In this document: piece after piece, positions 1 through 64,000 of the stretch
How the letters are laid out: each line of letters opens with the position of its first letter
How positions within the stretch are numbered: the first letter of the stretch is position 1
NCBI GenBank assembly: GCA_050945795.1
Contig: JBMNTP010000001.1
Coordinates: 166,879 to 230,878 of the forward strand
Length of the DNA stretch: 64,000 nt
Direction: 5' to 3'
Source: Christensenellales bacterium
GTDB lineage: Bacteria; Bacillota; Clostridia; Christensenellales; MGBC116941
Notes under the pieces: model-generated
The model's database searches: none
Told to the model about the DNA's origin: nothing
The model's input: only the letters and a program-made list of their open reading frames with translations
Translations under genes and position numbers: made by a program

Positions 1-545
1 CCAATTATAAGCGTAAAAATATGCAAACCCTGACCTTGGAAAATATCCGGTATAAAGCTTGAGCTTATAGCCTGAAAACCTTCGGATAATGGTCCGAGAG
101 AACCGCTTCCTAGCAGCAGTATAGTAAGCCCGCGGAAAATCAGCATGGATGACAGCGTAACAATAAATGCGGGAATGCCGGCCATGGCTACCCAGTATCC
201 CTGCCATACGCCGACCAGAGCGCCGACAATTAAGCACGCCAATACCGTTACCGGAACGCTGGCCTTAACCTGCACCTGAAGTATAGCCGCGATGGCGCCT
301 ATAAATCCTACGACCGAACCTATCGAAAGGTCAATATTAGCTGTCACAATAACCGGCAGCACGCCAATGGCTAAAATAAGCACATACGCGTTTTGCAGCA
401 TTATGTTTGTGATATTCAAAGGCGTCAGCACCAATCCACCGGTGATAAAATGGAAGAATAACACCAAGAATACCAGCACGATCATCATGCCATACTGGCG
501 AAATCTCTCCACATTGTTGGTTAATATCGATCGTTTCTTTTCCAT
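1..545 (-). CDS. monosaccharide ABC transporter permease (N-terminal part; gene runs off the window start)
   Basis: Reverse-strand ATG at 545-543 is preceded by a GGAGGGG RBS (549-555). The translation MEKKRSILTNNVERFRQYGMMIVLVFLVLFFHFITGG... has several hydrophobic spans, like XylH/MglC/GguB permeases. It lies 13 nt downstream of the ABC ATPase in the same orientation. Confidence 0.8.
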   Translation of the reverse strand, partial: MEKKRSILTNNVERFRQYGMMIVLVFLVLFFHFITGGLVLTPLNITNIMLQNAYVLILAIGVLPVIVTANIDLSIGSVVGFIGAIAAILQVQVKASVPVTVLACLIVGALVGVWQGYWVAMAGIPAFIVTLSSMLIFRGLTILLLGSGSLGPLSEGFQAISSSFIPDIFQGQGLHIFTLII

Positions 546-558
546 TTTCCCCTCCAAA

Positions 559-2076
559 TTATACAAGCAGTTTCATAATGGTTTCTTGGGCCGCTTCCTT
601 TACAGACATCTCGCCGTTAATCCTGCCCTTGTTCATAATGTAGATCCTATCGCATATACCTAGCAATTCGGGCAGTTCCGAAGAAATAACCAGCACACCC
701 TTACCCTGCGCCACCAGCTCATTGATAATGGTATAAATCTCGTATTTAGCTCCAACGTCTATGCCCCGCGTAGGCTCGTCAAGAATCAGCAGTTCCGGCT
801 CTGAGAACATCCACTTGGCCAAAACTACTTTTTGCTGATTTCCGCCGGACAGCGTACGCACTATCTGGTTTATGCTTTGGCAACGAACGCCGAATTCTTT
901 TGTAAGCCTTTCAGCCTCGTTTATCTCTTTATTTTCATCAATTATCGATCGATTAGAAACGCGCTTAAGATTTGTAATCGTAAGATTCTTCTTAACATCC
1001 TGCATGGCTATTAGGCCAAGGCTTTTTCGGTCTTCAGAAACATAAGCTATACCATTTTCTACAGCACTTGCCACTGTATTGACGTTTACCTTTTTCCCAT
1101 GCACAGTCACTTCGCCGGAGATATTTCGCCCATACGACTGCCCAAACAGGCTCATGGCGAATTCGGTCCGGCCCGCGCCCATAAGGCCGGCAATGCCCAC
1201 AACCTCGCCTTTTCTTACGTTCAGGCTCAAGTTGTCAATCATTTTGCGCTCGGTATGCTGCGGATGATAAACCGTCCAGTCTTTCACCTCAAGCAGCATA
1301 TCGCCGATCTTAGGCACCCTCTTTGGAAAGCGGTCGGTAAGTTCCCTGCCAACCATATGCCTTATAATCTCTTCCTCGCTAAATTCCCCGTCTTCCCTAT
1401 GCATATCCGCTACCGTCTTGCCGTCGCGCAAAATAGTAATGGAGTCGGCTATCTGCGTAATTTCATTGAGTTTATGCGATATCATTATGCAGGTAACACC
1501 GTTTCGCTTTAATTTTCGTAACAACTCCAACAAATTCTGGCTGTCGTTTTCATTTAGAGACGCCGTTGGTTCATCCAGTATAAGCACCGATACTTTCTTT
1601 GAAATAGCCTTCGCTATCTCCACCAATTGCTGCTTACCAACCGAAATATTTGTAATAAGCGTGTCCGGATTTTCCTTAAGGTCAACTTCTTTCATCAGCT
1701 CAAGGGATTTTTGCTTGGCCAAGTCCCAATTGATAATGCCATTTTTGGCCGTTTCGTTCCCCAAAAATATATTCTCGGCAATGGACAGCAAAGGAATCAA
1801 TGCTAATTCCTGATGAATTATTACTATTCCGGCTTTTTCGCTTTGATCAATATTTCTAAATTGACAGAGCGTGTCATTAACATACAGCTCGCCCGTATAC
1901 TCCCCATATGGCCAAACGCCGCTAAGAACATTCATTAAGGTTGATTTCCCCGCGCCGTTTTCGCCCACCAGCGCGTGTATCTGTCCCCTTTTAACCTTGA
2001 ATGAAACGTCATCGAGCGCCTTTACTTTGGAAAACTCTTTGGTGATATTTTTCATTTCCAAAATATAATCCGACAT
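559..2076 (-). CDS. monosaccharide ABC transporter ATP-binding protein (duplicated ABC cassette)
   Basis: 505 aa with two cassettes. Walker A motifs are GENGAGKST and GLMGAGRTE; signature motifs are SVGKQQ and LSGGNQQK. The architecture is MglA/XylG/RbsA-like. Confidence 0.9.
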   Translation of the reverse strand: MSDYILEMKNITKEFSKVKALDDVSFKVKRGQIHALVGENGAGKSTLMNVLSGVWPYGEYTGELYVNDTLCQFRNIDQSEKAGIVIIHQELALIPLLSIAENIFLGNETAKNGIINWDLAKQKSLELMKEVDLKENPDTLITNISVGKQQLVEIAKAISKKVSVLILDEPTASLNENDSQNLLELLRKLKRNGVTCIMISHKLNEITQIADSITILRDGKTVADMHREDGEFSEEEIIRHMVGRELTDRFPKRVPKIGDMLLEVKDWTVYHPQHTERKMIDNLSLNVRKGEVVGIAGLMGAGRTEFAMSLFGQSYGRNISGEVTVHGKKVNVNTVASAVENGIAYVSEDRKSLGLIAMQDVKKNLTITNLKRVSNRSIIDENKEINEAERLTKEFGVRCQSINQIVRTLSGGNQQKVVLAKWMFSEPELLILDEPTRGIDVGAKYEIYTIINELVAQGKGVLVISSELPELLGICDRIYIMNKGRINGEMSVKEAAQETIMKLLV

Positions 2077-2166
2077 ACTACACTCCTCTGTTCATGATGT
2101 GCCGGCCGCCCTTTTAACATCAGACGGCCGGAACAACAATGAAATGATATGAAAAGCCTGCGTGCC

Positions 2167-3255
2167 TTACTTTAATTCGTCCTCGGTATAGATGCCGATT
2201 TCGATCAGGTATTCCCAGTTATCCTTATCTATGACTTTAGTTTCATACTGATAGGTAGGAACATCTACTACCGCATTGTTGTATGTCGCCTGATGCTCGA
2301 GCGGCTGCCCGCTTTCTAGCGCAACTATTACATCAACAGCTAAATCTGCGAACAGATTCGGATCTACCAGAATCGTCATAGACATTTTGCCGTCCTTGAT
2401 GTACTCTATGGCCGTCAGTTCACAGTCGGAGCCTGTCATAACAGGATACGGCCGCTGCTCAGATCCATAGCCTATTGAATTAAGGGAAGATACCACTCCA
2501 ACCGACAGGCAGTCGGCGGCTACCAGCACCGCGTCTACCTTATCATCTGAGTAATAAGAAGAGAGAAGGTTATCCATTCTGGCCTGTGCCGTTGTTCCGC
2601 TCCATGCCTGTGTCGCGTTGACGTTAAAGTCGATCTGCCCGCTCTTTACGACCAGCTTGCCGCTGTCGATATAAGGCTTGAGTACCTCCATAGCACCTTC
2701 GTAGAAAGGAATGCTGTTAGGATCATCCGGGCTGCCGGAGAAGATTTCGAGGTTGAAAGGCCCTTTTCCCTCTTTTAAGCCCAAAGACTCTTCAATATAC
2801 GTTGCCTGCACTGTGCCAATGTTCTTCAAGTCGAATGTGATGTAGTAATCGACATCTTTTGTGTTTAGAATCAGTCTATCGCTTGAAATTACCGTAACGC
2901 CCTGCTTTTTCGCTTTCTCTACGCTGTCTGTCAATGTCGAGCCGTCTACCGGTGTAATTATGAGGTAGTCCACGCCCTTCATAAGCATGTTCTCGATCTG
3001 CATGACCTGCCGCTCCGTCGCATCTTCAGCAAACTCAATCATGGTATCAAAGCCGGCTGCCGTCAATCTTTCGATCAGCGCGTCGCCCTGCTTTGGCCAA
3101 ATTGTCTGTTCTTTGGTGGGCATGCAGATTCCCACCGTCTTCTTGTCCCCCGTAGATCCCTGTGGTGCCTTTTGTGACGAGTCTGCCGGTGCCGCGCACG
3201 CTACCGCAACAAACACCAATGCAATCGCCAGAACAATCGCGAGACTTCTCTTCAT
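2167..3255 (-). CDS. sugar ABC transporter substrate-binding lipoprotein (ChvE/XylF-like)
   Basis: 362 aa with a lipoprotein signal (MKRSLAIVLAIALVFVAVAC). It resembles a type I periplasmic binding protein and is the first gene of the binding protein-ATPase-permease operon. Confidence 0.85.
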   Translation of the reverse strand: MKRSLAIVLAIALVFVAVACAAPADSSQKAPQGSTGDKKTVGICMPTKEQTIWPKQGDALIERLTAAGFDTMIEFAEDATERQVMQIENMLMKGVDYLIITPVDGSTLTDSVEKAKKQGVTVISSDRLILNTKDVDYYITFDLKNIGTVQATYIEESLGLKEGKGPFNLEIFSGSPDDPNSIPFYEGAMEVLKPYIDSGKLVVKSGQIDFNVNATQAWSGTTAQARMDNLLSSYYSDDKVDAVLVAADCLSVGVVSSLNSIGYGSEQRPYPVMTGSDCELTAIEYIKDGKMSMTILVDPNLFADLAVDVIVALESGQPLEHQATYNNAVVDVPTYQYETKVIDKDNWEYLIEIGIYTEDELK

Positions 3256-3810
3256 GAAATTTCCTCCTTAATGATTGTTTATATAAAATGGGGGTCGTTT
3301 AAATAGGATAGGGAGTGATGTATAGATTTTGCTAAAGTTGCGTTAATAGAAATTCGATTTGCTGATTTATGACAATAGCATATAGCGTGTAACCAGATTT
3401 GTCAATAATAAATTTTCAGTTGCTTTATTTGCAACTTTTGCATTCTATGTGCGGCTGCTGTGACCTTCTATGGCTGAAAAACCGGCTCTGTCTAGAATCA
3501 CAATAAGCTGCTGAACTTATAAAAGAACTTCATTTATATGAGCGAAATGCTTATCGCTTAGAAATTTATATATGCTGAACTTAGAATCTGAACTTAGCAA
3601 ATGTATAAATACGAAATTTAGATTGTAATAATATTATTTAAAGCAAGCTTAGCCGCTTAACCGCTTTTGTTGCTATATTATTGAGAACCGTACTAAAATC
3701 CCAGTCGAGGTAATAAATGCTTAAGAAAGTCATAAGCCCGATCGCTTTATCTTTTGACCCTTCCGGCGCTAAATGCTATAATTAACAGCAATAAAACGTG
3801 AGGATGTAAT

Positions 3811-4539
3811 ATGAAAAAGTTTTTATGCCTTGCGCTGGCTCTCGTTTTGGCTATGCTTTTCCCCATCGCAGCGACAGCCAAGGCAGACGACGTACAGGAA
3901 AAAACATACGGCTTTGTTTCTGGAGATAAGGGCGATAATGTGCTTTGCCTTCAGTTAAGACTGCGAGAGCTGGGCTTTTATAATTTTAAGGTAACTGGCG
4001 TTTTTGGCAACTACACAAGCGACGCGGTAAAAAAATTCCAACAGGTCAATGGTTTCACCGATGACGGAATTATTTCCTCGGACGGCGTTGCCGCGCTTTA
4101 TTCAAACAGCGCTGTAAGGCTTTCTGTAAGTACGAATAATCCGCCATCTCAAGCGGTGGCTTCGCCAGGAATGCAAATTGATTGGGACAATGTAAAAGGC
4201 CGGCTTTTATCCGGCAGCAAAATAGCAATAATCGATTATTATACAGGAGAGGAGCTTTCTGCCTCTGTAACAGGCGGCGATACTTTCGCGTCGGTAAAGC
4301 TTGATGATCCTTCCTCCGATACCGCTACCGCTCTTTATGGCGGCTCGGACTGGATAAAGCGCCCGGTTGTAGTTGTTATTGATAATCAGCGCGTAGCCGC
4401 TTCTTTTATGGCATATCCGTCACGCCGCGACAACTATACGCATTCAAACCTGTTTTTCGCCGGCAGCACATCACAAATCCGCTCGCTGTCAGACGCCGAG
4501 CACGACGCCAATATATTAATAGCCGCTAACGCTTTATAA
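3811..4539 (+). CDS. secreted protein with peptidoglycan-binding (PG_binding_1-like) domain
   Basis: Signal peptide MKKFLCLALALVLAMLFPIAATAKA. The motif LQLRLRELGFYNFKVTGVFGNYTSDAVKKFQQVNGFTDDGII is typical of the PGRP-like peptidoglycan-binding repeat. The C-terminal domain is unassigned. Confidence 0.6.
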   Translation: MKKFLCLALALVLAMLFPIAATAKADDVQEKTYGFVSGDKGDNVLCLQLRLRELGFYNFKVTGVFGNYTSDAVKKFQQVNGFTDDGIISSDGVAALYSNSAVRLSVSTNNPPSQAVASPGMQIDWDNVKGRLLSGSKIAIIDYYTGEELSASVTGGDTFASVKLDDPSSDTATALYGGSDWIKRPVVVVIDNQRVAASFMAYPSRRDNYTHSNLFFAGSTSQIRSLSDAEHDANILIAANAL

Positions 4540-4540
4540 A

Positions 4541-5275
4541 TCAATCGCTATTTTGATCATGCGTAACCCTGCCGTCGCCGTTTATAGGTATCGATTCACC
4601 GAGATAAACGGGCGGCGGTTTTATTATAGACGCATATAGAAAATCCTTGCCGCGCGCCGCTATTTCTCTAACCGCATCGCTAAGCCAGTTAGCGTACTCC
4701 CTTGGGTCGGAGTTAACGCCATATGCCTCTATGCCTACGGCTCTCGCGTTGTATGTGGCGCGGTAAATATGAAACCGCTGCGTCACCACCACCGCCGACT
4801 CACACATAAACACTTCTTTAGCCCTTTTCATAGTGTCATAAGTGCTAAATCCAGCGTGATCCATGAATATATCCTCATCCGGCACGCCTTTCTCAAGCGC
4901 GTATTTTCGCATGGCATTTACTTCGTCATAGTCTTCCCCGCCATGGTCGCCGGAGAAAAGCAGCTTAGGCGCGACTCCTGCTTTATAAAGTTCTATAGCG
5001 CCAAGCACCCTGTCCTCTAATACATGACTAAGCCTCCCGGAGCTCCATACCTTAGCGCCCGGCACAATTATAGCGTCAACGCGGGGAATATCTGTTGCTA
5101 TATCGCTAGCCCCGCTCGCTCCAGTCTCGAATATGTGCTTTTTCGCCTCCGAAATAACTATAAGGTTAACAGCGCCTAGCGCCAGCACAGCAGCGAATAT
5201 AATAACGCCTGTCCATAGCATAATCAGTTTAAATATACTTTTCGGTTTTTCACTCCCCCGCCTTCTAGCGCGCAT
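4541..5275 (-). CDS. SanA/YdcF (DUF218) family membrane protein
   Basis: N-terminal TM helix followed by DAIIVPGAKVW...RLSHVLEDRVLGAIELYKAGVAPKLLFSGDHG...EVNAMRKYALEKGVPDEDIFMDHAGFSTYDT, a typical SanA/DUF218 core. Confidence 0.8.
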   Translation of the reverse strand: MRARRRGSEKPKSIFKLIMLWTGVIIFAAVLALGAVNLIVISEAKKHIFETGASGASDIATDIPRVDAIIVPGAKVWSSGRLSHVLEDRVLGAIELYKAGVAPKLLFSGDHGGEDYDEVNAMRKYALEKGVPDEDIFMDHAGFSTYDTMKRAKEVFMCESAVVVTQRFHIYRATYNARAVGIEAYGVNSDPREYANWLSDAVREIAARGKDFLYASIIKPPPVYLGESIPINGDGRVTHDQNSD

Positions 5276-5375
5276 ATTGGCCCTCCGCCTTTAATCGCTT
5301 TGCCTTAGTTTTTATGCTTTAAAATAAGTGACGCGCGCCATGCCATGCCACAGCATAATACGGCGCGCCACGCGT

Positions 5376-6341
5376 TTACTTTTTAAGAGAATCATAGTCA
5401 TGCGACTGCTGCTCTTTTCTTTCCTCCATGCGCTTTTTGCGCCTCTTATCCGATGCCTTTACTAAAACAAGCGCGATAGCTATTATGCCGCCTATAAGCA
5501 GTATATACGGTAGCACAGACACTATAAATATAAGCAAGTCACCGAGCATGTCGACAAAATCGCCGTAAGAGCTCAAAACGGTCTGCGTGAATTTGGTGCC
5601 GTAATCGCCTTCGCTGGTTTCAACAGTACTAAGCTTTACTACCTCTTTAAGCTCAAGCTGTACAGTGCTATAATCTACTAGCGCATCAATCTTTTTAAGA
5701 GAGGAAGTATTTGCCTCTATCTGATACAATACGTCGGCTATCTCTTTTTCCAGCTCTATTATATCTGAAAGCTTTGAAGATGTTGTAAGTATGCTTTCAA
5801 GCCTTTCAAGCCTTATCTTTAAAGTGGCTACCCGCGCCTCTGTATCGACATATTCGCTGGTTCTATCCTCTCCGCTTTGATTCTTGTTTATAACAATGAA
5901 GTTCTTTTCAATTGCTTCAAGAAAGCCGCCGTAATTGCCGCTCGGCACTCTGGCTACTATATAAGCGTAACGGGTCTCATCCGCCCTGTTTATAGGCTTT
6001 TTGCCATGCACCTCTGATTTTTCAATATATCCTCCGGCTATCTCTATGGAGTTTTCCAGCTTTTCAATATCTATATCATACTGTTCCGTCTCGATGCTAT
6101 AGCTTGCCCTTCTGATAATTTTCCTTTGGCTTTCCGGTATGCCCGCGACAATACCCGAACTATTTTCCACTTCTCCCGCCGCGTCATCCCATCCGGCCTC
6201 CGGCGCTTCGGCTTCTCCTGTCGCCTGCGGAGCTTGAGGCGCCGCCGAGCCGGTATCATATGCTGGAGCAGCGGAGCAGCCCGACATTATAAGAATAAAA
6301 ACCATCAGCAGCGCAGGCAGAATGAACCATTTCCGTTTCAT
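5376..6341 (-). CDS. DUF4349-like lipoprotein with C-terminal TM anchor
   Basis: I trimmed the start to the ATG at 6341 (MKRKWFILPALLMVFILIMSGC lipobox), which is preceded by GGAGG. There is a low-complexity linker, then IIRRASYSIETEQYDIDIEKLENSIEIAGGYIEKSEV and a coiled coil, then a terminal TM helix. This is the DUF4349 architecture. Confidence 0.65.
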   Translation of the reverse strand: MKRKWFILPALLMVFILIMSGCSAAPAYDTGSAAPQAPQATGEAEAPEAGWDDAAGEVENSSGIVAGIPESQRKIIRRASYSIETEQYDIDIEKLENSIEIAGGYIEKSEVHGKKPINRADETRYAYIVARVPSGNYGGFLEAIEKNFIVINKNQSGEDRTSEYVDTEARVATLKIRLERLESILTTSSKLSDIIELEKEIADVLYQIEANTSSLKKIDALVDYSTVQLELKEVVKLSTVETSEGDYGTKFTQTVLSSYGDFVDMLGDLLIFIVSVLPYILLIGGIIAIALVLVKASDKRRKKRMEERKEQQSHDYDSLKK

Positions 6342-6547
6342 AATATTAACCTCCAATGCATTCTTTTTCCCGTCTTCACATTTGACGCTAACGCCGTTTG
6401 CTTGTTCCATACCGCCGCTTTAGCTATGCGGCTCGGTTTATATTAATTTTACCATACCGCAAACACAAGAAAAAGGTTAGTAATATTAAATATCTATTAA
6501 CACTTAAACTGCCGCATACATATGTGACCTATTGAAACGCATAAAAC

Positions 6548-6581
6548 AAAGGCTGTCGCCCTTAAGCAAGCGACAGCCTTT
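6548..6581 (-). terminator. rho-independent terminator after the 207-aa gene
   Basis: AAAGGCTGTCGC / GCGACAGCCTTT perfect 12-bp stem, followed on the minus strand by TTTGTTTTAT. Confidence 0.7.
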
Positions 6582-6601
6582 GTGTATATGCTATTATTGA
6601 T

Positions 6602-7225
6602 TTATCTTTGCAATGCCTTGGGTTTTCCTAATACTTCCGACATTACTATCGCCCTTATCAGATCGTCATCTGAAAAATTCAGCTTAAGCTTTCTGCCTTT
6701 ATCGGCATTAGATGACTGCGCCGTCGTGGCAACCGTACTCGCCACCGGAGCGGTATGCGCCGTACGCGGCTCTTTATAAGCGCTTATATCCGGCGCAACG
6801 TATTCCGGCTTTATTTCCTCGCTCAGCGCGGCATCTTCAAAAATAGGGTTATTCTCATAAATCCAATCAAAATCACTAGCCTTGGGCTTATCGTGTTTAG
6901 GCGCATTATACTGCCATTCATCTATGCCGCTATAATCATACACTGTACTTTCGCCGCTATATGTATATGCTTGATCGCGTTTAGCGCTTGAATCGCCCGC
7001 CTTATTCTGCCCTTTTGCAGCCTCCTCGGCTGCATAAGTAAACGGAAAAGCTGTATCCTCCATCGCCTCTCGCATCTGCTCAAAAGGGCTTCTTTGACGG
7101 GCCGGCTGTTGCTGGGGAATGCCCTGAGCGGCCTGACGCTCCGCCTTTTTGCGGTTCTCTTCGCTTTTTTTAAAAGCGCGCATTATAAACAGCACGATAG
7201 AGCCTATTATTATAAGAGTTTCCAT
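6602..7225 (-). CDS. hypothetical membrane-anchored protein (downstream partner of floA)
   Basis: 207 aa with an N-terminal TM helix (METLIIIGSIVLFIMRAF), a low-complexity acidic/aromatic body and a C-terminal LIRAIVMSEVLGKPKAL motif. It starts 31 nt after the floA stop. No family recognised. Confidence 0.55.
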   Translation of the reverse strand: METLIIIGSIVLFIMRAFKKSEENRKKAERQAAQGIPQQQPARQRSPFEQMREAMEDTAFPFTYAAEEAAKGQNKAGDSSAKRDQAYTYSGESTVYDYSGIDEWQYNAPKHDKPKASDFDWIYENNPIFEDAALSEEIKPEYVAPDISAYKEPRTAHTAPVASTVATTAQSSNADKGRKLKLNFSDDDLIRAIVMSEVLGKPKALQR

Positions 7226-7255
7226 GCAACCACCCGCCTTTCAGCCGTCCGGACT

Positions 7256-8248
7256 TTATTTGTCCCCTTCTTTTTGCGGGTCATTGCCGCTCATCCTGCT
7301 TATGCCGTCGCGCATCTCGGTATCGGCTATTACGTTTCTCATATTGTAATAATCCATAACTCCAAGTTTGCCTTCTCTAAGCGCTGTCGCCATTGCCCGC
7401 GGCACTTCGGCCTCCGCTTCTACAACGCGAGCGCGCATTTCCTCAACAGAAGCTTTCATTTCCTGTTCATGCGCTACAGCCATCGCTCTTCTTTCTTCTG
7501 CCTTGGCCTGCGCTATACGCCTGTCCGCCTCAGCTTGATCCATCTGCAGCTTAGCGCCTATGTTACGCCCTACGTCAACGTCGGCTATGTCTATTGAGAG
7601 TATTTCAAATGCCGTACCTGCGTCGAGTCCCTTGTTAAGTACTGTACGCGATATAAGATCGGGGTTTTCAAGAACGGCTTTGTGGCTCTCAGACGAGCCT
7701 ATCGTCGATACAATGCCCTCGCCTACGCGCGCTATTATAGTTTCCTCTCCCGCGCCGCCGACCAACCTGCCGATGTTCGCCCTTACAGTAACGCGCGCCC
7801 TAGCCTCAAGCTCTATACCATCTATCGCCACTGCGGATATTTTCGGCGTTTCTATAACCTTCGGGTTAACACTCATCTGCACTGCATGGAGCACCTCACG
7901 GCCGGCTAGGTCTATGGCCGCGGCTTGCTCAAACTCCAAAGGTATATCCGCCCTTTGCGCCGCTATAAGTGCGTCTACCACCCTGTCGACATTTCCTCCC
8001 GCCAGATGATGTGATTCCAGATTGTTTATAGTCAGGGAAAGGCCCGCCTTTGTCGCCTTTATCATGGGATCGATTATCCTTGAAGGTATAACCTTTCTAA
8101 GCCTCATGCCGAACAGCGAAAATATGCCAACCTTCACTCCTGATGCCAAAGCCGATATCCATAACCTGACCGGGAAGTAACTGAAGAACAGAATTAAAAA
8201 TACCAGGATTCCTACCGTTATCAATACCGCTGCAAACACTTGATCCAT
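7256..8248 (-). CDS. floA: flotillin-like protein FloA (YqfA family, SPFH-related)
   Basis: From the ATG at 8248 (RBS AGGAGG): [53 protein letters not shown]...[30 protein letters not shown]. This is a strong FloA signature. The longer ORF in the track adds 17 unsupported residues. Confidence 0.9.
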
Positions 8249-8306
8249 TGCGTATACTCCTCCTAAAACCAATTTATTTATACGCGGTAACCCGCACATA
8301 ATGCCT

Positions 8307-8537
8307 TTACTTTGTAAGCGCCGCTATAATATGGTAAATGGCGTACCCCAGCGCAAAAAGACAGGGTATGCCAAGCAGTACTATAAGTATTGTGCCGGTT
8401 GGAGTGCGCTTGCCCATCTGTTGATCCAAAAAACCCCGGTTGGGCTCGAAATCCGCCTTTTCAAGCGGCGTGCCGCACTCTAAACAGTCGTTCTCTATAT
8501 CCTCATAATAAAGCTCGCATTCAGCGCATACCTTCAT
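8307..8537 (-). CDS. small zinc-ribbon plus TM protein
   Basis: [25 protein letters not shown] (CxxC...CxxC) followed by one TM helix. Its ATG is 2 nt after the NfeD stop, so it looks translationally coupled. It sits between nfeD and floA. Confidence 0.55.
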
Positions 8538-8539
8538 TC

Positions 8540-9016
8540 TCAATTCACCTTTTTCACAACTACTCTGCGCCCTTCAACCTTCTCAACTATAACCTGACTG
8601 CCGGCTTCTATAAATTCGCCCTCGCTTACAACGTCTATCTTGCGACCGGCTATTTCCGCTACGCCCGCCGGCCTTAGCGCTGTAGTCGTATTGCCCTCCG
8701 AGCCTATAAGCGCAGATAAATCCTCGTTTGACATGTAACCTGCGTCCTTGACAAACCGCTCTTTTAGTATCAGCTTTGATTTAGTCATCCTTCCGGTAGC
8801 CGCCCGCCACATTATAAAGCCGAATGCGGCACCTATCACCACTAAAAGCAGCGCGATAATAAGCACAGCCTCCAAGAGGCTGCCCGATTGCAAAAACACA
8901 CCGACTATAAGCATTATTATACCCAAAGAACCGGCAACTCCAAAGCCGGGAATATTCATTTCTATAATCAGTAGCGCCAGCCCTATAACAAAAAGCAGTA
9001 TAGCCCATATATCCAT
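8540..9016 (-). CDS. NfeD family protein (short form)
   Basis: From the ATG at 9016: three TM helices, then a C-terminal OB-like domain (ALRPAGVAEIAGRKIDVVSEGEFIEAGSQVIVEKVEGRRVVVKK). It is the canonical upstream partner of FloA. Confidence 0.8.
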   Translation of the reverse strand: MDIWAILLFVIGLALLIIEMNIPGFGVAGSLGIIMLIVGVFLQSGSLLEAVLIIALLLVVIGAAFGFIMWRAATGRMTKSKLILKERFVKDAGYMSNEDLSALIGSEGNTTTALRPAGVAEIAGRKIDVVSEGEFIEAGSQVIVEKVEGRRVVVKKVN

Positions 9017-9156
9017 AATGCAGCCCCCTTCCGCCACGCCTAACTGCGCCCCCAGCGCATTTTATTGCTTTTTTAGTATACCATATTCATCAGATATATT
9101 AAACTTTATTCTGCCTTAAAGGCACACATTCCTTTTCAAAATTGACAGATATAGAA

Positions 9157-9184
9157 AATCGCGGAGAGTATTCCCTCCGCGATT
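9157..9184 (-). terminator. terminator of the oxidoreductase operon
   Basis: AATCGCGGAG / CTCCGCGATT stem 13 nt after the gamma-subunit stop, followed on the minus strand by TTTTCTAT. Confidence 0.65.
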
Positions 9185-9196
9185 GATGCTTTTTAT

Positions 9197-9733
9197 TTAG
9201 TTAAAAGCTTCTCCAAGCTCGAGCGCCTTGCGGTTTATCGGCAGCAAATGCTCTTTGCTTTCTCCTAAAACCTCTCTAAGCGACTGCATAACGCTGTCAA
9301 TGCTGACAACGCCTGTTCTCTTTATAAAGGAGCCTAGCATTATCATGTTTGCCCCTCTTGGAAATTCAATTTCCGCCGCCATTTCGTTTATAGGCATGTA
9401 TATTCCGGTTATGTCTTCTCTTTCAAGCTTGCGGCTTGCGAGCGAGCTGTTTACATACGCTATGCCGCCTTTGCAAACGTCTTTCTCAAATTTGTCTAGC
9501 GAAGGGCGGTTTAGCGCCATAAGCTCTGTCGCCGACGTTATAACCGGCGAGCCAATCTGCTCATCCGATATTATCACGTTTACGTTCGCGGTGCCGCCGC
9601 GCATTTCCGGCCCGTAGCTCGGCAGCCAGGATACCTCTTTACCTTCAAGCATACCGGCATAAGCTAAAAGCTGCCCCATAGAAAGTACGCCTTGCCCGCC
9701 AAATCCGGCTATAATAATGCTATGCGTCGCCAT
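9197..9733 (-). CDS. 2-oxoacid:ferredoxin oxidoreductase, gamma subunit
   Basis: From the ATG at 9733: MATHSIIIAGFGGQGVLSMGQLLAYAGM...PSYGPEMRGGTANV, the typical POR/KOR gamma motif. It directly follows the beta subunit. Confidence 0.85.
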   Translation of the reverse strand: MATHSIIIAGFGGQGVLSMGQLLAYAGMLEGKEVSWLPSYGPEMRGGTANVNVIISDEQIGSPVITSATELMALNRPSLDKFEKDVCKGGIAYVNSSLASRKLEREDITGIYMPINEMAAEIEFPRGANMIMLGSFIKRTGVVSIDSVMQSLREVLGESKEHLLPINRKALELGEAFN

Positions 9734-9734
9734 A

Positions 9735-10469
9735 TCATTCGCCCTCCTTAAATACTCCGAGAGGATAATAAGGAACCATATCGCTCTCCACCCATTTAAG
9801 CGCCTCAACAGGAGACATTCCCCAGTTTGTCGGGCAGGTTGACAATACCTCTATCATGGTAAACCCCTTGCCCTCCATTTGATATTTAAACGCCTTTTTA
9901 ATAGCCTTCTTAGCCTTTATAACATTCGCCACCGTATTGACCGCCACGCGCTCTATATAGTAAGCGCCTTTTTGAGTAGAGAGCATTTCGCTCATCTTTA
10001 GCGGATACCCGTTGTGCTCTTCAGCGCGTCCGTAAGGCGATGTCGTTGTCTTTTGGCCTATAAGCGTCATAGGCGACATCTGCCCTCCCGTCATGCCGTA
10101 TATGGCGTTGTTTATAAATATGGTGGTTATTTTCTCACCCCGCCCGGCGGCGTGTGTTATCTCGGCGGCTCCTATCGAAGCGAGGTCGCCGTCGCCCTGA
10201 TATGTAAACACCACCGCATCATTATGCACCCGCTTTATACCGGTAGCTACAGCCGGCGCGCGGCCATGGGCCGCCTCCTGCATGTCAAAATTAAAATATT
10301 TATACGCAAACACAGCGCATCCTACCGGAGCCACGCCTACAATCTTATCCGCGCCTAGCTCCTCAAGGCTTTCGGCAACCAGCCGGTGGACTATGCCATG
10401 CGTGCATCCGGGACAATAATGCATTGTAACATCGGTAAGGTACGGGGTCTTTTTAAATACTGTCGCCAT
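9735..10469 (-). CDS. 2-oxoacid:ferredoxin oxidoreductase, beta (TPP-binding) subunit
   Basis: HYCPGCTHGI Cys motif and GDGDLASIGAAE TPP-binding motif. 244 aa. Confidence 0.9.
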   Translation of the reverse strand: MATVFKKTPYLTDVTMHYCPGCTHGIVHRLVAESLEELGADKIVGVAPVGCAVFAYKYFNFDMQEAAHGRAPAVATGIKRVHNDAVVFTYQGDGDLASIGAAEITHAAGRGEKITTIFINNAIYGMTGGQMSPMTLIGQKTTTSPYGRAEEHNGYPLKMSEMLSTQKGAYYIERVAVNTVANVIKAKKAIKKAFKYQMEGKGFTMIEVLSTCPTNWGMSPVEALKWVESDMVPYYPLGVFKEGE

Positions 10470-11521
10470 TACTTTACCCCTCCTTTTATAACATCAACTA
10501 TCTCTTGCGGCGTAGGTATAACGCTGCCCACTCTGGCTACAAGCTCAACCGGCTTTTTACCATTTACGCCCAGCCTTACATCCTCAACCATCTGTCCGGC
10601 ATTCATCTCTACACAAACAAATTTCTTAACGCTTTCCCTGTTCGCCGCCTCTTCAAACGCCTTGTAAGGGAAAGGCCAAACCGTTATAGGACGAATCATG
10701 CCGACTTTTAGGCCTTCTGAGCGCGCTTGCGCCACCGCGCTCTTGCATATGCGAGAAACTGTGCCGTAAGCGGTTAGTATGACTTCGGCGTCCTCTGTCA
10801 TATACTCCTCAAAGCGCGTTTCCTTCTCCTCTATAATCTTGTAATTGGCTTGCAGCCTGAGGTTAAGCGCCTCAAGCGCTTCTGTTTCTATATAAAGGGA
10901 ATTAACTACCGTTCTGTCGTCTCCATATTTTCCAGTCGTAGCCCACGGCTTGTCAAAGCTTTTTACATCAAATTCTTTAAACTCAACCGGCTCCATCATC
11001 TGGCCTATCATGCCGTCGCCAAGTATCATGCACGGCATCCTGTATTCATCCGCCAAATCAAATGCGAGATGCACCATATCCGCCGCTTCCTGAACAGAGC
11101 CGGGCGCCAGCGTCAACACTTTGTAATCGCCGTGTCCGCCGCCTTTTGTGGCCTGGAAATAGTCACCCTGCGCCGCCTGTATGGAGCCTAGCCCCGGGCC
11201 GCCGCGCACTATATTTACTATAACAACCGGCAGCTCTGCGCCGGCTATATAAGAAATTCCTTCCTGCTTTAAGCTTATCCCCGGGCTGGAGCTCGATGTC
11301 ATAACCCTCGCTCCCGCTCCCGCCGCGCCATAGCACATATTAATAGCCGCAACTTCGCTTTCAGCCTGCAGGAAGCATCCATTAACCTGCGGCATCCTGC
11401 GCGCCATATATTCGGGTATCTGGTTCTGAGGCGTTATAGGGTAGCCGAAGAAAAACCGGCATCCGGCCTGTATAGCCGCTTCCGCGATCGCCTCATTGCC
11501 TTTCATCAATTTTTTTGCCAT
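10469..11521 (-). CDS. 2-oxoacid:ferredoxin oxidoreductase, alpha subunit
   Basis: MAKKLMKGNEAIAEAAIQAGCRFFFGYPITPQNQIPEY..., the typical KorA/VorB N-terminus. 350 aa. It overlaps the beta start by 1 nt. Confidence 0.9.
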   Translation of the reverse strand: MAKKLMKGNEAIAEAAIQAGCRFFFGYPITPQNQIPEYMARRMPQVNGCFLQAESEVAAINMCYGAAGAGARVMTSSSSPGISLKQEGISYIAGAELPVVIVNIVRGGPGLGSIQAAQGDYFQATKGGGHGDYKVLTLAPGSVQEAADMVHLAFDLADEYRMPCMILGDGMIGQMMEPVEFKEFDVKSFDKPWATTGKYGDDRTVVNSLYIETEALEALNLRLQANYKIIEEKETRFEEYMTEDAEVILTAYGTVSRICKSAVAQARSEGLKVGMIRPITVWPFPYKAFEEAANRESVKKFVCVEMNAGQMVEDVRLGVNGKKPVELVARVGSVIPTPQEIVDVIKGGVK

Positions 11522-11533
11522 ATCAATACTCCA

Positions 11534-11737
11534 TCACCTTTCAACTTCAATAACTGTATCCGGACACATCCTGGCGCAGGCCGCGCAGCCGGTGCACTTT
11601 GACATATCAAAAACCTCTGCGGCAAAATAGCCTTTAAGATTAATTGTGTCAGATATGCGGATTATTTTCATAGGACAAACATGAACGCAAAGGCCGCAAC
11701 CCTTGCATTCCTCATGGTCTATATTAGCCGTTCCCAT
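11534..11737 (-). CDS. 2-oxoacid:ferredoxin oxidoreductase, delta (2x[4Fe-4S] ferredoxin) subunit
   Basis: 67 aa with CKGCGLCVHVCP and CTGCAACARMCP cluster motifs. First gene of the four-gene operon. Confidence 0.85.
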   Translation of the reverse strand: MGTANIDHEECKGCGLCVHVCPMKIIRISDTINLKGYFAAEVFDMSKCTGCAACARMCPDTVIEVER

Positions 11738-12012
11738 ACAAGCCGCCTCCTAAATATATTTCACCGTAAATACGGTATTGATCTTTTACCGCAGCCCTCG
11801 ATTACCAATCATGTATAAACCCGTCAAGCTGTGTGCATATAAAAACATTATATATCTAATAACATGCATGCGTCAACGATGATGAGTGTATATAAATAAA
11901 CCCAAAAACCACCGGTACAATTACTCCGCTTCAATGTTGCTTTTGAATCGGATGTTGTTAAGCGGCTTGTATTGCAGTAGAATATAGGCATCTAATGAAT
12001 TTGGAGAATGCT

Positions 12013-12684
12013 ATGCGCACAATTAAAGTATTTTTCGGAGGATACGGCTCCGGCAAGACGGAACTTTCCATAAATACCGCTTTAAACAATCTGCCGCGCC
12101 CCACCGCGCTCGCGGATATAGATATTGTAAACCCTTTTTTCCGCTCCAGCGAAAGAAGAGCACTGCTTGAAGAGCAAGGAGTAAAGGTTATAGCGCCTAT
12201 GTACGCTCTTACAAACATAGACTCCCCCGTACTGCCGCCCGCACTGCGCGGCCTGCTTATGGACAAAACGACCGACGCTGTTATAGATGCCGGCGGCGAT
12301 CCGGTTGGTGCGGCGGCGCTGGGCGGTTATCACGAATACCTTGATGGCAAAGCAGAGATGCTTTTCGTTATAAATACCATGCGCCCGCTTACCTCAACCT
12401 ATGACGATATAATGTATATGCTCTCGGCGGTACAGTCGCGCGCGCGGGTTGAAGCCACCGGCCTAATAAACAACACAAACCTCGCCACCCACACTACAGC
12501 GAGAATGCTGCTAAAGGGCAGAGAGGTTATAGAGAAAGTGTCGGCTAAAAGTGGGGTTCCTATTAAGTTTGTATCTGGCACCAAAGCCATACTTGACGAA
12601 TATAAAGCGTTAGGCGAGCCAGAAGCGCCGCTTATGCCTATAAATATTTACATGCGGCCGGAATGGCTAGACTCAACGGAATAA
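12013..12684 (+). CDS. P-loop NTPase (MinD/ParA/CooC-like), function unknown
   Basis: The ATG at 12013 has a GGAGA RBS 6 nt upstream. MRTIKVFFGGYGSGKTELS is a Walker A motif and VIDAGGDP is Walker B-like. It is divergent from the oxidoreductase operon. Confidence 0.55.
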   Translation: MRTIKVFFGGYGSGKTELSINTALNNLPRPTALADIDIVNPFFRSSERRALLEEQGVKVIAPMYALTNIDSPVLPPALRGLLMDKTTDAVIDAGGDPVGAAALGGYHEYLDGKAEMLFVINTMRPLTSTYDDIMYMLSAVQSRARVEATGLINNTNLATHTTARMLLKGREVIEKVSAKSGVPIKFVSGTKAILDEYKALGEPEAPLMPINIYMRPEWLDSTE

Positions 12685-12894
12685 GCGGCAATTTATGTGT
12701 GGGCGGCGCCCATCACCATCTTCTTTGCCGATACACGTTCCGGATTTTAATTAAGGAAAGAACTCCAATATACACTTGCGACGGGATTCTTAAGGGGCTG
12801 GTCCCTTAAGCGGGGGTTTGGGGGCGGAGCCTACAACATCTCCACATCTTCGAAGCCTCCAACGTCCTAACTTCCCCAATGTTATCACAACAGC

Positions 12895-12919
12895 AAAAAG
12901 CGCGCGTACGCGCGCTTTT
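12895..12919. terminator. bidirectional terminator between the P-loop gene and cdaR
   Basis: AAAAAGCGCGCG-TA-CGCGCGCTTTT. A perfect GC stem is flanked by an A-run and a T-run. Confidence 0.7.
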
Positions 12920-12939
12920 GTTATCCGTTTTTACTTAAA

Positions 12940-14175
12940 TCATCTTATAGTCACATTAATACTGGCCGGCGATATAAACACATCTTTCTCCATAAGCTCC
13001 TCGGGCAACGAGTACCTTACCTCAAGCTCATGCCGCCCCTTAGACAACCCCGCCACATCTACAAACAGTTTTATATCATCCGCCTTCATTGACTTAACAA
13101 GGCTGGCCTTACCGGTTATTGTAACATCGGCGGTGGCGCGATCCGGAGTTACAGTAACGCCTTTCGCGCCGCTTATATCAATAGGCAGATTTTCGAACTG
13201 GCGTATTTCACGCTTTTCAGTTATCTGCACCTTTATCTCAACCTCATCCCCGCTTATAACCTTAAGACCCGACGGCACCGTAAGCCGGTACACGCCTATA
13301 ATATCTTTATTGGCGTTCTGCACATCTATGCTTTCGACTCTTAAAGCAAATGTTCTTGCCATAATATCAGGATCGCCTACAATCTCAACTGTTTGAGGGA
13401 ACGCCTCCATTGAGCGCACCTCATAGCCCGGCGCTATGTCGTCTATGCCGGCGAGCGATCCCGCCACATCCACATTTACAGTCTTTTTAGGCAATACCTC
13501 CATGCGCGCTATTACAGAATAGTCGCTGCCAAGATAGTTTTCCTCAAGCTGTCTGCCCTCGGCGTCAAAAAACTTTACCTTTATGTTTTCATTTACGGTT
13601 GAAGTAAGATTTGTAAGCGTTATATCGCATACCGCCTTGCTTACCTTGTCGATGTCTTCTTTGGCGCCCTTTAGCATTATAGTTTCCGGCGTAAGCTGCG
13701 CCACGCCCGCCCAATACCCGATAGGCGGCGAGCCTATAAGATTTACCTCGACAGGAATCTCGCGCTCGGCTATTACATCTATATCAAGCGTGACATATTC
13801 CGGCGATACCGGCGATACCTTTACCATAGTCATGCTTTCGGTCTGTATTTTAAGAGTATGCTGCCCTACTTTGTTTATCTTTGATAAATCTATATAAGCG
13901 GTTATGTTATCTCTTGTAATATAATTAAGGTCGTTAAGAGGGCCCTCAAGCTCAACGCTTACATCTTCAAGTATTGTTTTTATATCGCCGCGTATTGTAA
14001 GCCCGAGGTCTTTCATAACCGATTCATTTCTAAGCTGAACGGTAACGTTATTTATTGTTTTATCCCTTACCGGGTTTGTCTCGCTTAACACATAGTTCCA
14101 AAGCAGTATCGCGAAAAATATCGATACCAGCTTCATAAATGTGTTTCTTTTAAAAAACTCAGTTAGCTTTTCCAT
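12940..14175 (-). CDS. cdaR: CdaR (YbbR-domain) regulator of diadenylate cyclase
   Basis: From the ATG at 14175: MEKLTEFFKRNTFMKLVSIFFAILLWNYV (typical YbbR N-terminus), followed by repeated beta-rich YbbR-like modules. It overlaps the cdaA stop by 17 nt. Confidence 0.85.
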   Translation of the reverse strand: MEKLTEFFKRNTFMKLVSIFFAILLWNYVLSETNPVRDKTINNVTVQLRNESVMKDLGLTIRGDIKTILEDVSVELEGPLNDLNYITRDNITAYIDLSKINKVGQHTLKIQTESMTMVKVSPVSPEYVTLDIDVIAEREIPVEVNLIGSPPIGYWAGVAQLTPETIMLKGAKEDIDKVSKAVCDITLTNLTSTVNENIKVKFFDAEGRQLEENYLGSDYSVIARMEVLPKKTVNVDVAGSLAGIDDIAPGYEVRSMEAFPQTVEIVGDPDIMARTFALRVESIDVQNANKDIIGVYRLTVPSGLKVISGDEVEIKVQITEKREIRQFENLPIDISGAKGVTVTPDRATADVTITGKASLVKSMKADDIKLFVDVAGLSKGRHELEVRYSLPEELMEKDVFISPASINVTIR

Positions 14176-15016
14176 TTTTAGCCTTCCTTTTGAGCAATCC
14201 CACAAGAGAGCCGCCGCCTTCCGGCTCTTTTATAAACAGGCTTACCAGCAAATCCCTTAGCGCCTTTGAATCAAGGTATCTTATGAGCCTGCCCTCCCTG
14301 GCCATGGATATAACGCCGGTCTCCTCCGATACTATTATAGTAACGCTGTCAGATACCTCGCTTACTCCAAGAGCGGCGCGGTGCCTTGTGCCAAGTTCCT
14401 TTCCTATCTCCTTATTGCTGCTAAGAGGCAAAAAGCAACCGGCTGCATATATAAGCGGGCCTCTCAATATGGTTGCCCCGTCATGAAGCGGCGTATCCGG
14501 CTCGAATATGTTTTCAATAAGGGCGGCGGATATGCGCGCGTTTATAACTGTGCCGGTTTCAGCAATATCTCTTAGTCCGATTTTTCTTTCAAATACCATA
14601 AGAGCGCCTATCTGTCTTTTCGACATGCTGAGTATGGCGGTGTGCAGCTCATTTACGGCGCCTTCATACATCTGCTGCTCGGTTTCGGCATATTTATCGA
14701 ATATAGCGCCGCGGCCTATCTGCTCAAGCGCCCGCCTAAGCTCAGGCTGGAACAATATTACTATAACTATGGCTCCTGATTGTATGAGGTAATTAAGAAC
14801 CCATGATATAGATGAAAGCTTTAAAAGCTCGGCGACAAAAGCGGCTATAAGTATAACTCCTAAACCCTTTACAACCTGAACGGCGCGGGTTTTTTTTGTA
14901 AGCTTAAGAAGCTGGTAGATAAGTATAGCCACCAACAAAATGTCTATTACGTCTCGGAAGTTGAATTGTTTTAGTCCTTGCAGGACATTCGCGTATATAT
15001 CTGCCAAGCACCGCAC
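14159..15016 (-). CDS. cdaA: diadenylate cyclase CdaA
   Basis: Three N-terminal TM helices, then a DAC domain with the motifs DGATILRG and GTRHRAALGVSEVSDSVTIIVSEETG. GTG start. Confidence 0.9.
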   Translation of the reverse strand: MRCLADIYANVLQGLKQFNFRDVIDILLVAILIYQLLKLTKKTRAVQVVKGLGVILIAAFVAELLKLSSISWVLNYLIQSGAIVIVILFQPELRRALEQIGRGAIFDKYAETEQQMYEGAVNELHTAILSMSKRQIGALMVFERKIGLRDIAETGTVINARISAALIENIFEPDTPLHDGATILRGPLIYAAGCFLPLSSNKEIGKELGTRHRAALGVSEVSDSVTIIVSEETGVISMAREGRLIRYLDSKALRDLLVSLFIKEPEGGGSLVGLLKRKAKNGKAN

Positions 15017-15160
15017 TCCATTCCGCTGTAATCAAATCGTATACATTTATATTATAGCCTTATATACGCCCCAAGCGCAAACATTTATACTGCCGCCGCC
15101 CGCCGCTTATAAAGCTTATCCACGTTTACTAAAATAAAAAGCGCTATGCAGCGCAAAAAG

Positions 15161-15376
15161 CTAGTCTTCGCTGTTTTGTATTCCCCTTTTGTTGTATTCA
15201 TTCATTATCATGTCCACCTTTCGACTCTGCTCGAAAATTTTGTTGCTCGCTAGCCTGCCGGTGGCCTTGAACTCGTCTTCAGCCATCTTCTCCAGCCTTT
15301 TGCGCTCTGCGGCTAGGGAATTAAGCAGCTCCTGATTGCTCAATTCCTTAATTTTTCTTCTCCCCGCCAAATCCAT
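15161..15376 (-). CDS. Spo0E-like aspartyl-phosphate phosphatase family protein (tentative)
   Basis: The C-terminal motif SRKVDMIMNEY matches the Spo0E-family SQELDxLINEY box and is preceded by a helical region. The start is uncertain: either ATG 15376 or TTG 15370, which sits 7 nt after GGAGG. The 100-aa ORF in the track is probably over-extended. Confidence 0.45.
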   Translation of the reverse strand: MDLAGRRKIKELSNQELLNSLAAERKRLEKMAEDEFKATGRLASNKIFEQSRKVDMIMNEYNKRGIQNSED

Positions 15377-15547
15377 ACCTCCATAGTCGTGCGTCAAATA
15401 TTTAATGCGGGCGCTGCTTCCCCCGCTCGCGCATTCTATGTTGCGCGCGCCGTTTTTATGCAATATACTGTTTTTATGTTATATGCTTGATATATGCCTA
15501 TACTAATATACATCCGCATCACAATCCAATCATATTAGGAGAACAGC

Positions 15548-15787
15548 ATGCACCCTGTAGTAGACCGTTTCGAAAACGGATTAGCCGTAATTATCGAAGG
15601 CGAACAGCGCTTTACTCTTGAGCTGTCCTCTCTTCCCGACGGCATACGCGAAGGCGATTGCTTAAAGTTTGAAAACGGCGTTTGGCAAAAGGATGAGCAA
15701 GCCACACTGCTCCTTAGGCAAAAGGCTGAAACCCTTGCCAATAAGCTTTTCAAGCGCCGTCGTGATCGCCATAACCCACCTCAATAA
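15548..15787 (+). CDS. DUF3006-like small protein
   Basis: MHPVVDRFENGLAVIIEGEQRFTLELSSLPDGIREGDCLKFENGVW fits the DUF3006 pattern (xVDRFEgdxAVle...lP....EGD). GGAGAA RBS upstream. Confidence 0.6.
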   Translation: MHPVVDRFENGLAVIIEGEQRFTLELSSLPDGIREGDCLKFENGVWQKDEQATLLLRQKAETLANKLFKRRRDRHNPPQ

Positions 15788-16508
15788 GCATAGCCCTTAC
15801 AATAAGCCGCTTAGCGTTACTAACGCCGCCCGCCGCCTGACACGTTGTCAGCGTAAGCGCGGAGTAGTCGGTTTGCTTAACCGGCGACCAGTCGGTTTTA
15901 TCAACTATATAAACTTTTTCAACCTCATAAACGAAAACACCCTCGCTATTATACACATTTATGCGGCTGCCGGGGTCAAGTTCGTTTAATTTTCTAAAAT
16001 AATCCGCCGGACCCGTTCTGTGCGCCGCTATGCAGGTATTGCCAACATACCCCGGCATAGGCGACGAGGGGTAATACGCCGCGCCTACTCGCATCTTTTT
16101 ATACATGTCCGAGCTGCTTAAAGGCACAAAAACCGATACCTTAAGCTCTATGTCCGGTATCACCATAAGCGCGTCCGGATCTTCTTCCCCGTCAAACGAG
16201 GGGAGATTAAAGAGCGTTGTGGCATCGGTATCAGGAACATCTTCCCATTCTTCTAACAGTTCAGCCCCTTCATATAAAGGCAACTCCAGATCACGCGCGG
16301 CTACAAATTGCTCCGGCATTTGGTATTCCGCCTCAAATCTGTCGGTGGCGCTTTTCGCCGCCCGTTTTACGATACAGTCAAGCGCGGCGGCATAGCCCGC
16401 CATAACAAGCCCGGCTATTATAAGGAGAATCGCCGGCAACCTAATCCATTTTTTTCGCGCCCAGCCGCCGGACGCCGCTTTATTCCGGCTTAAATCAGCT
16501 TTGCCCAA
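15750..16508 (-). CDS. sortase family transpeptidase
   Basis: N-terminal TM anchor, catalytic His context (CIAAHRTG) and the TLxTC motif (LTLTTCQ). TTG start, uncertain. The 3' end overlaps the convergent DUF3006 gene by 38 nt. Confidence 0.8.
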   Translation of the reverse strand: MGKADLSRNKAASGGWARKKWIRLPAILLIIAGLVMAGYAAALDCIVKRAAKSATDRFEAEYQMPEQFVAARDLELPLYEGAELLEEWEDVPDTDATTLFNLPSFDGEEDPDALMVIPDIELKVSVFVPLSSSDMYKKMRVGAAYYPSSPMPGYVGNTCIAAHRTGPADYFRKLNELDPGSRINVYNSEGVFVYEVEKVYIVDKTDWSPVKQTDYSALTLTTCQAAGGVSNAKRLIVRAMLIEVGYGDHDGA

Positions 16509-16664
16509 ACTAAGTTATCTCCAGTTCTAACGCGCTTATGCTATTACTCATATAACCGCCTTATTCGGTCAAGCGTTTAATAAATCCTGCTAAAAAACAA
16601 ACCCCCGCGCTTTTTCTTTTTTTATTGCAAAAATGTTTATAATAATATATTATTTATACATCTT

Positions 16665-16676
16665 ATTTATATAAAT
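16665..16676. promoter_or_regulatory. candidate MarR operator (perfect palindrome ATTTATATAAAT)
   Basis: A 12-nt perfect palindrome lies about 50 nt upstream of the marR-family gene. The flanking direct repeat TTATTTATA occurs twice. Assignment to MarR is inference only. Confidence 0.25.
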
Positions 16677-16724
16677 TTAACAATTATCTCATCGACGCCG
16701 CGCCGCGCCGGTGATTTAGGGGGA

Positions 16725-17168
16725 ATGGTCTTGCTTTCATACCTTATGGAAAACATTTCTGAAAAGCTGATATTGCTGCCGCTTTTTTACCGTAAGCTCA
16801 ACGCAGAAGCGGTAGCCGCAAGCGGCTTAGGCTCATCCCAGCTTCAGATACTCGTGCTTTTAAACCGCATGGGCAAGCTGCCGATGTATGAAATAGCCGA
16901 CCGCATCTGCATATCAAAGCCTAACTTAACCCCGCTTATAGATAAGCTGTGCAAAGCCGGCTACGTCGATCGTACGCCGGGCGAGCTGGACAGGCGGGTA
17001 ATTTTCGTTTCCATAACAGGTAAGGGAATGTCTTGCATATACGGCTACAAACAAGCCATGACAAACCTGCTGTCCTATCAACTAAACAAAATGCCTATTC
17101 AGGAACAACAAAAGCTTGATGAGGCGTTTGAAACCATAGTTTCGGCATTCCGCTCATTAAACGAATAA
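16725..17168 (+). CDS. MarR family transcriptional regulator
   Basis: Winged-HTH core LQILVLLNRMGKLPMYEIADRICISKPNLTPLIDKLCKAGYVDRTPGELDRRV. The exact start is uncertain. Confidence 0.8.
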   Translation: MVLLSYLMENISEKLILLPLFYRKLNAEAVAASGLGSSQLQILVLLNRMGKLPMYEIADRICISKPNLTPLIDKLCKAGYVDRTPGELDRRVIFVSITGKGMSCIYGYKQAMTNLLSYQLNKMPIQEQQKLDEAFETIVSAFRSLNE

Positions 17169-17209
17169 ACTACAGCCGATATCCTTATAAAACGGCGTTA
17201 TTTGCTTGG

Positions 17210-18565
17210 CTATTTAAGCCTGCTTTCTATAAGCTTTGCGAGTTCCCACGCGCTTTTATCTATAAGTTGTTTGTCCGGCGCTTCAATCATAACCCTTATT
17301 ACAGGCTCTGTGCCGCTCGGGCGTATAACCACCCTGCCGTTACCTTCAAACAGCTCCTCTATCTCTTTTATTCTTTTTTGTATAACCTCGTCATCTTGAT
17401 ATTTTTGTTTAGCCGAATTTGGCACCCTGGCGTTTATAAGTACCTGCGGATATATCTTTAGCTGCTTTGACATAACCGAAAGCTTTGTCTTCTTTTTCGC
17501 CATTACAGACAGCAGATGAACTCCGGTGAGTATACCGTCCCCAGTGGTATTTTTATCGAGGAATATAATATGGCCGCTTTGCTCCCCGCCAAGGTTGCAG
17601 CCGTCCTGTATCATACGCTCTAATACATACCTGTCGCCTACCTGCGTCTGTATAACATTTATGCCCGCCTTTTCCATGCATTTAATAAGGCCGAGGTTGC
17701 TCATTATAGTCGCTACCAGTGTGTTATTCTTAAGCTGGTTGTTTTCTTTCATATCAAGCGCGCATATAGCCATTATCTTGTCGCCGTCAACTATCATGCC
17801 GTGCTCATCGACGGCTATCAGCCGGTCGGCGTCTCCGTCAAACGCCAGCCCTACGTCGGCTCCAAGCTCTGTAACGAGCTGCTGTAACCGCTGTGGCGAC
17901 GTTGAGCCGCAGTTGTCGTTTATGTTTTTGCCGTCAGGATTGTTGTATATGGGATAAATAGTCGCACCTAGCCTCGCGAAAACATCCTCCGCAACATTGC
18001 TCGCCGCTCCATTCGCGCAATCTAGCACCACCTTCATGCCGCCTAGATGCGTTTCTGTGGTGCCGCAGAGGAAATCGACGTATTCGCGCGAAGCGTTTTT
18101 AATCCTTACCCGCCGCCCCACTCCTTCGCCGGACGGCAGCTTAACACCGCACTCATCTAGCCCTTTTTCTATAACCTCTTCGATATAGTCCTCAATAGCA
18201 TCGGCAAGTTTATGGCCAGACGTGTTGAACAGCTTTATGCCGTTGTATTCAACAGGATTATGCGAAGCCGATATAACTATGCCGGCATCCATGGAATAGT
18301 GCCTTGTAAGGTAGGCTATAGCAGGCGTCGGCAATACGCCGCAAACAACCGCCTCCCCCCCAACAGAGCAAACGCCGGCCACCAGCGCCGATTCGAGCAT
18401 CTCGCCGCTTAGTCTGGTATCGCGGCCTATAAGTATCCTCGGACGCTTTATGGCGCTGGTAAGTGCGTATGTGCCGGCTTGACCCAGCTTAAAAACAATA
18501 TCGCAAGACAGTTCGGTGTTGGCTATGCCTCTTACTCCGTCCGTGCCAAATAATTTTCCCATCAA
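17210..18565 (-). CDS. glmM: phosphoglucosamine mutase
   Basis: MGKLFGTDGVRG N-terminus, active-site SASHNP, metal site FDGDADR, and GEQSGH. Confidence 0.95.
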   Translation of the reverse strand: MMGKLFGTDGVRGIANTELSCDIVFKLGQAGTYALTSAIKRPRILIGRDTRLSGEMLESALVAGVCSVGGEAVVCGVLPTPAIAYLTRHYSMDAGIVISASHNPVEYNGIKLFNTSGHKLADAIEDYIEEVIEKGLDECGVKLPSGEGVGRRVRIKNASREYVDFLCGTTETHLGGMKVVLDCANGAASNVAEDVFARLGATIYPIYNNPDGKNINDNCGSTSPQRLQQLVTELGADVGLAFDGDADRLIAVDEHGMIVDGDKIMAICALDMKENNQLKNNTLVATIMSNLGLIKCMEKAGINVIQTQVGDRYVLERMIQDGCNLGGEQSGHIIFLDKNTTGDGILTGVHLLSVMAKKKTKLSVMSKQLKIYPQVLINARVPNSAKQKYQDDEVIQKRIKEIEELFEGNGRVVIRPSGTEPVIRVMIEAPDKQLIDKSAWELAKLIESRLK

Positions 18566-18718
18566 TATCTTACCTCCAGTTCAGCATATCAATGCCGTTA
18601 GATTATATCATAATATCAGATTGATTAAAACATACCTCTCTAGCCATGTTGCGGCATTATTTTATGCACTTTTTGACCATCGCTGTGGTATACTTATAGA
18701 AAAAAGGAAAAAGCAAAC

Positions 18719-19639
18719 ATGTACGACTCAATAATTATTGGCGCAGGCCCCGCCGGGGTTACCGCCGCTATATATCTAAAGCGGGCCGGCTTAAACGCGC
18801 TTATCATTGAAGCTACCTTCCCGGGCGGGCAGACGGCGTCGGCGGCGCATATAGAAAACTATCCCGGATTTGTGCGCATAACAGGCGCGAAATTCGCAAA
18901 CCAGCTCGGCGTTCATACCCGCAGCCTCGGCGTTGAAATGCTAAACGAGCAAGTTGAGCGCGTAGACTTTTCCGGCGAAATAAAAAGCGTTTTTACCAGC
19001 TCCGGCGAACATAAGGCGAAAACCGTTATAGTGGCTACAGGGGCTAAAAGCCGGCTGCTCGGCGTTAAGGGAGAAGCAGAGCTTTCCGGCTCTGGGGTAA
19101 GCTACTGCGCCACCTGCGACGGCAACTTCTTTAAAGGCATGGACGTGGCGGTGGTAGGAGGCGGCAATACCGCGCTTGAAGACGCCATATACCTTTCAAA
19201 CCTTTGCACCTCGGTAACGCTTATACATCGCCGCGACCAGTTTCGCGCCGACCAGGCCGAAATAGATCGCGTGCGCGCCAAGAAAAATGTCAAAATGGAG
19301 CTGGATTCTACCGTCGATTCCATAGACGGAGAGTTTGGCGTAGACTCGGTTACCATAAGAAACAAACATACCGACGCCGTTAAAACAATACCTGTGCAAG
19401 GCGTTTTTGTGGCGGTAGGGCAACAGCCCGACACCTCGGCTTTTAAAGACTATTTAAATATAGACGCAGGCGGATACATAATTGCCGATGAAAAAACGCA
19501 AACCAATATCCCCGGCGTTTACGCGGCGGGCGATGTAAGGGTTAAAGAGCTAAGGCAGATTGTGACCGCCGTTTCGGACGGGGCGCTTTCCGCCTATTAT
19601 GTGGCAAAATATATAGACGCACGTGCCGAAGCCCGCTAA
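18719..19639 (+). CDS. trxB: thioredoxin-disulfide reductase
   Basis: IIIGAGPAGVTAA FAD motif, redox CATCDG, VVGGGNTALEDA NADPH motif and C-terminal GDV. 306 aa. Confidence 0.95.
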   Translation: MYDSIIIGAGPAGVTAAIYLKRAGLNALIIEATFPGGQTASAAHIENYPGFVRITGAKFANQLGVHTRSLGVEMLNEQVERVDFSGEIKSVFTSSGEHKAKTVIVATGAKSRLLGVKGEAELSGSGVSYCATCDGNFFKGMDVAVVGGGNTALEDAIYLSNLCTSVTLIHRRDQFRADQAEIDRVRAKKNVKMELDSTVDSIDGEFGVDSVTIRNKHTDAVKTIPVQGVFVAVGQQPDTSAFKDYLNIDAGGYIIADEKTQTNIPGVYAAGDVRVKELRQIVTAVSDGALSAYYVAKYIDARAEAR

Positions 19640-19674
19640 AACCATTATAATCGGCACAAAACGGAGCTAAAAGC

Positions 19675-21549
19675 ATGTATAATTTACTCGCCGTTTTATA
19701 TGCGGCGCTGTTTTTTGCATCAGGACAAGTCGTTTCCCGGCATGTGTTCCACGCCTCCTCTCCGGCTATCCGGCTGTGGCTTGGTGGAGCCGCGGGGCTG
19801 CTTATGCTTATATGGCTGCCCGCACTCTTTTCCTTCCTTCTCGGCTTTACCCTTTTAGCGCAGCTTATTGCCGCCGCCGTTGCGGCGGCGCTTTTGGCAA
19901 TTTTATATCCTAAAACTGGATTCCATCTTTCACTTGATTTTAAACGCCTTAAACTTCCGCTTATATTATGCGCGCTGCTAACCGCCTTTTGCGCCTTCCT
20001 CCTCCATACCCACACGCTGCTGGAGCGGGGCGGTGCTTTATACTGCGGGCAAAGCACTTATGGAGATATGCCGCTGCACCTCGGCTTTATAACCAGCATA
20101 AGCACGCAGGGCTTTTTCCCTCCTGTATATTCGATACTTCCCGGCACTGCTGTCGGCTATCCCTTCCTTTCCGATTCGGTATCCTCAACATTTTTAACGC
20201 TCGGCGCCACGCTTAAAACAGCATACATATTGCCAATGATCTGGGCGCTCTTTGTAGTATTCGCCGGCGCTTGGGCGATGCTTTCTGCTTGGCTTAAAAA
20301 CCGCCGCGCCACCATTATAGCGTATGTACTTTTTTTCCTTGGCTCCGGCTTTGGCTTTATATATTTTTTAGACGGCGCACGGCTCGACCCCAATATATTC
20401 ACCCGCATATTCACCGCGTTTTATGAAATGCCGACAAATCTTGTGGGCGAAAACATAGTTTGGGTAAATGTCATAAACGACATGCTGGTACCGCAGCGCG
20501 CTACGCTTTTTGGCTGGGCAATGCTTTTTCCCTGCCTGTATCTCCTATATAAATCGGCGTTTGAGGGGCAAAATCATTTTATACAATTATCTGTTTTCGC
20601 CGGCCTTATGCCGCTTATACATACCCACTCCTTCCTCGCCCTCGCTATTATTTCAGCGGCATGGTGCGTTGTTTATTTTATAAGAAAAGGCTGGCGGGAT
20701 ACATTGTCTGCGTGGCTGCCATACCTCGTTATAGTTCTTATACTCGCTTTGCCGCAGCTTATAGCCTTTACGTTTAAACAATCATCGGCGGAAGGATTTA
20801 TTAGGCCGCATTTTAATTGGATAAACGAGAAAGACCCGTGGCTTTGGTTTTACATAAAAAACATAGGCATACCGTTTATACTGCTGCTGCCGGCGCTGGT
20901 TTTTGCCAACCGGAGGGACAGACGGGTGTATACCGGCGCAGCACTTATATGGCTGATATGCGAATTTGTAGTTTTCCAGCCCAATCTTTACGACAACAAT
21001 AAGCTGCTGCTTATATGGCACTTTTTCACCTGCGGCATAGTAGGCAAGCTGCTCGCTAAGCTGTATCGGCGCATGGCGGGCATACGGGGGCGCGGCATAT
21101 TGGCGGCGACGGTGATGTTTTTCTGTGTATTCTCAAGCATGCTTTCGCTGACAAGGGAGGTTGTGTCGGAGTATCAGCAGTTTAGCGCTGATCATGTGGC
21201 GGCTTCAGAATATATAAAGGATAATGCCCCCGCCGACGCGCTTTTTCTAACCGCCGACAACCACAATAACGCCGTCTCCTCGCTTACCGGGCGAAATATC
21301 GTCTGTGGCACGCCGTCCTTCCTCTTCTTCCACGGCATTAACTATAACGACAGCCATATCGCCGCCCGGCTTATGTTTGACAGCGCAAGCTTTGACGCGC
21401 TTAACAGCTATTATGATGTTGATTATGTTTTTATAAGTTCTTATGAGCGCACCTTCGCGCCCGGCGCCGACTTTGATTTCTCACGCTACAAATTATGGTA
21501 CGAAAACGGCGATATAAAAATATACGCAATATCGGAGCGGGCGCTTTAA
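19675..21549 (+). CDS. large polytopic membrane protein (GT-C glycosyltransferase-like topology), function unknown
   Basis: 624 aa with about 12-13 predicted TM helices and a roughly 130-aa soluble C-terminal domain. It starts 35 nt after trxB. No catalytic motif recognised. Confidence 0.6.
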   Translation: MYNLLAVLYAALFFASGQVVSRHVFHASSPAIRLWLGGAAGLLMLIWLPALFSFLLGFTLLAQLIAAAVAAALLAILYPKTGFHLSLDFKRLKLPLILCALLTAFCAFLLHTHTLLERGGALYCGQSTYGDMPLHLGFITSISTQGFFPPVYSILPGTAVGYPFLSDSVSSTFLTLGATLKTAYILPMIWALFVVFAGAWAMLSAWLKNRRATIIAYVLFFLGSGFGFIYFLDGARLDPNIFTRIFTAFYEMPTNLVGENIVWVNVINDMLVPQRATLFGWAMLFPCLYLLYKSAFEGQNHFIQLSVFAGLMPLIHTHSFLALAIISAAWCVVYFIRKGWRDTLSAWLPYLVIVLILALPQLIAFTFKQSSAEGFIRPHFNWINEKDPWLWFYIKNIGIPFILLLPALVFANRRDRRVYTGAALIWLICEFVVFQPNLYDNNKLLLIWHFFTCGIVGKLLAKLYRRMAGIRGRGILAATVMFFCVFSSMLSLTREVVSEYQQFSADHVAASEYIKDNAPADALFLTADNHNNAVSSLTGRNIVCGTPSFLFFHGINYNDSHIAARLMFDSASFDALNSYYDVDYVFISSYERTFAPGADFDFSRYKLWYENGDIKIYAISERAL

Positions 21550-21761
21550 CACGCTAACTTAGCGGCTTTGCGGCAATTCCCTTGTTGCCAATCGATAGGC
21601 GCTATAATATAATATATATGATATGCAGGCATTAAATAAACTGGCGTTAGATCGCTACCCGGCAACTTTACTTCAGCCTTAAACCGCAATCAAATGACGC
21701 TAGCCGCCGGCTCGCAACTATAGTACAAGCATAAACCCGGCCGGGAAAGCGCCGCTTAGCT

Positions 21762-23741
21762 GTGCATGACTGGAAAAGGGCTGCTAAAAATTTAACCGCA
21801 GCTATTGAGGCGGTTATTGACAGGCAGGTAATTATTTTGAAAAACAATTTTCCTACCCGAAATCGATCACAGCTTTTCCTTATAGTTTTTTCTATAGTTT
21901 TTCTTATTTTCGGTATTGCCTCAATTGTAATACCCGCTTATCAGGGTAGCCAGGCCGGTCTTGGCGGACAGCCGCTTATAGCGCTTGGTAAGGCGGATAT
22001 TTCAAATTGGTCGGCGGATAACGGCGGCCTTTTAAGTCTTGGCGGCGAATGGGAGTTTTATTGGGGCCGACTTCTTGATAGTGATGATTTTAAAAGCGGC
22101 GCACATGAACCTGCATATGCTAAAATGCCTGAGCTTTGGAACTCTATGGACGGAGCCGCGTCAACCGGATTTGCCACCTATAGAGCTATAATAAATAAAA
22201 ACCCCGCCTTTACTCGCATGGGTATTAACCTGCCCTACGCTTATTCAGCTCAAAAGCTTATAATTAACGATGAGGTCGTATGCGAAGAAGGCGTTGTTAC
22301 ATCATCGGCAGACGGTAGCCACGCCGGCTATGCCGCAAACGCGGTATACTTCAATTCCGACAGCGATACAGTCGAAATAATACTTCAGGTATCGAATTTC
22401 AGCCATCACCTTGGCGGCATATATTGCGCGCCTATTTTCGGCTCGCAGCAAGCCGTTTATCGCAACTGGATGACAAGAGCGGGAACAGATATAGCGCTGG
22501 CATCAATATCGGCGCTTGCCGTATTTATATTTCTAAGCATATACGTTATAACATACAAAAACCCCGGATATCTGCTAAGCGCCGGAGCGGCGTTTGCGTT
22601 TATGTTGCGCTCGCTGCTGCTTGGCGTAGGTGTATTATATGATATGGCGCCTACGGCGGATAATTTCCTGCTGCGCCTTGAATACCTAACGCTTTATATA
22701 GCGATTATATTAATGCTTTTATATTTTGTTAATTTATATCGTGAAAACACCCGTGGAAACGCTTTTAGAGCGCTTATGGTCATGAACGCGTTATTGTGTC
22801 TTATTGTCATCTTCCTGCCGACAAGAATATTTACAATGCTGCAAAATGTGATGTACCCCGCCTTTATGCTTAACTTCATATTTATAGGCTATCTGATAAT
22901 AACCCGCCTAAAAGACGATATACCTTATAATTTAATAAATATTCTGAGCGCCGCCGCCATACTTATATGCGCCATAGCGCAGATTGTATTTTTGCCGATA
23001 TCCCGCTCTTTAAACATTTTGGTTATAGGCGTATGGGTGCATTGCCTTATAATTATGTATATGTCCTTTTATTCCATGCAGGACGCCAACATATCGATGC
23101 AGCGCATGTCCGACTCATTGGAAACGCAGATATCCGAGCGTACCTTTGAGCTTACCCGTCTAAACAGTGAGCTTATGCGGGAAAACCAGGCGCGTCAGCG
23201 TGCCGAGCATGACCTTAGGCAGATAAGCATAACCGACTCTTTAACCGGCATATACAACCGCCTTTTCTCGCAGCAAACTTTAGACCTTGAATATAAGCGG
23301 TACCGACGCTACGGCTCCGAGTATTCTATAATAATGTTTGATATAGACCACTTTAAAAGAATAAACGATCAATTCGGACATACGCAAGGCGACAAAGTGC
23401 TGGTAGAGCTGTCCTCTCGAATAGGCTCGCATCTTCGCAGCACAGATATATTCTCCAGATGGGGCGGCGAGGAGTTTATAATAATAATGCCGCACACCGT
23501 ATTTGAAGTAGCAATGCTTGCCGCCGAAAGGCTATTGGATGCCGTATCTTCGCAGCCGTATGAAAAGGTTGGCAAAGTTACCGCCAGCTTTGGCGTCGCC
23601 TCCATAACGCCGGGCGAGACCAGCGATTCTTTGGTAAAGCGCGCCGACGAATACCTCTATCAGGCTAAGAACGAAGGTAGAAATTGCGTAAGAGGCGGGC
23701 GTATAGATTCCCAGCAGTTTGATAATTTAAGAGAAGAATAA
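21762..23741 (+). CDS. diguanylate cyclase with 7TMR-DISM sensor (DISMED2 + 7TM + GGDEF)
   Basis: Extracellular LGGEWEFYWGRLLDSDDF (7TMR-DISMED2-like), seven TM helices, a coiled coil, and a GGDEF domain with RWGGEEFIIIMP plus DHFKRINDQFGH. GTG start, uncertain. Confidence 0.85.
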   Translation: MHDWKRAAKNLTAAIEAVIDRQVIILKNNFPTRNRSQLFLIVFSIVFLIFGIASIVIPAYQGSQAGLGGQPLIALGKADISNWSADNGGLLSLGGEWEFYWGRLLDSDDFKSGAHEPAYAKMPELWNSMDGAASTGFATYRAIINKNPAFTRMGINLPYAYSAQKLIINDEVVCEEGVVTSSADGSHAGYAANAVYFNSDSDTVEIILQVSNFSHHLGGIYCAPIFGSQQAVYRNWMTRAGTDIALASISALAVFIFLSIYVITYKNPGYLLSAGAAFAFMLRSLLLGVGVLYDMAPTADNFLLRLEYLTLYIAIILMLLYFVNLYRENTRGNAFRALMVMNALLCLIVIFLPTRIFTMLQNVMYPAFMLNFIFIGYLIITRLKDDIPYNLINILSAAAILICAIAQIVFLPISRSLNILVIGVWVHCLIIMYMSFYSMQDANISMQRMSDSLETQISERTFELTRLNSELMRENQARQRAEHDLRQISITDSLTGIYNRLFSQQTLDLEYKRYRRYGSEYSIIMFDIDHFKRINDQFGHTQGDKVLVELSSRIGSHLRSTDIFSRWGGEEFIIIMPHTVFEVAMLAAERLLDAVSSQPYEKVGKVTASFGVASITPGETSDSLVKRADEYLYQAKNEGRNCVRGGRIDSQQFDNLREE

Positions 23742-23780
23742 AGTAATATTAATTCGCTTATTCCTTTATAAGCAATGCTT

Positions 23781-23810
23781 AAAAAATGCCATAATTCTAT
23801 GGCATTTTTT
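23781..23810 (+). terminator. terminator of the GGDEF gene
   Basis: AAAAAATGCCAT-AATTCT-ATGGCATTTTTT. Confidence 0.75.
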
Positions 23811-24029
23811 ATTTTATCGGGAAGACGAGCTTGGTACGGGGAGCGAGCCTCCTGTCGCCGCCCCTTTAAAAATGGTTGGATCCCAAGCTTTGTAAAATAC
23901 CGCTTTGCGACATTTTACGGAGAGAAAAAAGAGGCTGATGTGATGCTAGGTATCGCCAGACTGCAAATAGAAAATAAAGAGCCTAAAAACTGCGCCTAAG
24001 AACTATTGGTATAATTAGGTTTTCTTTGG

Positions 24030-24061
24030 CTTACCTTTCTTTTTCCCAAAAGAAAGGTAAG
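24030..24061 (-). repeat. orphan copy of the tRNA-trailer hairpin (no tRNA attached)
   Basis: CTTACCTTTCTTTTTCCCAAAAGAAAGGTAAG is almost identical to the hairpin at 58930-58961. On the minus strand it is followed by CCAAAGAAAACCT, compared with ACAAAGAAAATCA at 58962. Confidence 0.6.
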
Positions 24062-24088
24062 AGCATATATTGGTTTTAGGTGATTATA

Positions 24089-24586
24089 ATGAAGCTTACT
24101 CCTTATAACCGTATTGCCGCCGTAAATTACGCGCACAAATGGGCATACCAGCGCAACCCCGCATATTACAACTTTGACTCATTGGGCGGTGACTGCACAA
24201 ACTACGCTTCGCAGGTAATTTATGCCGGCAGCGGCGTTATGAATTTTACTCCGGTTACCGGCTGGTTCTATCGCTCATCATACGACCGAACGGCGTCATG
24301 GACAGGCGTTGAGTATCTCTACAATTTTTTGACGAAAAACAAAGGCCCCGGGCCCTTCGCGCTATCCGTCGATGTATCTGAAATAAAGCCGGGCGATATA
24401 GTGCAGCTTAAGCTGTCAAAGGCGGTTTTTTCGCACTGTCCGGTTGTTGTAAGTGTGGGACGGCCGGCATCTGTCAATAATATATTGGTAGCGGCTCATA
24501 CAATAGACGTAGACTATCTCCCCCTTACACATTACAACTATCGGGATATACGCTTTTTGCATATCGGCGGCGTTTACAAATACTAA
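24089..24586 (+). CDS. putative amidase-domain protein (Amidase_6-like)
   Basis: The ATG at 24089 lies 5 nt after AGGTGA. YNRIAAVNYAHKWAYQRNPAYYNFDSLGGDCTNYASQVIYAG contains the conserved Cys of the papain-like putative amidase domain. Confidence 0.7.
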   Translation: MKLTPYNRIAAVNYAHKWAYQRNPAYYNFDSLGGDCTNYASQVIYAGSGVMNFTPVTGWFYRSSYDRTASWTGVEYLYNFLTKNKGPGPFALSVDVSEIKPGDIVQLKLSKAVFSHCPVVVSVGRPASVNNILVAAHTIDVDYLPLTHYNYRDIRFLHIGGVYKY

Positions 24587-24720
24587 TTTTTAATATTTAT
24601 GCCTGTCCGGCAAGGAACTTATATAAGTGCTTTGCGTCATATTGGCATAGCGCTAAGAATAATTGAAATGGTGTTATATTCATAGTATAATTGCGTTAAC
24701 GACAATGGGAGGTATGCATT

Positions 24721-25632
24721 TTGACGTGTCCCGAATTCCAAAAAAATATAAACGCGTACCTCGATAACGAGCTTTCAGCGCCTGAAAAAGATCAGTTAGC
24801 CGCGCATATCGCTATATGCCAAAGCTGCGCCGACATGCTGGCAGAGCTGTCAAAAACAAAGGACGCTGTAAGGTCGTTATCGGGAGCGCCTCTCCCCGCC
24901 GGTTTCCATACAGAGCTTATGGAAAAAATAGCCGCATCCGACAAATCGGGTTCGGCAACATCCCGGCAGCAGAGGCTATTTTATAAACGCCCGGCTGCGA
25001 TTGTCGCTGCCGCTGCCGCCGTAGCTATAATTGCATACGGCGCTTATTACCAGTTCTATGGCGCGGGCCAAAATTCCGCCGCTTACGATAATACATCTAT
25101 GGCTGTACTTGAGGCGGCGCCGGCAGAAGTGCCTAACGATGCCGCCGGCATTATGGCCGATACCGGCTCTGGCGATGTTGCGCCGGATGAATCTACTAGC
25201 GAAAACGCCGAGTCCGAAGATACCGCAGACGACGCTCAGATGACAATCCTTGCGCCCACCGCGAGAGATGGCCGCGTCAAAGCGCCGTCCTCCGGAGCGA
25301 GCGCCACCCCCAGAGGAGACTTAACGGAGGGCTGTTCTAGTAGCAACATCATCCACTCATATGAAGAAGCAGAATCTAAAGAAACATCCCAAGCCGTCCG
25401 TCCCGCGTCGGCATATATAAGCGTTTCTAATGTTGATGTGGCGCTTACTAAAATAGAGCAAGCGGCGGAAGGCAGCTTTGAGCTGCTGTCACGAACGGAT
25501 GAAGAAATATCTATAAGCGTTTCTAAGGAGTACAGGTCGGTCATGACCGACATATTAAAAGAAATAGGCTCAGATACCGAGCCCCAAGAAACGAACAGCG
25601 AATTTATATTTCTTAAAATAAGCTATCGCTAA
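24721..25632 (+). CDS. anti-sigma factor (zf-HC2) with TM helix and extracytoplasmic domain
   Basis: TTG start 8 nt after GGGAGG. The N-terminus CPEFQKNINAYLDNELSAPEKDQLAAHIAICQSCADMLAEL is a zf-HC2 motif. It has one TM helix (AAIVAAAAAVAIIAYGAYY) and an acidic linker. There is no adjacent sigma gene. Confidence 0.65.
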   Translation: MTCPEFQKNINAYLDNELSAPEKDQLAAHIAICQSCADMLAELSKTKDAVRSLSGAPLPAGFHTELMEKIAASDKSGSATSRQQRLFYKRPAAIVAAAAAVAIIAYGAYYQFYGAGQNSAAYDNTSMAVLEAAPAEVPNDAAGIMADTGSGDVAPDESTSENAESEDTADDAQMTILAPTARDGRVKAPSSGASATPRGDLTEGCSSSNIIHSYEEAESKETSQAVRPASAYISVSNVDVALTKIEQAAEGSFELLSRTDEEISISVSKEYRSVMTDILKEIGSDTEPQETNSEFIFLKISYR

Positions 25633-25678
25633 ATGCGCGGCAGATAATCTAAATAAAAGTACTAAAGGAGTGATGCGT

Positions 25679-26365
25679 ATGACTAAAATAATTCCTGAAA
25701 TATCAGGCGCCCTTAGGAAACAGATGTTAAGGGTACCCGATGTTATCCGCCAAGCCAGCGGCATAAGAATTATGGGTAAGCTTATACGCTCCCTCGTTTT
25801 CTCTACCGATGTAGCCATAATACGCAACATAAACGCCGATGCCGTTATAGCCGTTTACCCTTTTACGCCACAACCTATAATAACGCATAGCATAATTATG
25901 GCGGCGGATATACCGGTGCTGTGCGGCGTAGGCGGCGGTCTTACGAGCGGCAGACGTGTTGTCGATCTCGCACAGGACGCCGAGTTTCAAGGTGCGCTGG
26001 GCGTAGTTGTAAATGCCCCTACGCCAAACGAAACTATCGCGGCGCTTAAAGAGGTTATAGATATACCCATTGTCGTAACGGTGGTATCGGACAACGAGAA
26101 CTATGATTTTCGCTCTCGCATAGAAGCCGGAGCCGATATACTCAACGTATCCGGTGCCGGTCGCACCAGCGAAATTGTACGCAAAATACGCAAAGATTTG
26201 CCCGACGTCGCCATACTGGCAACCGGCGGCCCTAACGAAGAAAGCATACTTCGCACCATAGAAGCCGGAGCCAACGCCGTAACATATACTCCCCCGACAA
26301 ACGCCGAACTGTTCCGCGTAAGAATGGAAGTATATCGCGACAAACTTGATGCGAACAATAAATAA
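25679..26365 (+). CDS. hypothetical protein, probable phosphate-binding TIM-barrel fold
   Basis: The ATG at 25679 lies 8 nt after AAGGAG. Alternating beta/alpha pattern with glycine-rich phosphate-binding-like loops (CGVGGGLTSG, ILATGGPNEE). Family not recognised. Confidence 0.45.
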   Translation: MTKIIPEISGALRKQMLRVPDVIRQASGIRIMGKLIRSLVFSTDVAIIRNINADAVIAVYPFTPQPIITHSIIMAADIPVLCGVGGGLTSGRRVVDLAQDAEFQGALGVVVNAPTPNETIAALKEVIDIPIVVTVVSDNENYDFRSRIEAGADILNVSGAGRTSEIVRKIRKDLPDVAILATGGPNEESILRTIEAGANAVTYTPPTNAELFRVRMEVYRDKLDANNK

Positions 26366-26392
26366 GTTGTAATATAGAAAAAAGCATTATAA

Positions 26393-26416
26393 AAAAGCGT
26401 GCGAAAAGCACGCTTT
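26393..26416. terminator. bidirectional terminator
   Basis: AAAAGCGTGC-GAAA-GCACGCTTTT between two convergent genes. Confidence 0.7.
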
Positions 26417-26484
26417 TGTTATTTTCCACCTATATTTATTTCCACTAGTGGCAATCCACCTATTTCATGCGCCCTGCGTATTAA

Positions 26485-26874
26485 TTAAAACTTTCCGCCT
26501 ATGATTGAGAGTATTACAAATATTATAAGCGAAACAATAAGGCCGCCTAGGAAGGATAGCCTAAGGTGTTTTAATCTAACGCCGTATTTTGTCTCCACCT
26601 GCCTTGAGCCGAACATGTAAATAAGAAATGGTACTAAGAACAGATAGCTAAGCAGCATATTATCTTCAGACGGCTCTATCTGCATAAACAGGTATGTTGC
26701 CGCCGCTAAAACAATGCCCACAACAATCTGTAAAATCTTAAAAGTCTTTTCCGGTATGTTTATCTCAGGCAGCTTAACTTCCTCCTCGCCGCCTTCGGTT
26801 TCGGTATCCACAACCTCACCCTGAAGTACTTCTGTTTCTTCCGGTTTATTTTTTTCAGAATCGTAATTGCTCAT
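26485..26874 (-). CDS. small membrane protein (acidic N-terminus, 3 TM helices)
   Basis: GGGAGG RBS 6 nt upstream of the ATG. 129 aa with three clear hydrophobic helices. No family recognised. Confidence 0.55.
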   Translation of the reverse strand: MSNYDSEKNKPEETEVLQGEVVDTETEGGEEEVKLPEINIPEKTFKILQIVVGIVLAAATYLFMQIEPSEDNMLLSYLFLVPFLIYMFGSRQVETKYGVRLKHLRLSFLGGLIVSLIIFVILSIIGGKF

Positions 26875-27076
26875 GAGTGCCTCCCGTAAAAATTTCTAAT
26901 GTAATTATACACATAGGCGGCGGATATTGCATTATTTATTATTTAAAGCGCAAATTGAAGGCAAAGCCATTGTTTAGTTTGCTTTTTTGATATTTTCTGC
27001 TACAATAATAATTGGACTTTTCTTATGCAGAAGCAGCATCCACGCTTTCAAGCAACAAACAAGGGGGAATTACCGT

Positions 27077-29161
27077 ATGAAAGAGTACAAGGCCAGTCAC
27101 ATCCGTAATATTGCTACTATCGGGCATGGCGGAGAGGGAAAAACGACCCTTACTGAAGCCATGCTTTTCAATGCAGGAGTTATAGACCGCATGGGCAGGG
27201 TGGAGGACGGAACCACCGTAGTAGACTATGACCCCGAAGAAATAAAAAGGCAAATTTCAATAAGCGCGGCGGTAGCTCCGTTTGAATTTGATTCCCACAA
27301 AATCAATATAATCGATTGCCCCGGCTATTTTGATTTCATCGGCGAGGTATCGCAGGCGATGGTGGCGGCGGACGGCGCGCTTATAGTAGTTGGAGCGGCG
27401 TCCGGCGTTATAGTTGGAACGGAAAAGGCATGGGATGCCTGTGAGCAGCACAATATGCCGCGTATGTTTGTCGTTAATCAGATGGACAGAGAGCATGTTG
27501 ACTTCTCTAAGGTTCTAGGTCAGCTTAAAGAAAACTATGGCACAGCGATAGTGCCGCTTCAGATCCCCATAGTCGAAAATGAAGTTTTCAAGGGCTATAT
27601 CGATGTAATAGACAAAAAGGCATACGAATTCGCCGGTAAAGGCTTAAAGGAAGTACCTGTTCCTGAAAACCTCTCGGATCTTCTTGAGAGCAGCTATGAA
27701 GCGGTTGTAGAGGCTGCCGCCGAAAGCGACGAGGAGCTCATGGAAAAATACTTCGAGGGCGAGGAGCTTACACTTGACGAAATCAAAAAAGGATTGCGCG
27801 ACGGCGTACTTTCATGCAGCGCGGCTCCTGTCACCTGCTCTGCCGCTACCATTCACGCCGGCGTTACCACCATTATAAAAGATATGATAAGCTATATGCC
27901 CTCCCCCGCCGATGTCGCGGCGGCTAAAGGCGTTAATCCCAAGAATAATGAAGAAGTTGAAAGGCAATGCGACGATAAGGCTCCTTTCTCGGCGCAGGTG
28001 TTTAAAACAGTCGCCGATCCGTTTGTTGGAAAGTTGTCGCTATTTAGGGTTATGTCGGGCAAACTTACAAGCGATATGACCATGTATAACAGCAATGCCG
28101 AAAAAAACGAGAAAGTCGGCACAATATATGTCATGCGCGGCAAAAAGCAAACTACTGTACAGTCGCTTTCCGCCGGTGATATAGGCGCTGTTGCAAAGCT
28201 TCAATATACCGTTACTGGAGATACGCTTTGCGACCAGGCCAACGCTGTAAAATTCCCGTCCATAGAATTTCCGAAACCCAGTATATCGCTCGCTGTAAAC
28301 TCAAAGAAAGAGGGCGATGAGGACAAGATTTTCTCCGGCCTTCACAGGCTTGAAGAAGAGGATCCCACCTTCTCAGTCGATAAAAACGCCGAAACAGGCG
28401 ATACTATGATAAGCGGCATGGGCGAATTGCATCTTGAGGTTATATGCCGCAAGCTGTTTAACAAATTCAATGTCGAGGCGGTGCTGGTAGATCCTAAGAT
28501 ACCTTACCGTGAGACTATAAAGAAGGCTGTTAAGGCGGAAGGCAAACATAAGAAACAATCGGGCGGACACGGACAGTACGGCCATTGCTGGATAGAGTTC
28601 GAACCTATTTTAGATGGCTCCGCCGAGTTTGAATTCATAGATAAAATTGTCGGCGGCGTAGTGCCCAGGCAATATATACCCGCTGTTGAAAAAGGGTTGC
28701 GCGAAAGCATGACAAAAGGCGTTTTAGCGGGATACCCCGTTGTCAATGTACGCTGCACGCTGTATGACGGCTCATACCACAGCGTTGACTCGTCTGAAAT
28801 GGCTTTCAAAACGGCTGCCCGACTCGCGTTTAGGAAAGGCTGCGCGCAGGCTAATCCTGTAATACTTGAGCCTATATACAAAGTCGAGGTGACAATCCCC
28901 GATGAATACATGGGCGATGTAATAGGCGATATGAACCGTCGCCGCGGCCGCATAATGGGCATGACGCCTGAAAACGGCAAGCAGACGGTAGCCGCCGAGG
29001 CACCGCTCTCAGAGATGTTTAAATACACCACCGACCTTCGCTCTATGACACAGGCGCGCGGATCGTTTACAATGGAGTTTGAGCGTTACGAGGAAGCTCC
29101 CGCCAACATAGCCGCCAAGATAGTAGAGCAGGCTAAGCGTGAGGACGAAGACGAAGAATAA
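27077..29161 (+). CDS. elongation factor G paralog (EF-G2 type)
   Basis: The ATG at 27077 follows AAGGGGG. G1 is GHGGEGKTT, G3 is DCPGYFDF and G4 is NQMD. Domains II-V are full length and end with a typical EF-G C-terminus (FERYEEAP). The divergent G1 (GHxxxGKTT rather than AHIDAGKTT) resembles Thermus EF-G2-type paralogs. The 30-aa N-terminal extension in the track is unsupported. Confidence 0.9.
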   Translation: MKEYKASHIRNIATIGHGGEGKTTLTEAMLFNAGVIDRMGRVEDGTTVVDYDPEEIKRQISISAAVAPFEFDSHKINIIDCPGYFDFIGEVSQAMVAADGALIVVGAASGVIVGTEKAWDACEQHNMPRMFVVNQMDREHVDFSKVLGQLKENYGTAIVPLQIPIVENEVFKGYIDVIDKKAYEFAGKGLKEVPVPENLSDLLESSYEAVVEAAAESDEELMEKYFEGEELTLDEIKKGLRDGVLSCSAAPVTCSAATIHAGVTTIIKDMISYMPSPADVAAAKGVNPKNNEEVERQCDDKAPFSAQVFKTVADPFVGKLSLFRVMSGKLTSDMTMYNSNAEKNEKVGTIYVMRGKKQTTVQSLSAGDIGAVAKLQYTVTGDTLCDQANAVKFPSIEFPKPSISLAVNSKKEGDEDKIFSGLHRLEEEDPTFSVDKNAETGDTMISGMGELHLEVICRKLFNKFNVEAVLVDPKIPYRETIKKAVKAEGKHKKQSGGHGQYGHCWIEFEPILDGSAEFEFIDKIVGGVVPRQYIPAVEKGLRESMTKGVLAGYPVVNVRCTLYDGSYHSVDSSEMAFKTAARLAFRKGCAQANPVILEPIYKVEVTIPDEYMGDVIGDMNRRRGRIMGMTPENGKQTVAAEAPLSEMFKYTTDLRSMTQARGSFTMEFERYEEAPANIAAKIVEQAKREDEDEE

Positions 29162-29209
29162 TCTTCTCCGGCAATAAATTCAGATTGCATAAAACATAAG
29201 GTTATCAAA

Positions 29210-29240
29210 GATGCCGCCCCTTTTGAGGCGGCATCTTTTT
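29210..29240 (+). terminator. terminator of the EF-G paralog
   Basis: GATGCCGCC-CCTTTTGA-GGCGGCATC followed by TTTTT. Confidence 0.8.
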
Positions 29241-29985
29241 ACGCATCTATAACTTCAATAAACATCAAAGATCATGGCTTTTGGCTATACCGCCTTTTTG
29301 GCTCCATCCCGGCGGCACTTCGGCTTTCTCTTATATAATATTATATGCCTGACGTTTTTACTCTGCTCCTGTTTCTCGCCGCCCGCCTTAACATACAGCG
29401 CGAACCCCAGCATTATAGCCCCCATCATAACACTCTCGCCATACATACCAACAAAATCCACTTTTGCCACCTCCGCTGTCTTTATGCTATAAGCATACAA
29501 CAGCACCTGACCCAAAAATGGTATATGCGGAGCGGCAAGCTTCTTAAAATATACTAGACCAGCTAATTACGAAACAGCACCTTTTGAGCCACACCTGCTG
29601 AAACAATCGGCAGTTCATGGTTTTAGATTATATTCTATTGGTGGCGAAGAACGACTTGAGCCTTGTCTTTTAACATCTTTTAAGTTTATAGCAATCTATT
29701 GAAGCGCTTAACCGCATATGCTATAATTCGTGCATATACTTATAGTAAGTATTGTACTTATATAGCACCATAGATGCCTTCAAAGTTCTTTGCATTAGAA
29801 ATAGCTCCTACGCGGTGCGTCCAGTATAATTATAATAATATCCTATAGCGGGCGGGCATTTCTGCGATAATTATGAGCAGAAAGCGCCGTCTTATGACTT
29901 GTAGCGGCAAACTACTGAGGGGCGGGCGTTGCGTTCGTCCCTCGGATTACAATTATGGCAAAATTAATATGATGGGGTGGAGTCT

Positions 29986-30927
29986 ATGAGTATAAGGTAT
30001 CTGAACAACCTAACGCAATTGGCGGCTAATTCCGGATTATCGGTGGATAGCCAGATAGGCACTTTGTTTGGCGTAAGGGACGGTTATTCCGTCTTGTTAA
30101 CCCGCTTAAACAACAACTATCAATTCGCTATTAGCGTGGCGGTATGCCGAGACGGGGAACTGCCTGACGCAAAAATGCTTAAAACAGCCGTTAAAGATTA
30201 TAAATCACTAACAGGTTGTATCGTTCAGCGCTATAAAGCCACCTATATCATTAAGCGCGGAATGAGCAAGTATAAAACCAATGAAAACGTGCTTCAAGCG
30301 CTTAATGATCTTACCCGTTTCCTTAGGGAAAACAGCTTTCAAAACTGCTGCCAAGGCTGCGCCAAAACCGGCGCGGCAGACGCTTACAACGTTTCCGGCG
30401 CGGACGCATTGCTATGCCCCGAATGCTTTACCGCCAGCAGCGACGCAATAGATTTAAGGGCGCAGGAACAGTCCCGCAAGCCGGAGAACGTCGTGGGCGG
30501 CATAGTCGGCGCGTTTTTAGGCTCGCTTATCGGCGTGGCGGTGATTGTTATAATTGGTCAGCTAGGGTTTGTGGCGTCGCTATCCGGCGTCGTTATGGGC
30601 GTGTGTACCGTTAAGGGCTATGAGCTTTTAGGCGGGCGGCTGAGCAATAAAGGTATAGTAATCAGTATTGTTCTAATGCTGCTCATGATCTATGTGGGCA
30701 ATCGCGTAGATTGGGCGCTGCTGATTGCCGCAACCTTTGAAGTGGGGATTATAGAGTCATTTAATGCCGTTCCGATTCTTTACAGCGAAGGCTATCTTAC
30801 AGGCTATATTGCCGAGCTTCTAATGGTCTATGGCTTTGCTGCGCTTGGCGCCATACCCACCATAATTAATCGTGTGCGCGATCGCGAGAACGAAAATGTC
30901 GCCCGTAAAATGATATCGCATAGTTAA
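29986..30927 (+). CDS. hypothetical membrane protein with Cys-rich (zinc-ribbon-like) segment
   Basis: Soluble N-terminal domain, CCQGCAKTG...CPECF cysteine pairs, then 4-5 TM helices. The start is ATG 29986 or GTG 29977. No family recognised. Confidence 0.55.
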   Translation: MSIRYLNNLTQLAANSGLSVDSQIGTLFGVRDGYSVLLTRLNNNYQFAISVAVCRDGELPDAKMLKTAVKDYKSLTGCIVQRYKATYIIKRGMSKYKTNENVLQALNDLTRFLRENSFQNCCQGCAKTGAADAYNVSGADALLCPECFTASSDAIDLRAQEQSRKPENVVGGIVGAFLGSLIGVAVIVIIGQLGFVASLSGVVMGVCTVKGYELLGGRLSNKGIVISIVLMLLMIYVGNRVDWALLIAATFEVGIIESFNAVPILYSEGYLTGYIAELLMVYGFAALGAIPTIINRVRDRENENVARKMISHS

Positions 30928-31077
30928 ACGGCTACACTTGGTTAAATTGTATCCAGACAAGAAAAATAAGTGACACCGCAAAATTAAAAAGGTCGAGCCC
31001 GTATTAAAACTTTTAGTAAGGCTCGGCCTTTATGTACTTCCCGCCATCAAAAAATTCATATCTCGGTAACAATAAGA

Positions 31078-31263
31078 ACATCACTCACCGTAGCGGCAGT
31101 CTGCAATATCCGTTTCTTTTGGGCTATGCTTCTTTTCGTAAAGAGAAAATAGTATGAGTGACCATACATAGCATAGACCGGAATATAAAAATATCACGAA
31201 CCGCGAAAGCAGTTCGTGATATCCGTTTCTTTTTGGTTACTTTTTCTTTTCAAAAAAAGTAAC
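31078..31263 (-). repeat. tRNA-trailer element, two modules (copy C)
   Basis: Read on the minus strand directly after the CCA: hairpin GTTACTTTTT-TTGAAA-AGAAAAAGTAAC (31263-31236); CAAAAAGAAACGGATATC plus hairpin CACGAAC..GTTCGTG plus TTTTT; then a second, degenerate module with CCCAAAAGAAACGGATATTGC. Confidence 0.7.
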
Positions 31264-31346
31264 TGGTGCGGTCACCGGGACTTGAACCCGGATGGTTGCC
31301 CACACGCCCCTCAAACGTGCGCGTCTGCCAGTTCCGCCATGACCGC
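31264..31346 (-). tRNA. tRNA-Leu (anticodon GAG), CCA encoded
   Basis: Hand-folded. Acceptor stem GCGGTCA/TGACCGC, D arm GCG..CGC, anticodon stem CACGT/GCGTG with loop TTGAGGG, long variable arm, T arm CCGGG-TTCAAGT-CCCGG, discriminator A, then CCA. Confidence 0.9.
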
Positions 31347-31406
31347 TTAATATCATGCAGGATTTATTTTAATAGTTTGTGACCAAAAAGTCAACACCCA
31401 AATGCT

Positions 31407-33119
31407 TTATTCCTCAACAATATACCATTTATCTACCTGTCTTGTGTAGTCGATATCCCTTAGGCCGTATATCCCGCGCACCTTATTCCTGTATACCAGC
31501 GTATTACATCTAAAGTAAAGGCCAATAATCGGTATCTCACGATTTACCAGTAATTGCATCTCGCTTACGGCGGCCTTAAACGACGTTTCATCCTCCGCCT
31601 CGATTATGGAACTTAGCACAGCATCCATCTTGGGGGAAGAATACCCGCCTACATTCTTATCGCCGCCGCTACCCAGCATAAAACGGAAATCCGGCATGGT
31701 GGAAAGATAAACTCCGGTAAGCGCAAGCTGGAAATTGCCGTTTTGAACATCCAATGTAAACTCATCCCAAGGCTTGGCTACCACCTCAACGCTAAATCCT
31801 ACTCTCTCAAGCTGATCGGCTATGATGTACGCCGCTTCATGCCTTATAGGGTTGTCCGCATTCTCGCTGACTAAAAGGCGCAAATGGAGCGTTTGCAGCT
31901 TGCCGTCGGTGCCCATAGCCTCAAGCTGCTTAGGGTCTCCATTTCTGTCCGTCCAGCCGGCCTGCTCTAGGAAACTCTGCGCCTGCATAAGGTCATGCTC
32001 TACAAACTCCGACGCCGTGCCGTTATACAGCCAGGAATTCGCGCTTATAGGCGAATCTGCCGTTATAGCGTGGCTGTAGACAGCTTTTGATATTATCTCC
32101 CGCTTATCAAGGGCACTGGCTATGGCTTGCCTTACAAGTATATTTTTAAGTATAGGGTCGTTAAGGTTTGGCAAAAGGTAATCAAAAACCTGCGACTGCA
32201 TATCCATAATCGTCGTACCTTTTATGCCTCTATATCTTCCGGAATGGAGCAGCGAGGAATTTATCATATCCACCTCGCCGTCCGAGTATTTCATAAGCTC
32301 CTCATCGTGAGTCTTAACAGCGGTAAAGTAAATGCTGTCTATGTACGGGCGGCTTTTCCACCATTTGTCGTTTACAACAAGCCTCATATGTCCTCCCGCC
32401 TCATAGCTCTCCACCACATAAGGCCCTGTGCCCGAATACAGGCCGGCGGCCGTCTTTGGCACTACGGGGAAGGTCATGGCGTAAAGCAGGCTGTAACCGC
32501 TTGTCTTGGGCTTTACAGCAAGCGTCATATCATCTCTTACAGAGTACGACTCAATCGCCTCCGCCACGCTTTTATAAAGCGGAGCGTTAGAGGCCGTACC
32601 TTTCGAGCCTCCATTCTGCCCAGAAGTTAGTGCTTCTTCATCGCCATTGTCGCCGTCAGCATCGTCCTCATCGGGGGTATTGGATGTATCTCCCGCTGCC
32701 ACTCCTATTATTCTTTGTATGGAATGGGCTATATCATTTGCTGTAAGCGCGCCGCCGCCATGCCAGGTCACATTCTCACGCACTCGAAACACCCAAGTGC
32801 CGTCCGCCTCGACTTCCCAACTTTCGCAAAGCTCCGGCGCCGGCTTTCCCGCTTCATCCAAACGGATGGGGCTTTCATATATAAGCCATAGCATAGATGC
32901 AAGCTCCCGCGTATCCGCCTTTATAGGGTCCATAGATTCTATACCGGCCGGCATCACCGACCTTAGCTCTCCGCCCGTGACCGGCTGCTCAGTAGCCTGC
33001 GGCGATGGAACCGGCGTTGTAGTCCCCGCCGTTGTCTCAACCCGATCTAAAACAGCGCAGGACGTCAGCATAAGAACCGACAGCGCGGCGGCAATAATTT
33101 TTAATATATTACTCTTCAT
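31407..33119 (-). CDS. ABC transporter substrate-binding lipoprotein, family 5 (peptide/nickel type)
   Basis: Lipobox LTSCAV. 570 aa with the general SBP_bac_5 layout (WHGG..LTANDI). No cognate permease genes are adjacent. Confidence 0.8.
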   Translation of the reverse strand: MKSNILKIIAAALSVLMLTSCAVLDRVETTAGTTTPVPSPQATEQPVTGGELRSVMPAGIESMDPIKADTRELASMLWLIYESPIRLDEAGKPAPELCESWEVEADGTWVFRVRENVTWHGGGALTANDIAHSIQRIIGVAAGDTSNTPDEDDADGDNGDEEALTSGQNGGSKGTASNAPLYKSVAEAIESYSVRDDMTLAVKPKTSGYSLLYAMTFPVVPKTAAGLYSGTGPYVVESYEAGGHMRLVVNDKWWKSRPYIDSIYFTAVKTHDEELMKYSDGEVDMINSSLLHSGRYRGIKGTTIMDMQSQVFDYLLPNLNDPILKNILVRQAIASALDKREIISKAVYSHAITADSPISANSWLYNGTASEFVEHDLMQAQSFLEQAGWTDRNGDPKQLEAMGTDGKLQTLHLRLLVSENADNPIRHEAAYIIADQLERVGFSVEVVAKPWDEFTLDVQNGNFQLALTGVYLSTMPDFRFMLGSGGDKNVGGYSSPKMDAVLSSIIEAEDETSFKAAVSEMQLLVNREIPIIGLYFRCNTLVYRNKVRGIYGLRDIDYTRQVDKWYIVEE

Positions 33120-33732
33120 CTGGAAGCAGTTCCTTTCGATGCAGCCTTAGATAATAATCATAGGCATCCATAACCTTATCGACATAGCTGTCTGTCTCGG
33201 GATAAGGTATAGTATGCAGCGTCTTACCGTCATCGCTGTACTTTTCCTCTTTAAGCCACGACGCCGCGGCATTATGACCAGCATTATACGCCGCCAGCAT
33301 TACCCGCGTATCCTCGAACCGCTCGGAAATAAAATAGAGGTACCAGCAGCCCATTTGAATATTCATCTCCGGCTCTATAAGCATATCGGGTATAAAATTA
33401 TCAATGCCCAGCTTACCGGCTATCCATTCCCCTGTTTCCGGCATAACCTGCATAAGCCCTAGCGCCCCCACTCTAGACTCGGCGTAAGTACGAAAACGGC
33501 TTTCCGTTCTTATAAGCGAGGCTACAAGCACAGGGTCGAGCGAATATTCCTTAGAATATTTAAGTATAAGATCGGTGTATTCAAGCGGATACTCACGGCG
33601 CACAGCCGCGTCTTTAAGTATAAGCCCGCCTATAACGGCGGCACAAAGCAGGAGCAGCGCAACAACGGCATATATTATCCTTTTGGTGGAGCGCCTCATT
33701 TTGCGCGGCCTGCCGCTATACCTTACTCCCAT
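33109..33732 (-). CDS. lytic transglycosylase (SLT domain) membrane-anchored protein
   Basis: TM anchor plus the SLT catalytic motif ESRFRTYAESRVGALGLMQVMPETG and AYNAGHN. Confidence 0.8.
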   Translation of the reverse strand: MGVRYSGRPRKMRRSTKRIIYAVVALLLLCAAVIGGLILKDAAVRREYPLEYTDLILKYSKEYSLDPVLVASLIRTESRFRTYAESRVGALGLMQVMPETGEWIAGKLGIDNFIPDMLIEPEMNIQMGCWYLYFISERFEDTRVMLAAYNAGHNAAASWLKEEKYSDDGKTLHTIPYPETDSYVDKVMDAYDYYLRLHRKELLPDEE

Positions 33733-34336
33733 ACCCCTCTCCCTTAAGCGCGGTTGTAAAAAGCCTTTCGGCAGCCGCTAACGTCTGCTCGACAGTCCCG
33801 GAATTATCTATAACAGCTAAAGCATATTTGCGCTTTTCATCATCCGGCATTTGTGAACGTATAGCCGCCTCCGCCTGCTCGCGCTCAACACCATCTCTCG
33901 CCATAATCCTCTCTATACGCTGCTCCATATCCGCTACTACAAGCCATACCTCATCACACATAGACTGCATACCCGCCTCTATAAGCAGCGGTGCGTCTAT
34001 AACAGCGGCTCTAACTCCCGCCTTCTTAAGCTCGTCTAGCCGGCGGCGCGTCTGTTCGATTATTATAGGATGCAGCAAAGCGTCGGACTTGCGTTTTACA
34101 GATGGGTCTGAAAAAATCGCCGTTCTAAACGCCGCCCTGTCAAGCACGCCATCAGGCGCAAAGCGCGGCATCTCTTCCATTATCTTTTTAATGCCGCTGC
34201 CGCCCGGGCGCATAATTCTTTTGGCTATTTCATCGGCGCTTATAACGGCGGCCCCTAGCTTTATAAGATGTGATGACACAACAGACTTTCCTGCCGCTAT
34301 GCCCCCCGTTAATCCAATTATCCTCATAAAATACAA
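33716..34336 (-). CDS. coaE: dephospho-CoA kinase
   Basis: IIGLTGGIAAGKS P-loop and typical CoaE length. It lies immediately downstream of polA, a common arrangement. Confidence 0.9.
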   Translation of the reverse strand: MYFMRIIGLTGGIAAGKSVVSSHLIKLGAAVISADEIAKRIMRPGGSGIKKIMEEMPRFAPDGVLDRAAFRTAIFSDPSVKRKSDALLHPIIIEQTRRRLDELKKAGVRAAVIDAPLLIEAGMQSMCDEVWLVVADMEQRIERIMARDGVEREQAEAAIRSQMPDDEKRKYALAVIDNSGTVEQTLAAAERLFTTALKGEGYGSKV

Positions 34337-34338
34337 TC

Positions 34339-36900
34339 CTATTTTGTGTCGTACCAGCTTATTCCGCTTTTTATATGCACTTCAATCGGCACGCTAAGCT
34401 TCATAACGCCCTCCATGCATTCGCGAAGTATACTGGTTACTTTGGCCTCCTCGGCCTTTGGCGCTTCAACTATAAGTTCGTCATGCACCTGCAGTATCAG
34501 CCGGGCTGAAAATCCTCCATCCTCCAGCCGACGCGCCGTCTCAATCATAGCCAGCTTTATCATATCCGCCGCAGTACCCTGCACCGGCATATTAAGCGCT
34601 ATTCTCTCGCCAAAAGAACGTACGTTATAATTAGGCGACTTAAGCTCAGGCAACGGCCTTCTTCTGCCCATAAGCGTAGCTACATAGCCGTCCGCCCTGC
34701 CCTTTTCAACTATTTCTTTCATATACCTCTTAACGCCGGTATATTTTGATAGATACCCGTCTATATATTCTTTGGCCAGCTTCCTGCTTATGCCAAGGTT
34801 TCTGCTAAGGCCAAAGTCGCTTATGCCATAAACAATGCCGAAGTTTACCGCTTTGGCGGCATCCCTCTGCTCGGGCGATACATCAGCGAGCGGTACGGAG
34901 AAAACTTCCGCTGCAGTTCTTGAATGTATGTCCTGATTTTTGATAAAAGCGTCGCGCATTATTTCATCGTCGGCTAGATGCGCGAGTATCCTAAGCTCTA
35001 TCTGCGAATAGTCGGCGTCTATAAGTATATGTCCCTCCGCCGCCTTAAACGCCCGCCTTATCTCGCGGCCAAGCGGCGTTCTTACAGGTATGTTCTGAAG
35101 GTTTGGCTCTATCGACGACAGCCTGCCGGTAGACGCTACCGTCTGCACAAAACGAGTATGCACTCTGCCGTCTTTTTGCGGCATAAGGCCGGATATATAT
35201 GTGCTTTTAAGCTTTGATACCTGCCGCCAATCGATAACCCTTTGTATAATAGGGTGAGCGTCTAGCAAGCCTTCAAGCACCTCAACATCTGTGGAGTATC
35301 CCGACTTAGTCTTTTTAGACGCCGGCAGCCCCAGCTCTTCAAAAAGAACTACGCCCAGCTGTTTTGGAGAGCCTATGTTGAATTCATGGCCGGCTAAAGC
35401 GTATATATCCATTTGCAGCGAGGCGATATCTTCTGAAAACCTTTCGTCAAGCTTTAATAGCTCGGCCTTGTCAACGCCAAATCCCGCCTTCTCCATATCA
35501 AATAGCACGCTTGTAAGCGGCCTTTCAAGCGTTTCATAAAGCTCTTTAAGCTCGTGCTGCTCAAGCGCCGCTATAAGCTCTTTTTCAAGCAGCAGCATCG
35601 CCGCGCCCGAAGCCTCTATAGAAAGGTATTTTTCGCATATCGCGTTAAGCTCATATTTGCCCGCCGCCGGATCTATAAGCCATGCCGCTAACGCCAAATC
35701 GAAGCAGTCGCCGCCAAGGCTTATACCGTCCTCCTCAAGCGCGTGCCGCGTGTCTTTATCAGATAGCAGCACTTTGTATATATTTTTATTCTCTAAAAGC
35801 GGTTTAAGCGCCAGGAGCGCCTCACCGCGTGATAATCCATCGTCTATAAGAGTGCGCGACAGGCTTATATCATAGCTTTTACCGCTCTCAAAAGCCAAAA
35901 ATACGCTGTCCGCCATATGGAAGGCCATTTTCGCCTCTTTAGCCGCTCCTTTTACCAATTCAAGCAGCGCGGCCTCCTCGTTTATAACAATAGCCTCTTC
36001 ACATTCAAATTCTTTTTTATCATCATTTTCTTGACCGGCTGTGCTCTCTAGCCTTTTTAGTATAGAGCGCATACCCAGCTTTTCAAGTACGGCGCGGGAC
36101 GCTTCTGTATAAAGAGCGGATATCGCGCAGTCTGAAACGCCCTTGTCAAGCGGGGTATCTGTTTTTATAGTTGCTATCTCCCTACTCAACCGAGCCTGGT
36201 CGGCGTATTCTTTAAGTCTTTCCCTAAGCTTTGGCCCGTCGGCCTGCTGCGAGTTTTCGAGCACGCCTTCAAGGCTATCAAACCTATGGAGTAGCTTTAA
36301 AGCCGTCTTTTCGCCTACTCCCGGCACACCGGGAATATTGTCGGACGAATCGCCCATAAGCCCTTTAAGGTCAATCATTTTATCCGGAGAAAGTCCGTAT
36401 CGCTCCATAAGCGCCGCCTCGTCATACATATCGGTGTCGCTTATGCCTCTTCTCATAAGCATAACGCTGGTATAAGGCGATACCAGTTGCAGCGCGTCCT
36501 TATCCCCCGTCATAAGCACAGCCGGTATACCGGCTTTCGCCGCTTCCACAGCCAGCGTGCCGAGTATATCGTCGGCCTCATGCCCTTCCGATTCAAATAC
36601 CGCTATGCCCATAGCGCCAAGCAGCTCGCGCATCATATCAAACTGCGGTTTTAGCTCGTCCGGCGTTTCGCGCCGCCCTTCTTTATATTCTGGGTATTTT
36701 TCATGCCTAAAGGTAGGGCCATGCATATCAAACGCTACCGCGACATGGTCCGGACGCTGCTCCTCCATGGCTTTTAAAAGCATAGACATAAACCCGTGTA
36801 TAGCGTTTGTATATTGCCCATCGGGGCTTGTAAGCAAAGGTAGCGCGTGGAACGCCCTGTGCATAACGCTGTTGCCGTCAACGACCAGCAGACGGGACAT
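34339..36900 (-). CDS. polA: DNA polymerase I
   Basis: From the ATG at 36900 (RBS GGAGGATAAA): 5'-nuclease N-terminus (LLVVDGNSVMHRAFHAL). Polymerase motifs are DYSQIELRILAH (A), RDAAKAVNFGIVYG (B) and LQVHDEL (C). Confidence 0.95.
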   Translation of the reverse strand: MSRLLVVDGNSVMHRAFHALPLLTSPDGQYTNAIHGFMSMLLKAMEEQRPDHVAVAFDMHGPTFRHEKYPEYKEGRRETPDELKPQFDMMRELLGAMGIAVFESEGHEADDILGTLAVEAAKAGIPAVLMTGDKDALQLVSPYTSVMLMRRGISDTDMYDEAALMERYGLSPDKMIDLKGLMGDSSDNIPGVPGVGEKTALKLLHRFDSLEGVLENSQQADGPKLRERLKEYADQARLSREIATIKTDTPLDKGVSDCAISALYTEASRAVLEKLGMRSILKRLESTAGQENDDKKEFECEEAIVINEEAALLELVKGAAKEAKMAFHMADSVFLAFESGKSYDISLSRTLIDDGLSRGEALLALKPLLENKNIYKVLLSDKDTRHALEEDGISLGGDCFDLALAAWLIDPAAGKYELNAICEKYLSIEASGAAMLLLEKELIAALEQHELKELYETLERPLTSVLFDMEKAGFGVDKAELLKLDERFSEDIASLQMDIYALAGHEFNIGSPKQLGVVLFEELGLPASKKTKSGYSTDVEVLEGLLDAHPIIQRVIDWRQVSKLKSTYISGLMPQKDGRVHTRFVQTVASTGRLSSIEPNLQNIPVRTPLGREIRRAFKAAEGHILIDADYSQIELRILAHLADDEIMRDAFIKNQDIHSRTAAEVFSVPLADVSPEQRDAAKAVNFGIVYGISDFGLSRNLGISRKLAKEYIDGYLSKYTGVKRYMKEIVEKGRADGYVATLMGRRRPLPELKSPNYNVRSFGERIALNMPVQGTAADMIKLAMIETARRLEDGGFSARLILQVHDELIVEAPKAEEAKVTSILRECMEGVMKLSVPIEVHIKSGISWYDTK

Positions 36901-37043
36901 TTTATCCTCCATCTCGCGGCCGGGAAAGCTTTTAGCCCGGCGCGGCTTTAATATCGCTATTATTGGTTTTGCAATTGATTTTAACACATGGATGCCCTAA
37001 AATCAAACGCCGCCGCTCCCCCTCCCGCCGCTTAAAACATGCT

Positions 37044-37073
37044 AAAAACCGACGGTTTCGCGCCGTCGGCTTT
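37044..37073 (-). terminator. terminator after the SIMPL-domain gene
   Basis: On the minus strand: AAAGCCGACGG-CGCGAAA-CCGTCGGTTTTT. Confidence 0.75.
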
Positions 37074-37105
37074 AGCGGCTAATCTCAAAAACATACTATA
37101 AAAAT

Positions 37106-37858
37106 CTATTCTATTTCAAACGATACTGTGACATTGGCGGTTATTGTCATATTTCCCGGCGTTATCTGCGTCGATACCGCCTCGCTCTTGTCCGCCGCCG
37201 CTCTTTCATACTCAACCCACGGCTCAACAGGCGAGGAATAACCGCTTTCGCTTATAGATACCGCCTTACCGAGCGTTACTCCGGCGCTGTCCGCCATAAC
37301 CTGTGCGCGCAACTTAGCGTTTTCCACAGCCTGCGCCAGCGCTTCATTTTCCGCCGCCTTTTTATCAACTAAGCTAAAAGATACCCCGTATATGCGGTTT
37401 GCCCCGTTTTGCCCCGCAACGTCGAGCACTTCGCCTACGCTTTCTATATCCCGAATAGTCAGTTTAAGGCTGTTCCGGCATTCGTATTTTGATAATACCT
37501 GCCTGTTGTTGACCCAGTCGTATACCGGGGAAAGCGTGAAATTGGCGGTTTCCATATCGTCTTTGCTTATTCCGTATTTTGTCAGCTCCGTTATGACATC
37601 CTGCATCTTATCCGCGTTGTCCTTTTGAGCGTCCTTTGAGGCTTTGGCATACGTTATAACCTCAACGTTGGCATAAGCGACATCCGGCTCTTTTTCAACC
37701 TCAGCCGCCGCGCTGACGGTTATAGCGCTCATCTTTTCGCTTTGCTCCAGTATTATTCTTTGCGGCGCTGTATTGGATGATGAGGCCGGCTCATTGGCAG
37801 CGCATCCTGAGAATAATATAAGCGAAACCGCAACCAGTGATAAAACAATTTTTTTCAT
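37106..37858 (-). CDS. SIMPL-domain (DUF541) lipoprotein
   Basis: From the ATG at 37858: MKKIVLSLVAVSLILFSGC lipobox. The body resembles the 26-kDa periplasmic immunogenic protein / SIMPL family (ITVSAAAEVEKEPD....AENEALAQAVENAKLRAQVMADSAGVTLGK). Confidence 0.75.
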   Translation of the reverse strand: MKKIVLSLVAVSLILFSGCAANEPASSSNTAPQRIILEQSEKMSAITVSAAAEVEKEPDVAYANVEVITYAKASKDAQKDNADKMQDVITELTKYGISKDDMETANFTLSPVYDWVNNRQVLSKYECRNSLKLTIRDIESVGEVLDVAGQNGANRIYGVSFSLVDKKAAENEALAQAVENAKLRAQVMADSAGVTLGKAVSISESGYSSPVEPWVEYERAAADKSEAVSTQITPGNMTITANVTVSFEIE

Positions 37859-37924
37859 AATAAAAACCTCCGTTACCATTATGCCAGTTTGACGGAGGCG
37901 GTTTATAAATTGTTCCGCTTAAAA

Positions 37925-38476
37925 TTATACAACGCCTTTTTCAAGCAGCAGCGCCTTAAGCTTCAGCCTTGAGCGGTTTATGCGCGATTTAACCGTGCCT
38001 ATGTTTATTTGCAGCGCCGCGGCTATTTCCTCATAGCTTAGCCCTTCTATATCCCTTAGAATTATTATCTCCCTTGATTTTGGATCCAACATCTTTATGC
38101 ATTCAGCTATCGCCCGCCCCTGCTCATGCCGTTCCGCTTCTTCTTCGGGCGAAAGCCCGCTATCCGCTATGGCCAGTCCCATTTCATTAAGCGCGTCGAG
38201 CGATGTGGCAGCTTTTTTCCTGCGTATCATATCTATGCATATATTGTAAGTTATTCTGTACAGCCATGAGGAAAAAGAGCACTCTCCCCTGAACGCCCCT
38301 ATAGCCCTGTATGCTTTTATAAAAGCGCCTTGAACGGCATCTCTAGCATCCTCAGCGTTTCCAACCAGCCTCAAAGCCAAAGAATAAGACATAGCCTCAT
38401 TCATAAGCGCCAGCTGTTCAAACGCGCTCATATCGCCGTTTACAGCATTATTGAGCAGCTGCTTTTCCTCCATCAC
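37925..38476 (-). CDS. ECF-type RNA polymerase sigma factor (sigma-70 family)
   Basis: Region 2 (DAVQGAFIKAYRAIGAFRGECSFSSWLYRITYNICIDMIRR) and region 4 HTH (LSYEEIAAALQINIGTVKSRINRSRLKLK). Confidence 0.85.
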   Translation of the reverse strand: MMEEKQLLNNAVNGDMSAFEQLALMNEAMSYSLALRLVGNAEDARDAVQGAFIKAYRAIGAFRGECSFSSWLYRITYNICIDMIRRKKAATSLDALNEMGLAIADSGLSPEEEAERHEQGRAIAECIKMLDPKSREIIILRDIEGLSYEEIAAALQINIGTVKSRINRSRLKLKALLLEKGVV

Positions 38477-38620
38477 AACCTCCCGACTGAATAGCCATAC
38501 CGATATAATATACTAACACCGCCATTATTTCAATAAACTGCTTTCCTATATTTATTGCCGATGCTTTTTTACATATTGCAAACGCTATGCCGATATGATA
38601 ATATATTTTGTGTTCTATAA

Positions 38621-38706
38621 GCCGAAGTGGTGGAATGGCAGACGCGCCGGACTCAAAATCCGGTGTCCGCGAGGACGTGTGGGTTCAAGTCCCACCTTCG
38701 GCACCA
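38621..38706 (+). tRNA. tRNA-Leu (anticodon CAA), CCA encoded
   Basis: Hand-folded. Acceptor stem GCCGAAG/CTTCGGC, anticodon stem CCGGA/TCCGG with loop CTCAAAA, long variable arm, T arm GTGGG-TTCAAGT-CCCAC, discriminator A, then CCA. Confidence 0.9.
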
Positions 38707-38926
38707 GTTACTTTTTCTTTACAAAAAGAAAGAGTAACCAAAAAGAAACGTATATCGCGAATCATATTTGTGGTTCGCGGCATTTTTTTCCCGCGTCTAT
38801 GCCCTTATGGTTACGGGCACCAGTCACTCTTTCTTTGCAAAAAACAACCAAAAAGAAACGTATATCGCGAATCATATTTGTGGTTTGCGGTATTTTTTTG
38901 CCCGCTCCATGCCCCTTATAGCCGCC
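38700..38926 (+). repeat. tandem duplication (period 116 nt) of tRNA 3' end plus trailer element (copy A)
   Basis: Unit 1 starts with GGCACCAGTTACT at 38700. Unit 2 starts with GGCACCAGTCACT at 38816. Both carry CAAAAAGAAACGTATATCGCGAATCATATTTGTGGTT(C/T)GCGG(C/T)ATTTTTTT. In unit 2 the 3' arm of the first hairpin is deleted. Confidence 0.8.
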
Positions 38927-39050
38927 GGTACTAGAAAATCGCCTTAGATAGGCGCTTTATCTATTTGTAAATAATCCATTTAAAAAGCCCGTCGATTTTA
39001 ATCAACGGGCTTTGTTTATTCGCGGCAAGTTGGGCCGGGTCGAAGGGCCG

Positions 39051-39848
39051 TTACTGCTTTGGAGTCGCTACGATAAAGCACATTTCGTTCAATTCCGCTT
39101 CATCAAAGAAATTATAAAAAGTAAAGTTGTAGATAAAGCGTTCGGCGCCGTATACACCATAGCCGTCCTGATTGTGATCGGTGGTATCATAAGGATCGGC
39201 CACTATAATCACATCGTCTTGGGGGGTTTTGGTACCCATGGTATCATAACCTATGATAACCTGCCAGTGTCCGCCCCAGTCGTTCCAACCTATCATTATG
39301 GGCTTGCCCTCAGCTAGCGTCTCTTTTATGTAATCAAGCGTAAACACATCATAGACGTTGTCAACGCAGTCAAAGGTGGTGTAAAGATCAAAGCCACCGG
39401 CGCCCTCGAAGATTTCTATTGCCTGCCTAAGGCTGGTCGCCCCCGGCTCTACGCCGTTGCTACGGTATTTTGCAAGGCTTTCTTCGTTGTAATCGTCCAG
39501 CGCGTCATACCAGTCTAGCACCATAAGGACGCTGGATACTCCACAGCTCCACTCGCTAGTCTGCTGCTGAGTTTTAAATTTTGTGAGAATTGTAAGGGTG
39601 TCTGTGCTCTCCATGTTGTAAAAATCAAGAGTGCTAAAGTAAGGACTGTCTTTATGGTCGCCATCACGCTCAACGCTATCCGCGCCATATTCGGCGTCCA
39701 AATCCACAGTATAGGGGATTTTCATCTCATCTGAGTAGTTGCCGCTAGGACGAGCATCTTTTGCGGCGTCAGACTCCTGCACCACGGCTGATTTGCAGCC
39801 AGGCAGGGCAAGGCAAAGAAATAAAAACAATACAATTAATTTTTTCAT
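39051..39848 (-). CDS. papain-like (peptidase C39-like) lipoprotein
   Basis: From the ATG at 39848: MKKLIVLFLFLCLALPGC lipobox. Putative catalytic Cys in EWSCGVSSVLMVLDWY and His in GGHWQVIIGYD, as in the Peptidase_C39_2 family. Confidence 0.7.
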   Translation of the reverse strand: MKKLIVLFLFLCLALPGCKSAVVQESDAAKDARPSGNYSDEMKIPYTVDLDAEYGADSVERDGDHKDSPYFSTLDFYNMESTDTLTILTKFKTQQQTSEWSCGVSSVLMVLDWYDALDDYNEESLAKYRSNGVEPGATSLRQAIEIFEGAGGFDLYTTFDCVDNVYDVFTLDYIKETLAEGKPIMIGWNDWGGHWQVIIGYDTMGTKTPQDDVIIVADPYDTTDHNQDGYGVYGAERFIYNFTFYNFFDEAELNEMCFIVATPKQ

Positions 39849-40601
39849 GCTAATTTCCTTTACAAAAAAATTTAATTGTACCTGTATAAGGCAACGCTTA
39901 ACGCTGCCCAAACAAACCCGCCTTAATTGTATTATTTATTAGATTGGGGAAGACCCCCGCATTTTATTTATCCAATTTCCGGTCGTTTACCTGCGTTTTA
40001 TATAGTAATTTGTCCGTATTTGCAGGAACGGTCTACTTTTAATACGCTCATGTTGTTTTATACAAGTACTCGTGGGTCACCGCCCACTGAACCCACAGGA
40101 CAATGCCTGCGCTATAAAATTTCGAGCCCGCTTTTGGACTCCGACATGAGGTGCGCTATCCGCGCTTGGCCATCGACCCAAACCTCCCGCTTTGCCAGAA
40201 ATCATTATAGCAAAATACTATCAAAAAACAATAGATATGAGAATAATTTATTTAATTATTTTATGGTAAAATATTACTTGGTCTTTCCGATAGAGAAACG
40301 CTTATATATCTATGTTTTAGGCAGCCACAAAGTCGCCGTTCTTTGGCAAGTTCGCTGCATTTAGGGCATCTTTAAAATGACAATAAAAGGGCGGCTGGTG
40401 TATAATTTTCTGCAAACTTAGAGCACTATCTTTCCTAATGGATAGAAAGGAGTATAATACAGATAAAAGGATTTCATGTTGTCAGCAGATGATATATATT
40501 ATTTCGCCAAAACTCACATGAGAGATGTGTAACTGACATTAGGCTTATAGCGAATAGTCCGCTGTATGTTCGCTTTGGAATTAAGAGGGAGATGAACTCT
40601 A

Positions 40602-41231
40602 GTGCCAATTGATTATAAAAAGACCGAGAAAGGCTTGTACCAACCAAAGACAACCCCCTCCATAATTGATGTGCCGGAAATGGTTTTCATAGCTATCGAT
40701 GGCAAAGGTGACCCCAACACAAGCGAGGAATACGCCGCCGCTATCAAAGTACTATATGGTTTGTCGTATGCGATTAAAATGAGCAACAAGTCAACTTTAG
40801 AGTATGTTGTTCCACCTTTAGAGGGCTTTTGGAGCGTTGCCGATAAAACTTTCAAGGGCGGCGGCGCGCCAATAACCGATAAAAGCAAATTTGAATGGAC
40901 TACGCTTATCCGCCAGCCGGAATTTGTAACCGAGGATGTTTTCCGAATAGCCAAAACCGCATTGGCAAAGAAAAAGCCGGATCTTAACACCTCAAAAGCT
41001 CGACTCTCTAAAATAAACGAAGGGTTGTGCGTTCAAGTGATGCATATTGGTTCATATGACAATGAACCGGCAACAATCGCTTTAATGGATAAATATGCTA
41101 TCGAAAACGAATATGTGGTCGATATTGGCAACGGCCGACGGCATCACGAAATTTATCTCTCTGATCCTCGAAAGGTGGCTCCGGAGAAATTGAAAACTAT
41201 AATCAGGCATCCCATCAAAAAGCTTAACTAA
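40602..41231 (+). CDS. GyrI-like small-molecule-binding domain protein
   Basis: GTG start after GAGGGAG. LYQPKTTPSIIDVPEMVFIAIDGKGDPN...VPPLEGFW...HEIYLSDPRK is the typical GyrI-like/SOUL-type duplicated fold signature. Confidence 0.75.
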   Translation: MPIDYKKTEKGLYQPKTTPSIIDVPEMVFIAIDGKGDPNTSEEYAAAIKVLYGLSYAIKMSNKSTLEYVVPPLEGFWSVADKTFKGGGAPITDKSKFEWTTLIRQPEFVTEDVFRIAKTALAKKKPDLNTSKARLSKINEGLCVQVMHIGSYDNEPATIALMDKYAIENEYVVDIGNGRRHHEIYLSDPRKVAPEKLKTIIRHPIKKLN

Positions 41232-41334
41232 AAGAAGCAAATATTACAGATTGCCTTTTTTCCTCGCTATATTTTTAATCTACCCCATGCGCACATTACT
41301 TCTACTATGCAGCAGACTATTTTTTAGTGGCATA

Positions 41335-41363
41335 TTGACAAGTCTTTTATATAATGTTAAAGT
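41335..41363 (+). promoter_or_regulatory. candidate sigma-A promoter of the T-box operon
   Basis: TTGACA (41335-41340), a 17-nt spacer, then TAAAGT (41358-41363), about 25 nt upstream of T-box Stem I. Confidence 0.35.
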
Positions 41364-41384
41364 ACACTTGAAAAAGAATATGCA

Positions 41385-41656
41385 AACCGTTGATGCAGAG
41401 AAAAATCGGTAACGACCGGCAGCCGAAATGGCGAACGGTTCTGATCCTCCCAGAGAGCGGGCGATGGTGTGAATCCCGCAGGTGATGCCGAATAATATGG
41501 ACTGCAGAGGGCGGCGTTAAATGCGCCGACGCTAGACCCGCGTAAGAGGTCAGGGATATGCTGGTATCCTGTAAGAGAGCTTTTTTTGAAGCTAAAACAA
41601 GGTGGCACCGCGGATTATTTCGCCCTTGATTGTTTAATACAATCGAGGGCTTTTTT
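41385..41656 (+). promoter_or_regulatory. T-box leader (tRNA-sensing riboswitch), specifier UGG = Trp
   Basis: The Stem I base CC-GTTGA-TGCAG (41387-41398) pairs with CTGCA-GA-GG (41502-41510), forming the GA/K-turn motif. The AG bay is AGAGAG (41452-41457) and the distal loop is GGTGTGAA (41466-41473). TGG (41498-41500) plus the conserved A (41501) abuts the basal helix. The T-box sequence is AACAAGGTGGCACCGCGG (41596-41613). The terminator is GCCCTTGATTGT/ACAATCGAGGGC (41622-41650) followed by T6. Confidence 0.85.
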
Positions 41657-41680
41657 ATTGGAAAGGGAAAGAATATTATT

Positions 41681-42661
41681 ATGAGTAAAAATAAAGTGTA
41701 TGAAAACAAAGTTGTAATTATAGGCGCCGGGCATGTCGGCTCACACTGCGCTTTAGCGCTCGCCACGCAGGAGCTGTGCAAAGAAATTATCCTTGTGGAT
41801 ATTAACAATGCCAAAGCTTCAGCTCACGCGGAGGACATCGCCGACGCGCTTATATTCCCCTGCCGCCATGTATCTGTGCGCCAGGGCGAGCTTAAAGAAT
41901 GCGCCGACGCCGCCATCGTCATAATAGCGATTGGTCAGCCGTATCGGCAGGGGCAGACCCGCCTTGATTTAATCGATGATTCTATTCGCATGATTCACGA
42001 GCTAATAAACGACCTTCGCGCTGTCGACGTTGGCGGCATCGTTATAACTATCACAAATCCCGCCGACATAGTGGCAGACTATGTGCGCCGGGGGCTCGGT
42101 CTTCCTCGTGAGCGGGTTTTTAGCACCGGCACATTGCTTGATACAGCGCGCCTAGTACGTATTTTATCTAATAAGAGCGGTGTTAGCCCTTCCTCTATAC
42201 AGGCTTATGTAATGGGCGAACACGGCGCTTCCGCTATGATTCCCTTTTCGCTGGCGCGTATAGGAGCTCTTGATTATAAAGCATATGGCATAGATAAAAA
42301 GTACGTGCTTGAGCTTACCCGCTCTATAGGCATGGAGATTATAGGCGGAAAGCTAAGTACGGAATTCGGTATAGGTCAGGTCAGCGCTATGCTGTGCCGC
42401 TGTATACTGCGCGATGAAAAGCAGATACTGCCGCTTTCGGTGCTGCTTGATGGAGAATACGGCCAGCATGATCTACATGCCGGAGTGCCCTGTCGAGTCG
42501 GGCGCGGCGGTGTGGAATCCATAATCGAACTGCCGCTTACAACCGAAGAACAAGCCATGTTCGATAACTCTTGTGATGTGATACGCCGCTACCAACATCG
42601 CGCCTTCGAGATAGCGCCTCTTGATCGTCGATGGCGAAGCGATAAATCAGATAAGCGGTAA
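41681..42661 (+). CDS. L-2-hydroxyacid dehydrogenase of the LDH/MDH family (substrate uncertain)
   Basis: ATG at 41681. Rossmann motif VVIIGAGHVGS; substrate loop GQPYRQGQTRLDL; ITNPADI; GTLLDTAR (Arg171 equivalent); GEHGAS (catalytic His). The ORF-track start at 41630 lies inside the T-box terminator. Confidence 0.85.
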   Translation: MSKNKVYENKVVIIGAGHVGSHCALALATQELCKEIILVDINNAKASAHAEDIADALIFPCRHVSVRQGELKECADAAIVIIAIGQPYRQGQTRLDLIDDSIRMIHELINDLRAVDVGGIVITITNPADIVADYVRRGLGLPRERVFSTGTLLDTARLVRILSNKSGVSPSSIQAYVMGEHGASAMIPFSLARIGALDYKAYGIDKKYVLELTRSIGMEIIGGKLSTEFGIGQVSAMLCRCILRDEKQILPLSVLLDGEYGQHDLHAGVPCRVGRGGVESIIELPLTTEEQAMFDNSCDVIRRYQHRAFEIAPLDRRWRSDKSDKR

Positions 42662-42700
42662 ATAATATTTGAATTTTTATATATTGAAAGAGGTATTTCT

Positions 42701-43684
42701 ATGAAAACCAAGAATATAGTCGTATTCCTGCTCATCTTTATTATGAGCTTTACAATTTTAACCGGCTGCGCATCAAACGGCGAACAAAAGATGCGGGTAG
42801 CAATAGTGCAGCCCATGAGCCACACCTCGCTTGACCAAATCCGCGACACTATAGTAGCGGAACTTGGCGACGAGTATGACATTACGCTGCTAAATACCAA
42901 CGGCGATAACTCGGCATTGGCAACGGTTTTTCAAAACGTCAAAAGCCAAAACATTGACATCGTAATCCCCATAGCCACTTCCGCCGCGCAGAGCGCCAAA
43001 ACTGTTTTTGAGGGCAGCAATACGCCCATAGTATTTTCCGCCGTTTCCGATCCTGTTTCCGCCGGGCTTACCGGCGACGATGCGAAAAACATCACCGGCA
43101 TCTCAAACAATATACCGGCTGATGAAATCGTTAAATTGATTTCGAATTTCCAGCCCGACTATAGCAAAATCGGCTTTCTCTACACTTCAAGCGAAGTAAA
43201 TTCCGTTTCTACCATAAACGCCGCTAAAGCATACTGCGATGAGAACGGCATCGCTTATGAGGAAGCCTCCATCGCCGAGTTGCGCGACCTGCCCACCGCC
43301 GTCAACACCCTCATTTCAAAAGGCGTTGACGCGCTGTACACCGGCAACGACAACGCCATCGCCTCGGCTATGCTCGTTTATACCGATCTCGCTTATGGCA
43401 AGAAAATACCGGTATACTGCGGTGCCGATTCTATGGTTTCGGATGGCGGCTTTGCTACTATCGGCATAGATTATGTTGAGCTGGGCAAACAGACGGCTGA
43501 ACTCGTTAAAAAAATCGCCGGCGGCGAAAAGCCCTTCGATCTGCCCTATACGGTTTTGACAGAATACGTCCGCTTTGTAAACCTGCAGGCCGCCAATCGC
43601 CTAGGTCTTTCGCTAAGCGAAAGTATGCTTGAAGAGTATGAAATCCTGGTTGAAAAAGACGGCACAAGTCACTTTGGGAAATGA
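42701..43684 (+). CDS. ABC transporter substrate-binding lipoprotein (ABC_sub_bind / COG2984 family)
   Basis: Lipobox LTGCAS. RVAIVQPMSHTSLDQIRDTIVAEL...IVIPIATSAAQSA...PIVFSAVSDPVSAGL is typical of the COG2984 family. Confidence 0.85.
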   Translation: MKTKNIVVFLLIFIMSFTILTGCASNGEQKMRVAIVQPMSHTSLDQIRDTIVAELGDEYDITLLNTNGDNSALATVFQNVKSQNIDIVIPIATSAAQSAKTVFEGSNTPIVFSAVSDPVSAGLTGDDAKNITGISNNIPADEIVKLISNFQPDYSKIGFLYTSSEVNSVSTINAAKAYCDENGIAYEEASIAELRDLPTAVNTLISKGVDALYTGNDNAIASAMLVYTDLAYGKKIPVYCGADSMVSDGGFATIGIDYVELGKQTAELVKKIAGGEKPFDLPYTVLTEYVRFVNLQAANRLGLSLSESMLEEYEILVEKDGTSHFGK

Positions 43685-43693
43685 GGCAAAAGC

Positions 43694-44641
43694 ATGGATT
43701 ATATTGGAATGCTGCTTTCGGCAGTAGGGCAGGGTCTGCTATACGCGCCTATGGCAATGGGCGTTTATATAGCTTTTAGGATATTAAAAACGCCCGACCT
43801 TACAGTTGACGGCAGTTTTGTGTTCGGCATGACGGTATGCGCCGTTATAACTGTAGCCGGGCATCCCCTTTTGGCTATACCGGCCGGCGTAGTGGCCGGA
43901 GCAATTGCCGGATGGATAACCGGCGTACTTCAAACAACGCTCTGCATTAACGCCATACTCTCCGGCATACTCACCATGACAGGGCTGTATACCATAAACT
44001 ACGCCATATTAGGCGGCCAGTCTAATCTGTATTTACAGCATATGGTAACAGGCCAAGGCGGCACTCAAACGCCGGAAGCCAGCGTTACGATTTATCGGCT
44101 GTTTGCTTCGGCATTAGACCTCGGCGCGTACAGCGAGCCTATACTTACAGCGCTTATTACGGCGGCTGTGGCGGCGGTGTTGATAGTGTTTTTCAAGACA
44201 CACCCCGGCATGGCTATTAGAGCCACAGGCGATAATGAGGAGATGGTGCGCTCCTCCTCTATAAACGCCGGACAGGCGCGCCGCACCGGTATTATGATGG
44301 CTAACGCGCTTGTCGGCCTTTCAGGCGCTCTGCTATGCCAGCAGCAGCGTTACGCCGACCTATCGAGCGGCAGCGGAACGCTGGTTGTAGGGTTGGCGTC
44401 GGTAATTATAGGGCTCGTGCTATTTGGCCGCCGCAGCGTAACGGCGGGTGTTCTTTCGGCTATCGTGGGTTCTTTGCTGTATCGCGCCATTCTCCAGGCC
44501 GCTTATCTTATAGATATGCCGAGCTACATGGTCAAGCTGCTTTCGGCGATTATAGTGGTGTTCGCCCTTACGCTGCCTCTTATCAAAAAAAAGGCGCAGG
44601 CGGCAAACACACGCCAAAAAGCACGAAAGGAGGCGGAGTAA
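43694..44641 (+). CDS. ABC transporter permease (COG4120 family)
   Basis: 315 aa with about 8-9 TM helices. The N-terminus GQGLLYAPMAMGVYIAFRILKTPDLTVDGSF is typical of this family. It is contiguous with the binding protein and the ATPase. Confidence 0.85.
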   Translation: MDYIGMLLSAVGQGLLYAPMAMGVYIAFRILKTPDLTVDGSFVFGMTVCAVITVAGHPLLAIPAGVVAGAIAGWITGVLQTTLCINAILSGILTMTGLYTINYAILGGQSNLYLQHMVTGQGGTQTPEASVTIYRLFASALDLGAYSEPILTALITAAVAAVLIVFFKTHPGMAIRATGDNEEMVRSSSINAGQARRTGIMMANALVGLSGALLCQQQRYADLSSGSGTLVVGLASVIIGLVLFGRRSVTAGVLSAIVGSLLYRAILQAAYLIDMPSYMVKLLSAIIVVFALTLPLIKKKAQAANTRQKARKEAE

Positions 44642-45448
44642 ATGGCGTCATATCTGGATTTCCAAAGCCTTAATAAGCGCTTTGAGCCCGGCACCATAAA
44701 CGAAAAGATAGCGCTTGATAATTTTACATTAAAAGCCCCTAAAGGCGATTTTATAACCATTCTTGGCTCAAACGGCGCCGGCAAATCGACGCTCTTTAAC
44801 GCTATCCTAGGAAAATTCCCTCTCGATAGCGGTAAAATACTTGTCGATGGCGAGGATATTACATATCAAAAGGATTATAGGCGGGCGCTCAATATTGGCT
44901 GCCTGTTTCAAGATCCGTTGCGCGGCACAGCTCCAAATATGACCATAGAGGAAAATCTGGCGCTGGCTTATACGCGCAAATCCTCACGATCGCTTTTCGC
45001 GGTCAATCGCAAGAATACAGCGGTGTTCCGCGAATGGCTGTCAACACTCCATATGGGGCTTGAAGACCGCATGAAAAGCAAGATGGGCACGCTCTCAGGC
45101 GGCCAGAGGCAAGCCGCCGCGCTGTTGATGGCGACAATTGCCCGCCCCAAATTGCTGCTGCTTGACGAGCACACCGCCGCGCTTGATCCGGCGGCGTCTG
45201 AAAAAGTACTGCGCATCACAAAAGATATTGTCGCAGAGCACGGGCTTACAACGCTTATGATAACGCATGATATGAATTACGCGCTTGAATGCGGCAACAG
45301 GACTATTGTTATGGATGCCGGCCGCCTTATATTGGACATACAAGGCGACGAGCGCCGCAACATGACCCCACTAAAACTCACCGATATGTTTATAAACGCC
45401 ACAAAGAGCATTCTGACCGACCGCAGTATGCTAACAAGCCGCCAATAA
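44642..45448 (+). CDS. ABC transporter ATP-binding protein (COG1101 family)
   Basis: Walker A GSNGAGKST, signature LSGGQRQ, Walker B LLLLDEHTAALD. The start abuts the permease stop. Confidence 0.9.
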   Translation: MASYLDFQSLNKRFEPGTINEKIALDNFTLKAPKGDFITILGSNGAGKSTLFNAILGKFPLDSGKILVDGEDITYQKDYRRALNIGCLFQDPLRGTAPNMTIEENLALAYTRKSSRSLFAVNRKNTAVFREWLSTLHMGLEDRMKSKMGTLSGGQRQAAALLMATIARPKLLLLDEHTAALDPAASEKVLRITKDIVAEHGLTTLMITHDMNYALECGNRTIVMDAGRLILDIQGDERRNMTPLKLTDMFINATKSILTDRSMLTSRQ

Positions 45449-45467
45449 CAAAAGCATATACCCAAAA

Positions 45468-45500
45468 GCCCGAAAAGCATTTTATCTTTCGGGCTTTTTT
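45468..45500 (+). terminator. terminator of the T-box operon
   Basis: GCCCGAAAAG-CATTTTAT-CTTTCGGGC followed by TTTTTT, 20 nt after the ATPase stop. Confidence 0.8.
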
Positions 45501-45855
45501 GCTTTACTCATTATACCTCCACGCGCGCGCCGCATTGGCTGCGCCCTTCCCGCCCGCCGTTTATTGGCTGCTTAGCCCCGCCATTTCAAACAGATGTATC
45601 CATATCCCATACATTATGCACGCATCGCATTGATATTATCGCAGTGCAGCCTTGGGGTTTATATACAAAACTATCTTATATCTTGTCCATATCAGCCCTA
45701 AATTTCCATGATGATTGACATTCAGGCTAAAATTGTTTAAGCTTTGAAACAAGTTCTATAAATCACCAGGCTTATAAAATCATATTTATATATACAATCG
45801 CGTGACAAATCCGATTTTAGGCGTGTGCTTTGGGTAAGCTTTAAGGAGTATACTT

Positions 45856-46542
45856 ATGAATAAAAAGAAATTTTCATCTGAGCTGGCTCTCGTTTTGGGT
45901 CTGCTGTTAAATAGTTTGGCGGTGGCTTTTATGGCGCAAAGCGATTTTGGTGTCTCCTCGCTGACGAGTTTCCCTCTGGCGCTGAGCTATTTGCTGCCGC
46001 GGCTTAGCTTTGGAATGTGGAGCTTTCTATGGCAAGTTCTCGCCATAGCGATGCTTATAATCATGACAAGAAGCTTTCGCTGGGGATATCTTATCTCCTT
46101 TTTTATCGGCAGTATATTCGGCTATTTGCTGGACCTCTTTACTCCGCTTTTATCCCATCTGCCGCAGATGCTGCCCTTGCGCATATTATATTATGTAATC
46201 GGTATGCTGATTTTATCGATAGGCATCAGCCTGCTTTTGCGCTGTCGCCTGCCAATTTTGCCATTCGAGACATTTATACGTGGGGTATCGTCACATTTTA
46301 ACTGGCCTGTTAAATGGATTAAAACAATCTATGACTGCACCAGCGTATTGCTAGCGCTCCTCACATCGCTCCTTTTTGGGCGATTGGTCGGTGTAGGCAT
46401 CGGCACCATCGCCAGCGCGCTTATGCAAGGAACTCTAATACAGCGCAATTTCCGCTTTCTTGATAGCCGCTTTACTTTTGAGGCTACCGTGCCTCAGATT
46501 GGACGCTTTATTGAGATGGAAGAGCGAGAAAAAAGCGCATAG
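45856..46542 (+). CDS. YczE/YitT-like integral membrane protein
   Basis: 228 aa with 5-6 TM helices. The N-terminus ALVLGLLLNSLAVAFMAQSDFGVSSLTSFPLAL resembles the YczE (DUF6198) family. AAGGAG RBS. Confidence 0.6.
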   Translation: MNKKKFSSELALVLGLLLNSLAVAFMAQSDFGVSSLTSFPLALSYLLPRLSFGMWSFLWQVLAIAMLIIMTRSFRWGYLISFFIGSIFGYLLDLFTPLLSHLPQMLPLRILYYVIGMLILSIGISLLLRCRLPILPFETFIRGVSSHFNWPVKWIKTIYDCTSVLLALLTSLLFGRLVGVGIGTIASALMQGTLIQRNFRFLDSRFTFEATVPQIGRFIEMEEREKSA

Positions 46543-46764
46543 CCCAGTATCGGCTTATAAAGAGGTAGGCTTGTTTTTGAGCGCACATTTCGTATCTACC
46601 TACATTTAGTTAACAAAAAACAGCATATAAAAGGCGCTCGTATTTTAAGAGCGCGCTTTTTACTGTTATGCAAAATCCCTATATATGCAAAATCATATTA
46701 TTATTTATATCATGTCGTTCAATAATTCTCTTTAACGCTGATTAATGCTAGTTCCACAGCCTTA

Positions 46765-47553
46765 TCAAAGTATCGTTACATTGTGCGCCGCCGCCTTATC
46801 TCTAAGCGACGCCGGCAATTCTAAAGGATCTACTTCGGTAATAAGATAATCATAATCGCCTATATCGGCAAAAGTATACGCATACACCCTGCCTATTTTT
46901 GAAGTGTCAAAAAGCATGGCAGACTGCTTAGCCTTTTGCGTTACTAGCGTCTTTATCTGATGCTCGGTTTCGTTGCCGCATGTACAGCCGTAATCGTTGG
47001 CGTATCCGGTGCTTACTACAAACGCAAACTCAATATTAATCGCCGCCAGCATTTCCATAGTAGTTGCGCCCGATAAAGCGAGATTGGTTTTATTGAGTAT
47101 GCCGCCGCACAACGTTATTGTTAAGAGCGGATTTTTAGAAAGCTCAAGCGCCGTATTAGGGCCATTTGTAATAATGTTGCAGTTAACATTCGGAGCTACT
47201 TTCGCCAACTCAATCGCCGTTGTTCCGGCGTCGATGAATACGCTTTTTTTATTATCCAGCAGAGAAAGCGCCTTTTGCGCTATAGTCCGCTTGGCCTCTT
47301 TGTTAACCCCTTCTCTTGCCGAAAAGACGGCTACTGTTTTTTGCATTAATATAGACTTTTGCTCATCAGCCGCGTTTATTCGCCTCGCGCCGCCGCGCAC
47401 CTTTACCAGCAGCCCTTTTTCCTGAAGATAAGATAAATCCCTGTGAATAGTCATAGTGCTTACGTCGGGAAACAATTCGGAAAGCTGATCTATAGTCACA
47501 AGGTCTTTAGACTTTACAAAATCGTATATTTTTTCTCTGCGGATGCTGTTCAT
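46765..47553 (-). CDS. DeoR/GlpR family transcriptional regulator
   Basis: From the ATG at 47553: MNSIRREKIYDFVKSKDLVTIDQLSELFPDVSTMTIHRDLSYLQEKGLLVKVRGGA (DeoR HTH), then a DeoR-C sugar-phosphate-binding domain (IFIDAGTT...). The longer TTG-initiated ORF adds 15 aa. Confidence 0.8.
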   Translation of the reverse strand: MNSIRREKIYDFVKSKDLVTIDQLSELFPDVSTMTIHRDLSYLQEKGLLVKVRGGARRINAADEQKSILMQKTVAVFSAREGVNKEAKRTIAQKALSLLDNKKSVFIDAGTTAIELAKVAPNVNCNIITNGPNTALELSKNPLLTITLCGGILNKTNLALSGATTMEMLAAINIEFAFVVSTGYANDYGCTCGNETEHQIKTLVTQKAKQSAMLFDTSKIGRVYAYTFADIGDYDYLITEVDPLELPASLRDKAAAHNVTIL

Positions 47554-47817
47554 ATGTGAAATATCCTTTGCAACCGATTCATAATTCATGGATCGCAATT
47601 TAGATTTATGTATTGAATTATAACATTTTAAAACAAATCCGTCAATATTTCTCCAATCTCGCTCCTCATTAAATCAGTGCCCCGCGCCCATCACGCCACA
47701 CCCTTAACTGTTGGGCACTCTTAATACCCGCATACTTGTCTTTCATTATAATATCCTCCGCTAACACGCCGCTTGTTATCAAGCGTATAAATCATGCTTT
47801 AATTCGTTTATATATGA

Positions 47818-47846
47818 TTGACACAGCGTTATTGTTGCATTATAAT
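47818..47846 (+). promoter_or_regulatory. consensus sigma-A promoter for gap
   Basis: TTGACA (47818-47823), a 17-nt spacer, then TATAAT (47841-47846). This leaves a 5' UTR of about 170 nt before the gap ATG. Confidence 0.5.
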
Positions 47847-48024
47847 GTTATAAACTGCATTGTTTCTCACATTATATAACATCAAGGCATAGCATTGTAA
47901 TCCAAATATAACTCGCGGGCTTAACGCCAAAGTATGTATTTCGCAATTATTGATAAACTTAGCCGGTTAAAACCGGAAATATTGTTTGCATATAATATCA
48001 CCAATGTAAGAAAGGATATTTAAA

Positions 48025-49059
48025 ATGGCAAAAATCAAGGTTGGAGTAGCGGGATACGGAGTAATCGGGCAGCGCCTCGCCGACGGCGTGGCGTTACAGG
48101 GCGATATGGAGCTTGTTGGCATAGCCGATCTTGCGCCGACGCTGTCAATCCGCGCCCTTCATGAAAAAGGCATGCCATACGACCTTTATCTCGTCGACGG
48201 CGCTGATAAAAGCAAATTCGACGCTCTTGGCATGCCCGTCGCCGGAACATTTGAGGAATTGGTCGGCAAGGTAGATATAATGCTCGACAGTTCGCCCGGC
48301 GGTGTAGGCGTGAAGAATAAAGAGCTGTATGCGAAAAAAGGCGTTAAGGCTGTTTTCCAAGGTGGCGAGCAGAATTCTGTAGCCGACGTGTTTTTCCACG
48401 GCTACGCCAACTATGAAAAAGGCTTAGGGGCAAACTACCTCAAGCTTACCAGCTGCAACACCACCGGACTTATTCGAGTCGTAGACTGCCTCGATCGCGC
48501 CTGCGGCCTTGAAAAGGTAGCTATAACCATAATACGCCGCGTCGCCGATCCCGGCGATTATCACCGCGGCCTTACAAACGCCCTTCAGATGGAGAAGGCG
48601 CCGAGCCATCAGGCGGTAGACCTTATGACAATCATGCCGCATGTTAGCGCAACAGGCATACTCGTGCATACACCGGTAACGCACGGCCACATTATAACAG
48701 TACTCGCGAGCGGCAAAAACGGCAGCAAAATCAGCAGAGAAACAGCTCTTGAGGTGCTATCAAAACACCCGCGCATACGCATCGTCAGCATGGACGACGG
48801 CTTTCTCGGCAACGCCAGCCTTTTCCGCTATGCCCGTGATTTAGGCAATCCGCGCGGCGATATGTATGAGATTGCCTTGTGGGAAGACAGTGTTGTAGAA
48901 AGCGGAAACGATGTTATGTTCGCTATAAATATACCGCAAGAAAGCGTTACAATACCCGAAAGCATAGACGCTGTGCGCGCGGCAATGCAGATGCAGCCGA
49001 GTCGCGAAGAGGGTACTACGGCTACTAATAAATACCTCGGAATAGGAAAATGGATGTAA
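48025..49059 (+). CDS. gap: type II (archaeal-type) glyceraldehyde-3-phosphate dehydrogenase
   Basis: MAKIKVGVAGYGVIGQRLADGVALQGDMELVGIAD..., catalytic SCNTTGL, IIRRVADPGD, and the tail ESVTIPESIDAVRAM. It aligns by eye along its whole length with Pyrococcus/Methanococcus-type GAPDH rather than bacterial GapA (no SCTTNC motif). Confidence 0.85.
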   Translation: MAKIKVGVAGYGVIGQRLADGVALQGDMELVGIADLAPTLSIRALHEKGMPYDLYLVDGADKSKFDALGMPVAGTFEELVGKVDIMLDSSPGGVGVKNKELYAKKGVKAVFQGGEQNSVADVFFHGYANYEKGLGANYLKLTSCNTTGLIRVVDCLDRACGLEKVAITIIRRVADPGDYHRGLTNALQMEKAPSHQAVDLMTIMPHVSATGILVHTPVTHGHIITVLASGKNGSKISRETALEVLSKHPRIRIVSMDDGFLGNASLFRYARDLGNPRGDMYEIALWEDSVVESGNDVMFAINIPQESVTIPESIDAVRAAMQMQPSREEGTTATNKYLGIGKWM

Positions 49060-49163
49060 TCCGGCTCATACCCGCCGGAATATAATTCCGGTATTTTGAT
49101 AATAAGGCGATGGGCAGCGGGGCTGCAAGGGGTTTCGTTGCCTTAGCCTTAGATAATTTTTAA

Positions 49164-49184
49164 GTGGCCTCGGCCACTTTTTCT
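49164..49184 (+). terminator. weak hairpin plus T-run between gap and pgk (possible attenuator)
   Basis: AGTGG-CCTCGG-CCACT followed by TTTTTCT. TATAAT at 49185-49190 directly follows. Confidence 0.3.
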
Positions 49185-49226
49185 ATAATAGACGTTAAGA
49201 ACTCTTAAATTGAGAGGAGAAAGGCG

Positions 49227-50486
49227 ATGCAGTTTGGCATAAATACGCTTGACGATTTTTCCGTATCCGGCAAAACAGTACTTTGCCGCGTAGATATAAA
49301 CCAGCCCGTCGATCGAGAAACGGGCAAACTTAAAAGCACCGCCCGCATAGAGGCCTGCGTGCCTACTATAAAGGAGCTTTCGGATAAAGGCGCGAAGGTG
49401 GTACTGCTGGCGCATCAAGGCAGCGACATAGAATACAAGAACTTTTATACCACACAGCCGCACGCCGCAATACTAAGCGCATTTTTAGGGCGGCAAGTGC
49501 AATTTATTGACGACGTATGCGGTCCGGCGGCTCGCGAGCGTATAGCGGCTCTAAAGAACGGCGAAATACTTCTCCTTGACAATGTGCGCTTCTGCTCTGA
49601 AGAACAAACGCTTTTCGAGCTTAAGCTTAAACTAACGCATAAGCAGCAGGCTGATACTGAAGTTGTTAGAAAACTCAGCCCGCTTGCCGACATATATGTA
49701 TGCGACGCCTTTGCCGCCGCGCACCGCGACCAGCCCAGTCTTTGCGGCTTTGAACAGGTGCTGCCCTCGGCTATGGGCCGGCTTTTTGAAAAGGAATACA
49801 GCGTTATATCGTCGCTTATGCAAAACCCCGCCCGCCCCTGTACATTTGTATTGGGCGGCACCAAAATATCCGACGCTTTCGTTATGATGGAGACTGTACT
49901 CAAAGGCGGCATAGCTGATAATGTGCTTACCGGCGGGCTTGTCGCCAATATACTTCTAGCCGCCAAAGGCGAAAACATAGGAAGCGGCAGCCTAGATTTT
50001 ATAATGCGCTCAAACTACGGCGAGTATATAGAAAAGGCGCGCTCGCTTTATAATAAATACGCCTCACGCATACACTTGCCAAGCGATTTGGCTTATGTAT
50101 TAGACAGCAGCCGCAAAGAAGCCGTTCTAGGCTCTATACCAAGCGATATAACGGCGCTTGATATAGGCGCAAAAACTGCGCTGCGATACGCCGATATAAT
50201 AATGACATCTAAAACTGTGTTTGTAAACGGGCCTATGGGCGTTTTTGAGCAGCCGGAGACAGAGCTTGGCACAAGCTCAATATGGGACGCGCTTGGCAGC
50301 ACAACCGCCTATACCGTTATAGGCGGCGGCGACAGCATAACCGCCACTACTAAATACGACAAAACACAAAACATTTCATACATCTGCACCGGCGGCGGCG
50401 CTCTTATACGCTTTCTTAGCGGAGAGGAACTGCCGGTAATAAAAGCGCTGCGACACGCCGCAGCAACATTCCCTACGCGTAAATAA
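49227..50486 (+). CDS. pgk: phosphoglycerate kinase, archaeal-like sequence type
   Basis: LDDFSVSGKTVLCRVDINQPVDRETGKLKSTARIEACVPTIKELSDKGAKVVLLAHQG and C-terminal ICTGGGALIRFLSGEELPVIKAL resemble archaeal PGK more than the bacterial RVDFNVP type. 419 aa. Confidence 0.8.
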   Translation: MQFGINTLDDFSVSGKTVLCRVDINQPVDRETGKLKSTARIEACVPTIKELSDKGAKVVLLAHQGSDIEYKNFYTTQPHAAILSAFLGRQVQFIDDVCGPAARERIAALKNGEILLLDNVRFCSEEQTLFELKLKLTHKQQADTEVVRKLSPLADIYVCDAFAAAHRDQPSLCGFEQVLPSAMGRLFEKEYSVISSLMQNPARPCTFVLGGTKISDAFVMMETVLKGGIADNVLTGGLVANILLAAKGENIGSGSLDFIMRSNYGEYIEKARSLYNKYASRIHLPSDLAYVLDSSRKEAVLGSIPSDITALDIGAKTALRYADIIMTSKTVFVNGPMGVFEQPETELGTSSIWDALGSTTAYTVIGGGDSITATTKYDKTQNISYICTGGGALIRFLSGEELPVIKALRHAAATFPTRK

Positions 50487-50533
50487 AGCTGTATCAATAT
50501 TAAATTTTAAATCTACATTCACAAAACAGCATA

Positions 50534-50567
50534 AAAACGCCGGTTCGTTTTATGGAACCGGCGTTTT
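50534..50567. terminator. bidirectional terminator (pgk / copZ)
   Basis: AAAACGCCGGTTC-GTTTTATG-GAACCGGCGTTTT. Confidence 0.8.
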
Positions 50568-50578
50568 ACTTGGAGCGA

Positions 50579-50788
50579 TTATTTAACCACTTCGTAGCCC
50601 TGGTCTTCTATGGCGTTTTCAATATCCTTGCTTGTTACCTTAGCCGGATCAAATTCTACCGACACCGTCTTATCCGCGAGGCTTACATCAACCTTCAAAA
50701 CGCCGTCAAGCTCTCCAACCGCCTTTTTAACAGCGTTTTCACAGTGCGAGCATGTCATGCCTTCAACATTCAATAAAATCGCTTGCAT
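50579..50788 (-). CDS. copZ: copper chaperone CopZ
   Basis: 69 aa HMA domain with GMTCSHCENAV. Confidence 0.9.
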   Translation of the reverse strand: MQAILLNVEGMTCSHCENAVKKAVGELDGVLKVDVSLADKTVSVEFDPAKVTSKDIENAIEDQGYEVVK

Positions 50789-50801
50789 TATTATTCCCTC
50801 C

Positions 50802-51479
50802 CTATTCTAAATCAAACGACGTAAGCAGCATATCCCTCTTTGCCATTTTGCCGTTTTCATCCATAGTTTCAACCTCTAAAACCTGCCAGCCGGCTATAGT
50901 GGCGGTATCAATGCCCGCCCCTTCAAATGGCTCGGGGTTTAGCACGAAAACAATGTCCATATCATTCTTGTCAAAATCCTTTGCCCATTCAAAGGCATTG
51001 CCTCCGCCCATATTTATAGTAAAATGGTCCATCTCCATATGATACTGCATGCTATCGGGCGACATCGCCATTATCCTTTTAAACGCATCGTAAGGGTCTT
51101 CATACCCGCCTATCTCGGCATCCCTGCCAAAGTCGCCGGGCACGAGCAATGTACCCTCTTTGGCAGCCTCAACGCCGTCCGGCAAAGCGGTCATATCAAG
51201 CCCCGCATCTATAAACGGTCGAGCGTCAAACTCCATCCATAGATCCGGCCCCGCCGCGCCTATGTTATTACTCCAAAGGAAGCGGGCAGCTCCGTCCGGC
51301 GACGCCAACCCCCACGCACCAAGCATATCGTCTAACGCCACATTGTCTTTAGATATCTCCAGCAGCTCTGCAAACGATTCGTCCGCCTTTTGCCCTATCA
51401 CATCGAGATTAGCGCAAGCCGTAAGCAGCACAACCGCCGCCAGCGCCACCGCCGTTATAACAATCTTTTTTGACCTCAT
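50802..51479 (-). CDS. uncharacterised lipoprotein encoded inside the copper operon
   Basis: AGAGGGG RBS and lipobox LLTACA. Met/His-rich segment RIMAMSPDSMQYHMEMDHF. It sits 33 nt after copA and 13 nt before copZ. Confidence 0.6.
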   Translation of the reverse strand: MRSKKIVITAVALAAVVLLTACANLDVIGQKADESFAELLEISKDNVALDDMLGAWGLASPDGAARFLWSNNIGAAGPDLWMEFDARPFIDAGLDMTALPDGVEAAKEGTLLVPGDFGRDAEIGGYEDPYDAFKRIMAMSPDSMQYHMEMDHFTINMGGGNAFEWAKDFDKNDMDIVFVLNPEPFEGAGIDTATIAGWQVLEVETMDENGKMAKRDMLLTSFDLE

Positions 51480-51512
51480 AGATAGTTTCCCCTCTTTCTT
51501 TAGCAGATTATA

Positions 51513-53975
51513 TCAATGATACGGCTTAAAGCGTTTAAGCCTAAGCGCGTTTGTCACAACGGAAACCGAACTTAGCGCCATAGCCGCCGCTGCTATCATG
51601 GGATTTAGCAGCGGGCCGCCGAACAGGTATAATACACCTGCCGCTACGGGTATGCCAAGCGTATTGTAGCCAAAAGCCCAGAACAGGTTTTCCTTTATGT
51701 TTCTTATGGTGCTTTTGCTAAGGTTAATAGCGGTAGGCACATCCATAAGATCGCTCTTCATAAGCACTATGTCGGCCGATTCCATGGCTACATCAGTGCC
51801 GGAGCCTATCGCTATGCCTATATTAGCCTGCACCAGCGCCGGAGCGTCATTTATGCCGTCGCCTACCATAGCAACATTTTTACCTTCGTCCTGTAATTTT
51901 TTAACCTCGCTCGACTTATCCTGCGGCAACACCTCGGCAAGCACCCGCGTTATGCCGACCTGCCGCGCTATGGCCTCCGCCGTCTTTCGGTTATCGCCGG
52001 TTATCATGGCAACCTCTATGCCCATATCAGAAAGCTTTTTAATAGCCCTCGCGCTGCTTTCCTTTACAACGTCCGCCACCGCTATAATGCCGGCTATGCT
52101 GCCATTTATCGCCGCGAACATAGGCGTCTTACCTTCTCCCGCCAAGCGGTCGGCGTCTTCCATAAGGCCGGATATATCGATACCTCTGTCATCCATAAGC
52201 TTTTTGTTGCCTATAAGAACGGCGTCTTCGCCCGCCATAACCTCTATACCATGCCCCGGCAACGCCATAAAACCGGATGTTTCGGGCAACTTAAGGCCCT
52301 CTTTTTCCGCCGCTCGTATTATCGCCTGTCCAAGCGGATGCTCGCTGCCTTTTTCCGCCGCCGCAGACGCTGCGAGCAGCCTATCTCTATCTATGCCCTT
52401 AGCCGTTATAATGTCGGTCATTTCGGGCTGTCCTTCTGTTATAGTGCCTGTTTTATCAAAAACAATCGTATCTATTTTATGCGCCGCCTCCAGCGCCTCT
52501 CCGCCCTTTATAAGTATGCCGTATTCAGCTCCCTTGCCTGTTCCAACCATTATGGCGGTAGGCGTTGCCAGCCCCAGCGCGCAGGGGCAGGCTATAACAA
52601 GCACAGATATAAATACAGTTAGCGCGAAGGTAAGCGTCTGTCCTCCAATAAGCCAGCCTAAAAACGCCGCCAAGGCTATCAGGCAAACGGCGGGTACAAA
52701 GTAGCTTGAAACAACATCCGCCATTTTAGCTATCGGCGCCTTTGTGCCTTGCGCGTCCTCAACAAGCTTTATTATCTGGGCAAGCGCAGTATCCTTGCCA
52801 ACTTTTGTAGCTTTAAACTGTATAGAGCCGTTGCTGTTTATAGTAGCGGCGTATACATTATCGCCGGCCTTTTTATCAATAGGCATGCTCTCACCCGTCA
52901 GCATAGATTCGTCTATCGATGTATGCCCGTCTATAACAACACCGTCTACCGGTATTTTTTCCCCCGGTTTAACCAGTATAACATCGCCCTGTTCCACTTC
53001 GTCAATCGGCATTTCTATTTCGACGCCGTCGTGTATTACGGTAGCCGTTTTTGGGGCCAGCCCCATAAGCTTTTTTATCGCCTCGGAGGTCTTGCCCTTT
53101 GACACCGTTTCGAGTGTTTTGCCTAACATTATAAGCGTTATTATTACGCCTACCGTCTCAAAGTACAGCGCGTCAACCATGGCAAAATTGCCGGTATAAA
53201 TCTGATATGTGGCATAAGCGCTGTATATAAACGCCGCCGACGTTCCCACCGCTATAAGCGAGTCCATATTAGGGCTGCCCTTGAACAAAGCTCTAAAGCC
53301 TACTGTATAGAAGCGGCTGCCGGCTATCATTATAGGTATAACGAGTATTATCTGTACCAGCGCGTAAACGAGCGGATACCGCATAGGCGCCATAAAATCC
53401 GGCACTGAAATCGGCAGCCATGGCAGCATAGGCGCCATAGCTACATAAAAAAGCGGTATGCCGAATATGGCCGATACAATAAACTTCGTCCACATCGTAC
53501 GAATTTCCTTATCCTTGCGCGCCCTGTCCTCATCAACCGTCTCTTTTTCAAGGTTAAGCGGCTTATACCCAAGCTTCTCTATTGTCTGCTTTATATATGA
53601 AAGCTTAACTATTTGAGGATCATACTCAACCGCCGCCTTTTCAGACGCTAAATTAACCGAGGCCGACACCACGCCATCAAGCTTCGATAAAACCTTTTCA
53701 ATTCTTTGCGAGCAGGCAGCGCAGGTCATACCGCCTATGGGTATTACAACGCTGTTTGTATGCTTTTCCTCAACAACGCCGTACCCCGCCTTTTCAATCG
53801 CTGCCTTTATATCTTCTTTTGATACAGCAGTCTCATCGTATTGTATAGACAACTTTTCTGTAGCGAAATTAACCTCCGCCTCGTTTACCCCGGGTAGCTT
53901 GCCAACCGACTTCCCTACCCTTTGAGCGCACGCCGCACACGTCATTCCTGTGATACCTATGCTCTCCTTTTTCAT
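51513..53975 (-). CDS. copA: copper-translocating P1B-type ATPase
   Basis: Two N-terminal HMA domains ([22 protein letters not shown]), TGES, CPC motif ([11 protein letters not shown]), DKTGT, and GDGINDAP. Confidence 0.95.
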
Positions 53976-54076
53976 ATCCTACCAAGCCTTTCTTTGCCTA
54001 ATACAGCGATATGCTTCGCCACATCCGGCATCTATAAATATCTTCAAAGCCGCGGTCTTGAAAAATCGCTCCGCCG

Positions 54077-54427
54077 CTACAACATTCTTCCTATAATCCT
54101 TATAAGTTCATCAACAACTCCGTCGTCTCCTTCATGTATCCTGTCCAAAAGGCAACCGTGTATATGGTTTTCCATTACCAGCTTGCTTACAGAGGTAAGA
54201 GCCGCCTTTGCCGCCGTTATCTGGTTTAGCACGTCCTCACAATAAGTATCTTTTTCTATCATGCCCTTTATGCCTCTTACCTGACCTTCAACACAACTAA
54301 GCCGACGCACAAGCGCCGCCTTAAGCTTTTCCTCTCTTACAGTCTTTCGTTCGTTGCATCCTTCACATTTATTATTCAAATCGGTTTTTACGGCTTTTTC
54401 ACCGTTATCTTTAATTAAATTATCCAT
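54077..54427 (-). CDS. csoR: CsoR family copper-sensing repressor
   Basis: From the ATG at 54427 (RBS GGGGGAGG). The core RLSCVEGQVRGIKGMIEKDTYCEDVLNQITAAKAALTSVSKLVMENHIHGCL carries the Cys/His/Cys ligand pattern. The N-terminal extension carries a CEGC pair. Confidence 0.85.
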   Translation of the reverse strand: MDNLIKDNGEKAVKTDLNNKCEGCNERKTVREEKLKAALVRRLSCVEGQVRGIKGMIEKDTYCEDVLNQITAAKAALTSVSKLVMENHIHGCLLDRIHEGDDGVVDELIRIIGRML

Positions 54428-54450
54428 AAGCCTCCCCCGCTTTAACACCA

Positions 54451-54501
54451 TACCCCCCAGGGGTGTGTATTGAGTGTAAATTATGTCCGGCGTATTGTCA
54501 A
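54451..54501 (-). promoter_or_regulatory. cop promoter with CsoR-type operator
   Basis: On the minus strand: TTGACA (54501-54496), a 17-nt spacer, TACACT (54478-54473). This is followed by the GC-rich dyad ACACCCCTGGGGGGTAT (about 54469-54453), which resembles CsoR boxes (TACCC-N-GGGGTA type). Confidence 0.5.
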
Positions 54502-54592
54502 GCGCCGGATAGAAAAACCGTAATTATTTTTCGCCTGCCTTCGATAAAAAATGCGACAGAGTCGTTAAAGTTTTTAATAGTGCCTGGGATAT

Positions 54593-54627
54593 AACCAAAA
54601 AAGCGCCTTAGCAGCGCTTTTTTGGTT
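54593..54627. terminator. terminator after the Myb-like gene
   Basis: AACCAAAAAAGCGC-CTTAGCA-GCGCTTTTTTGGTT. Confidence 0.75.
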
Positions 54628-54653
54628 GCCGTCCATTCATGCCACGCATCTTA

Positions 54654-55583
54654 TCACGCATAGTCCCTTATGCACTTTTCGCAATCGTCAATACTTCTAG
54701 CAAGTTCAGATATATAATTTGAAAGATTACTTACCTTTATTATAGAATTCATGCCAAGAAAGTCCCTGTTTACTTTAATCAACTGTCTTATCATTGTGAG
54801 CAGGCGATCCATAGTTTCACTCTGCTCGCGCAGCGTTTCGTTTTGCGTAGCTATCTGTGCCTCCAGCGCCCTTTCTCTTTCCGATATCCGCCCAAGCCCT
54901 TTTTCCGCCTCTTCTGTAAGCGCCTGCGTCTCAAGGCTTGATCCTAACACAGCGGCTTTTGTAAGCTGCCTAAGTCCCTTAAAGAACCACGCCACATCTA
55001 CACCCTGCACGCCTGATATATCGTCCATAATACCGCTTATAAGCTCTACAACATCATTTCCCGGCGGTCTGCCCGGCTTGCGCCCGCTCCTGCCCTTCCT
55101 GCCTGAGCCGGCCTGACTATAAGGATCAAAGCAAGGAATCTGATTTTCCTTCATATAAGCCATCACGCTTTTAACAAGCGACGGGTTTGTTCTTATAACG
55201 CTGCGGTATTTATTTTGATACCTTAGCATCTTGCTTCTGTCTCCGTCCGCCATTTTCATGGTGCATCCGCGTACCGACATGCCTTCTGCCTGCGCCTTTA
55301 GAACGCTTAAAATAAGGTTCCATACCTCTTCACGCTCAAAAGGTACAAACGCTGGCTGGCTTCTCGCCGTCGTTCCTTTAAGGCTGTTGTAATAATAATT
55401 GCGTATACTGTTTGGCTTTCTGCCGGTAATCCTAGCGACGCGCTCAAAAACGTCCTTTAGTGTACCGTTTGTTTCTCTCGCGCTTTCGACTTCTCTAAAA
55501 AGCATTTCCGTTTCTTCTTTATCCCAGCCCGTCTTTGTAATGGCCACGCTTTCGGGTATACTCGTGTTAGCAGCCAGTGTCAT
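54654..55583 (-). CDS. Myb/SANT-like (RsfA-like) DNA-binding protein with AT-hook-like segment and coiled coil
   Basis: From the ATG at 55583 (GGGGGA RBS). GWDKEETEMLFREVESARETNGTLKDVFERVARITGRKPNSIRNYYY is a Myb/SANT-type repeat, followed by a second degenerate repeat. A basic GRKGRSGRKPGRPPG segment and a C-terminal heptad-rich region follow. Confidence 0.55.
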   Translation of the reverse strand: MTLAANTSIPESVAITKTGWDKEETEMLFREVESARETNGTLKDVFERVARITGRKPNSIRNYYYNSLKGTTARSQPAFVPFEREEVWNLILSVLKAQAEGMSVRGCTMKMADGDRSKMLRYQNKYRSVIRTNPSLVKSVMAYMKENQIPCFDPYSQAGSGRKGRSGRKPGRPPGNDVVELISGIMDDISGVQGVDVAWFFKGLRQLTKAAVLGSSLETQALTEEAEKGLGRISERERALEAQIATQNETLREQSETMDRLLTMIRQLIKVNRDFLGMNSIIKVSNLSNYISELARSIDDCEKCIRDYA

Positions 55584-55939
55584 ATCAATTCCCCCCATAG
55601 GTATGTTTTGTTGTTGTTGTATTATGGCCCATCAAAATATTATTTATTCCATTTCAGGTTATATTTGGCTCATATATATTAAATATGTTTGCCGCGCGGA
55701 TAGCGGCGGAACAAATTTCATACTTCTTCCCCGCTTAATACCCGCATATATTAAATTTATTATTCCTTTTTTACCCGGTTATATAAAAAAGCAAAGAAAC
55801 CTTTGCTTTTGCTTCATCATACGTTTTATTCCCGCATGACAATATATGCATGTAAAAAATACGCTAGAACGCCGCCGTTATGATTTAGCCTTTGTTTGAA
55901 TATACATAAATACCAACATGTTTCAGGAGTGATACTATA

Positions 55940-56992
55940 ATGGAAAAACTGCCGCTGGTCGTCATAAAACCTGCGGGCGAGGGCCTAATACGCCTCAACG
56001 ACTCGGTGGTGGGACATGCAGGACCCAAAAAGCCGGTCTCCTCGCCTATATATACAGAGGGTGCGCTATATGTAATATTCACGCCGCTGTCGTCTATTGA
56101 TAACTCTGTGTTTTCACCCTGCGCGCTTAAAATAGAATTTTCTGACGGCAAGCCCTCTTCATGCAGCGAATTTGGCAAGATAGCGCTCTGGCCCGGCAAC
56201 ATTTATGAAATTACAATAACGCCGCCGCTGCTGGCGCTACCCTCCCGCCCCGTTTCCGAAATATACGGCATATGCAGGGCAAACTGGGAAGCGGTGCGCG
56301 GCCGCACATTTATGGTTACAGTTTACGACGACAACGGCCTCCATCTCGCCATAGAGGATACCGCCTCAAACCGGCTGCTTTTTACGCACTTTCTTGGCAG
56401 CGGCGAGCCGACACTCGATTTTATAGATACTGGCACATCGCCGCAACTTGAGCTGGCCGTAAAAACAGTTTCGGGGCAAACAACCCGATTTACCGTGGTA
56501 TCTTATTTCGATGGCGGCTTCCGGCTTATGTTTGATGAGGCGGCGGCACGCATATCGTTTAAAAACGGTGTTATCAGCGCAGAATATGACAAGGAAAGCG
56601 GATTCGACTTTCCTGTTAAAAAGATTTTCGAGCTTAGAGACGGCATATTCGTTGCCTCCGGCGCTACGCCAGGACTTGACGCCCCTTCTAGCCACAGCGA
56701 TGCCGCCATGACCTTCTTTGAAGCGGTGCGGCTTGATATGGAACAGGCGGCGCTTGCACTACTAACGCCGTCGCTACGCTCGGGATTGACGTATTCCGAC
56801 ATAGTGTCTTTTCTCGGCAGCTTTTATTCGTTTGGTCCGGCGCTTTTCCCCACCGACCACAGCGCTATACAGATAGCGTTAAAATATGAAGGGGACGCAA
56901 ACCTTGATGCTGTCCGGGTGTTCACAATTGAGCTTGTAAGCCGCACGGATGAGGCTGGGGAGTGGAAAATTGACAATATACGCGAATTGTAA
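55940..56992 (+). CDS. hypothetical protein (no recognisable domain)
   Basis: AGGAG RBS 9 nt upstream. 350 aa with normal composition and no TM helix or signal peptide. It is divergent from the Myb-like gene. Confidence 0.55.
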   Translation: MEKLPLVVIKPAGEGLIRLNDSVVGHAGPKKPVSSPIYTEGALYVIFTPLSSIDNSVFSPCALKIEFSDGKPSSCSEFGKIALWPGNIYEITITPPLLALPSRPVSEIYGICRANWEAVRGRTFMVTVYDDNGLHLAIEDTASNRLLFTHFLGSGEPTLDFIDTGTSPQLELAVKTVSGQTTRFTVVSYFDGGFRLMFDEAAARISFKNGVISAEYDKESGFDFPVKKIFELRDGIFVASGATPGLDAPSSHSDAAMTFFEAVRLDMEQAALALLTPSLRSGLTYSDIVSFLGSFYSFGPALFPTDHSAIQIALKYEGDANLDAVRVFTIELVSRTDEAGEWKIDNIREL

Positions 56993-57034
56993 AACTCATA
57001 CCATTATGGTAAACTAAAATAAAAAGGGATTAAT

Positions 57035-57733
57035 ATGTATCTTCCTTACTTCATCGATAGTACTTGGCTGCTTTTGATTCCCGGCATATTGCTTTCGTTG
57101 TGGGCGCAAAGCAGAATCAATTCAGCTTATAAAACTTATAGTCAAATATCTGCGGCGCGCGGCATAACAGCGGCTGAAACCGCCAAAGCCATACTCCGCG
57201 ATGCCGGAATTAATGATGTGAGCATAGAGCGTTCTCCGGGCGCGGGATTATCAGACCATTACAGCCCGCGCGAAAAAGTGCTGCGGCTTTCAAGCGGCGT
57301 TTATTCGTCGTCATCGATAGCAGCGCTCGGCATTGCAGCGCATGAGGCGGGACACGCTATACAGCATAAAAACGGCTATTTCCCTATAAAGCTTAGAAAT
57401 GCTTTGGCGCCTGTTGTTAACATCGGCTCAACGTTGGCGATACCGCTGCTTATTTTAGGCATCGCCCTTGAGGCGTTTGAGCTTATGTACATAGGAATAT
57501 TCGCATTTGCCGGAGTGGTAATTTTTCAGCTTATAACTCTGCCGCTAGAATACAATGCCTCAAGTCGTGCCATGGCTGCGCTTGAATCGGGCGGGTATCT
57601 AAATAGCGATGAGCTACACGGCAGCCGAAAAGTATTAAACGCCGCCGCCCTTACCTATCTCGCCGCCGCACTAACCGCCATGCTTCAACTGTTGCGCTTT
57701 ATACTATTGGCAAGAGGCCGTCGTCGCAACTGA
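57035..57733 (+). CDS. membrane zinc metallopeptidase (Zn_peptidase_2 / YpfJ-YugP family)
   Basis: HEAGHAIQH zinc motif, and N- and C-terminal TM helices with the family-typical layout. 232 aa. Confidence 0.85.
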   Translation: MYLPYFIDSTWLLLIPGILLSLWAQSRINSAYKTYSQISAARGITAAETAKAILRDAGINDVSIERSPGAGLSDHYSPREKVLRLSSGVYSSSSIAALGIAAHEAGHAIQHKNGYFPIKLRNALAPVVNIGSTLAIPLLILGIALEAFELMYIGIFAFAGVVIFQLITLPLEYNASSRAMAALESGGYLNSDELHGSRKVLNAAALTYLAAALTAMLQLLRFILLARGRRRN

Positions 57734-57781
57734 TAAGTGAGTAATTAAAACAGTCTTGAGATTTTCCTCTATCGACTGTAT

Positions 57782-57813
57782 AAAAAAGCAACCGCCCAGG
57801 CGGTTGTTTTTTT
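57782..57813 (+). terminator. terminator of the metallopeptidase gene
   Basis: AAAAAAGCAACCGCC-CAG-GCGGTTGTTTTTTT. Confidence 0.8.
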
Positions 57814-57860
57814 GTTACTGATTTCATGCATATATTGATTAATTTACCTGTATTATCCGT

Positions 57861-58391
57861 TTAAAAACCCGGGTAATAGTAATATATATAAAAGCCATCT
57901 TTGATATTTAAATATACATCATATTCGTCAGATTCTGGTGTGCTTGCTTCCAATGGATAATACGCTATGCCCCAATCTACTAATAAATATCTTTCCTCGA
58001 AATATACATACATATCTTTATTTACCAAACAATTTATTTTAGAAACTGGATATCTGCTTAGCAAAAAATCAAAAATCTCACATGCCTGCCTATAACCCTC
58101 GTCATAAAGTGTTGCATCCGCACTACTATCCAGAATAATATAAATCTCGCGGTCATTATATTTAATCACGAATCCTATGTCTTCGTCATCTTTACGATCG
58201 AATTCTTTTATCTGGTAGATATAATTGTTTTTTAATATATCAAACAACTCCAACAGAACATCCTCATGGCTCTCCACACAATCAATAGCCAGTTGCTCAA
58301 ATTCCGCTTTCTGCTTACCGCTCCAGCACCCAGTTACTAATAGCAAAGCCAGTATAGAAAACAAAAGGATAGCGCTTTTATACCTTCGCAT
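57861..58391 (-). CDS. hypothetical lipoprotein (AT-rich islet)
   Basis: GAGGAG RBS and lipobox LLVTGC. 176 aa with Tyr/Asp/Glu-rich, immunity-protein-like composition. Local GC is clearly lower than the surroundings. Confidence 0.55.
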   Translation of the reverse strand: MRRYKSAILLFSILALLLVTGCWSGKQKAEFEQLAIDCVESHEDVLLELFDILKNNYIYQIKEFDRKDDEDIGFVIKYNDREIYIILDSSADATLYDEGYRQACEIFDFLLSRYPVSKINCLVNKDMYVYFEERYLLVDWGIAYYPLEASTPESDEYDVYLNIKDGFYIYYYYPGF

Positions 58392-58402
58392 ATTTCGTCT
58401 CC

Positions 58403-58582
58403 TCAGTGTATTCTAGCGTATGAATGCAGTTCCATAAGCAGCATCACAAGATCCGTATCCTTACCGCTCTTTTGATATTGCCGCTCAGCAGAGTTTTTGT
58501 CCTTATGGTCGTATAGTAATATTCCCACCACTGCCAAGCATACCGTCATGGCTATAATCAGCGCTAATATTCGCTTATTCAT
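58403..58582 (-). CDS. small single-TM protein (below the ORF-track size cut-off)
   Basis: Hand translation gives MNKRILALIIAMTVCLAVVGILLYDHKDKNSAERQYQKSGKDTDLVMLLMELHSYARIH. Its TGA is 11 nt upstream of the next ATG, with the GAGGAG RBS in between. Confidence 0.35.
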   Translation of the reverse strand: MNKRILALIIAMTVCLAVVGILLYDHKDKNSAERQYQKSGKDTDLVMLLMELHSYARIH

Positions 58583-58852
58583 TATTGTACCATTTGTTTA
58601 TTATCTCTTCACTCTAAATTTGTAAAGCGCTTGGATTATGTTATTTTATATTGAGCCGTCAGGATTCTTTTCTATCGCGAAATTGCCTTTTATAACTTCA
58701 ATCGCCTCATGTAAAATGCAATTCCATATAATTTCATAGCTGCAATTAAGCTGGCATGCTATGTTAACCCCGCCATTATATTGACAACTCGAGCCCAATA
58801 CATTACAATAATAATTCGGTAAGCATTTAGGCGAATAGCTTTAAATCATCGT

Positions 58853-58929
58853 GTCTCCGTAGCTCAGCAGGATAGAGCGTCCGCCTCCTAAGCGGAAGGC
58901 CTTGGGTTCGAATCCCGACGGGGACGCCA
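58853..58929 (+). tRNA. tRNA-Arg (anticodon CCT), CCA encoded
   Basis: Hand-folded. Acceptor stem GTCTCCG/CGGGGAC, D arm GCTC-AGCAGGATA-GAGC, anticodon stem TCCGC/GCGGA with loop CTCCTAA, T arm TTGGG-TTCGAAT-CCCGA, discriminator G, then CCA. Confidence 0.9.
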
Positions 58930-59107
58930 CTTACCTTTCTTTTTTCCAAAAGAAAGGTAAGACAAAGAAAATCAATTCGCACACTATCTTTGTATAGTGT
59001 GCGATATTTTATGCCTGCGCCAAAGCGTTGCATCTTTTTCTGTAGCTAAAAAGAAACGGATATCGCGCACTGTCTTTTGATAGCGCGCGATTTTTCTACA
59101 CCCGCGT
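58930..59107 (+). repeat. tRNA-trailer element, two modules (copy B)
   Basis: Hairpin CTTACCTTTCTTTT-TTCC-AAAAGAAAGGTAAG (58930-58961). ACAAAGAAAATCAATT plus hairpin CGCACACTAT..ATAGTGTGCG (58978-59003) plus ATATTTTA. Then CTAAAAAGAAACGGATATCGCGC..GCGCGAT (59062-59091) plus TTTTT and CCCGCG. Confidence 0.7.
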
Positions 59108-59843
59108 TGGAGTTTGAACCTTTTTAATCCCATAAGACAAGGGCCGTTTTCCAAATGAATCAGCTCTTTTCTTATGCTATTTTGTCCCCCAACCACTTTG
59201 CATGAACAATGCATACTGGCTAATAGGATTCTAACCAAAAACCGACCCGGCTAATACAATCAGACACTCAGCTAATAAACTCCAAGCAATCCTCATCCTA
59301 ATCCGTAAAGAAATTGGCCAATGCGGCGAGCTCCTCCAGCAACCATACCTAAACGAACATCGACGAACTGTACGTACCGTCTGTGAGCTGGACTACGGAA
59401 AAACTAGCGTACGCCCGTAACGCCCAGAGTGCCCGCCGGACAGCTTAAAATGCACGATATACAGTACAGTCCACGAGTCAAGCCACCCTTGCTACAAAGC
59501 CAACCACAAAAGGCGCGATAAAAGCAGCACAGCATATTGAACAGATAGCTAAATCTCCCGCTTATAAGCTCAGCGGCTGTACCCACGTCTTTCTTCGATG
59601 TAGCATTCATGTAGCACTCTCCTGCTAATTAATGGATAAAAGGCACTCAACATATTCAAAATAGCCATGCTTAATAATGCTCCTTTTTTGCGCTTTCTAT
59701 TGGAGCCCAAAATGTGAACTAGCCTGGCTACTTTACAGTTGAACCGCTTTGGGGATGCTATCAAAATCTTAGCATCTTACTATGACCCGTATAAAAATCC
59801 ATTCGTAGGCAAAAATAGAGCTATTAGAAAGGAGTTTTTATTT

Positions 59844-60107
59844 ATGGGTTTATTATCGTGGATTATATTAGGAGCGCTGGCCGGTTGGGTAGCGAGCATT
59901 ATTATGAAAAAAAATCAATCTATGGGCGCATTTGCAAATATTGTGGTTGGAGTGATAGGTGCGTTTATTGGTGGTTTTGTAATGAATTTAATTGGAGCAA
60001 ATGCCGATGTAACAGGATTTAATTTTGAAAGCTTTTTTGTTGCATTAGTGGGTTCAATTATTCTATTGGCTATCGTAAATCTTATAAAAAAGGGTACTGT
60101 ACGATAA
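59844..60107 (+). CDS. GlsB/YeaQ/YmgE family stress-response membrane protein
   Basis: The ATG at 59844 follows AAGGAG. MGLLSWIILGALAGWVASIIMKKNQSMGAFANIVVGVIGAFIGGFV is a classic transglycosylase-associated (GlsB/YeaQ) sequence. The 35-aa extension in the track is unsupported. Confidence 0.8.
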   Translation: MGLLSWIILGALAGWVASIIMKKNQSMGAFANIVVGVIGAFIGGFVMNLIGANADVTGFNFESFFVALVGSIILLAIVNLIKKGTVR

Positions 60108-61003
60108 GACTTACAATACTCCGGATATCATAAATTGGATAAATTAAGAAGAAAACACCCATCAGTATCATTGGATATAATTATGTGGAGCGTCGGAAGA
60201 AATTCAATGAATATGCGATTTGACGCCGTATATTATGAGCCAGCCGCGATGAAGTATGATTTGGAAAAAATTCTTCGGGATAAATATATAAACTTACTCT
60301 AGGTAGAAGTTGGAACCACAATTATATACCTGAACTGATGAAAGCGCATACCGGAATTTCCCGAAGCTTAAAAGTCATCTCATCATATGCGCGAATTAAG
60401 GCGCTTAACAATGTGGCGGCGGCAGACTACCCAGTGGGAATGCTGATTGCGCCCAAGGGCGGATAGCCGCCATTCGGCATATCCGCCCCAATAATAATTT
60501 GCTCTTTTCTATGCTTTTTCGATTTTATACACAATCGGGGATTCACCCTCGGAAATTAAGAGCAATGCCAATATTATATATTTCATAGCGTTCTTGTAGT
60601 TCAAAATGTAAGGATTATTAAGCTATCCAAACTGAAGTTCAATTATTTCAACATAAGATGTTGCTGCGAAAATCTCCTCATAGATAATTTTGTTCAATAG
60701 GCTCTATTCTTATATGTGACTTTCCAAATCACCCAGCTTAAAGAACGATTGCGCTATGAATTCATATAATCCAAAACCATCAAAGTATATTTTATAGTGC
60801 AAATAACCATTGCTTTGATCACAACCTAATGCCTTTAGCCATGCCGAATTTTTCTCAATTGCTATCAAATTATATGCTTTTATATCATCTGGGTTACGCT
60901 AGGTCTTTTTTCATATATAATTTTGATAGTGTTAAAAAGGCAATAGCCTAAGGATGGCGTGTCGCTAGTTCTTTCGCTGCCGTCCGGTGCGTCAGCTTTA
61001 TTT

Positions 61004-61195
61004 CTATTCTACCGGCGATTGTTTTTCAGCCGACCGCTTCGTGCCGTAGCGTTTTTTGACGCATTCGCTAAGCAGATACTCTATCTGGCCGTTTACCGAA
61101 CGAAATTCGTCTTGCGCCCAGGCGGCGAGCTTGTTATAAAGCTCGGGAGAAAGACGAAGGGGAATTTGCTTTTTTGCCTTATCCGGCTTTTCCAT
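61004..61195 (-). CDS. ribbon-helix-helix (Arc/CopG-like) small DNA-binding protein
   Basis: 63 aa. [38 protein letters not shown] fits the RHH beta-strand plus two-helix pattern. It starts 4 nt after the SPFH gene stop. Confidence 0.7.
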
Positions 61196-61199
61196 AATT

Positions 61200-62225
61200 C
61201 TAGAACAGCGAACCGCTGTTCACAACGGGCTGGGCTTCCTTACTTCCGCACAGCACCACCAGCAGATTAGATACCATTGCCGCCTTGCGTTCGCTGTCCA
61301 ATTCCACAATATCATTGTCCTTAAGCTTGCCAAGCGCCATCTCTACCATGCCTACCGCCCCTTCGACAATAAGCTTACGGGCGTCAATTATAGCGCTGGC
61401 CTGCTGACGCTGCAGCATAGCGGCGGCAATCTCCGGCGCGTACGCCAGATGCGTAATGCGCGTTTCAAGTATTTCAAGACCGGCGTCCTGCACCTTAGCT
61501 TGCAGCTCCTCCCTAAGCTTTAGCGCAACCTCCTGACTGCTGCCGCGAAGAGACATCTCGTCGGCACCTTCATTTTCATCCCATATGTCATAAGGATAAA
61601 GCCGAACAATATTTCTAAGCGAGCTATCGGCCTGAATAGACAGAAAGGAAATATAGTTATCAACATTAAACACAGCCTTTGTAGCGTTTACCACCCGCCA
61701 TATTACGACAACGCCTATCTCTATCGGATTTCCCATTTTATCGTTTACCTTCTGCTTGTTGTTATCAAGCGTCATAATCTTAAGAGAAATGGCGTTTCCC
61801 CTCGCTGTATCCGTTTTATCCGATTTATCGGTGCGGAGATTGAGCTGCTCCGCCACCGCAGCCGCTAATACCGAAGACTTTGTAGGGTTTATTGGTGTAA
61901 CAAACGGGTTTAGAAAGTAAAATCCCGGCGATTCAATAGTGCCGTAATATTTGCCGAATAGTGTCAATACCAGAGCTTCGTTTGGTTTAACCACTTTAAG
62001 GCCAATAAATATTATAGGACAAACTATAAATGCCACAATAGACGATATTACCGCGAAAACTATGCCTAAAGTTCTTGTCGCCTCGTTGCCCTGTTCAATA
62101 ATTATTACTGAATATACGAAAAGGGCTGTAAATGCGATTATGGCGATTATGTTCATTATTAAAACGCCCATACCGCTTCGGGTCTTAATGTTCTTTTGCT
62201 CCGAAAACAATTCTGTCCGACTCAT
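61200..62225 (-). CDS. SPFH/band-7 domain membrane protein
   Basis: AGGAGG RBS, two N-terminal TM helices, SPFH core ([31 protein letters not shown]...) and a C-terminal Ala/Gln-rich helix ([19 protein letters not shown]). Confidence 0.85.
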
Positions 62226-62438
62226 AGGACACCTCCTATTATATTAATTCGATATCATTATGATATCATACTTCCTGTATCTGTCAATTGTATTTGCGCC
62301 GTATGCCATGATAAAAATTATAGATTTCTCGCCTGTCACCCGTCGGTTATTAAACATTGGGCATTTAGCTATAATAAGATGTTTCGCGCTTTACGGTGTT
62401 ATGATAAAATGAAACAAATAAAGAAGGGAGGTGCGTTC

Positions 62439-63515
62439 ATGGCTCAAAGAATAGGTATTTTAACAAGCGGCGGCGATTGCCCGGGGCTAAACGCAGTAAT
62501 CCGAGGAGTTGCGAAGGCGGCTTACGAACGCATGAAAGGCGTTGAAATAGTAGGCATAGCCGATGGTTATCGCGGCCTTATAAGCGGAGAGGCGCGACTT
62601 ATGGCACGCAGCGAATTTTCAGGTATACTTACGCTCGGCGGCACAATACTCGGCACCTCACGTCAACCGTACAGCAAGATGCGGGTTATAGAGGATGATA
62701 TAAACAAAATCTCCAATATGAAAGCAAACTATAAAAAAATGGGGCTCGACTGCCTTTTGATACTCGGCGGCAACGGCACGCACAAAACCGCCAATCTTCT
62801 TAGCGAGGAAGGGCTTAATGTAATAGGCCTGCCCAAAACAATAGACAACGACATATGGGGCAGCGATGTTACTTTTGGCTTCCATTCCGCCGTAGACATC
62901 GCAACAGACGTAGTCGATCGCATACATACAACTGCCGCCAGCCATAACCGCGTAATGCTTATAGAGCTTATGGGCAACAAAGCCGGCTGGCTTACGCTTT
63001 ATGCCGGCATCGCCGGAGGGGCGGATATAATACTTATACCCGAAATACCGTTTAATATGGAAAGCATTTTAAAAGCAATAAGTAAACGTGGTAAGGAGGG
63101 AAAATCATTTTCCATACTCGCCGTAGCAGAAGGCGTAAAGGACGAAGAGGAAGCCAAGCTTCGTAAAAAAGACCTCGCCAGCAAACGCGCGAGCTGCGCC
63201 GAGACCACCGCCTCAAACCGCATAGCCAACGCTATTGAGCAGGAAACAGGCATGGAAACGCGTGTCGTAGTGCCAGGGCATGTACAGCGCGGCGGCCCAC
63301 CCTCGCCTTACGATCGCCTTCTGTCAACGCAGTTCGGCGTTTATGCCGCCATGCTTATAGAGAAAAAGCAATACGGCGTAAGCGTCGCTATGGTGAATAA
63401 TATGGTAACGCATAATCCTTTAAAAGACGTTGCCGGAAAAACTAAATTTGTACCGGCCGACCATCAGATGATTAAGGCGGCGCGGCGCATGGGCGTGTGC
63501 TTTGGAAACGAATAA
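62439..63515 (+). CDS. pfkA: 6-phosphofructokinase
   Basis: The ATG at 62439 follows GAAGGGAGG. MAQRIGILTSGGDCPGLNAVIRG, LLILGGNGT, PKTIDNDI. 358 aa. The 81-aa N-terminal extension in the track is non-genic. Confidence 0.9.
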   Translation: MAQRIGILTSGGDCPGLNAVIRGVAKAAYERMKGVEIVGIADGYRGLISGEARLMARSEFSGILTLGGTILGTSRQPYSKMRVIEDDINKISNMKANYKKMGLDCLLILGGNGTHKTANLLSEEGLNVIGLPKTIDNDIWGSDVTFGFHSAVDIATDVVDRIHTTAASHNRVMLIELMGNKAGWLTLYAGIAGGADIILIPEIPFNMESILKAISKRGKEGKSFSILAVAEGVKDEEEAKLRKKDLASKRASCAETTASNRIANAIEQETGMETRVVVPGHVQRGGPPSPYDRLLSTQFGVYAAMLIEKKQYGVSVAMVNNMVTHNPLKDVAGKTKFVPADHQMIKAARRMGVCFGNE

Positions 63516-63548
63516 TCAATAGTTATATTACATAATACGGAGGCTAAA

Positions 63549-64000
63549 ATGAACATACTTATACTCAACTGCGGCAGCTCGTCCGTCAAATTTCAAGTTG
63601 CTGTAATGCCGGGCTATAAGATTATAGCAAAAGGCGGAGTAGGTCGCATAGGATACGACGACGCCGAATTCACATATCATGCCGGTTCCGTCAACCAGCG
63701 AGTAACGGCGGCGGTAGCAGACCATAAGCAGGCAATAGCGCTAATGCTCGAAACGCTTTTTGGCGCCGACTCAAACACCGGCATAACCGCCGGCGATATA
63801 GACGCTGTTGGTCATCGCGTTGTGCAGGGCGGCAGTCTGCGCAGCGATTCTGTTATTATAGACAGCTCGGTTATAAGCGATATAGAAAGCATAAAAGAGC
63901 TAGCGCCGCTCCATAACCCCAACCACCTCGCCGGAATATACGCATGCGCGCAGTTGCTGCCGGATGTTGTACAGGTCGCGGTATTCGATAACGGTTTTCA
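63549..64000 (+). CDS. ackA: acetate kinase (N-terminal part; runs off the window end)
   Basis: Hand translation from ATG 63549 gives MNILILNCGSSSVKFQVAVM...VGHRVVQGG...LAPLHNPNHL, the acetate/propionate kinase signatures. The frame is open to the window end. Confidence 0.9.
   Translation, partial: MNILILNCGSSSVKFQVAVMPGYKIIAKGGVGRIGYDDAEFTYHAGSVNQRVTAAVADHKQAIALMLETLFGADSNTGITAGDIDAVGHRVVQGGSLRSDSVIIDSSVISDIESIKELAPLHNPNHLAGIYACAQLLPDVVQVAVFDNGF

Follow-up and report, generated by a model that had tools for sequence, protein, structure and literature searches.

Within the 64,000-nt window analysed here, to whose positions all coordinates refer, an RNA leader that appears to respond to tRNA-Trp precedes genes for a lactate dehydrogenase (LDH)-like enzyme and a TrpX-like ABC importer. 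What would a 2-hydroxyacid dehydrogenase contribute to an operon controlled by the supply of Trp? The answer depends in the first place on the leader, which comprises the following elements.

41335-41363, + strand: putative promoter with -35 TTGACA, a 17-nt spacer and an extended -10 TGnTAAAGT (10/12 match, TG present)
41381-41656, + strand: complete transcriptional T-box leader, from Stem I to the terminator U-run (RF00230 match)
41387-41511, + strand: Stem I with GA/K-turn base, specifier loop, AG bay and distal loop (covariance-model alignment, MFE fold, covarying basal helix)
41414-41440, + strand: lineage-specific additional hairpin within the Stem I 5' strand (covariance-model insertion; own fold)
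41452-41457, + strand: AG bay AGAGAG (covariance-model alignment)
41463-41473, + strand: distal loop GAUGGUGUGAA (covariance-model alignment)
41498-41501, + strand: specifier codon UGG (Trp) with its 3' A (covariance-model alignment; UGG invariant in relatives)
41597-41628, + strand: T-box sequence and antiterminator (covariance-model alignment; fold without the terminator 3' half)
41622-41656, + strand: intrinsic terminator of the leader, a 12-bp stem (41622-41650) followed by UUUUUU (-22.9 kcal/mol, z -3.8)

The RF00230 model matched positions 41381-41630 of the plus strand over its whole length (1-219), with 66.4 bits and an E value of 2.7e-14. As this score is lower than the Rfam gathering score of 93, the leader was missed by a default Rfam scan. 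The initial annotation had read a complete T-box leader from the letters alone, and each sequence feature that it listed was recovered in place, with UGG at the specifier position of the model. RNAalifold analysis of 21 homologous leaders predicted 52 pairs, and compensatory changes were seen at 33; the basal helix of Stem I covaried among leaders (U-A vs. C-G, plus swaps of the whole helix), as did the stem pairs of the terminator. A promoter-like TTGACA...TATAAT pair was found at the equivalent place in related leaders. The antiterminator, which folded once the 3' half of the terminator was omitted from the computation, consists of an outer pairing between CAAGG (41598-41602) and CCUUG (41624-41628), an inner helix (41610-41614 with 41619-41623) and the T-box core bulge UGGC (41603-41606). 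In line with the competition proposed earlier for the CAAGG/CCTTG pairing, this structure competes with the 12-bp terminator and its U-run.

With regard to the specifier, the covariance-model alignment placed AAUAUGGA on the 3' side of the loop, with UGG at 41498-41500, A at 41501 and then the closing helix CUGCA. UGG was invariant across approximately 27 T-box leaders with seven different closing helices, occurred above a covarying helix in every T-box found upstream of related units, and fell at the codon position in all five leaders aligned to the model. The overlapping AUG and AAU triplets were not conserved among related leaders, which bears out the original preference for UGG. The accompanying claim of a conserved purine after the codon was correct for A41501, but not for the many relatives that carry U or C there, a base able to pair with the 5' strand. 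Sensing of another tRNA, e.g., that of Met via AUG or of Asn via AAU, would find some footing in this pairing, after which the last purine still unpaired would be the second G of the UGG triplet, in the overlap of AUG with UGG in most leaders, and in the G73 of Asn tRNA. However, the leaders of loci L003 and L081 carry GUGG, i.e., neither AUG nor AAU at that place, the UGGC bulge complements G73 whereas Met tRNAs have A73, and the transporter under the leader belongs to the TrpX family. Further, the previously noted UGGC bulge is combined with a UGG specifier in the experimentally studied Streptococcus suis trpXYZ leader (PMC9382623), and the UGGU seen in some related leaders is normal for Trp T-boxes, being present in 46% of them (PMC7778990). 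We regard a tRNA other than tRNA-Trp as extremely improbable. Both anatomy and comparison support the assignment of the leader as a tRNA-Trp-sensing T-box transcription attenuator, which would switch in the manner of the T-box family.

The hairpin in Stem I, also reported initially, proved to be a real insertion of approximately 25-30 nt relative to the RF00230 model and to 12 related leaders, none of which contained it. On its own it folds with -11.8 kcal/mol (z -2.5), and in the closest relative, L082, a hairpin nested in the same way is built from other letters, a sign of compensatory change.

Downstream of the leader, four genes are followed by a strong terminator at which the unit closes.

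41681-42661, + strand: predicted NAD-dependent 2-hydroxyacid dehydrogenase gene of the LDH/MDH superfamily, 326 aa (PF00056 and PF02866)
42701-43684, + strand: TrpX-like ABC substrate-binding protein (SBP), Asn/Tyr pocket variant (PF04392, E 6e-61)
43694-44641, + strand: TrpY-like ABC permease, BPD_transp_2 (PF02653, E 1.8e-26; conserved in all related loci)
44642-45448, + strand: TrpZ-like ABC ATPase (PF00005, E 3.2e-30; conserved in all related loci)
45464-45503, + strand: operon terminator, a perfect 12-bp hairpin AAAAGCCCGAAA/TTTCGGGCTTTT, then a T-run (sequence)

These are separate open reading frames, and the dehydrogenase is not fused to the importer at the protein level as an earlier heading had it. 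Related units were present at about 30 loci, which belong to Christensenellales, Oscillospiraceae, Lachnospiraceae, Anaerovoracaceae and spirochaetes. The Lachnospiraceae loci include those of Anaerobutyricum hallii and A. soehngenii, both from the human gut, and spirochaetes without the T-box still keep the four-gene block. Among the 19 nearest dehydrogenase relatives from reference genomes, TrpXYZ homologs come immediately after the gene in 18; conversely, the dehydrogenase lies upstream in all nine close metagenome SBP relatives with enough upstream sequence. The leader-dehydrogenase-transporter order suggested for comparison in related genomes was found again, L081 and L082 being arranged as in the window. 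The linkage spans at least five bacterial families plus the spirochaetes, with differing flanking genes; no other gene recurred beside the unit among related loci, nor was an aminotransferase linked to it among those whose neighbours were compared. Gene order indicates a conserved, mobile block shared by many anaerobes, and an obligate association of the dehydrogenase with the TrpX-like transporter subtype whose SBP carries Asn in place of a ligand-contact Asp (Asn-type).

In a sister operon type (L018, L097, L098 and L099), the slot of the LDH-like gene is filled by a GldA-like Fe-ADH dehydrogenase of an unrelated family, which by its position is a non-homologous displacement. An Asn-type TrpX-like ABC system follows it in all four loci; its SBP pocket differs from that of the operons with the LDH-like gene. 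A T-box, with UGG+A as specifier in the Rfam alignment, precedes the gene in L018 and L098, the two loci where this could be checked, as the sequences of L097 and L099 start too far downstream. Members of the glycerol-dehydrogenase-like family act on vicinal diols and secondary alcohols, and the variant could indicate a non-acid alcohol as substrate.

The window dehydrogenase scored 290.9 bits against the curated NCBI LDH model TIGR01771, just under the cutoff of 303.55, and was far under those of all malate dehydrogenase (MDH) models (229.8 vs. 283; 158 vs. 351.85); its best solved-structure match was 3wsv (E 5e-58). As in canonical L-LDHs (TIGR01771; PDB 3wsv, 3d0o, 1ldn), the fold, both Pfam domains and the catalytic Arg109, Asp168, Arg171 and His195 are retained in its clade, Arg171 being the residue that binds the substrate carboxylate in the LDH family. 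In contrast to those enzymes, the clade lacks Gln102, which specifies pyruvate in LDH, and the Arg173/His188 site for fructose-1,6-bisphosphate (FBP), and the surroundings of the pocket are changed (AAY at 235-237 to xGM; ATYY at 245-248 to STEF). Position 102 is Arg, the classic MDH signature, in 104 of 120 members, His in six, Trp in four, Pro in two, and Tyr (the window enzyme), Phe and Cys in one each. Judged from these residues, the enzyme is neither an ordinary LDH nor an ordinary MDH but belongs to a divergent clade. Malate or oxaloacetate activity may occur, given the Arg102 shared by most members with the LDH-like MDHs of the same superfamily (TIGR01763/PRK06223), whereas exchanges between Arg and aromatic residues would fit stacking on an aromatic side chain rather than carboxylate binding. 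We know of no MDH under Trp T-box control. A precedent for a non-housekeeping member of the L-LDH family, likened here by its published properties, is the Bifidobacterium type-4 LDH (Aldh), which prefers indolepyruvate over pyruvate and is not activated by FBP (PMC8556157). Aldh, however, works in the catabolic direction from Trp to indolelactate, the reverse of that proposed here, its gene is clustered with those for a transaminase and a haloacid dehalogenase and not with a transporter or T-box, and it is limited to bifidobacteria at ≥60% identity.

The earlier equation of COG2984-type systems with TrpXYZ was correct (PMC9382623). In S. suis and S. pneumoniae, trpXYZ, which in S. suis is induced by Trp limitation (PMC9382623), shares with the window the transcriptional T-box with UGG specifier and UGGC bulge and the order PF04392 SBP, permease, ATPase, but has no dehydrogenase gene and no extra Stem I hairpin. 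The window SBP has TrpX (NF041285) as its best family match, at 245 bits vs. an equivalog cutoff of 390, and Trp-bound 3lft as its best solved structure (E 1.7e-41). With T, A, S, N, N and Y at six ligand-contact positions, it is identical or conservative at four, keeping the Thr, Ala, Ser/Thr and Asn contacts of the PF04392 binders SP1069 (Trp, 3lft), CD0873 (Tyr, 6hni) and VC_1101 (Phe, 3lkv), to which it is 36-40% identical (PMC6816091). The remaining two are Asp and Gln in the streptococcal SBP. Tyr at the "Gln284" position is as in the Tyr and Phe binders (PMC6816091), whereas the Asp, which the structures with bound Trp, Tyr and Phe have in common and which touches the ligand in PF04392 crystals (PMC6816091, PMC9382623), probably as partner of its alpha-amino group, is replaced by Asn in each of the 31 SBPs linked to a dehydrogenase. 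Known ligands of this aromatic amino-acid family are L-Trp, L-Tyr and L-Phe only (PMC10443332).

Taken together, the operon may be a Trp-salvage module, a reading drawn from sequence whose chances we judge to be evenly balanced. With charged tRNA-Trp, transcription would stop at 41622-41656; the uncharged form would pair through its anticodon with UGG at 41498-41500 and through the terminal NCCA with UGGC in the bulge, and the antiterminator so stabilised would allow read-through into the dehydrogenase, SBP, permease and ATPase genes. The TrpX-like system would import (S)-indole-3-lactate, possibly along with Trp, the LDH-like enzyme would oxidise it with NAD+ to indole-3-pyruvate, and a housekeeping aminotransferase encoded elsewhere would convert this into Trp. 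Salvage of the indolelactate type is strengthened, not proven, by the obligate association of the dehydrogenase with this kind of transporter, the loss of the pyruvate-specifying Gln102, the presence of a dehydrogenase from an unrelated family at the equivalent position of the sister operon and the loss of the conserved ligand-contact Asp from the SBP. Against it, NAD-linked oxidation of a 2-hydroxy acid is thermodynamically uphill and would need the pull of transamination. We found no description in the searchable literature of a route from indolelactate to Trp via such a unit; if it exists, gut anaerobes carrying the unit would be able to make Trp from indole-lactate released by other microbes.

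It is also conceivable, if rather unlikely, that Trp itself is imported, as by streptococcal TrpXYZ, and that the dehydrogenase aids Trp economy in some other way, the hydroxy acid not being transported. In that case, the enzyme might, e.g., reclaim intracellular indolepyruvate or indolelactate or use another aromatic 2-oxo or 2-hydroxy acid. The TrpX-family match, the Trp-bound structural hit and the four retained contacts agree with Trp import, and neither pocket change excludes Trp as ligand: Asp-type SBPs behind Trp T-boxes share Tyr at "Gln284", and a Streptococcus pyogenes TrpX homolog with a natural Asn at the Asp position supports Trp uptake, its mutant being still impaired at low Trp (PMC9382623). 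Left unexplained, however, are the dehydrogenase, from two unrelated families, as invariable first gene of this transporter subtype, its absence from the Asp/Gln streptococcal type (PMC9382623), and the retention of Asp- and Asn-type SBP paralogs in tandem at Trp-T-box loci without a dehydrogenase. Import of some other alcohol or hydroxy compound related to Trp and needing one oxidation, with indolelactate not the physiological substrate, seems improbable to us; candidates would be an aromatic lactate of another kind, a compound of the indole-glycerol type or a modified tryptophan. The GldA-like alternative enzyme, the variable position 102 and the differing pockets of the two operon types would suit such a compound, whereas the retained Arg171 points to a carboxylate, and among oxidation products only a 2-oxo acid lies a single common reaction, transamination, away from Trp. 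Moreover, an LDH-family enzyme preferring indolepyruvate is already known (PMC8556157).

That the enzyme is a malate or general lactate dehydrogenase functionally unconnected with Trp, left in the operon by an accident of history or serving as a Trp-poor isozyme during starvation, is very improbable. Its family scores, highest for LDH and MDH models, and the prevalent Arg102 speak for it; yet the linkage was held across at least five families and the spirochaetes amid differing neighbours, the sister operon has an unrelated dehydrogenase at the equivalent position, and 15 of the 120 members, the window enzyme included, carry substitutions for Arg102 that a true MDH would not tolerate. The operon proteins are indeed poor in Trp (3 of 1253 residues vs. 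a background of 0.81%, P = 0.009), but canonical LDHs are Trp-poor as well.

Using a permissive scan of 41250-41750, the Rfam T-box model RF00230, a check that the initial annotation had proposed, was matched at full length (model positions 1-219) at 41381-41630 of the forward strand, with 66.4 bits (E 2.7e-14) and with UGG in the specifier position. This score is below the curated Rfam gathering threshold of 93 bits, and a default Rfam scan of the whole 64-kb window reported two tRNAs only and no T-box. The covariance-model alignment of Stem I comprised the GA/K-turn base (UGAUG...AGAG), the specifier loop, the AG bay (CAGAGAG) and the distal loop (GAUGGUGUGAA). The 3' side of the specifier loop read AAUAUGGA, where the codon is followed by a single unpaired base. 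Stems II, IIA/B and III were also present, and the T-box core, AAGGUGGCACCGCGG, contained the bulge UGGC. The specifier was called as a codon, one unpaired base and a closing helix, the same rule as that applied in TBDB (PMC7778990). The following elements were located in and around the leader:

41335-41363 (+), promoter-like site, found by pattern scan
41498-41500 (+), specifier UGG, followed by A41501 and the closing helix CUGCA
41603-41606 (+), antiterminator bulge UGGC, inside the T-box core
41622-41650 (+), leader terminator with a 12-bp stem and a U-run, found by pattern scan (-22.9 kcal/mol, z -3.8)

The bulge is enclosed by an antiterminator (CAAGG/CCUUG plus GCGGA/UUCGC) that folds once the 3' half of the terminator is withheld. 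Since 41622-41628 are common to both structures, these are mutually exclusive. The complete T-box and the competition between antiterminator and terminator described in the initial annotation were thus seen in the covariance-model alignment, the pattern scan and the folding, and its leader coordinates all proved correct on rechecking. We conclude that the leader is a bona fide Trp T-box attenuator, with a tRNA response that is predicted from its sequence. A tRNA-Trp gene, from which the discriminator base could have been taken, was found neither in the window nor among 42 related loci; tRNA genes of the window are tRNA-Leu(GAG) at 31264-31346 (-), tRNA-Leu(CAA) at 38621-38706 (+) and tRNA-Arg(CCU) at 58853-58929 (+).

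Compared with 12 homologous leaders, Stem I is longer by 25-29 nt, inserted after the helix that lies above the specifier loop and before the AG bay, and it is mainly because of this insertion of about 30 nt that the leader falls under the gathering score. The inserted hairpin, already noticed in the initial annotation, is real: 41414-41440 alone folds as a nested hairpin (-11.8 kcal/mol, z -2.5). Locus L082, which encodes the closest relative of the window (68% protein identity), carries at this site an insertion whose sequence differs and whose layout is the same (GGCC..GCCC-UUU-GGGC..GGUCC vs. ACCG..GCC-GAAAU-GGC..CGGU in the window). This compensating version rules out a one-off insertion, and the hairpin is therefore a maintained feature of the lineage. 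An unrelated insertion of about 30 nt was found at the same model position in the gut metagenome locus L098.

The arrangement of leader, dehydrogenase and ABC genes, for which recurrence in related genomes had been put forward as a check, was found, in unchanged gene order, in about 30 loci. These were pooled from a dehydrogenase query (one genome per species), a substrate-binding protein (SBP) query (metagenomes) and exact-protein look-ups, the source of L081 and L082. Every Firmicute locus with enough sequence 5' of the dehydrogenase had a T-box core, GGUGGNACC, there, and the homologous leaders scored 67-98 bits. In practice, the majority of the leaders of this group lie under the Rfam threshold, and annotation pipelines relying on it overlook them because their scores are below 93. 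Leaders scoring 66-92 bits include:

41381-41630, the window leader
5696-5947, leader of L081
367-618, leader of L082
8850-9095, leader of L018 (Oscillospiraceae)
1298-1575, leader of L098

In every leader, UGG was the triplet directly 5' of the final unpaired base in the specifier loop, whereas the overlapping AUG and AAU triplets were not conserved, so that UGG stands as the specifier originally proposed. The closing helix beneath it varied (GCAG/CUGC, AUGG/CCAU, ACGG/CCGU, GCGG/CCGC, GAGG/CCUC, AAAG/CUUU and GAAG/CUUC), and RNAalifold analysis of 21 leaders predicted 52 pairs, 33 of them with compensatory double changes. The base 3' of UGG was A in the window and in four further loci (L002, L005, L082 and L083), G in Lachnospiraceae-type leaders, and U or C in many Oscillospirales leaders. 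In the latter case it can form a pair with the base that follows the helix's 5' strand (A-U; in L017, G-C). Because many relatives pair the base that follows UGG, AUG (Met) was considered as the specifier; it was rejected because L003 and L081 read AAGUGGG, in which both AUG and AAU are lost and GUGG remains, and because of the UGGC bulge and the covariance-model alignments. Most leaders had the bulge UGGC, and a few had UGGU; U occupies the variable position in 46% of Trp T-boxes and wobble-pairs with G73 (TBDB, PMC7778990). Further, the experimentally validated trpXYZ leader of S. suis, induced at low Trp, combines a UGG specifier with a UGGC bulge (PMC9382623). Assignment of the leader to Trp is nearly certain, and sensing of a tRNA other than tRNA-Trp is hardly credible.

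Downstream of the leader, four separate ORFs were found, and the dehydrogenase is not fused to the ABC importer as initially described:

41681-42661 (+), LDH-family dehydrogenase (PF00056, 1.6e-29; PF02866, 3.2e-24)
42701-43684 (+), SBP (PF04392, 6e-61), with TrpX (NF041285) as best NCBIfam match
43694-44641 (+), permease (BPD_transp_2)
44642-45448 (+), ATPase (ABC_tran)
45464-45503 (+), terminator at the end of the operon, a perfect 12-bp hairpin and T-run

The intergenic gaps are 39, 9 and 0 nt, and the order PF04392 SBP, BPD_transp_2 permease and ABC ATPase behind a Trp T-box is that of a TrpXYZ importer. The dehydrogenase is 100% identical to database protein P0001, annotated as 'lactate/malate family dehydrogenase [Christensenellales bacterium]'. 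TrpX/Y/Z homologs (60-70% identity) lay directly 3' on the same strand in 18 of its 19 closest relatives (53-62% identity); such pairs occur in Spirochaetaceae/Treponema, Lachnospiraceae, Oscillospiraceae, Anaerovoracaceae, Pseudoflavonifractor and others. Conversely, the dehydrogenase was upstream of the SBP in all nine close SBP relatives with enough upstream sequence. The dehydrogenase clade forms at least 120 clusters at 90% identity. Two of these exceed 1000 member sequences (1585 and 1022); they contain Anaerobutyricum hallii and A. soehngenii. Clustering of all ORFs from 21 loci revealed neither a fifth recurrent gene nor a conserved aminotransferase beside the operon.

The spirochaete loci L001, L011 and L013 (Spirochaetaceae/Treponema) keep the four genes, and no T-box was detected upstream of them at E <= 0.001. 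Because the genes are retained there without the T-box, the dehydrogenase-TrpXYZ block seems to move as a unit, which suggests horizontal transfer into spirochaetes, a phylum where it would be regulated differently. As judged by these genome comparisons, the dehydrogenase-transporter unit is conserved and mobile. The four operon proteins contain only 3 Trp among 1253 residues, compared to a mean of 0.81% in the 40 other large ORFs of the window (binomial P = 0.009), as expected for proteins synthesised under Trp scarcity, and this lends minor support. Reading the enzyme as a 'Trp-sparing LDH isozyme' is weak, because canonical LDHs are likewise Trp-poor.

In a second type of operon, a different dehydrogenase takes the same place. 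L098 and L018 have a T-box in which the specifier is UGG+A and the bulge UGGU (scores of 91.8 and 81.5 bits, respectively). Behind it come a Fe-ADH/glycerol-dehydrogenase-like protein of 362 aa (PF00465; NF006941 at 205-216 bits, under the cutoff of 336) and then a TrpX-like SBP, a permease and an ATPase. The same GldA-like dehydrogenase-SBP pair is found in L097 and L099, where the sequence stops short of the expected T-box position. All four loci carry an Asn-type TrpX-like ABC system. A Dabb-domain protein precedes the dehydrogenase in L018, and a shikimate-kinase-like gene (717-1253) lies just upstream of the T-box in L098. These operons are located as follows:

L018 7422-9095 (-), GldA-type operon with Trp T-box
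L098 1298-3906 (+), GldA-type operon with Trp T-box

In L094 (1732-5592), L095 and L096 (1876-5702), a Trp T-box (UGG+A, UGGU bulge) drives tandem TrpX-like SBP paralogs that share one permease and one ATPase, with no dehydrogenase nearby.

The window enzyme has the Ldh_1_N and Ldh_1_C fold, with catalytic Arg109, Asp168, Arg171 and His195 retained (standard LDH numbering), and among solved structures its best matches are L-LDHs (3wsv, E 5e-58). It scored 290.9 bits against the L-LDH equivalog TIGR01771, below the cutoff of 303.55, and was below the curated cutoffs of all MDH models. In LDH and MDH, residue 102 chooses the substrate side chain: Gln selects pyruvate, and Arg selects oxaloacetate, MDH Arg102 binding the second carboxylate of the substrate. 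The window enzyme has neither residue, with Tyr at this position (GQPYRQGQTR vs. GxxQKPGxTR in L-LDH). Among 120 homologs, position 102 was Arg in 104, His in 6, Trp in 4, Pro in 2, and Tyr, Phe or Cys in 1 each. Such free exchange of Arg and aromatic residues appears incompatible with a carboxylate salt bridge being obligatory, and would agree with stacking against an aromatic ring (cation-pi or pi-pi). In addition, Arg173 and His188 of the fructose-1,6-bisphosphate (FBP) site are absent, AAY (235-237) is replaced by xGM, and ATYY (245-248) by STEF. By these residues, the clade belongs with neither the standard LDHs nor the standard MDHs. The type-4 LDH (Aldh) of Bifidobacterium is an LDH-family enzyme that prefers indolepyruvate without FBP activation, and no homologs at >=60% identity were reported outside bifidobacteria (PMC8556157). 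A putative preference of the window enzyme for indolepyruvate/indolelactate over pyruvate/lactate is supported indirectly, by the loss of Gln102 and the FBP site and by the Trp T-box context.

The window SBP reached 245 bits against the TrpX equivalog NF041285 and its relatives 266-313 bits, where the cutoff is 390. In the three PF04392 structures solved, the ligands are L-Trp (3lft), L-Tyr (6hni) and L-Phe (3lkv). The ligand contacts of S. suis TrpX are T108, A127, T129, D152, N233 and Q273 (PMC9382623). Mapped through the 3lft alignment, the window SBP has T, A, S, N, N and Y at these positions and does not match the Trp-bound set.

Residues at the TrpX ligand-contact positions (S. suis numbering)
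Crystal structures (three): D152 position occupied by Asp
LDH-linked SBPs (31 of 31): T, A, S, N, N, Y, with Asn for Asp and Tyr for Gln
SBPs linked to Fe-ADH: D152 replaced by Asn, with Ser and Asp at the N233 and Q273 positions
L094-L096 (Trp T-box without a dehydrogenase): an Asp-type and an Asn-type SBP in tandem

A ligand lacking an alpha-ammonium group would be in keeping with the loss of the sole acidic contact. The Asp-to-Asn change, first considered to prove a non-amino-acid ligand, was downgraded because the naturally Asn-type TrpX homolog of S. pyogenes supports Trp uptake, its mutant still being impaired at low Trp (PMC9382623). Similarly, Tyr at the Gln284 position had been considered to exclude Trp (PMC6816091); this argument was also downgraded, because Asp-type SBPs behind Trp T-boxes carry Tyr as well.

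Whereas the anatomy of leader and operon is observed, its function rests entirely on inference. The unit would salvage a Trp precursor that needs one oxidation, for which (S)-indole-3-lactate appears the most economical candidate. The TrpX-family ABC system would import indole-3-lactate, the LDH-family enzyme would oxidise (S)-indole-3-lactate to indole-3-pyruvate, and transamination would then yield Trp. Indole-3-lactate is a major product secreted by bifidobacteria and lactobacilli. We regard indolelactate salvage as the best explanation of the operon, a reading from sequence that we hold with about as much confidence as doubt. The best sign that an oxidation step is functionally coupled to the uptake system is the replacement of the enzyme by a non-homologous one in an operon that is equivalent otherwise. 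That the dehydrogenase is an accidental or generic LDH/MDH is very unlikely beside this replacement and the residues at position 102.

Transport of Trp itself, with the enzyme acting on an internal or separately acquired substrate, would agree with the S. pyogenes homolog and with the Tyr-bearing Asp-type SBPs; set beside the recurrent dehydrogenase, we consider it a minority possibility, though a real one. A different hydroxy compound as the substrate appears rather improbable. T-box specifiers are among the few clues by which sequence alone can connect a gene of uncharacterised function with one particular amino acid, and here the specifier points a whole unassigned clade of 'L-lactate dehydrogenases' toward tryptophan metabolism. 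Extending indolelactate salvage beyond the window, we tentatively propose that gut and other anaerobes may share a widespread route in which uncharged tRNA-Trp gates indole-3-lactate import through a TrpX-family pocket retuned to accept a 2-hydroxy acid in place of an amino acid, a dedicated LDH-family or, in some lineages, GldA-family enzyme re-oxidises it and Trp is rebuilt.

T-boxes, Trp T-boxes and T-box-controlled TrpXYZ are already known, trpXYZ reportedly having been named by Vitreschak et al. in 2008. In the literature searched, whose coverage lay outside that study, we found no Trp T-box or TrpXYZ linked to a dehydrogenase, no PF04392 protein with a non-amino-acid ligand, nothing relevant on indolelactate with salvage or auxotrophy and nothing usable on Trp auxotrophy of Anaerobutyricum. 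Neither Wels et al. 2008 nor the TBDB paper (PMC7778990) mentions a dehydrogenase. The conserved dehydrogenase partner and its non-homologous replacement would surprise a specialist.

Indolelactate is at present studied mainly as a host-signalling metabolite. If salvage is true, it would also be a Trp source for butyrate producers and other anaerobes, and aromatic lactates would be a cross-fed amino-acid currency in the gut. An LDH clade would have an anabolic role, the ligand range of PF04392 would extend beyond the three known aromatic amino acids to a first non-amino-acid ligand, and automated annotations as 'L-lactate dehydrogenase' and 'tryptophan ABC transporter' would mislead for these genes. 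Cultured gut species would allow a direct test of the hypothesis.

Several further features were observed around these operons. Past a 350-nt AT-rich spacer, the next gene after the operon terminator of the window encodes a DUF6198/YczE-like membrane protein (45856-46542, +), not conserved beside the operon in other loci. At 48025-49059 (+), this Firmicute MAG encodes a phosphorylating glyceraldehyde-3-phosphate dehydrogenase of type II, the archaeal type (NF003251, 392.7 bits against a cutoff of 185), with a divergent DeoR/GlpR-family regulator just upstream (46765-47598, -). In L081, a glycine-GGAnGA riboswitch variant (RF03166) was matched at 4062-4235 (-), upstream of the glycine-cleavage genes gcvT/H/P, with 79.1 bits (gathering score 110) and E 7e-15. 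Finally, a cobalamin riboswitch (102 bits) is located at 9970-10173 (+) of L005, an Anaerovoracaceae chromosome, directly downstream of the TrpZ homolog.

Follow-up and report, generated by a model that had tools for sequence, protein, structure and literature searches.

A bacterial pair of archaeal-type GAPDH and PGK homologues that probably makes ATP from a carboxylate analogue of glyceraldehyde-3-phosphate

Two genes in the 64-kb stretch of DNA analysed here (the window) that look like an archaeal-type glyceraldehyde-3-phosphate dehydrogenase (GAPDH) and phosphoglycerate kinase (PGK) probably make ATP from a carboxylate analogue of glyceraldehyde-3-phosphate (G3P), not from a glycolytic intermediate. 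In relatives, the pair would serve as the final part of a variant inositol-catabolic route that depends on transketolase. We put the chances at about even for the specific version in which transketolase cleaves 2-deoxy-5-keto-D-gluconate and the GAPDH and PGK homologues make ATP and D-malate from D-malate semialdehyde. The window contains a stripped-down version of the module, DeoR-gap-pgk, with a non-orthologous regulator. The observation made in a sequence-only reading of this DNA was confirmed, and its interpretation was partly supported.

The GAPDH homologue (48025-49059, + strand; 344 aa) contains the SCNTTGL motif and, as had been proposed, is of the type II kind: its match to NF003251 ('type II GAPDH', cut-off 185) reaches 392.7 bits and that to TIGR01546 297.8 bits, and its only relatives of solved structure are four archaeal GAPDHs (S. 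solfataricus 1b7g, M. fervidus 1cf2, P. horikoshii 2czc and M. jannaschii 2yyy), to which it aligns end to end with 35-39% identity. A 167-nt spacer (49060-49226, +) with two terminator-like hairpins (49074-49092 and 49162-49179) and, after these, a TATAAT and a ribosome-binding site separates it from the PGK homologue (49227-50486, +; 419 aa; Pfam PGK, 386.7 bits); in relatives this spacer ranges from -12 to 539 nt. The PGK homologue is archaeal-like, carrying RVDINQPVD...LLAHQG, and its best PDB relative is Pyrococcus horikoshii PGK (2cun; 303 bits, 41% identity), compared with at most 236 bits and 36% identity for bacterial PGKs. Downstream lie a convergent copZ, a 225-aa gene without known identity, copA and csoR. 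The pgk stop is just 92 bp from copZ, which excludes a residual malate racemase gene after pgk, and in this gap a GC-rich palindromic hairpin (50534-50567; 13-bp stem, 7 GC pairs) flanked by A and T runs is likely a bidirectional terminator.

In having a GAPDH-family gene followed by pgk, the locus resembles cggR-gapA-pgk-tpi-pgm-eno of Bacillota and epd-pgk of E. coli, which encode class I enzymes and a canonical PGK; CggR is a SorC-type regulator, and E. coli Epd is a GAPDH paralogue with a non-G3P substrate. Unlike the former operon, and as first noted, the window has no tpi, pgm or eno downstream of pgk. Nor did searches of the 64 kb detect a class I gapA or second pgk, or any racemase, malic enzyme, transketolase or iol genes, the latter set even at E<=1e-3.

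Both proteins score above the curated cut-offs, equivalog or family, set for GAPDH-II and PGK, and most of their substrate-binding residues are intact. The GAPDH homologue retains Cys144 (the cysteine of SCNTT), His220 (S. solfataricus H219) and Arg171/172 (R166/R167). Its clade is nevertheless set apart from the archaeal enzymes by the signature D35, K140, Q196, N275 and P304, in which four positions differ from residues that are near-invariant across ~70 diverse type II GAPDHs (R140K, H196Q, R275N and H304P; R135, H193, R270 and H299 in S. solfataricus numbering) and the equivalent of S. solfataricus K33 (K35) is Asp; H193 is presumably an anion-site residue. The PGK homologue likewise keeps the equivalents of 2cun R38, H62, R122 and R170, four of the five residues of the basic patch, together with the nucleotide-binding motifs of the C-domain. 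In place of H-x-G-[RK]-P, given for the archaeal enzyme as H-Q-[SG]-[KR]-P, the clade has an invariant AHQGSD (AHQGDT in another PGK lineage that partners the same GAP), and the insert that follows its NVRF motif is longer. Of 120 Thermococcales PGKs, 118 carry the basic residue of this motif, as do the bacterial PDB enzymes in the alignment. As judged from these alignments, the residues changed in both enzymes appear to be those with which genuine GAPDH-II and PGK enzymes handle the phosphate of their substrates. One clade member, CDQ83_07070 of P. thermosuccinogenes, whose published cloning primers encode the clade termini MVKVGVA... and ...GMGKWK, was inactive as a G3P dehydrogenase with either NAD+ or NADP+ (PMC6543838), in an assay on heat-treated E. 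coli extract, where inactive or insoluble protein could explain a negative result. Because of the loss of phosphate residues and the clade member without G3P activity, the substrates of the window pair are probably not G3P and 3-phosphoglycerate (3-PG).

The pair is not an isolated import from archaea. By sequence it sits in a very large, tight bacterial clade: 4726 proteins match at E<=1e-10, relatives occur in at least 568 species genomes in five phyla, and for the GAPDH homologue clustering at 50% leaves one full-length representative, with a sister at 60%. We compared the neighbourhoods of 81 loci, the window plus the best 80 of 568, a set that represents the clade members nearest to the query. 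PGK adjoins gap in 71 of these, and the clade PGK, unlike 2cun, is always paired with a GAPDH homologue and usually with a malate racemase. The malate racemase, of the LarAH6 family (565.8 bits on NF052593, cut-off 500), occurs in 59 loci. Split transketolase genes occur in 45 and one or more of iolG/E/D/B in 44; malic enzyme is found in 32, and an acetoin-dehydrogenase-like E1/E2/E3 complex in six. When only loci flanked by at least 6 kb in each direction are counted, 43 of 47 have at least one of these partners (iol, transketolase or E1/E2/E3, racemase, malic enzyme); the window, L001, L006 and L062 have none. Two loci (L014 and L024) each form a 13-gene operon, SBP-ABC-permease-iolE-iolB-iolD-iolG-gap-pgk-mar-ME-tktN-tktC, with spacers of at most 216 nt and therefore no room for iolC, iolJ or iolA, which are absent from the gap-pgk loci of relatives. 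Nor is there any other conserved aldehyde dehydrogenase. In the nearest relative (L083; 89% GAP and 80% PGK identity), the genes present are iolD, iolB, iolE, an ABC transporter, DeoR, gap, pgk and a LarA-family gene. There is a constant core, gap-pgk-mar-(ME), with a variable thiamine-diphosphate C-C-cleaving enzyme (transketolase or E1/E2/E3), and this combination of constant core and variable feeder points to one shared aldehyde intermediate.

In the route that we propose, IolG, IolE, IolD and IolB would convert myo-inositol to 2-deoxy-5-keto-D-gluconate. This compound is a D-threo ketose like xylulose-5-phosphate, with a carboxylate replacing the phosphate, and it has the (3S,4R) configuration needed by transketolase donors. 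The split transketolase, or in some lineages the E1/E2/E3 complex in its place, would remove a C2 unit to leave D-malate semialdehyde (OHC-CHOH-CH2-COO-), the carboxylate analogue of D-G3P. The GAPDH homologue, predicted to be an NAD+-type phosphorylating dehydrogenase for this aldehyde, would use NAD+ and phosphate to form D-malyl-1-phosphate, and the PGK homologue, predicted to be an ADP-phosphorylating kinase acting on the acyl phosphate from its partner, would then yield ATP and D-malate. We infer that the aldehyde set free in this way shares the D configuration of D-G3P and that its oxidation gives D-malate, which is why a racemase would be placed before an ordinary malic enzyme: the nickel enzyme would convert D-malate to L-malate and malic enzyme would form pyruvate. 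The substrates, direction, stereochemistry and cofactor proposed here are predictions of function drawn from guilt by association and chemical logic. In the window, the module would consist of gap and pgk only, with a consensus promoter upstream and a different DeoR-family gene alongside.

Several known systems resemble parts of this scheme. The classical myo-inositol pathway is that of B. subtilis iolABCDEFGHIJ, with the DeoR-type repressor IolR; the relatives share its upper genes iolG, iolE, iolD and iolB and often a divergent DeoR- or LacI-family regulator, but the IolC kinase, IolJ aldolase and IolA malonate-semialdehyde dehydrogenase are missing and replaced by transketolase, the GAPDH and PGK homologues, malate racemase and malic enzyme, whereas the window has no iol gene at all. 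In sulfo-transketolase sulfoglycolysis, a split transketolase acts on 6-deoxy-6-sulfofructose, which is similar in that a catabolic split transketolase handles a non-phosphorylated ketose with another anionic group, although the substrate is a sulfonate rather than a carboxylate and the route lacks a GAPDH/PGK-type energy-conserving step. The racemase of the relatives is an equivalog-level match to the LarAH6/Mar2 nickel-pincer malate racemase (T. thermosaccharolyticum; PMC7583248), a gene that the window lacks. The synthetic malyl-phosphate pathway to 2,4-dihydroxybutyrate (PMC5481828, PMC12104201) also connects malate, malyl phosphate and malate semialdehyde through a kinase and a phosphorylating semialdehyde dehydrogenase, but it is engineered from aspartate kinase and aspartate-semialdehyde dehydrogenase, works reductively and at the opposite, C4 carboxyl group of L-malate; its authors state that no natural pathway to 2,4-dihydroxybutyrate exists.

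The regulator gene (46765-47553, - strand), divergent to gap as described previously, encodes 262 aa from its likely start, ATG 47553, with HTH_DeoR and DeoRC domains, and is 100% identical to an NCBI protein of 262 aa (P0290); the full ORF spans 46765-47598 (-), up to a TTG at 47598. The gap gene is preceded by a predicted sigma-70-type promoter (47818-47846, +) whose TTGACA-17-TATAAT matches the consensus at 12/12 positions, giving a predicted start at ~47853 and a leader of ~172 nt (47853-48024, +) with a small hairpin at 47963-47976, and both promoter and leader agree with the original description. A second promoter-like site (10/12) lies near the gap ATG at 47967-47996 (+). The leader has no Rfam match, its fold z-score is +0.34 against shuffles, so that it gives no sign of RNA structure by sequence, and it could not be aligned to the upstream regions of relatives. 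An imperfect inverted repeat, likewise reported before, covers the -10 box and the predicted start (47832-47885): inner arms of 13 nt (47845-47857/47870-47882, 85% complementary) are nested within outer arms of 24 nt (47832-47855/47862-47885, 75%). It is a candidate operator with half-site ATGTTATAA, of which there are five exact copies in the 64 kb, two of them in the deoR-gap intergenic region along with two one-mismatch copies, an enrichment near promoters that is partly expected given the TATAA core of the half-site. One exact copy (47618-47626) is overlapped by a promoter-like site for deoR (47617-47645, -; TTGACG-17-TATAAT with a TG extension, 11/12). The neighbouring DeoR-family protein would probably repress the gap promoter via this repeat. 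Since its identity to the DeoR at the equivalent position in L083 is 30% and its own best homologues (at most 54% identity) head other, unrelated operons, the description of gap-pgk as 'DeoR-regulated' would follow from position only. By both DeoR identity and upstream alignment, the regulator and the upstream DNA have been replaced compared with relatives.

The archaeal relatives of this pair have an anabolic, gluconeogenic role, and an unlikely alternative is that this is a true, specialised GAPDH/PGK pair working on G3P, 1,3-bisphosphoglycerate and 3-PG, anabolic in the manner of the archaeal enzymes or of B. subtilis GapB and induced through DeoR on non-sugar or acid substrates, for example inositol-derived malate. 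The family scores, the conserved catalytic Cys, His and RR pair and the largely intact PGK basic patch all agree with it, and the nearby malic enzyme could suit a route from malate to sugar, but Asp35 is typical of NAD+-type binding and not of the NADPH use expected for an anabolic enzyme, near-invariant cationic residues of bona fide enzymes are gone from both proteins, and the negative G3P assay (PMC6543838) counts against it. Its operons would also have no oxidiser for the transketolase product and no reason for a malate racemase, and no PEP-forming, fbp or tpi genes are conserved near gap-pgk in relatives. The sugar-phosphate or gluconeogenic route suggested at the outset thus gives way to neighbours for inositol catabolism, transketolase, malate racemase and malic enzyme, and the route is probably neither.

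Of the two options originally offered, an extra dedicated module fits the evidence better than non-orthologous displacement, in which the archaeal-type pair would be the sole gap and pgk and carry central glycolytic flux. We consider displacement very improbable, even though the 64 kb searched, out of a contig of 299 kb, contain no class I gapA or second pgk and the perfect promoter would suit a highly expressed gene: the cultured carrier studied, P. thermosuccinogenes, possesses a pair of active class I GAPDHs as well as a glycolytic PGK (PMC6543838), some genomes have two type II gap copies in different catabolic contexts (UBA6114, L004 and L020; OH_PBB_159, L009 and L022), gap occurs both with and without an adjoining pgk, and the residue changes and negative assay apply here too. 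It is doubtful, too, that the substrate is another 2-hydroxy aldehyde-acid, such as tartrate semialdehyde from four-carbon sugar acids or 5-deoxy-D-glucuronate itself, or that the window copy is an evolutionary leftover without a pathway. Three loci (L042, L052 and L062) have PdxA-like, TRAP-transporter, SDR and Asp/Glu-racemase-like neighbours rather than iol genes, malate racemases also epimerise tartrate (PMC11770544), and both the partner-free loci and the replaced upstream region of the window are in keeping with such readings. However, iolB and transketolase accompany the pair much more frequently than any other feeder does, which favours ketose cleavage over direct oxidation of 5-deoxyglucuronate, and the window genes are intact, keep every clade-invariant residue and follow a consensus promoter; an identical GAP protein in the same locus in two independent samples (L081 and L082) argues against decay.

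We found no description of the proposed inositol variant in the literature. LarAH6/Mar2 is a proven, efficient malate racemase (PMC7583248, PMC11770544), and neither of these papers places it in a setting of inositol, transketolase, glyceraldehyde or GAPDH. The proposed model would supply this racemase with a source of D-malate, and in the predicted variant no ATP would be spent on the intermediate and one ATP would be gained.

Three intact genes make up the region: a DeoR-family regulator on the minus strand (46765-47598, or 262 aa from the ATG at 47553, as in the identical NCBI protein P0290 from a Christensenellales MAG), followed on the plus strand by a GAPDH homologue (gap, 48025-49059, 344 aa) and a PGK homologue (pgk, 49227-50486, 419 aa). 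The regulator has both HTH_DeoR (PF08220, 53.2 bits) and DeoRC (PF00455, 132.6 bits) domains. The gap promoter (TTGACA-17-TATAAT, 47818-47846) matches the consensus at 12 of 12 positions, and its -10 box and the start site are covered by an inverted repeat that is imperfect, with 13-nt arms (85% complementary) lying within 24-nt arms (75%). The sequence-only reading had described these genes, the divergent DeoR regulator, the promoter and the repeat at the start site, and our ORF, domain and motif analyses agree with it. It had also stated that no tpi, pgm or eno follows pgk, and indeed nothing glycolytic lies downstream; instead there is a palindromic terminator and then a convergent copper-resistance operon (50579-54427, minus strand) encoding CopZ (HMA, 69 aa), a 225-aa lipoprotein-like product of an unknown gene with no Pfam match, CopA (820 aa, with a pair of HMA domains at its N-terminus) and a CsoR-type repressor.

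The GC content of the pair resembles that of its surroundings, and the genes around it are either housekeeping genes or have no connection with it: an L-LDH-family gene and its ABC transporter, a gene for a DUF6198 membrane protein, the cop operon, polA, coaE and PFK. The L-LDH/MDH-family gene (41630-42661, plus strand), 5 kb upstream of the pair, scores 290.7 bits against an L-LDH equivalog cut-off of 303.55 and is directly followed by the ABC_sub_bind/BPD_transp_2/ABC_tran transporter (together 41630-45448, plus strand), an unusual pairing; we rejected it as a pathway partner, as it goes with the transporter and has no link to gap-pgk. The PFK gene (62196-63515, plus strand; Pfam PFK, 346.8 bits) is a TTG-start ORF of 439 aa whose true start is probably further downstream, since the domain begins at residue 85; the ORF overlaps the end of an SPFH/Band-7 gene on the opposite strand (61200-62225). 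Between 58853 and 61200, a tRNA-Arg(CCT) gives way to some 2.3 kb of DNA with a low GC content (0.40-0.43), whose only ORFs are short; one of them encodes a 122-aa small membrane protein and another, of 63 aa, lies beside the SPFH gene. This stretch may be the remnant of an integrated element.

The GAPDH homologue (GAP) scores well above the cut-offs of two type II GAPDH models (NF003251, 392.7 bits versus 185; TIGR01546, 297.8 versus 232.9), and its relatives among solved structures are four archaeal GAPDHs and no others, in line with its original description as an archaeal-type enzyme. We compared its residues with those of the four archaeal structures and about 70 diverse representatives of the family. 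The catalytic S143-C144-N-T-T, H220 and R171/R172 align with C139, H219 and R166/R167 of the S. solfataricus enzyme. Four cationic residues that are near-invariant in the approximately 70 representatives have been lost (R140K, H196Q, R275N and H304P; S. solfataricus R135, H193, the second His of P-S-H-H, R270 and H299). K140, Q196, N275 and P304 are present in the window and in all 81 members of its clade, a tight bacterial branch of the family; the clade and a sister group at 60% identity are the sole carriers of all four changes, and both retain the Cys, the His and the RR pair. We take H192/H193 and R166/R167 of the archaeal structures to be anion-site residues; these numbers agree with our computed S. 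solfataricus numbering, and a literature search returned no support for the anion-site role. Position 35 is Asp, the usual signature of NAD+ preference, in the clade and in some other family members, and Lys in NADP-preferring archaeal enzymes.

One bacterial type II GAPDH has been assayed after heterologous expression: CDQ83_07070 of Pseudoclostridium thermosuccinogenes did not oxidise G3P with either NAD+ or NADP+, while both class I GAPDHs of that organism were active, and the authors note that there is no functional evidence for class II GAPDH in bacteria (PMC6543838). Judging by the primers used to clone it, CDQ83_07070 starts with MVKVGVA... and ends with ...GMGKWK*, as members of the clade typically do. 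GAP is a type II GAPDH by sequence that, in the residue tests and in this one published assay, fails the features tied to the canonical substrate. We also note three full-length type II relatives (P0128, P0131 and P0139; 37-45% identical to the window GAP) that have NYNIN, QPSLV or IGMVL at the SCNTT position and thus no catalytic cysteine; they are probably non-catalytic or differently catalytic homologues.

The PGK homologue matches PF00162 over its full, two-domain length (386.7 bits, residues 8-400) and 46 PGKs in the PDB. Among solved structures the Pyrococcus horikoshii enzyme is nearest to it (303 bits, 41% identity), ahead of bacterial PGKs at no more than 236 bits and 36%, so the archaeal likeness first noticed at its N-terminus extends to the whole-protein comparison. 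In place of H-x-G-[RK]-P (S-H-L-G-R-P in bacteria, T-H-Q-[SG]-[KR]-P in Thermococcales), all 62 members of the PGK clade have A-H-Q-G-S-D. The [KR] is found in 118 of 120 Thermococcales PGKs and in the aligned bacterial PDB enzymes, and its loss leaves the basic patch incomplete, with the other four basic residues retained; it is the equivalent of Arg65 (human numbering) in the patch that holds the 3-phosphate. The protein is thus a member of the PGK family by sequence that fails a residue test tied to the canonical substrate. At seven loci (L011, L013, L038, L043, L065, L068 and L076) the same GAP is accompanied by a second PGK lineage, 42-46% identical to the window PGK and nearer to archaeal than to bacterial PGK, with the motif A-H-Q-G-D-T and a stop-start overlap between gap and pgk.

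There are 4726 relatives of GAP in the protein collection at E<=1e-10; the best 120 are 81-100% identical to it, with Clostridia, Lachnospiraceae, Zhaonella, Deltaproteobacteria and Treponemataceae among the names. A scan of one genome per species confirmed at least 568 relatives, the best 80 of which (79-85% identical) belong to Bacillota, Spirochaetota, Desulfovibrionaceae, Planctomycetaceae and Anaerolineaceae/Chloroflexi. The idea of a lone archaeal gene imported into a Firmicute therefore does not hold, because GAP sits in a large bacterial clade that spans several phyla. Clustering at 50% identity reduces the clade to a single full-length representative (80%); next come the sister (60%) and isolated sequences (45% and 42%), while ordinary type II GAPDHs, most of them archaeal, stand at 27-39%. 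On these comparisons the clade is a bacterial family under strong constraint that is either old or has been transferred often. GAP identity is 80-84% between phyla versus 83.5% within Bacillota, and we dropped this as proof of horizontal transfer since the loci compared are the best-matching 80 of 568, which makes the lower bound a selection artefact.

Representatives of recurrent neighbour families were mapped by tblastn onto these best 80 of at least 568 loci, giving 81 with the window. The PGK homologue adjoins the GAPDH homologue at 71 of the 81, and the most frequent companion is a LarA-family protein (59/81), which exceeds the cut-off for nickel-dependent malate racemases of the LarAH6 family (mar; NF052593, 565.8 bits versus 500). 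A split transketolase (tktN/tktC) is found at 45 loci, at least one of iolG, iolE, iolD and iolB at 44 (with iolG and iolE matching at equivalog level), malic enzyme (ME) at 32, a divergent or nearby DeoR-family gene at 25, and an E1-alpha/E1-beta/E2/E3 complex of the acetoin/pyruvate dehydrogenase type at six. Where at least 6 kb is available on both sides, 43 of 47 loci have at least one of the racemase, the transketolase, the iol genes and E1/E2/E3; no other conserved aldehyde dehydrogenase was seen near gap-pgk in the mapped loci.

The most complete arrangement is a 13-gene operon at two loci (L014 and L024), SBP-ABC-permease-iolE-iolB-iolD-iolG-gap-pgk-mar-ME-tktN-tktC, whose spacers of at most 216 nt leave no space for iolC, iolJ and iolA, the classical lower inositol pathway. 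At the locus of the closest relative of the window (L083, with GAP homologue P0002; GAP 89% and PGK 80% identical), the order is iolD, iolB, iolE, an ABC transporter, a second AP_endonuc_2 gene (sugar-phosphate-isomerase fold), DeoR, gap, pgk and LarA. Six loci from Desulfovibrionaceae and some Bacillota (L027, L035, L044, L063, L075 and L009) have the E1/E2/E3 complex in place of transketolase, then gap-pgk-(ME)-mar. In a third context (L042, L052 and L062) gap-pgk-mar is found with a PdxA-like dehydrogenase, a TRAP transporter, an SDR and a 220-aa protein with no NCBIfam match, which we guess to have an Asp/Glu-racemase-like fold; this context hints at a four-carbon sugar-acid feeder route.

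In rumen and gut Clostridia (L031, L037, L055, L056, L061, L066, L071, L072 and L080; e.g. L061:954-6938), iolG-gap-pgk is preceded by a LacI gene, four tandem HAD-family phosphatase genes and a gene for a 521-aa protein. The latter matches 2,3-bisphosphoglycerate-independent phosphoglycerate mutase (iPGM) in two order-swapped stretches, its residues 13-304 corresponding to profile positions 214-504, which points to a circular permutation of an iPGM-like phosphatase or mutase. Together, the products of these genes may strip phosphate from inositol phosphates (phytate) and so feed the pathway.

IolG, IolE, IolD and IolB convert myo-inositol to 2-deoxy-5-keto-D-gluconate. Taken from the hydroxymethyl end, it has the structure of a ketose with the D-threo (3S,4R) configuration needed by fructose-bisphosphate-type aldolases (e.g. 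IolJ) and by transketolase. A transketolase could take C6-C5 as a glycolaldehyde unit, for example onto G3P to yield xylulose-5-phosphate, and the cleavage would free OHC-CHOH-CH2-COO-, D-malate semialdehyde, which is D-glyceraldehyde-3-phosphate with a carboxylate for the phosphate ester. A phosphorylating GAPDH-type enzyme would then form the acyl phosphate D-malyl-1-phosphate, and a PGK-type enzyme would use this to form ATP, leaving D-malate, which corresponds to 3-phospho-D-glycerate with a carboxylate for its phosphate. Because this product would have the D configuration, a malate racemase would be placed ahead of an ordinary malic enzyme, which would give pyruvate. At the E1/E2/E3 loci L027, L035, L044, L063 and L075 the same aldehyde would be freed, with the C2 unit leaving as an acyl-CoA; these loci fit a constant gap-pgk-mar-(ME) core with a variable thiamine-dependent cleavage enzyme.

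None of the candidate partners (racemase, malic enzyme, transketolase, iolG/E/D/B, E1/E2/E3 or HAD/iPGM-like genes) was found in the 64-kb window by tblastn at E<=1e-3, a search that yielded unrelated ABC-transporter similarity and a weak E3-like match and so argues against partners hidden elsewhere in the window, which is one of four well-flanked loci out of 47 without any usual partner. The window DeoR is 30% identical to that of L083 and 23-31% to other DeoRs adjoining gap, and is not orthologous to the lineage usually found there, which has a putative IolR-like role. The DNA 5' of gap is not alignable with that of relatives. For these reasons we regard the window as holding a two-gene core that is parted from its pathway and preceded by a consensus promoter and another, non-orthologous DeoR-type gene.

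We rejected a DeoR orthologue that is always paired with gap-pgk: the nearest homologues of the window DeoR (at most 54% identical) head operons with no gap or pgk within 10 kb. Those operons (L084/L087, L085 and L086) encode a Zn-ADH, E2, E3 and a fused E1 (825-859 aa; E1_dh, Transket_pyr and Transketolase_C), with PFK in one locus; a 622-649-aa SDR-domain protein precedes the operons of L084/L087 and L086, with an aldolase_II match in L086 alone. They represent an uncharacterised thiamine-dependent catabolic system.

A DeoR gene divergent from and directly upstream of gap recurs at 19 loci, in at least two non-orthologous lineages, and ATGTTATAA occurs in the deoR-gap intergenic region in two exact and two one-mismatch copies (candidate half-sites at 47618, 47746, 47845 and 47874), over both -10 boxes, a count inflated at promoters by the TATAA core of the motif. 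Together these make control of gap by the neighbouring DeoR plausible. The deoR gene has its own near-consensus promoter (47645-47617, on the strand opposite gap), and a weaker promoter-like site (47967-47996) lies close to the gap ATG. The 167-nt gap-pgk spacer (49060-49226) contains two terminator-like hairpins (49074-49092 and 49162-49179), the second followed by TTTTCT and then TATAAT, so the two genes may differ in expression level or be transcribed separately. A riboswitch or structured leader was rejected: the 172-nt gap leader has no Rfam match (E<=1 over 46500-51000; gathering score over the whole window), its fold energy is no better than that of shuffled sequence (z = +0.34), and it is not conserved in relatives.

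How the pair is to be read depends on several of these results together. The June 2026 NCBIfam release still names the GAP protein a GAPDH. Set against the altered residues of both proteins and the inactivity of CDQ83_07070 towards G3P, a genuine gluconeogenic GAPDH/PGK pair seems unlikely to us. Displacement of central glycolysis, one of the two explanations in the sequence-only reading, we consider very improbable. In its favour, no canonical gapA or pgk was found in the 64-kb window, where weak similarity to E. coli GapA led to the type II gene itself and nothing else. The locus differs from cggR-gapA-pgk-tpi-pgm-eno, with its class I GapA, tpi-pgm-eno and CggR, in having a type II GAPDH followed by copZ/copA on the opposite strand. 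What stands of that reading is that the pair lies outside a cggR-type operon, is archaeal in sequence type and looks like an extra module; the lone archaeal import does not stand, and displacement fits the evidence less well.

The pair might also act on another aldehyde-acid substrate or be a stranded remnant. The missing partners would suit a remnant, but gap and pgk are intact and keep every clade-invariant residue, and the same locus, with an identical GAP protein, is present in two independent samples, which is why the window gap-pgk is regarded as functional rather than decaying; relative to operon-embedded copies GAP is 79-89% and PGK 62-80% identical, with every clade-signature residue in common. 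We judge this alternative improbable. The most likely reading, at about even odds, is the pair as an NAD+/phosphate-dependent D-malate-semialdehyde dehydrogenase and an ATP-forming acyl-phosphate kinase, present in the window as an orphan core with a replaced DeoR-type regulator; substrate, direction and regulation are all inferred.

Parts of this scheme have precedents. The upper inositol pathway is already known, and sulfoglycolysis, in which a split transketolase is used catabolically on an anionic non-phosphorylated ketose, is a precedent for the use proposed here. The malate racemase is also known (PMC7583248, PMC11770544), and malyl-phosphate/malate-semialdehyde chemistry has been engineered (PMC5481828), although that work used the other carboxyl group and ran the reactions the opposite way. 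The freely accessible full-text literature that we searched contained no account of an inositol route that depends on transketolase or of malate semialdehyde and malyl phosphate as a natural couple, and none that assigns a function to bacterial type II GAPDH. More tentatively, at somewhat less than even likelihood, we propose that bacterial type II GAPDH and its PGK partner are non-glycolytic: the former would be the first phosphorylating D-malate-semialdehyde dehydrogenase known from nature, and the latter the first such D-malyl-phosphate:ADP phosphotransferase. Alongside the catabolic transketolase, the two would shadow the transketolase-GAPDH-PGK segment of central metabolism on substrates with a carboxylate for the phosphate, in which 2-deoxy-5-keto-gluconate corresponds to xylulose-5-phosphate, malate semialdehyde to G3P and D-malate to 3-phosphoglycerate.

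The window pair should not be taken as a sign of archaeal-type glycolysis or gene displacement. If the proposal is true, glycolysis and gluconeogenesis calls made from such genes in reconstructions of gut, rumen and termite-gut anaerobes would be wrong. Inositol and phytate are abundant dietary substrates, and anaerobes would have a new lower branch of inositol catabolism that is kinase-free and yields ATP through substrate-level phosphorylation, so that energy is conserved, in contrast to the ATP-consuming classical route. The pathway would also provide a physiological source of D-malate, and with it a role for the nickel-pincer malate racemases and a reason for their wide spread, and enzymes of central metabolism would have been recruited to substrates in which a carboxylate mimics the usual phosphate ester.
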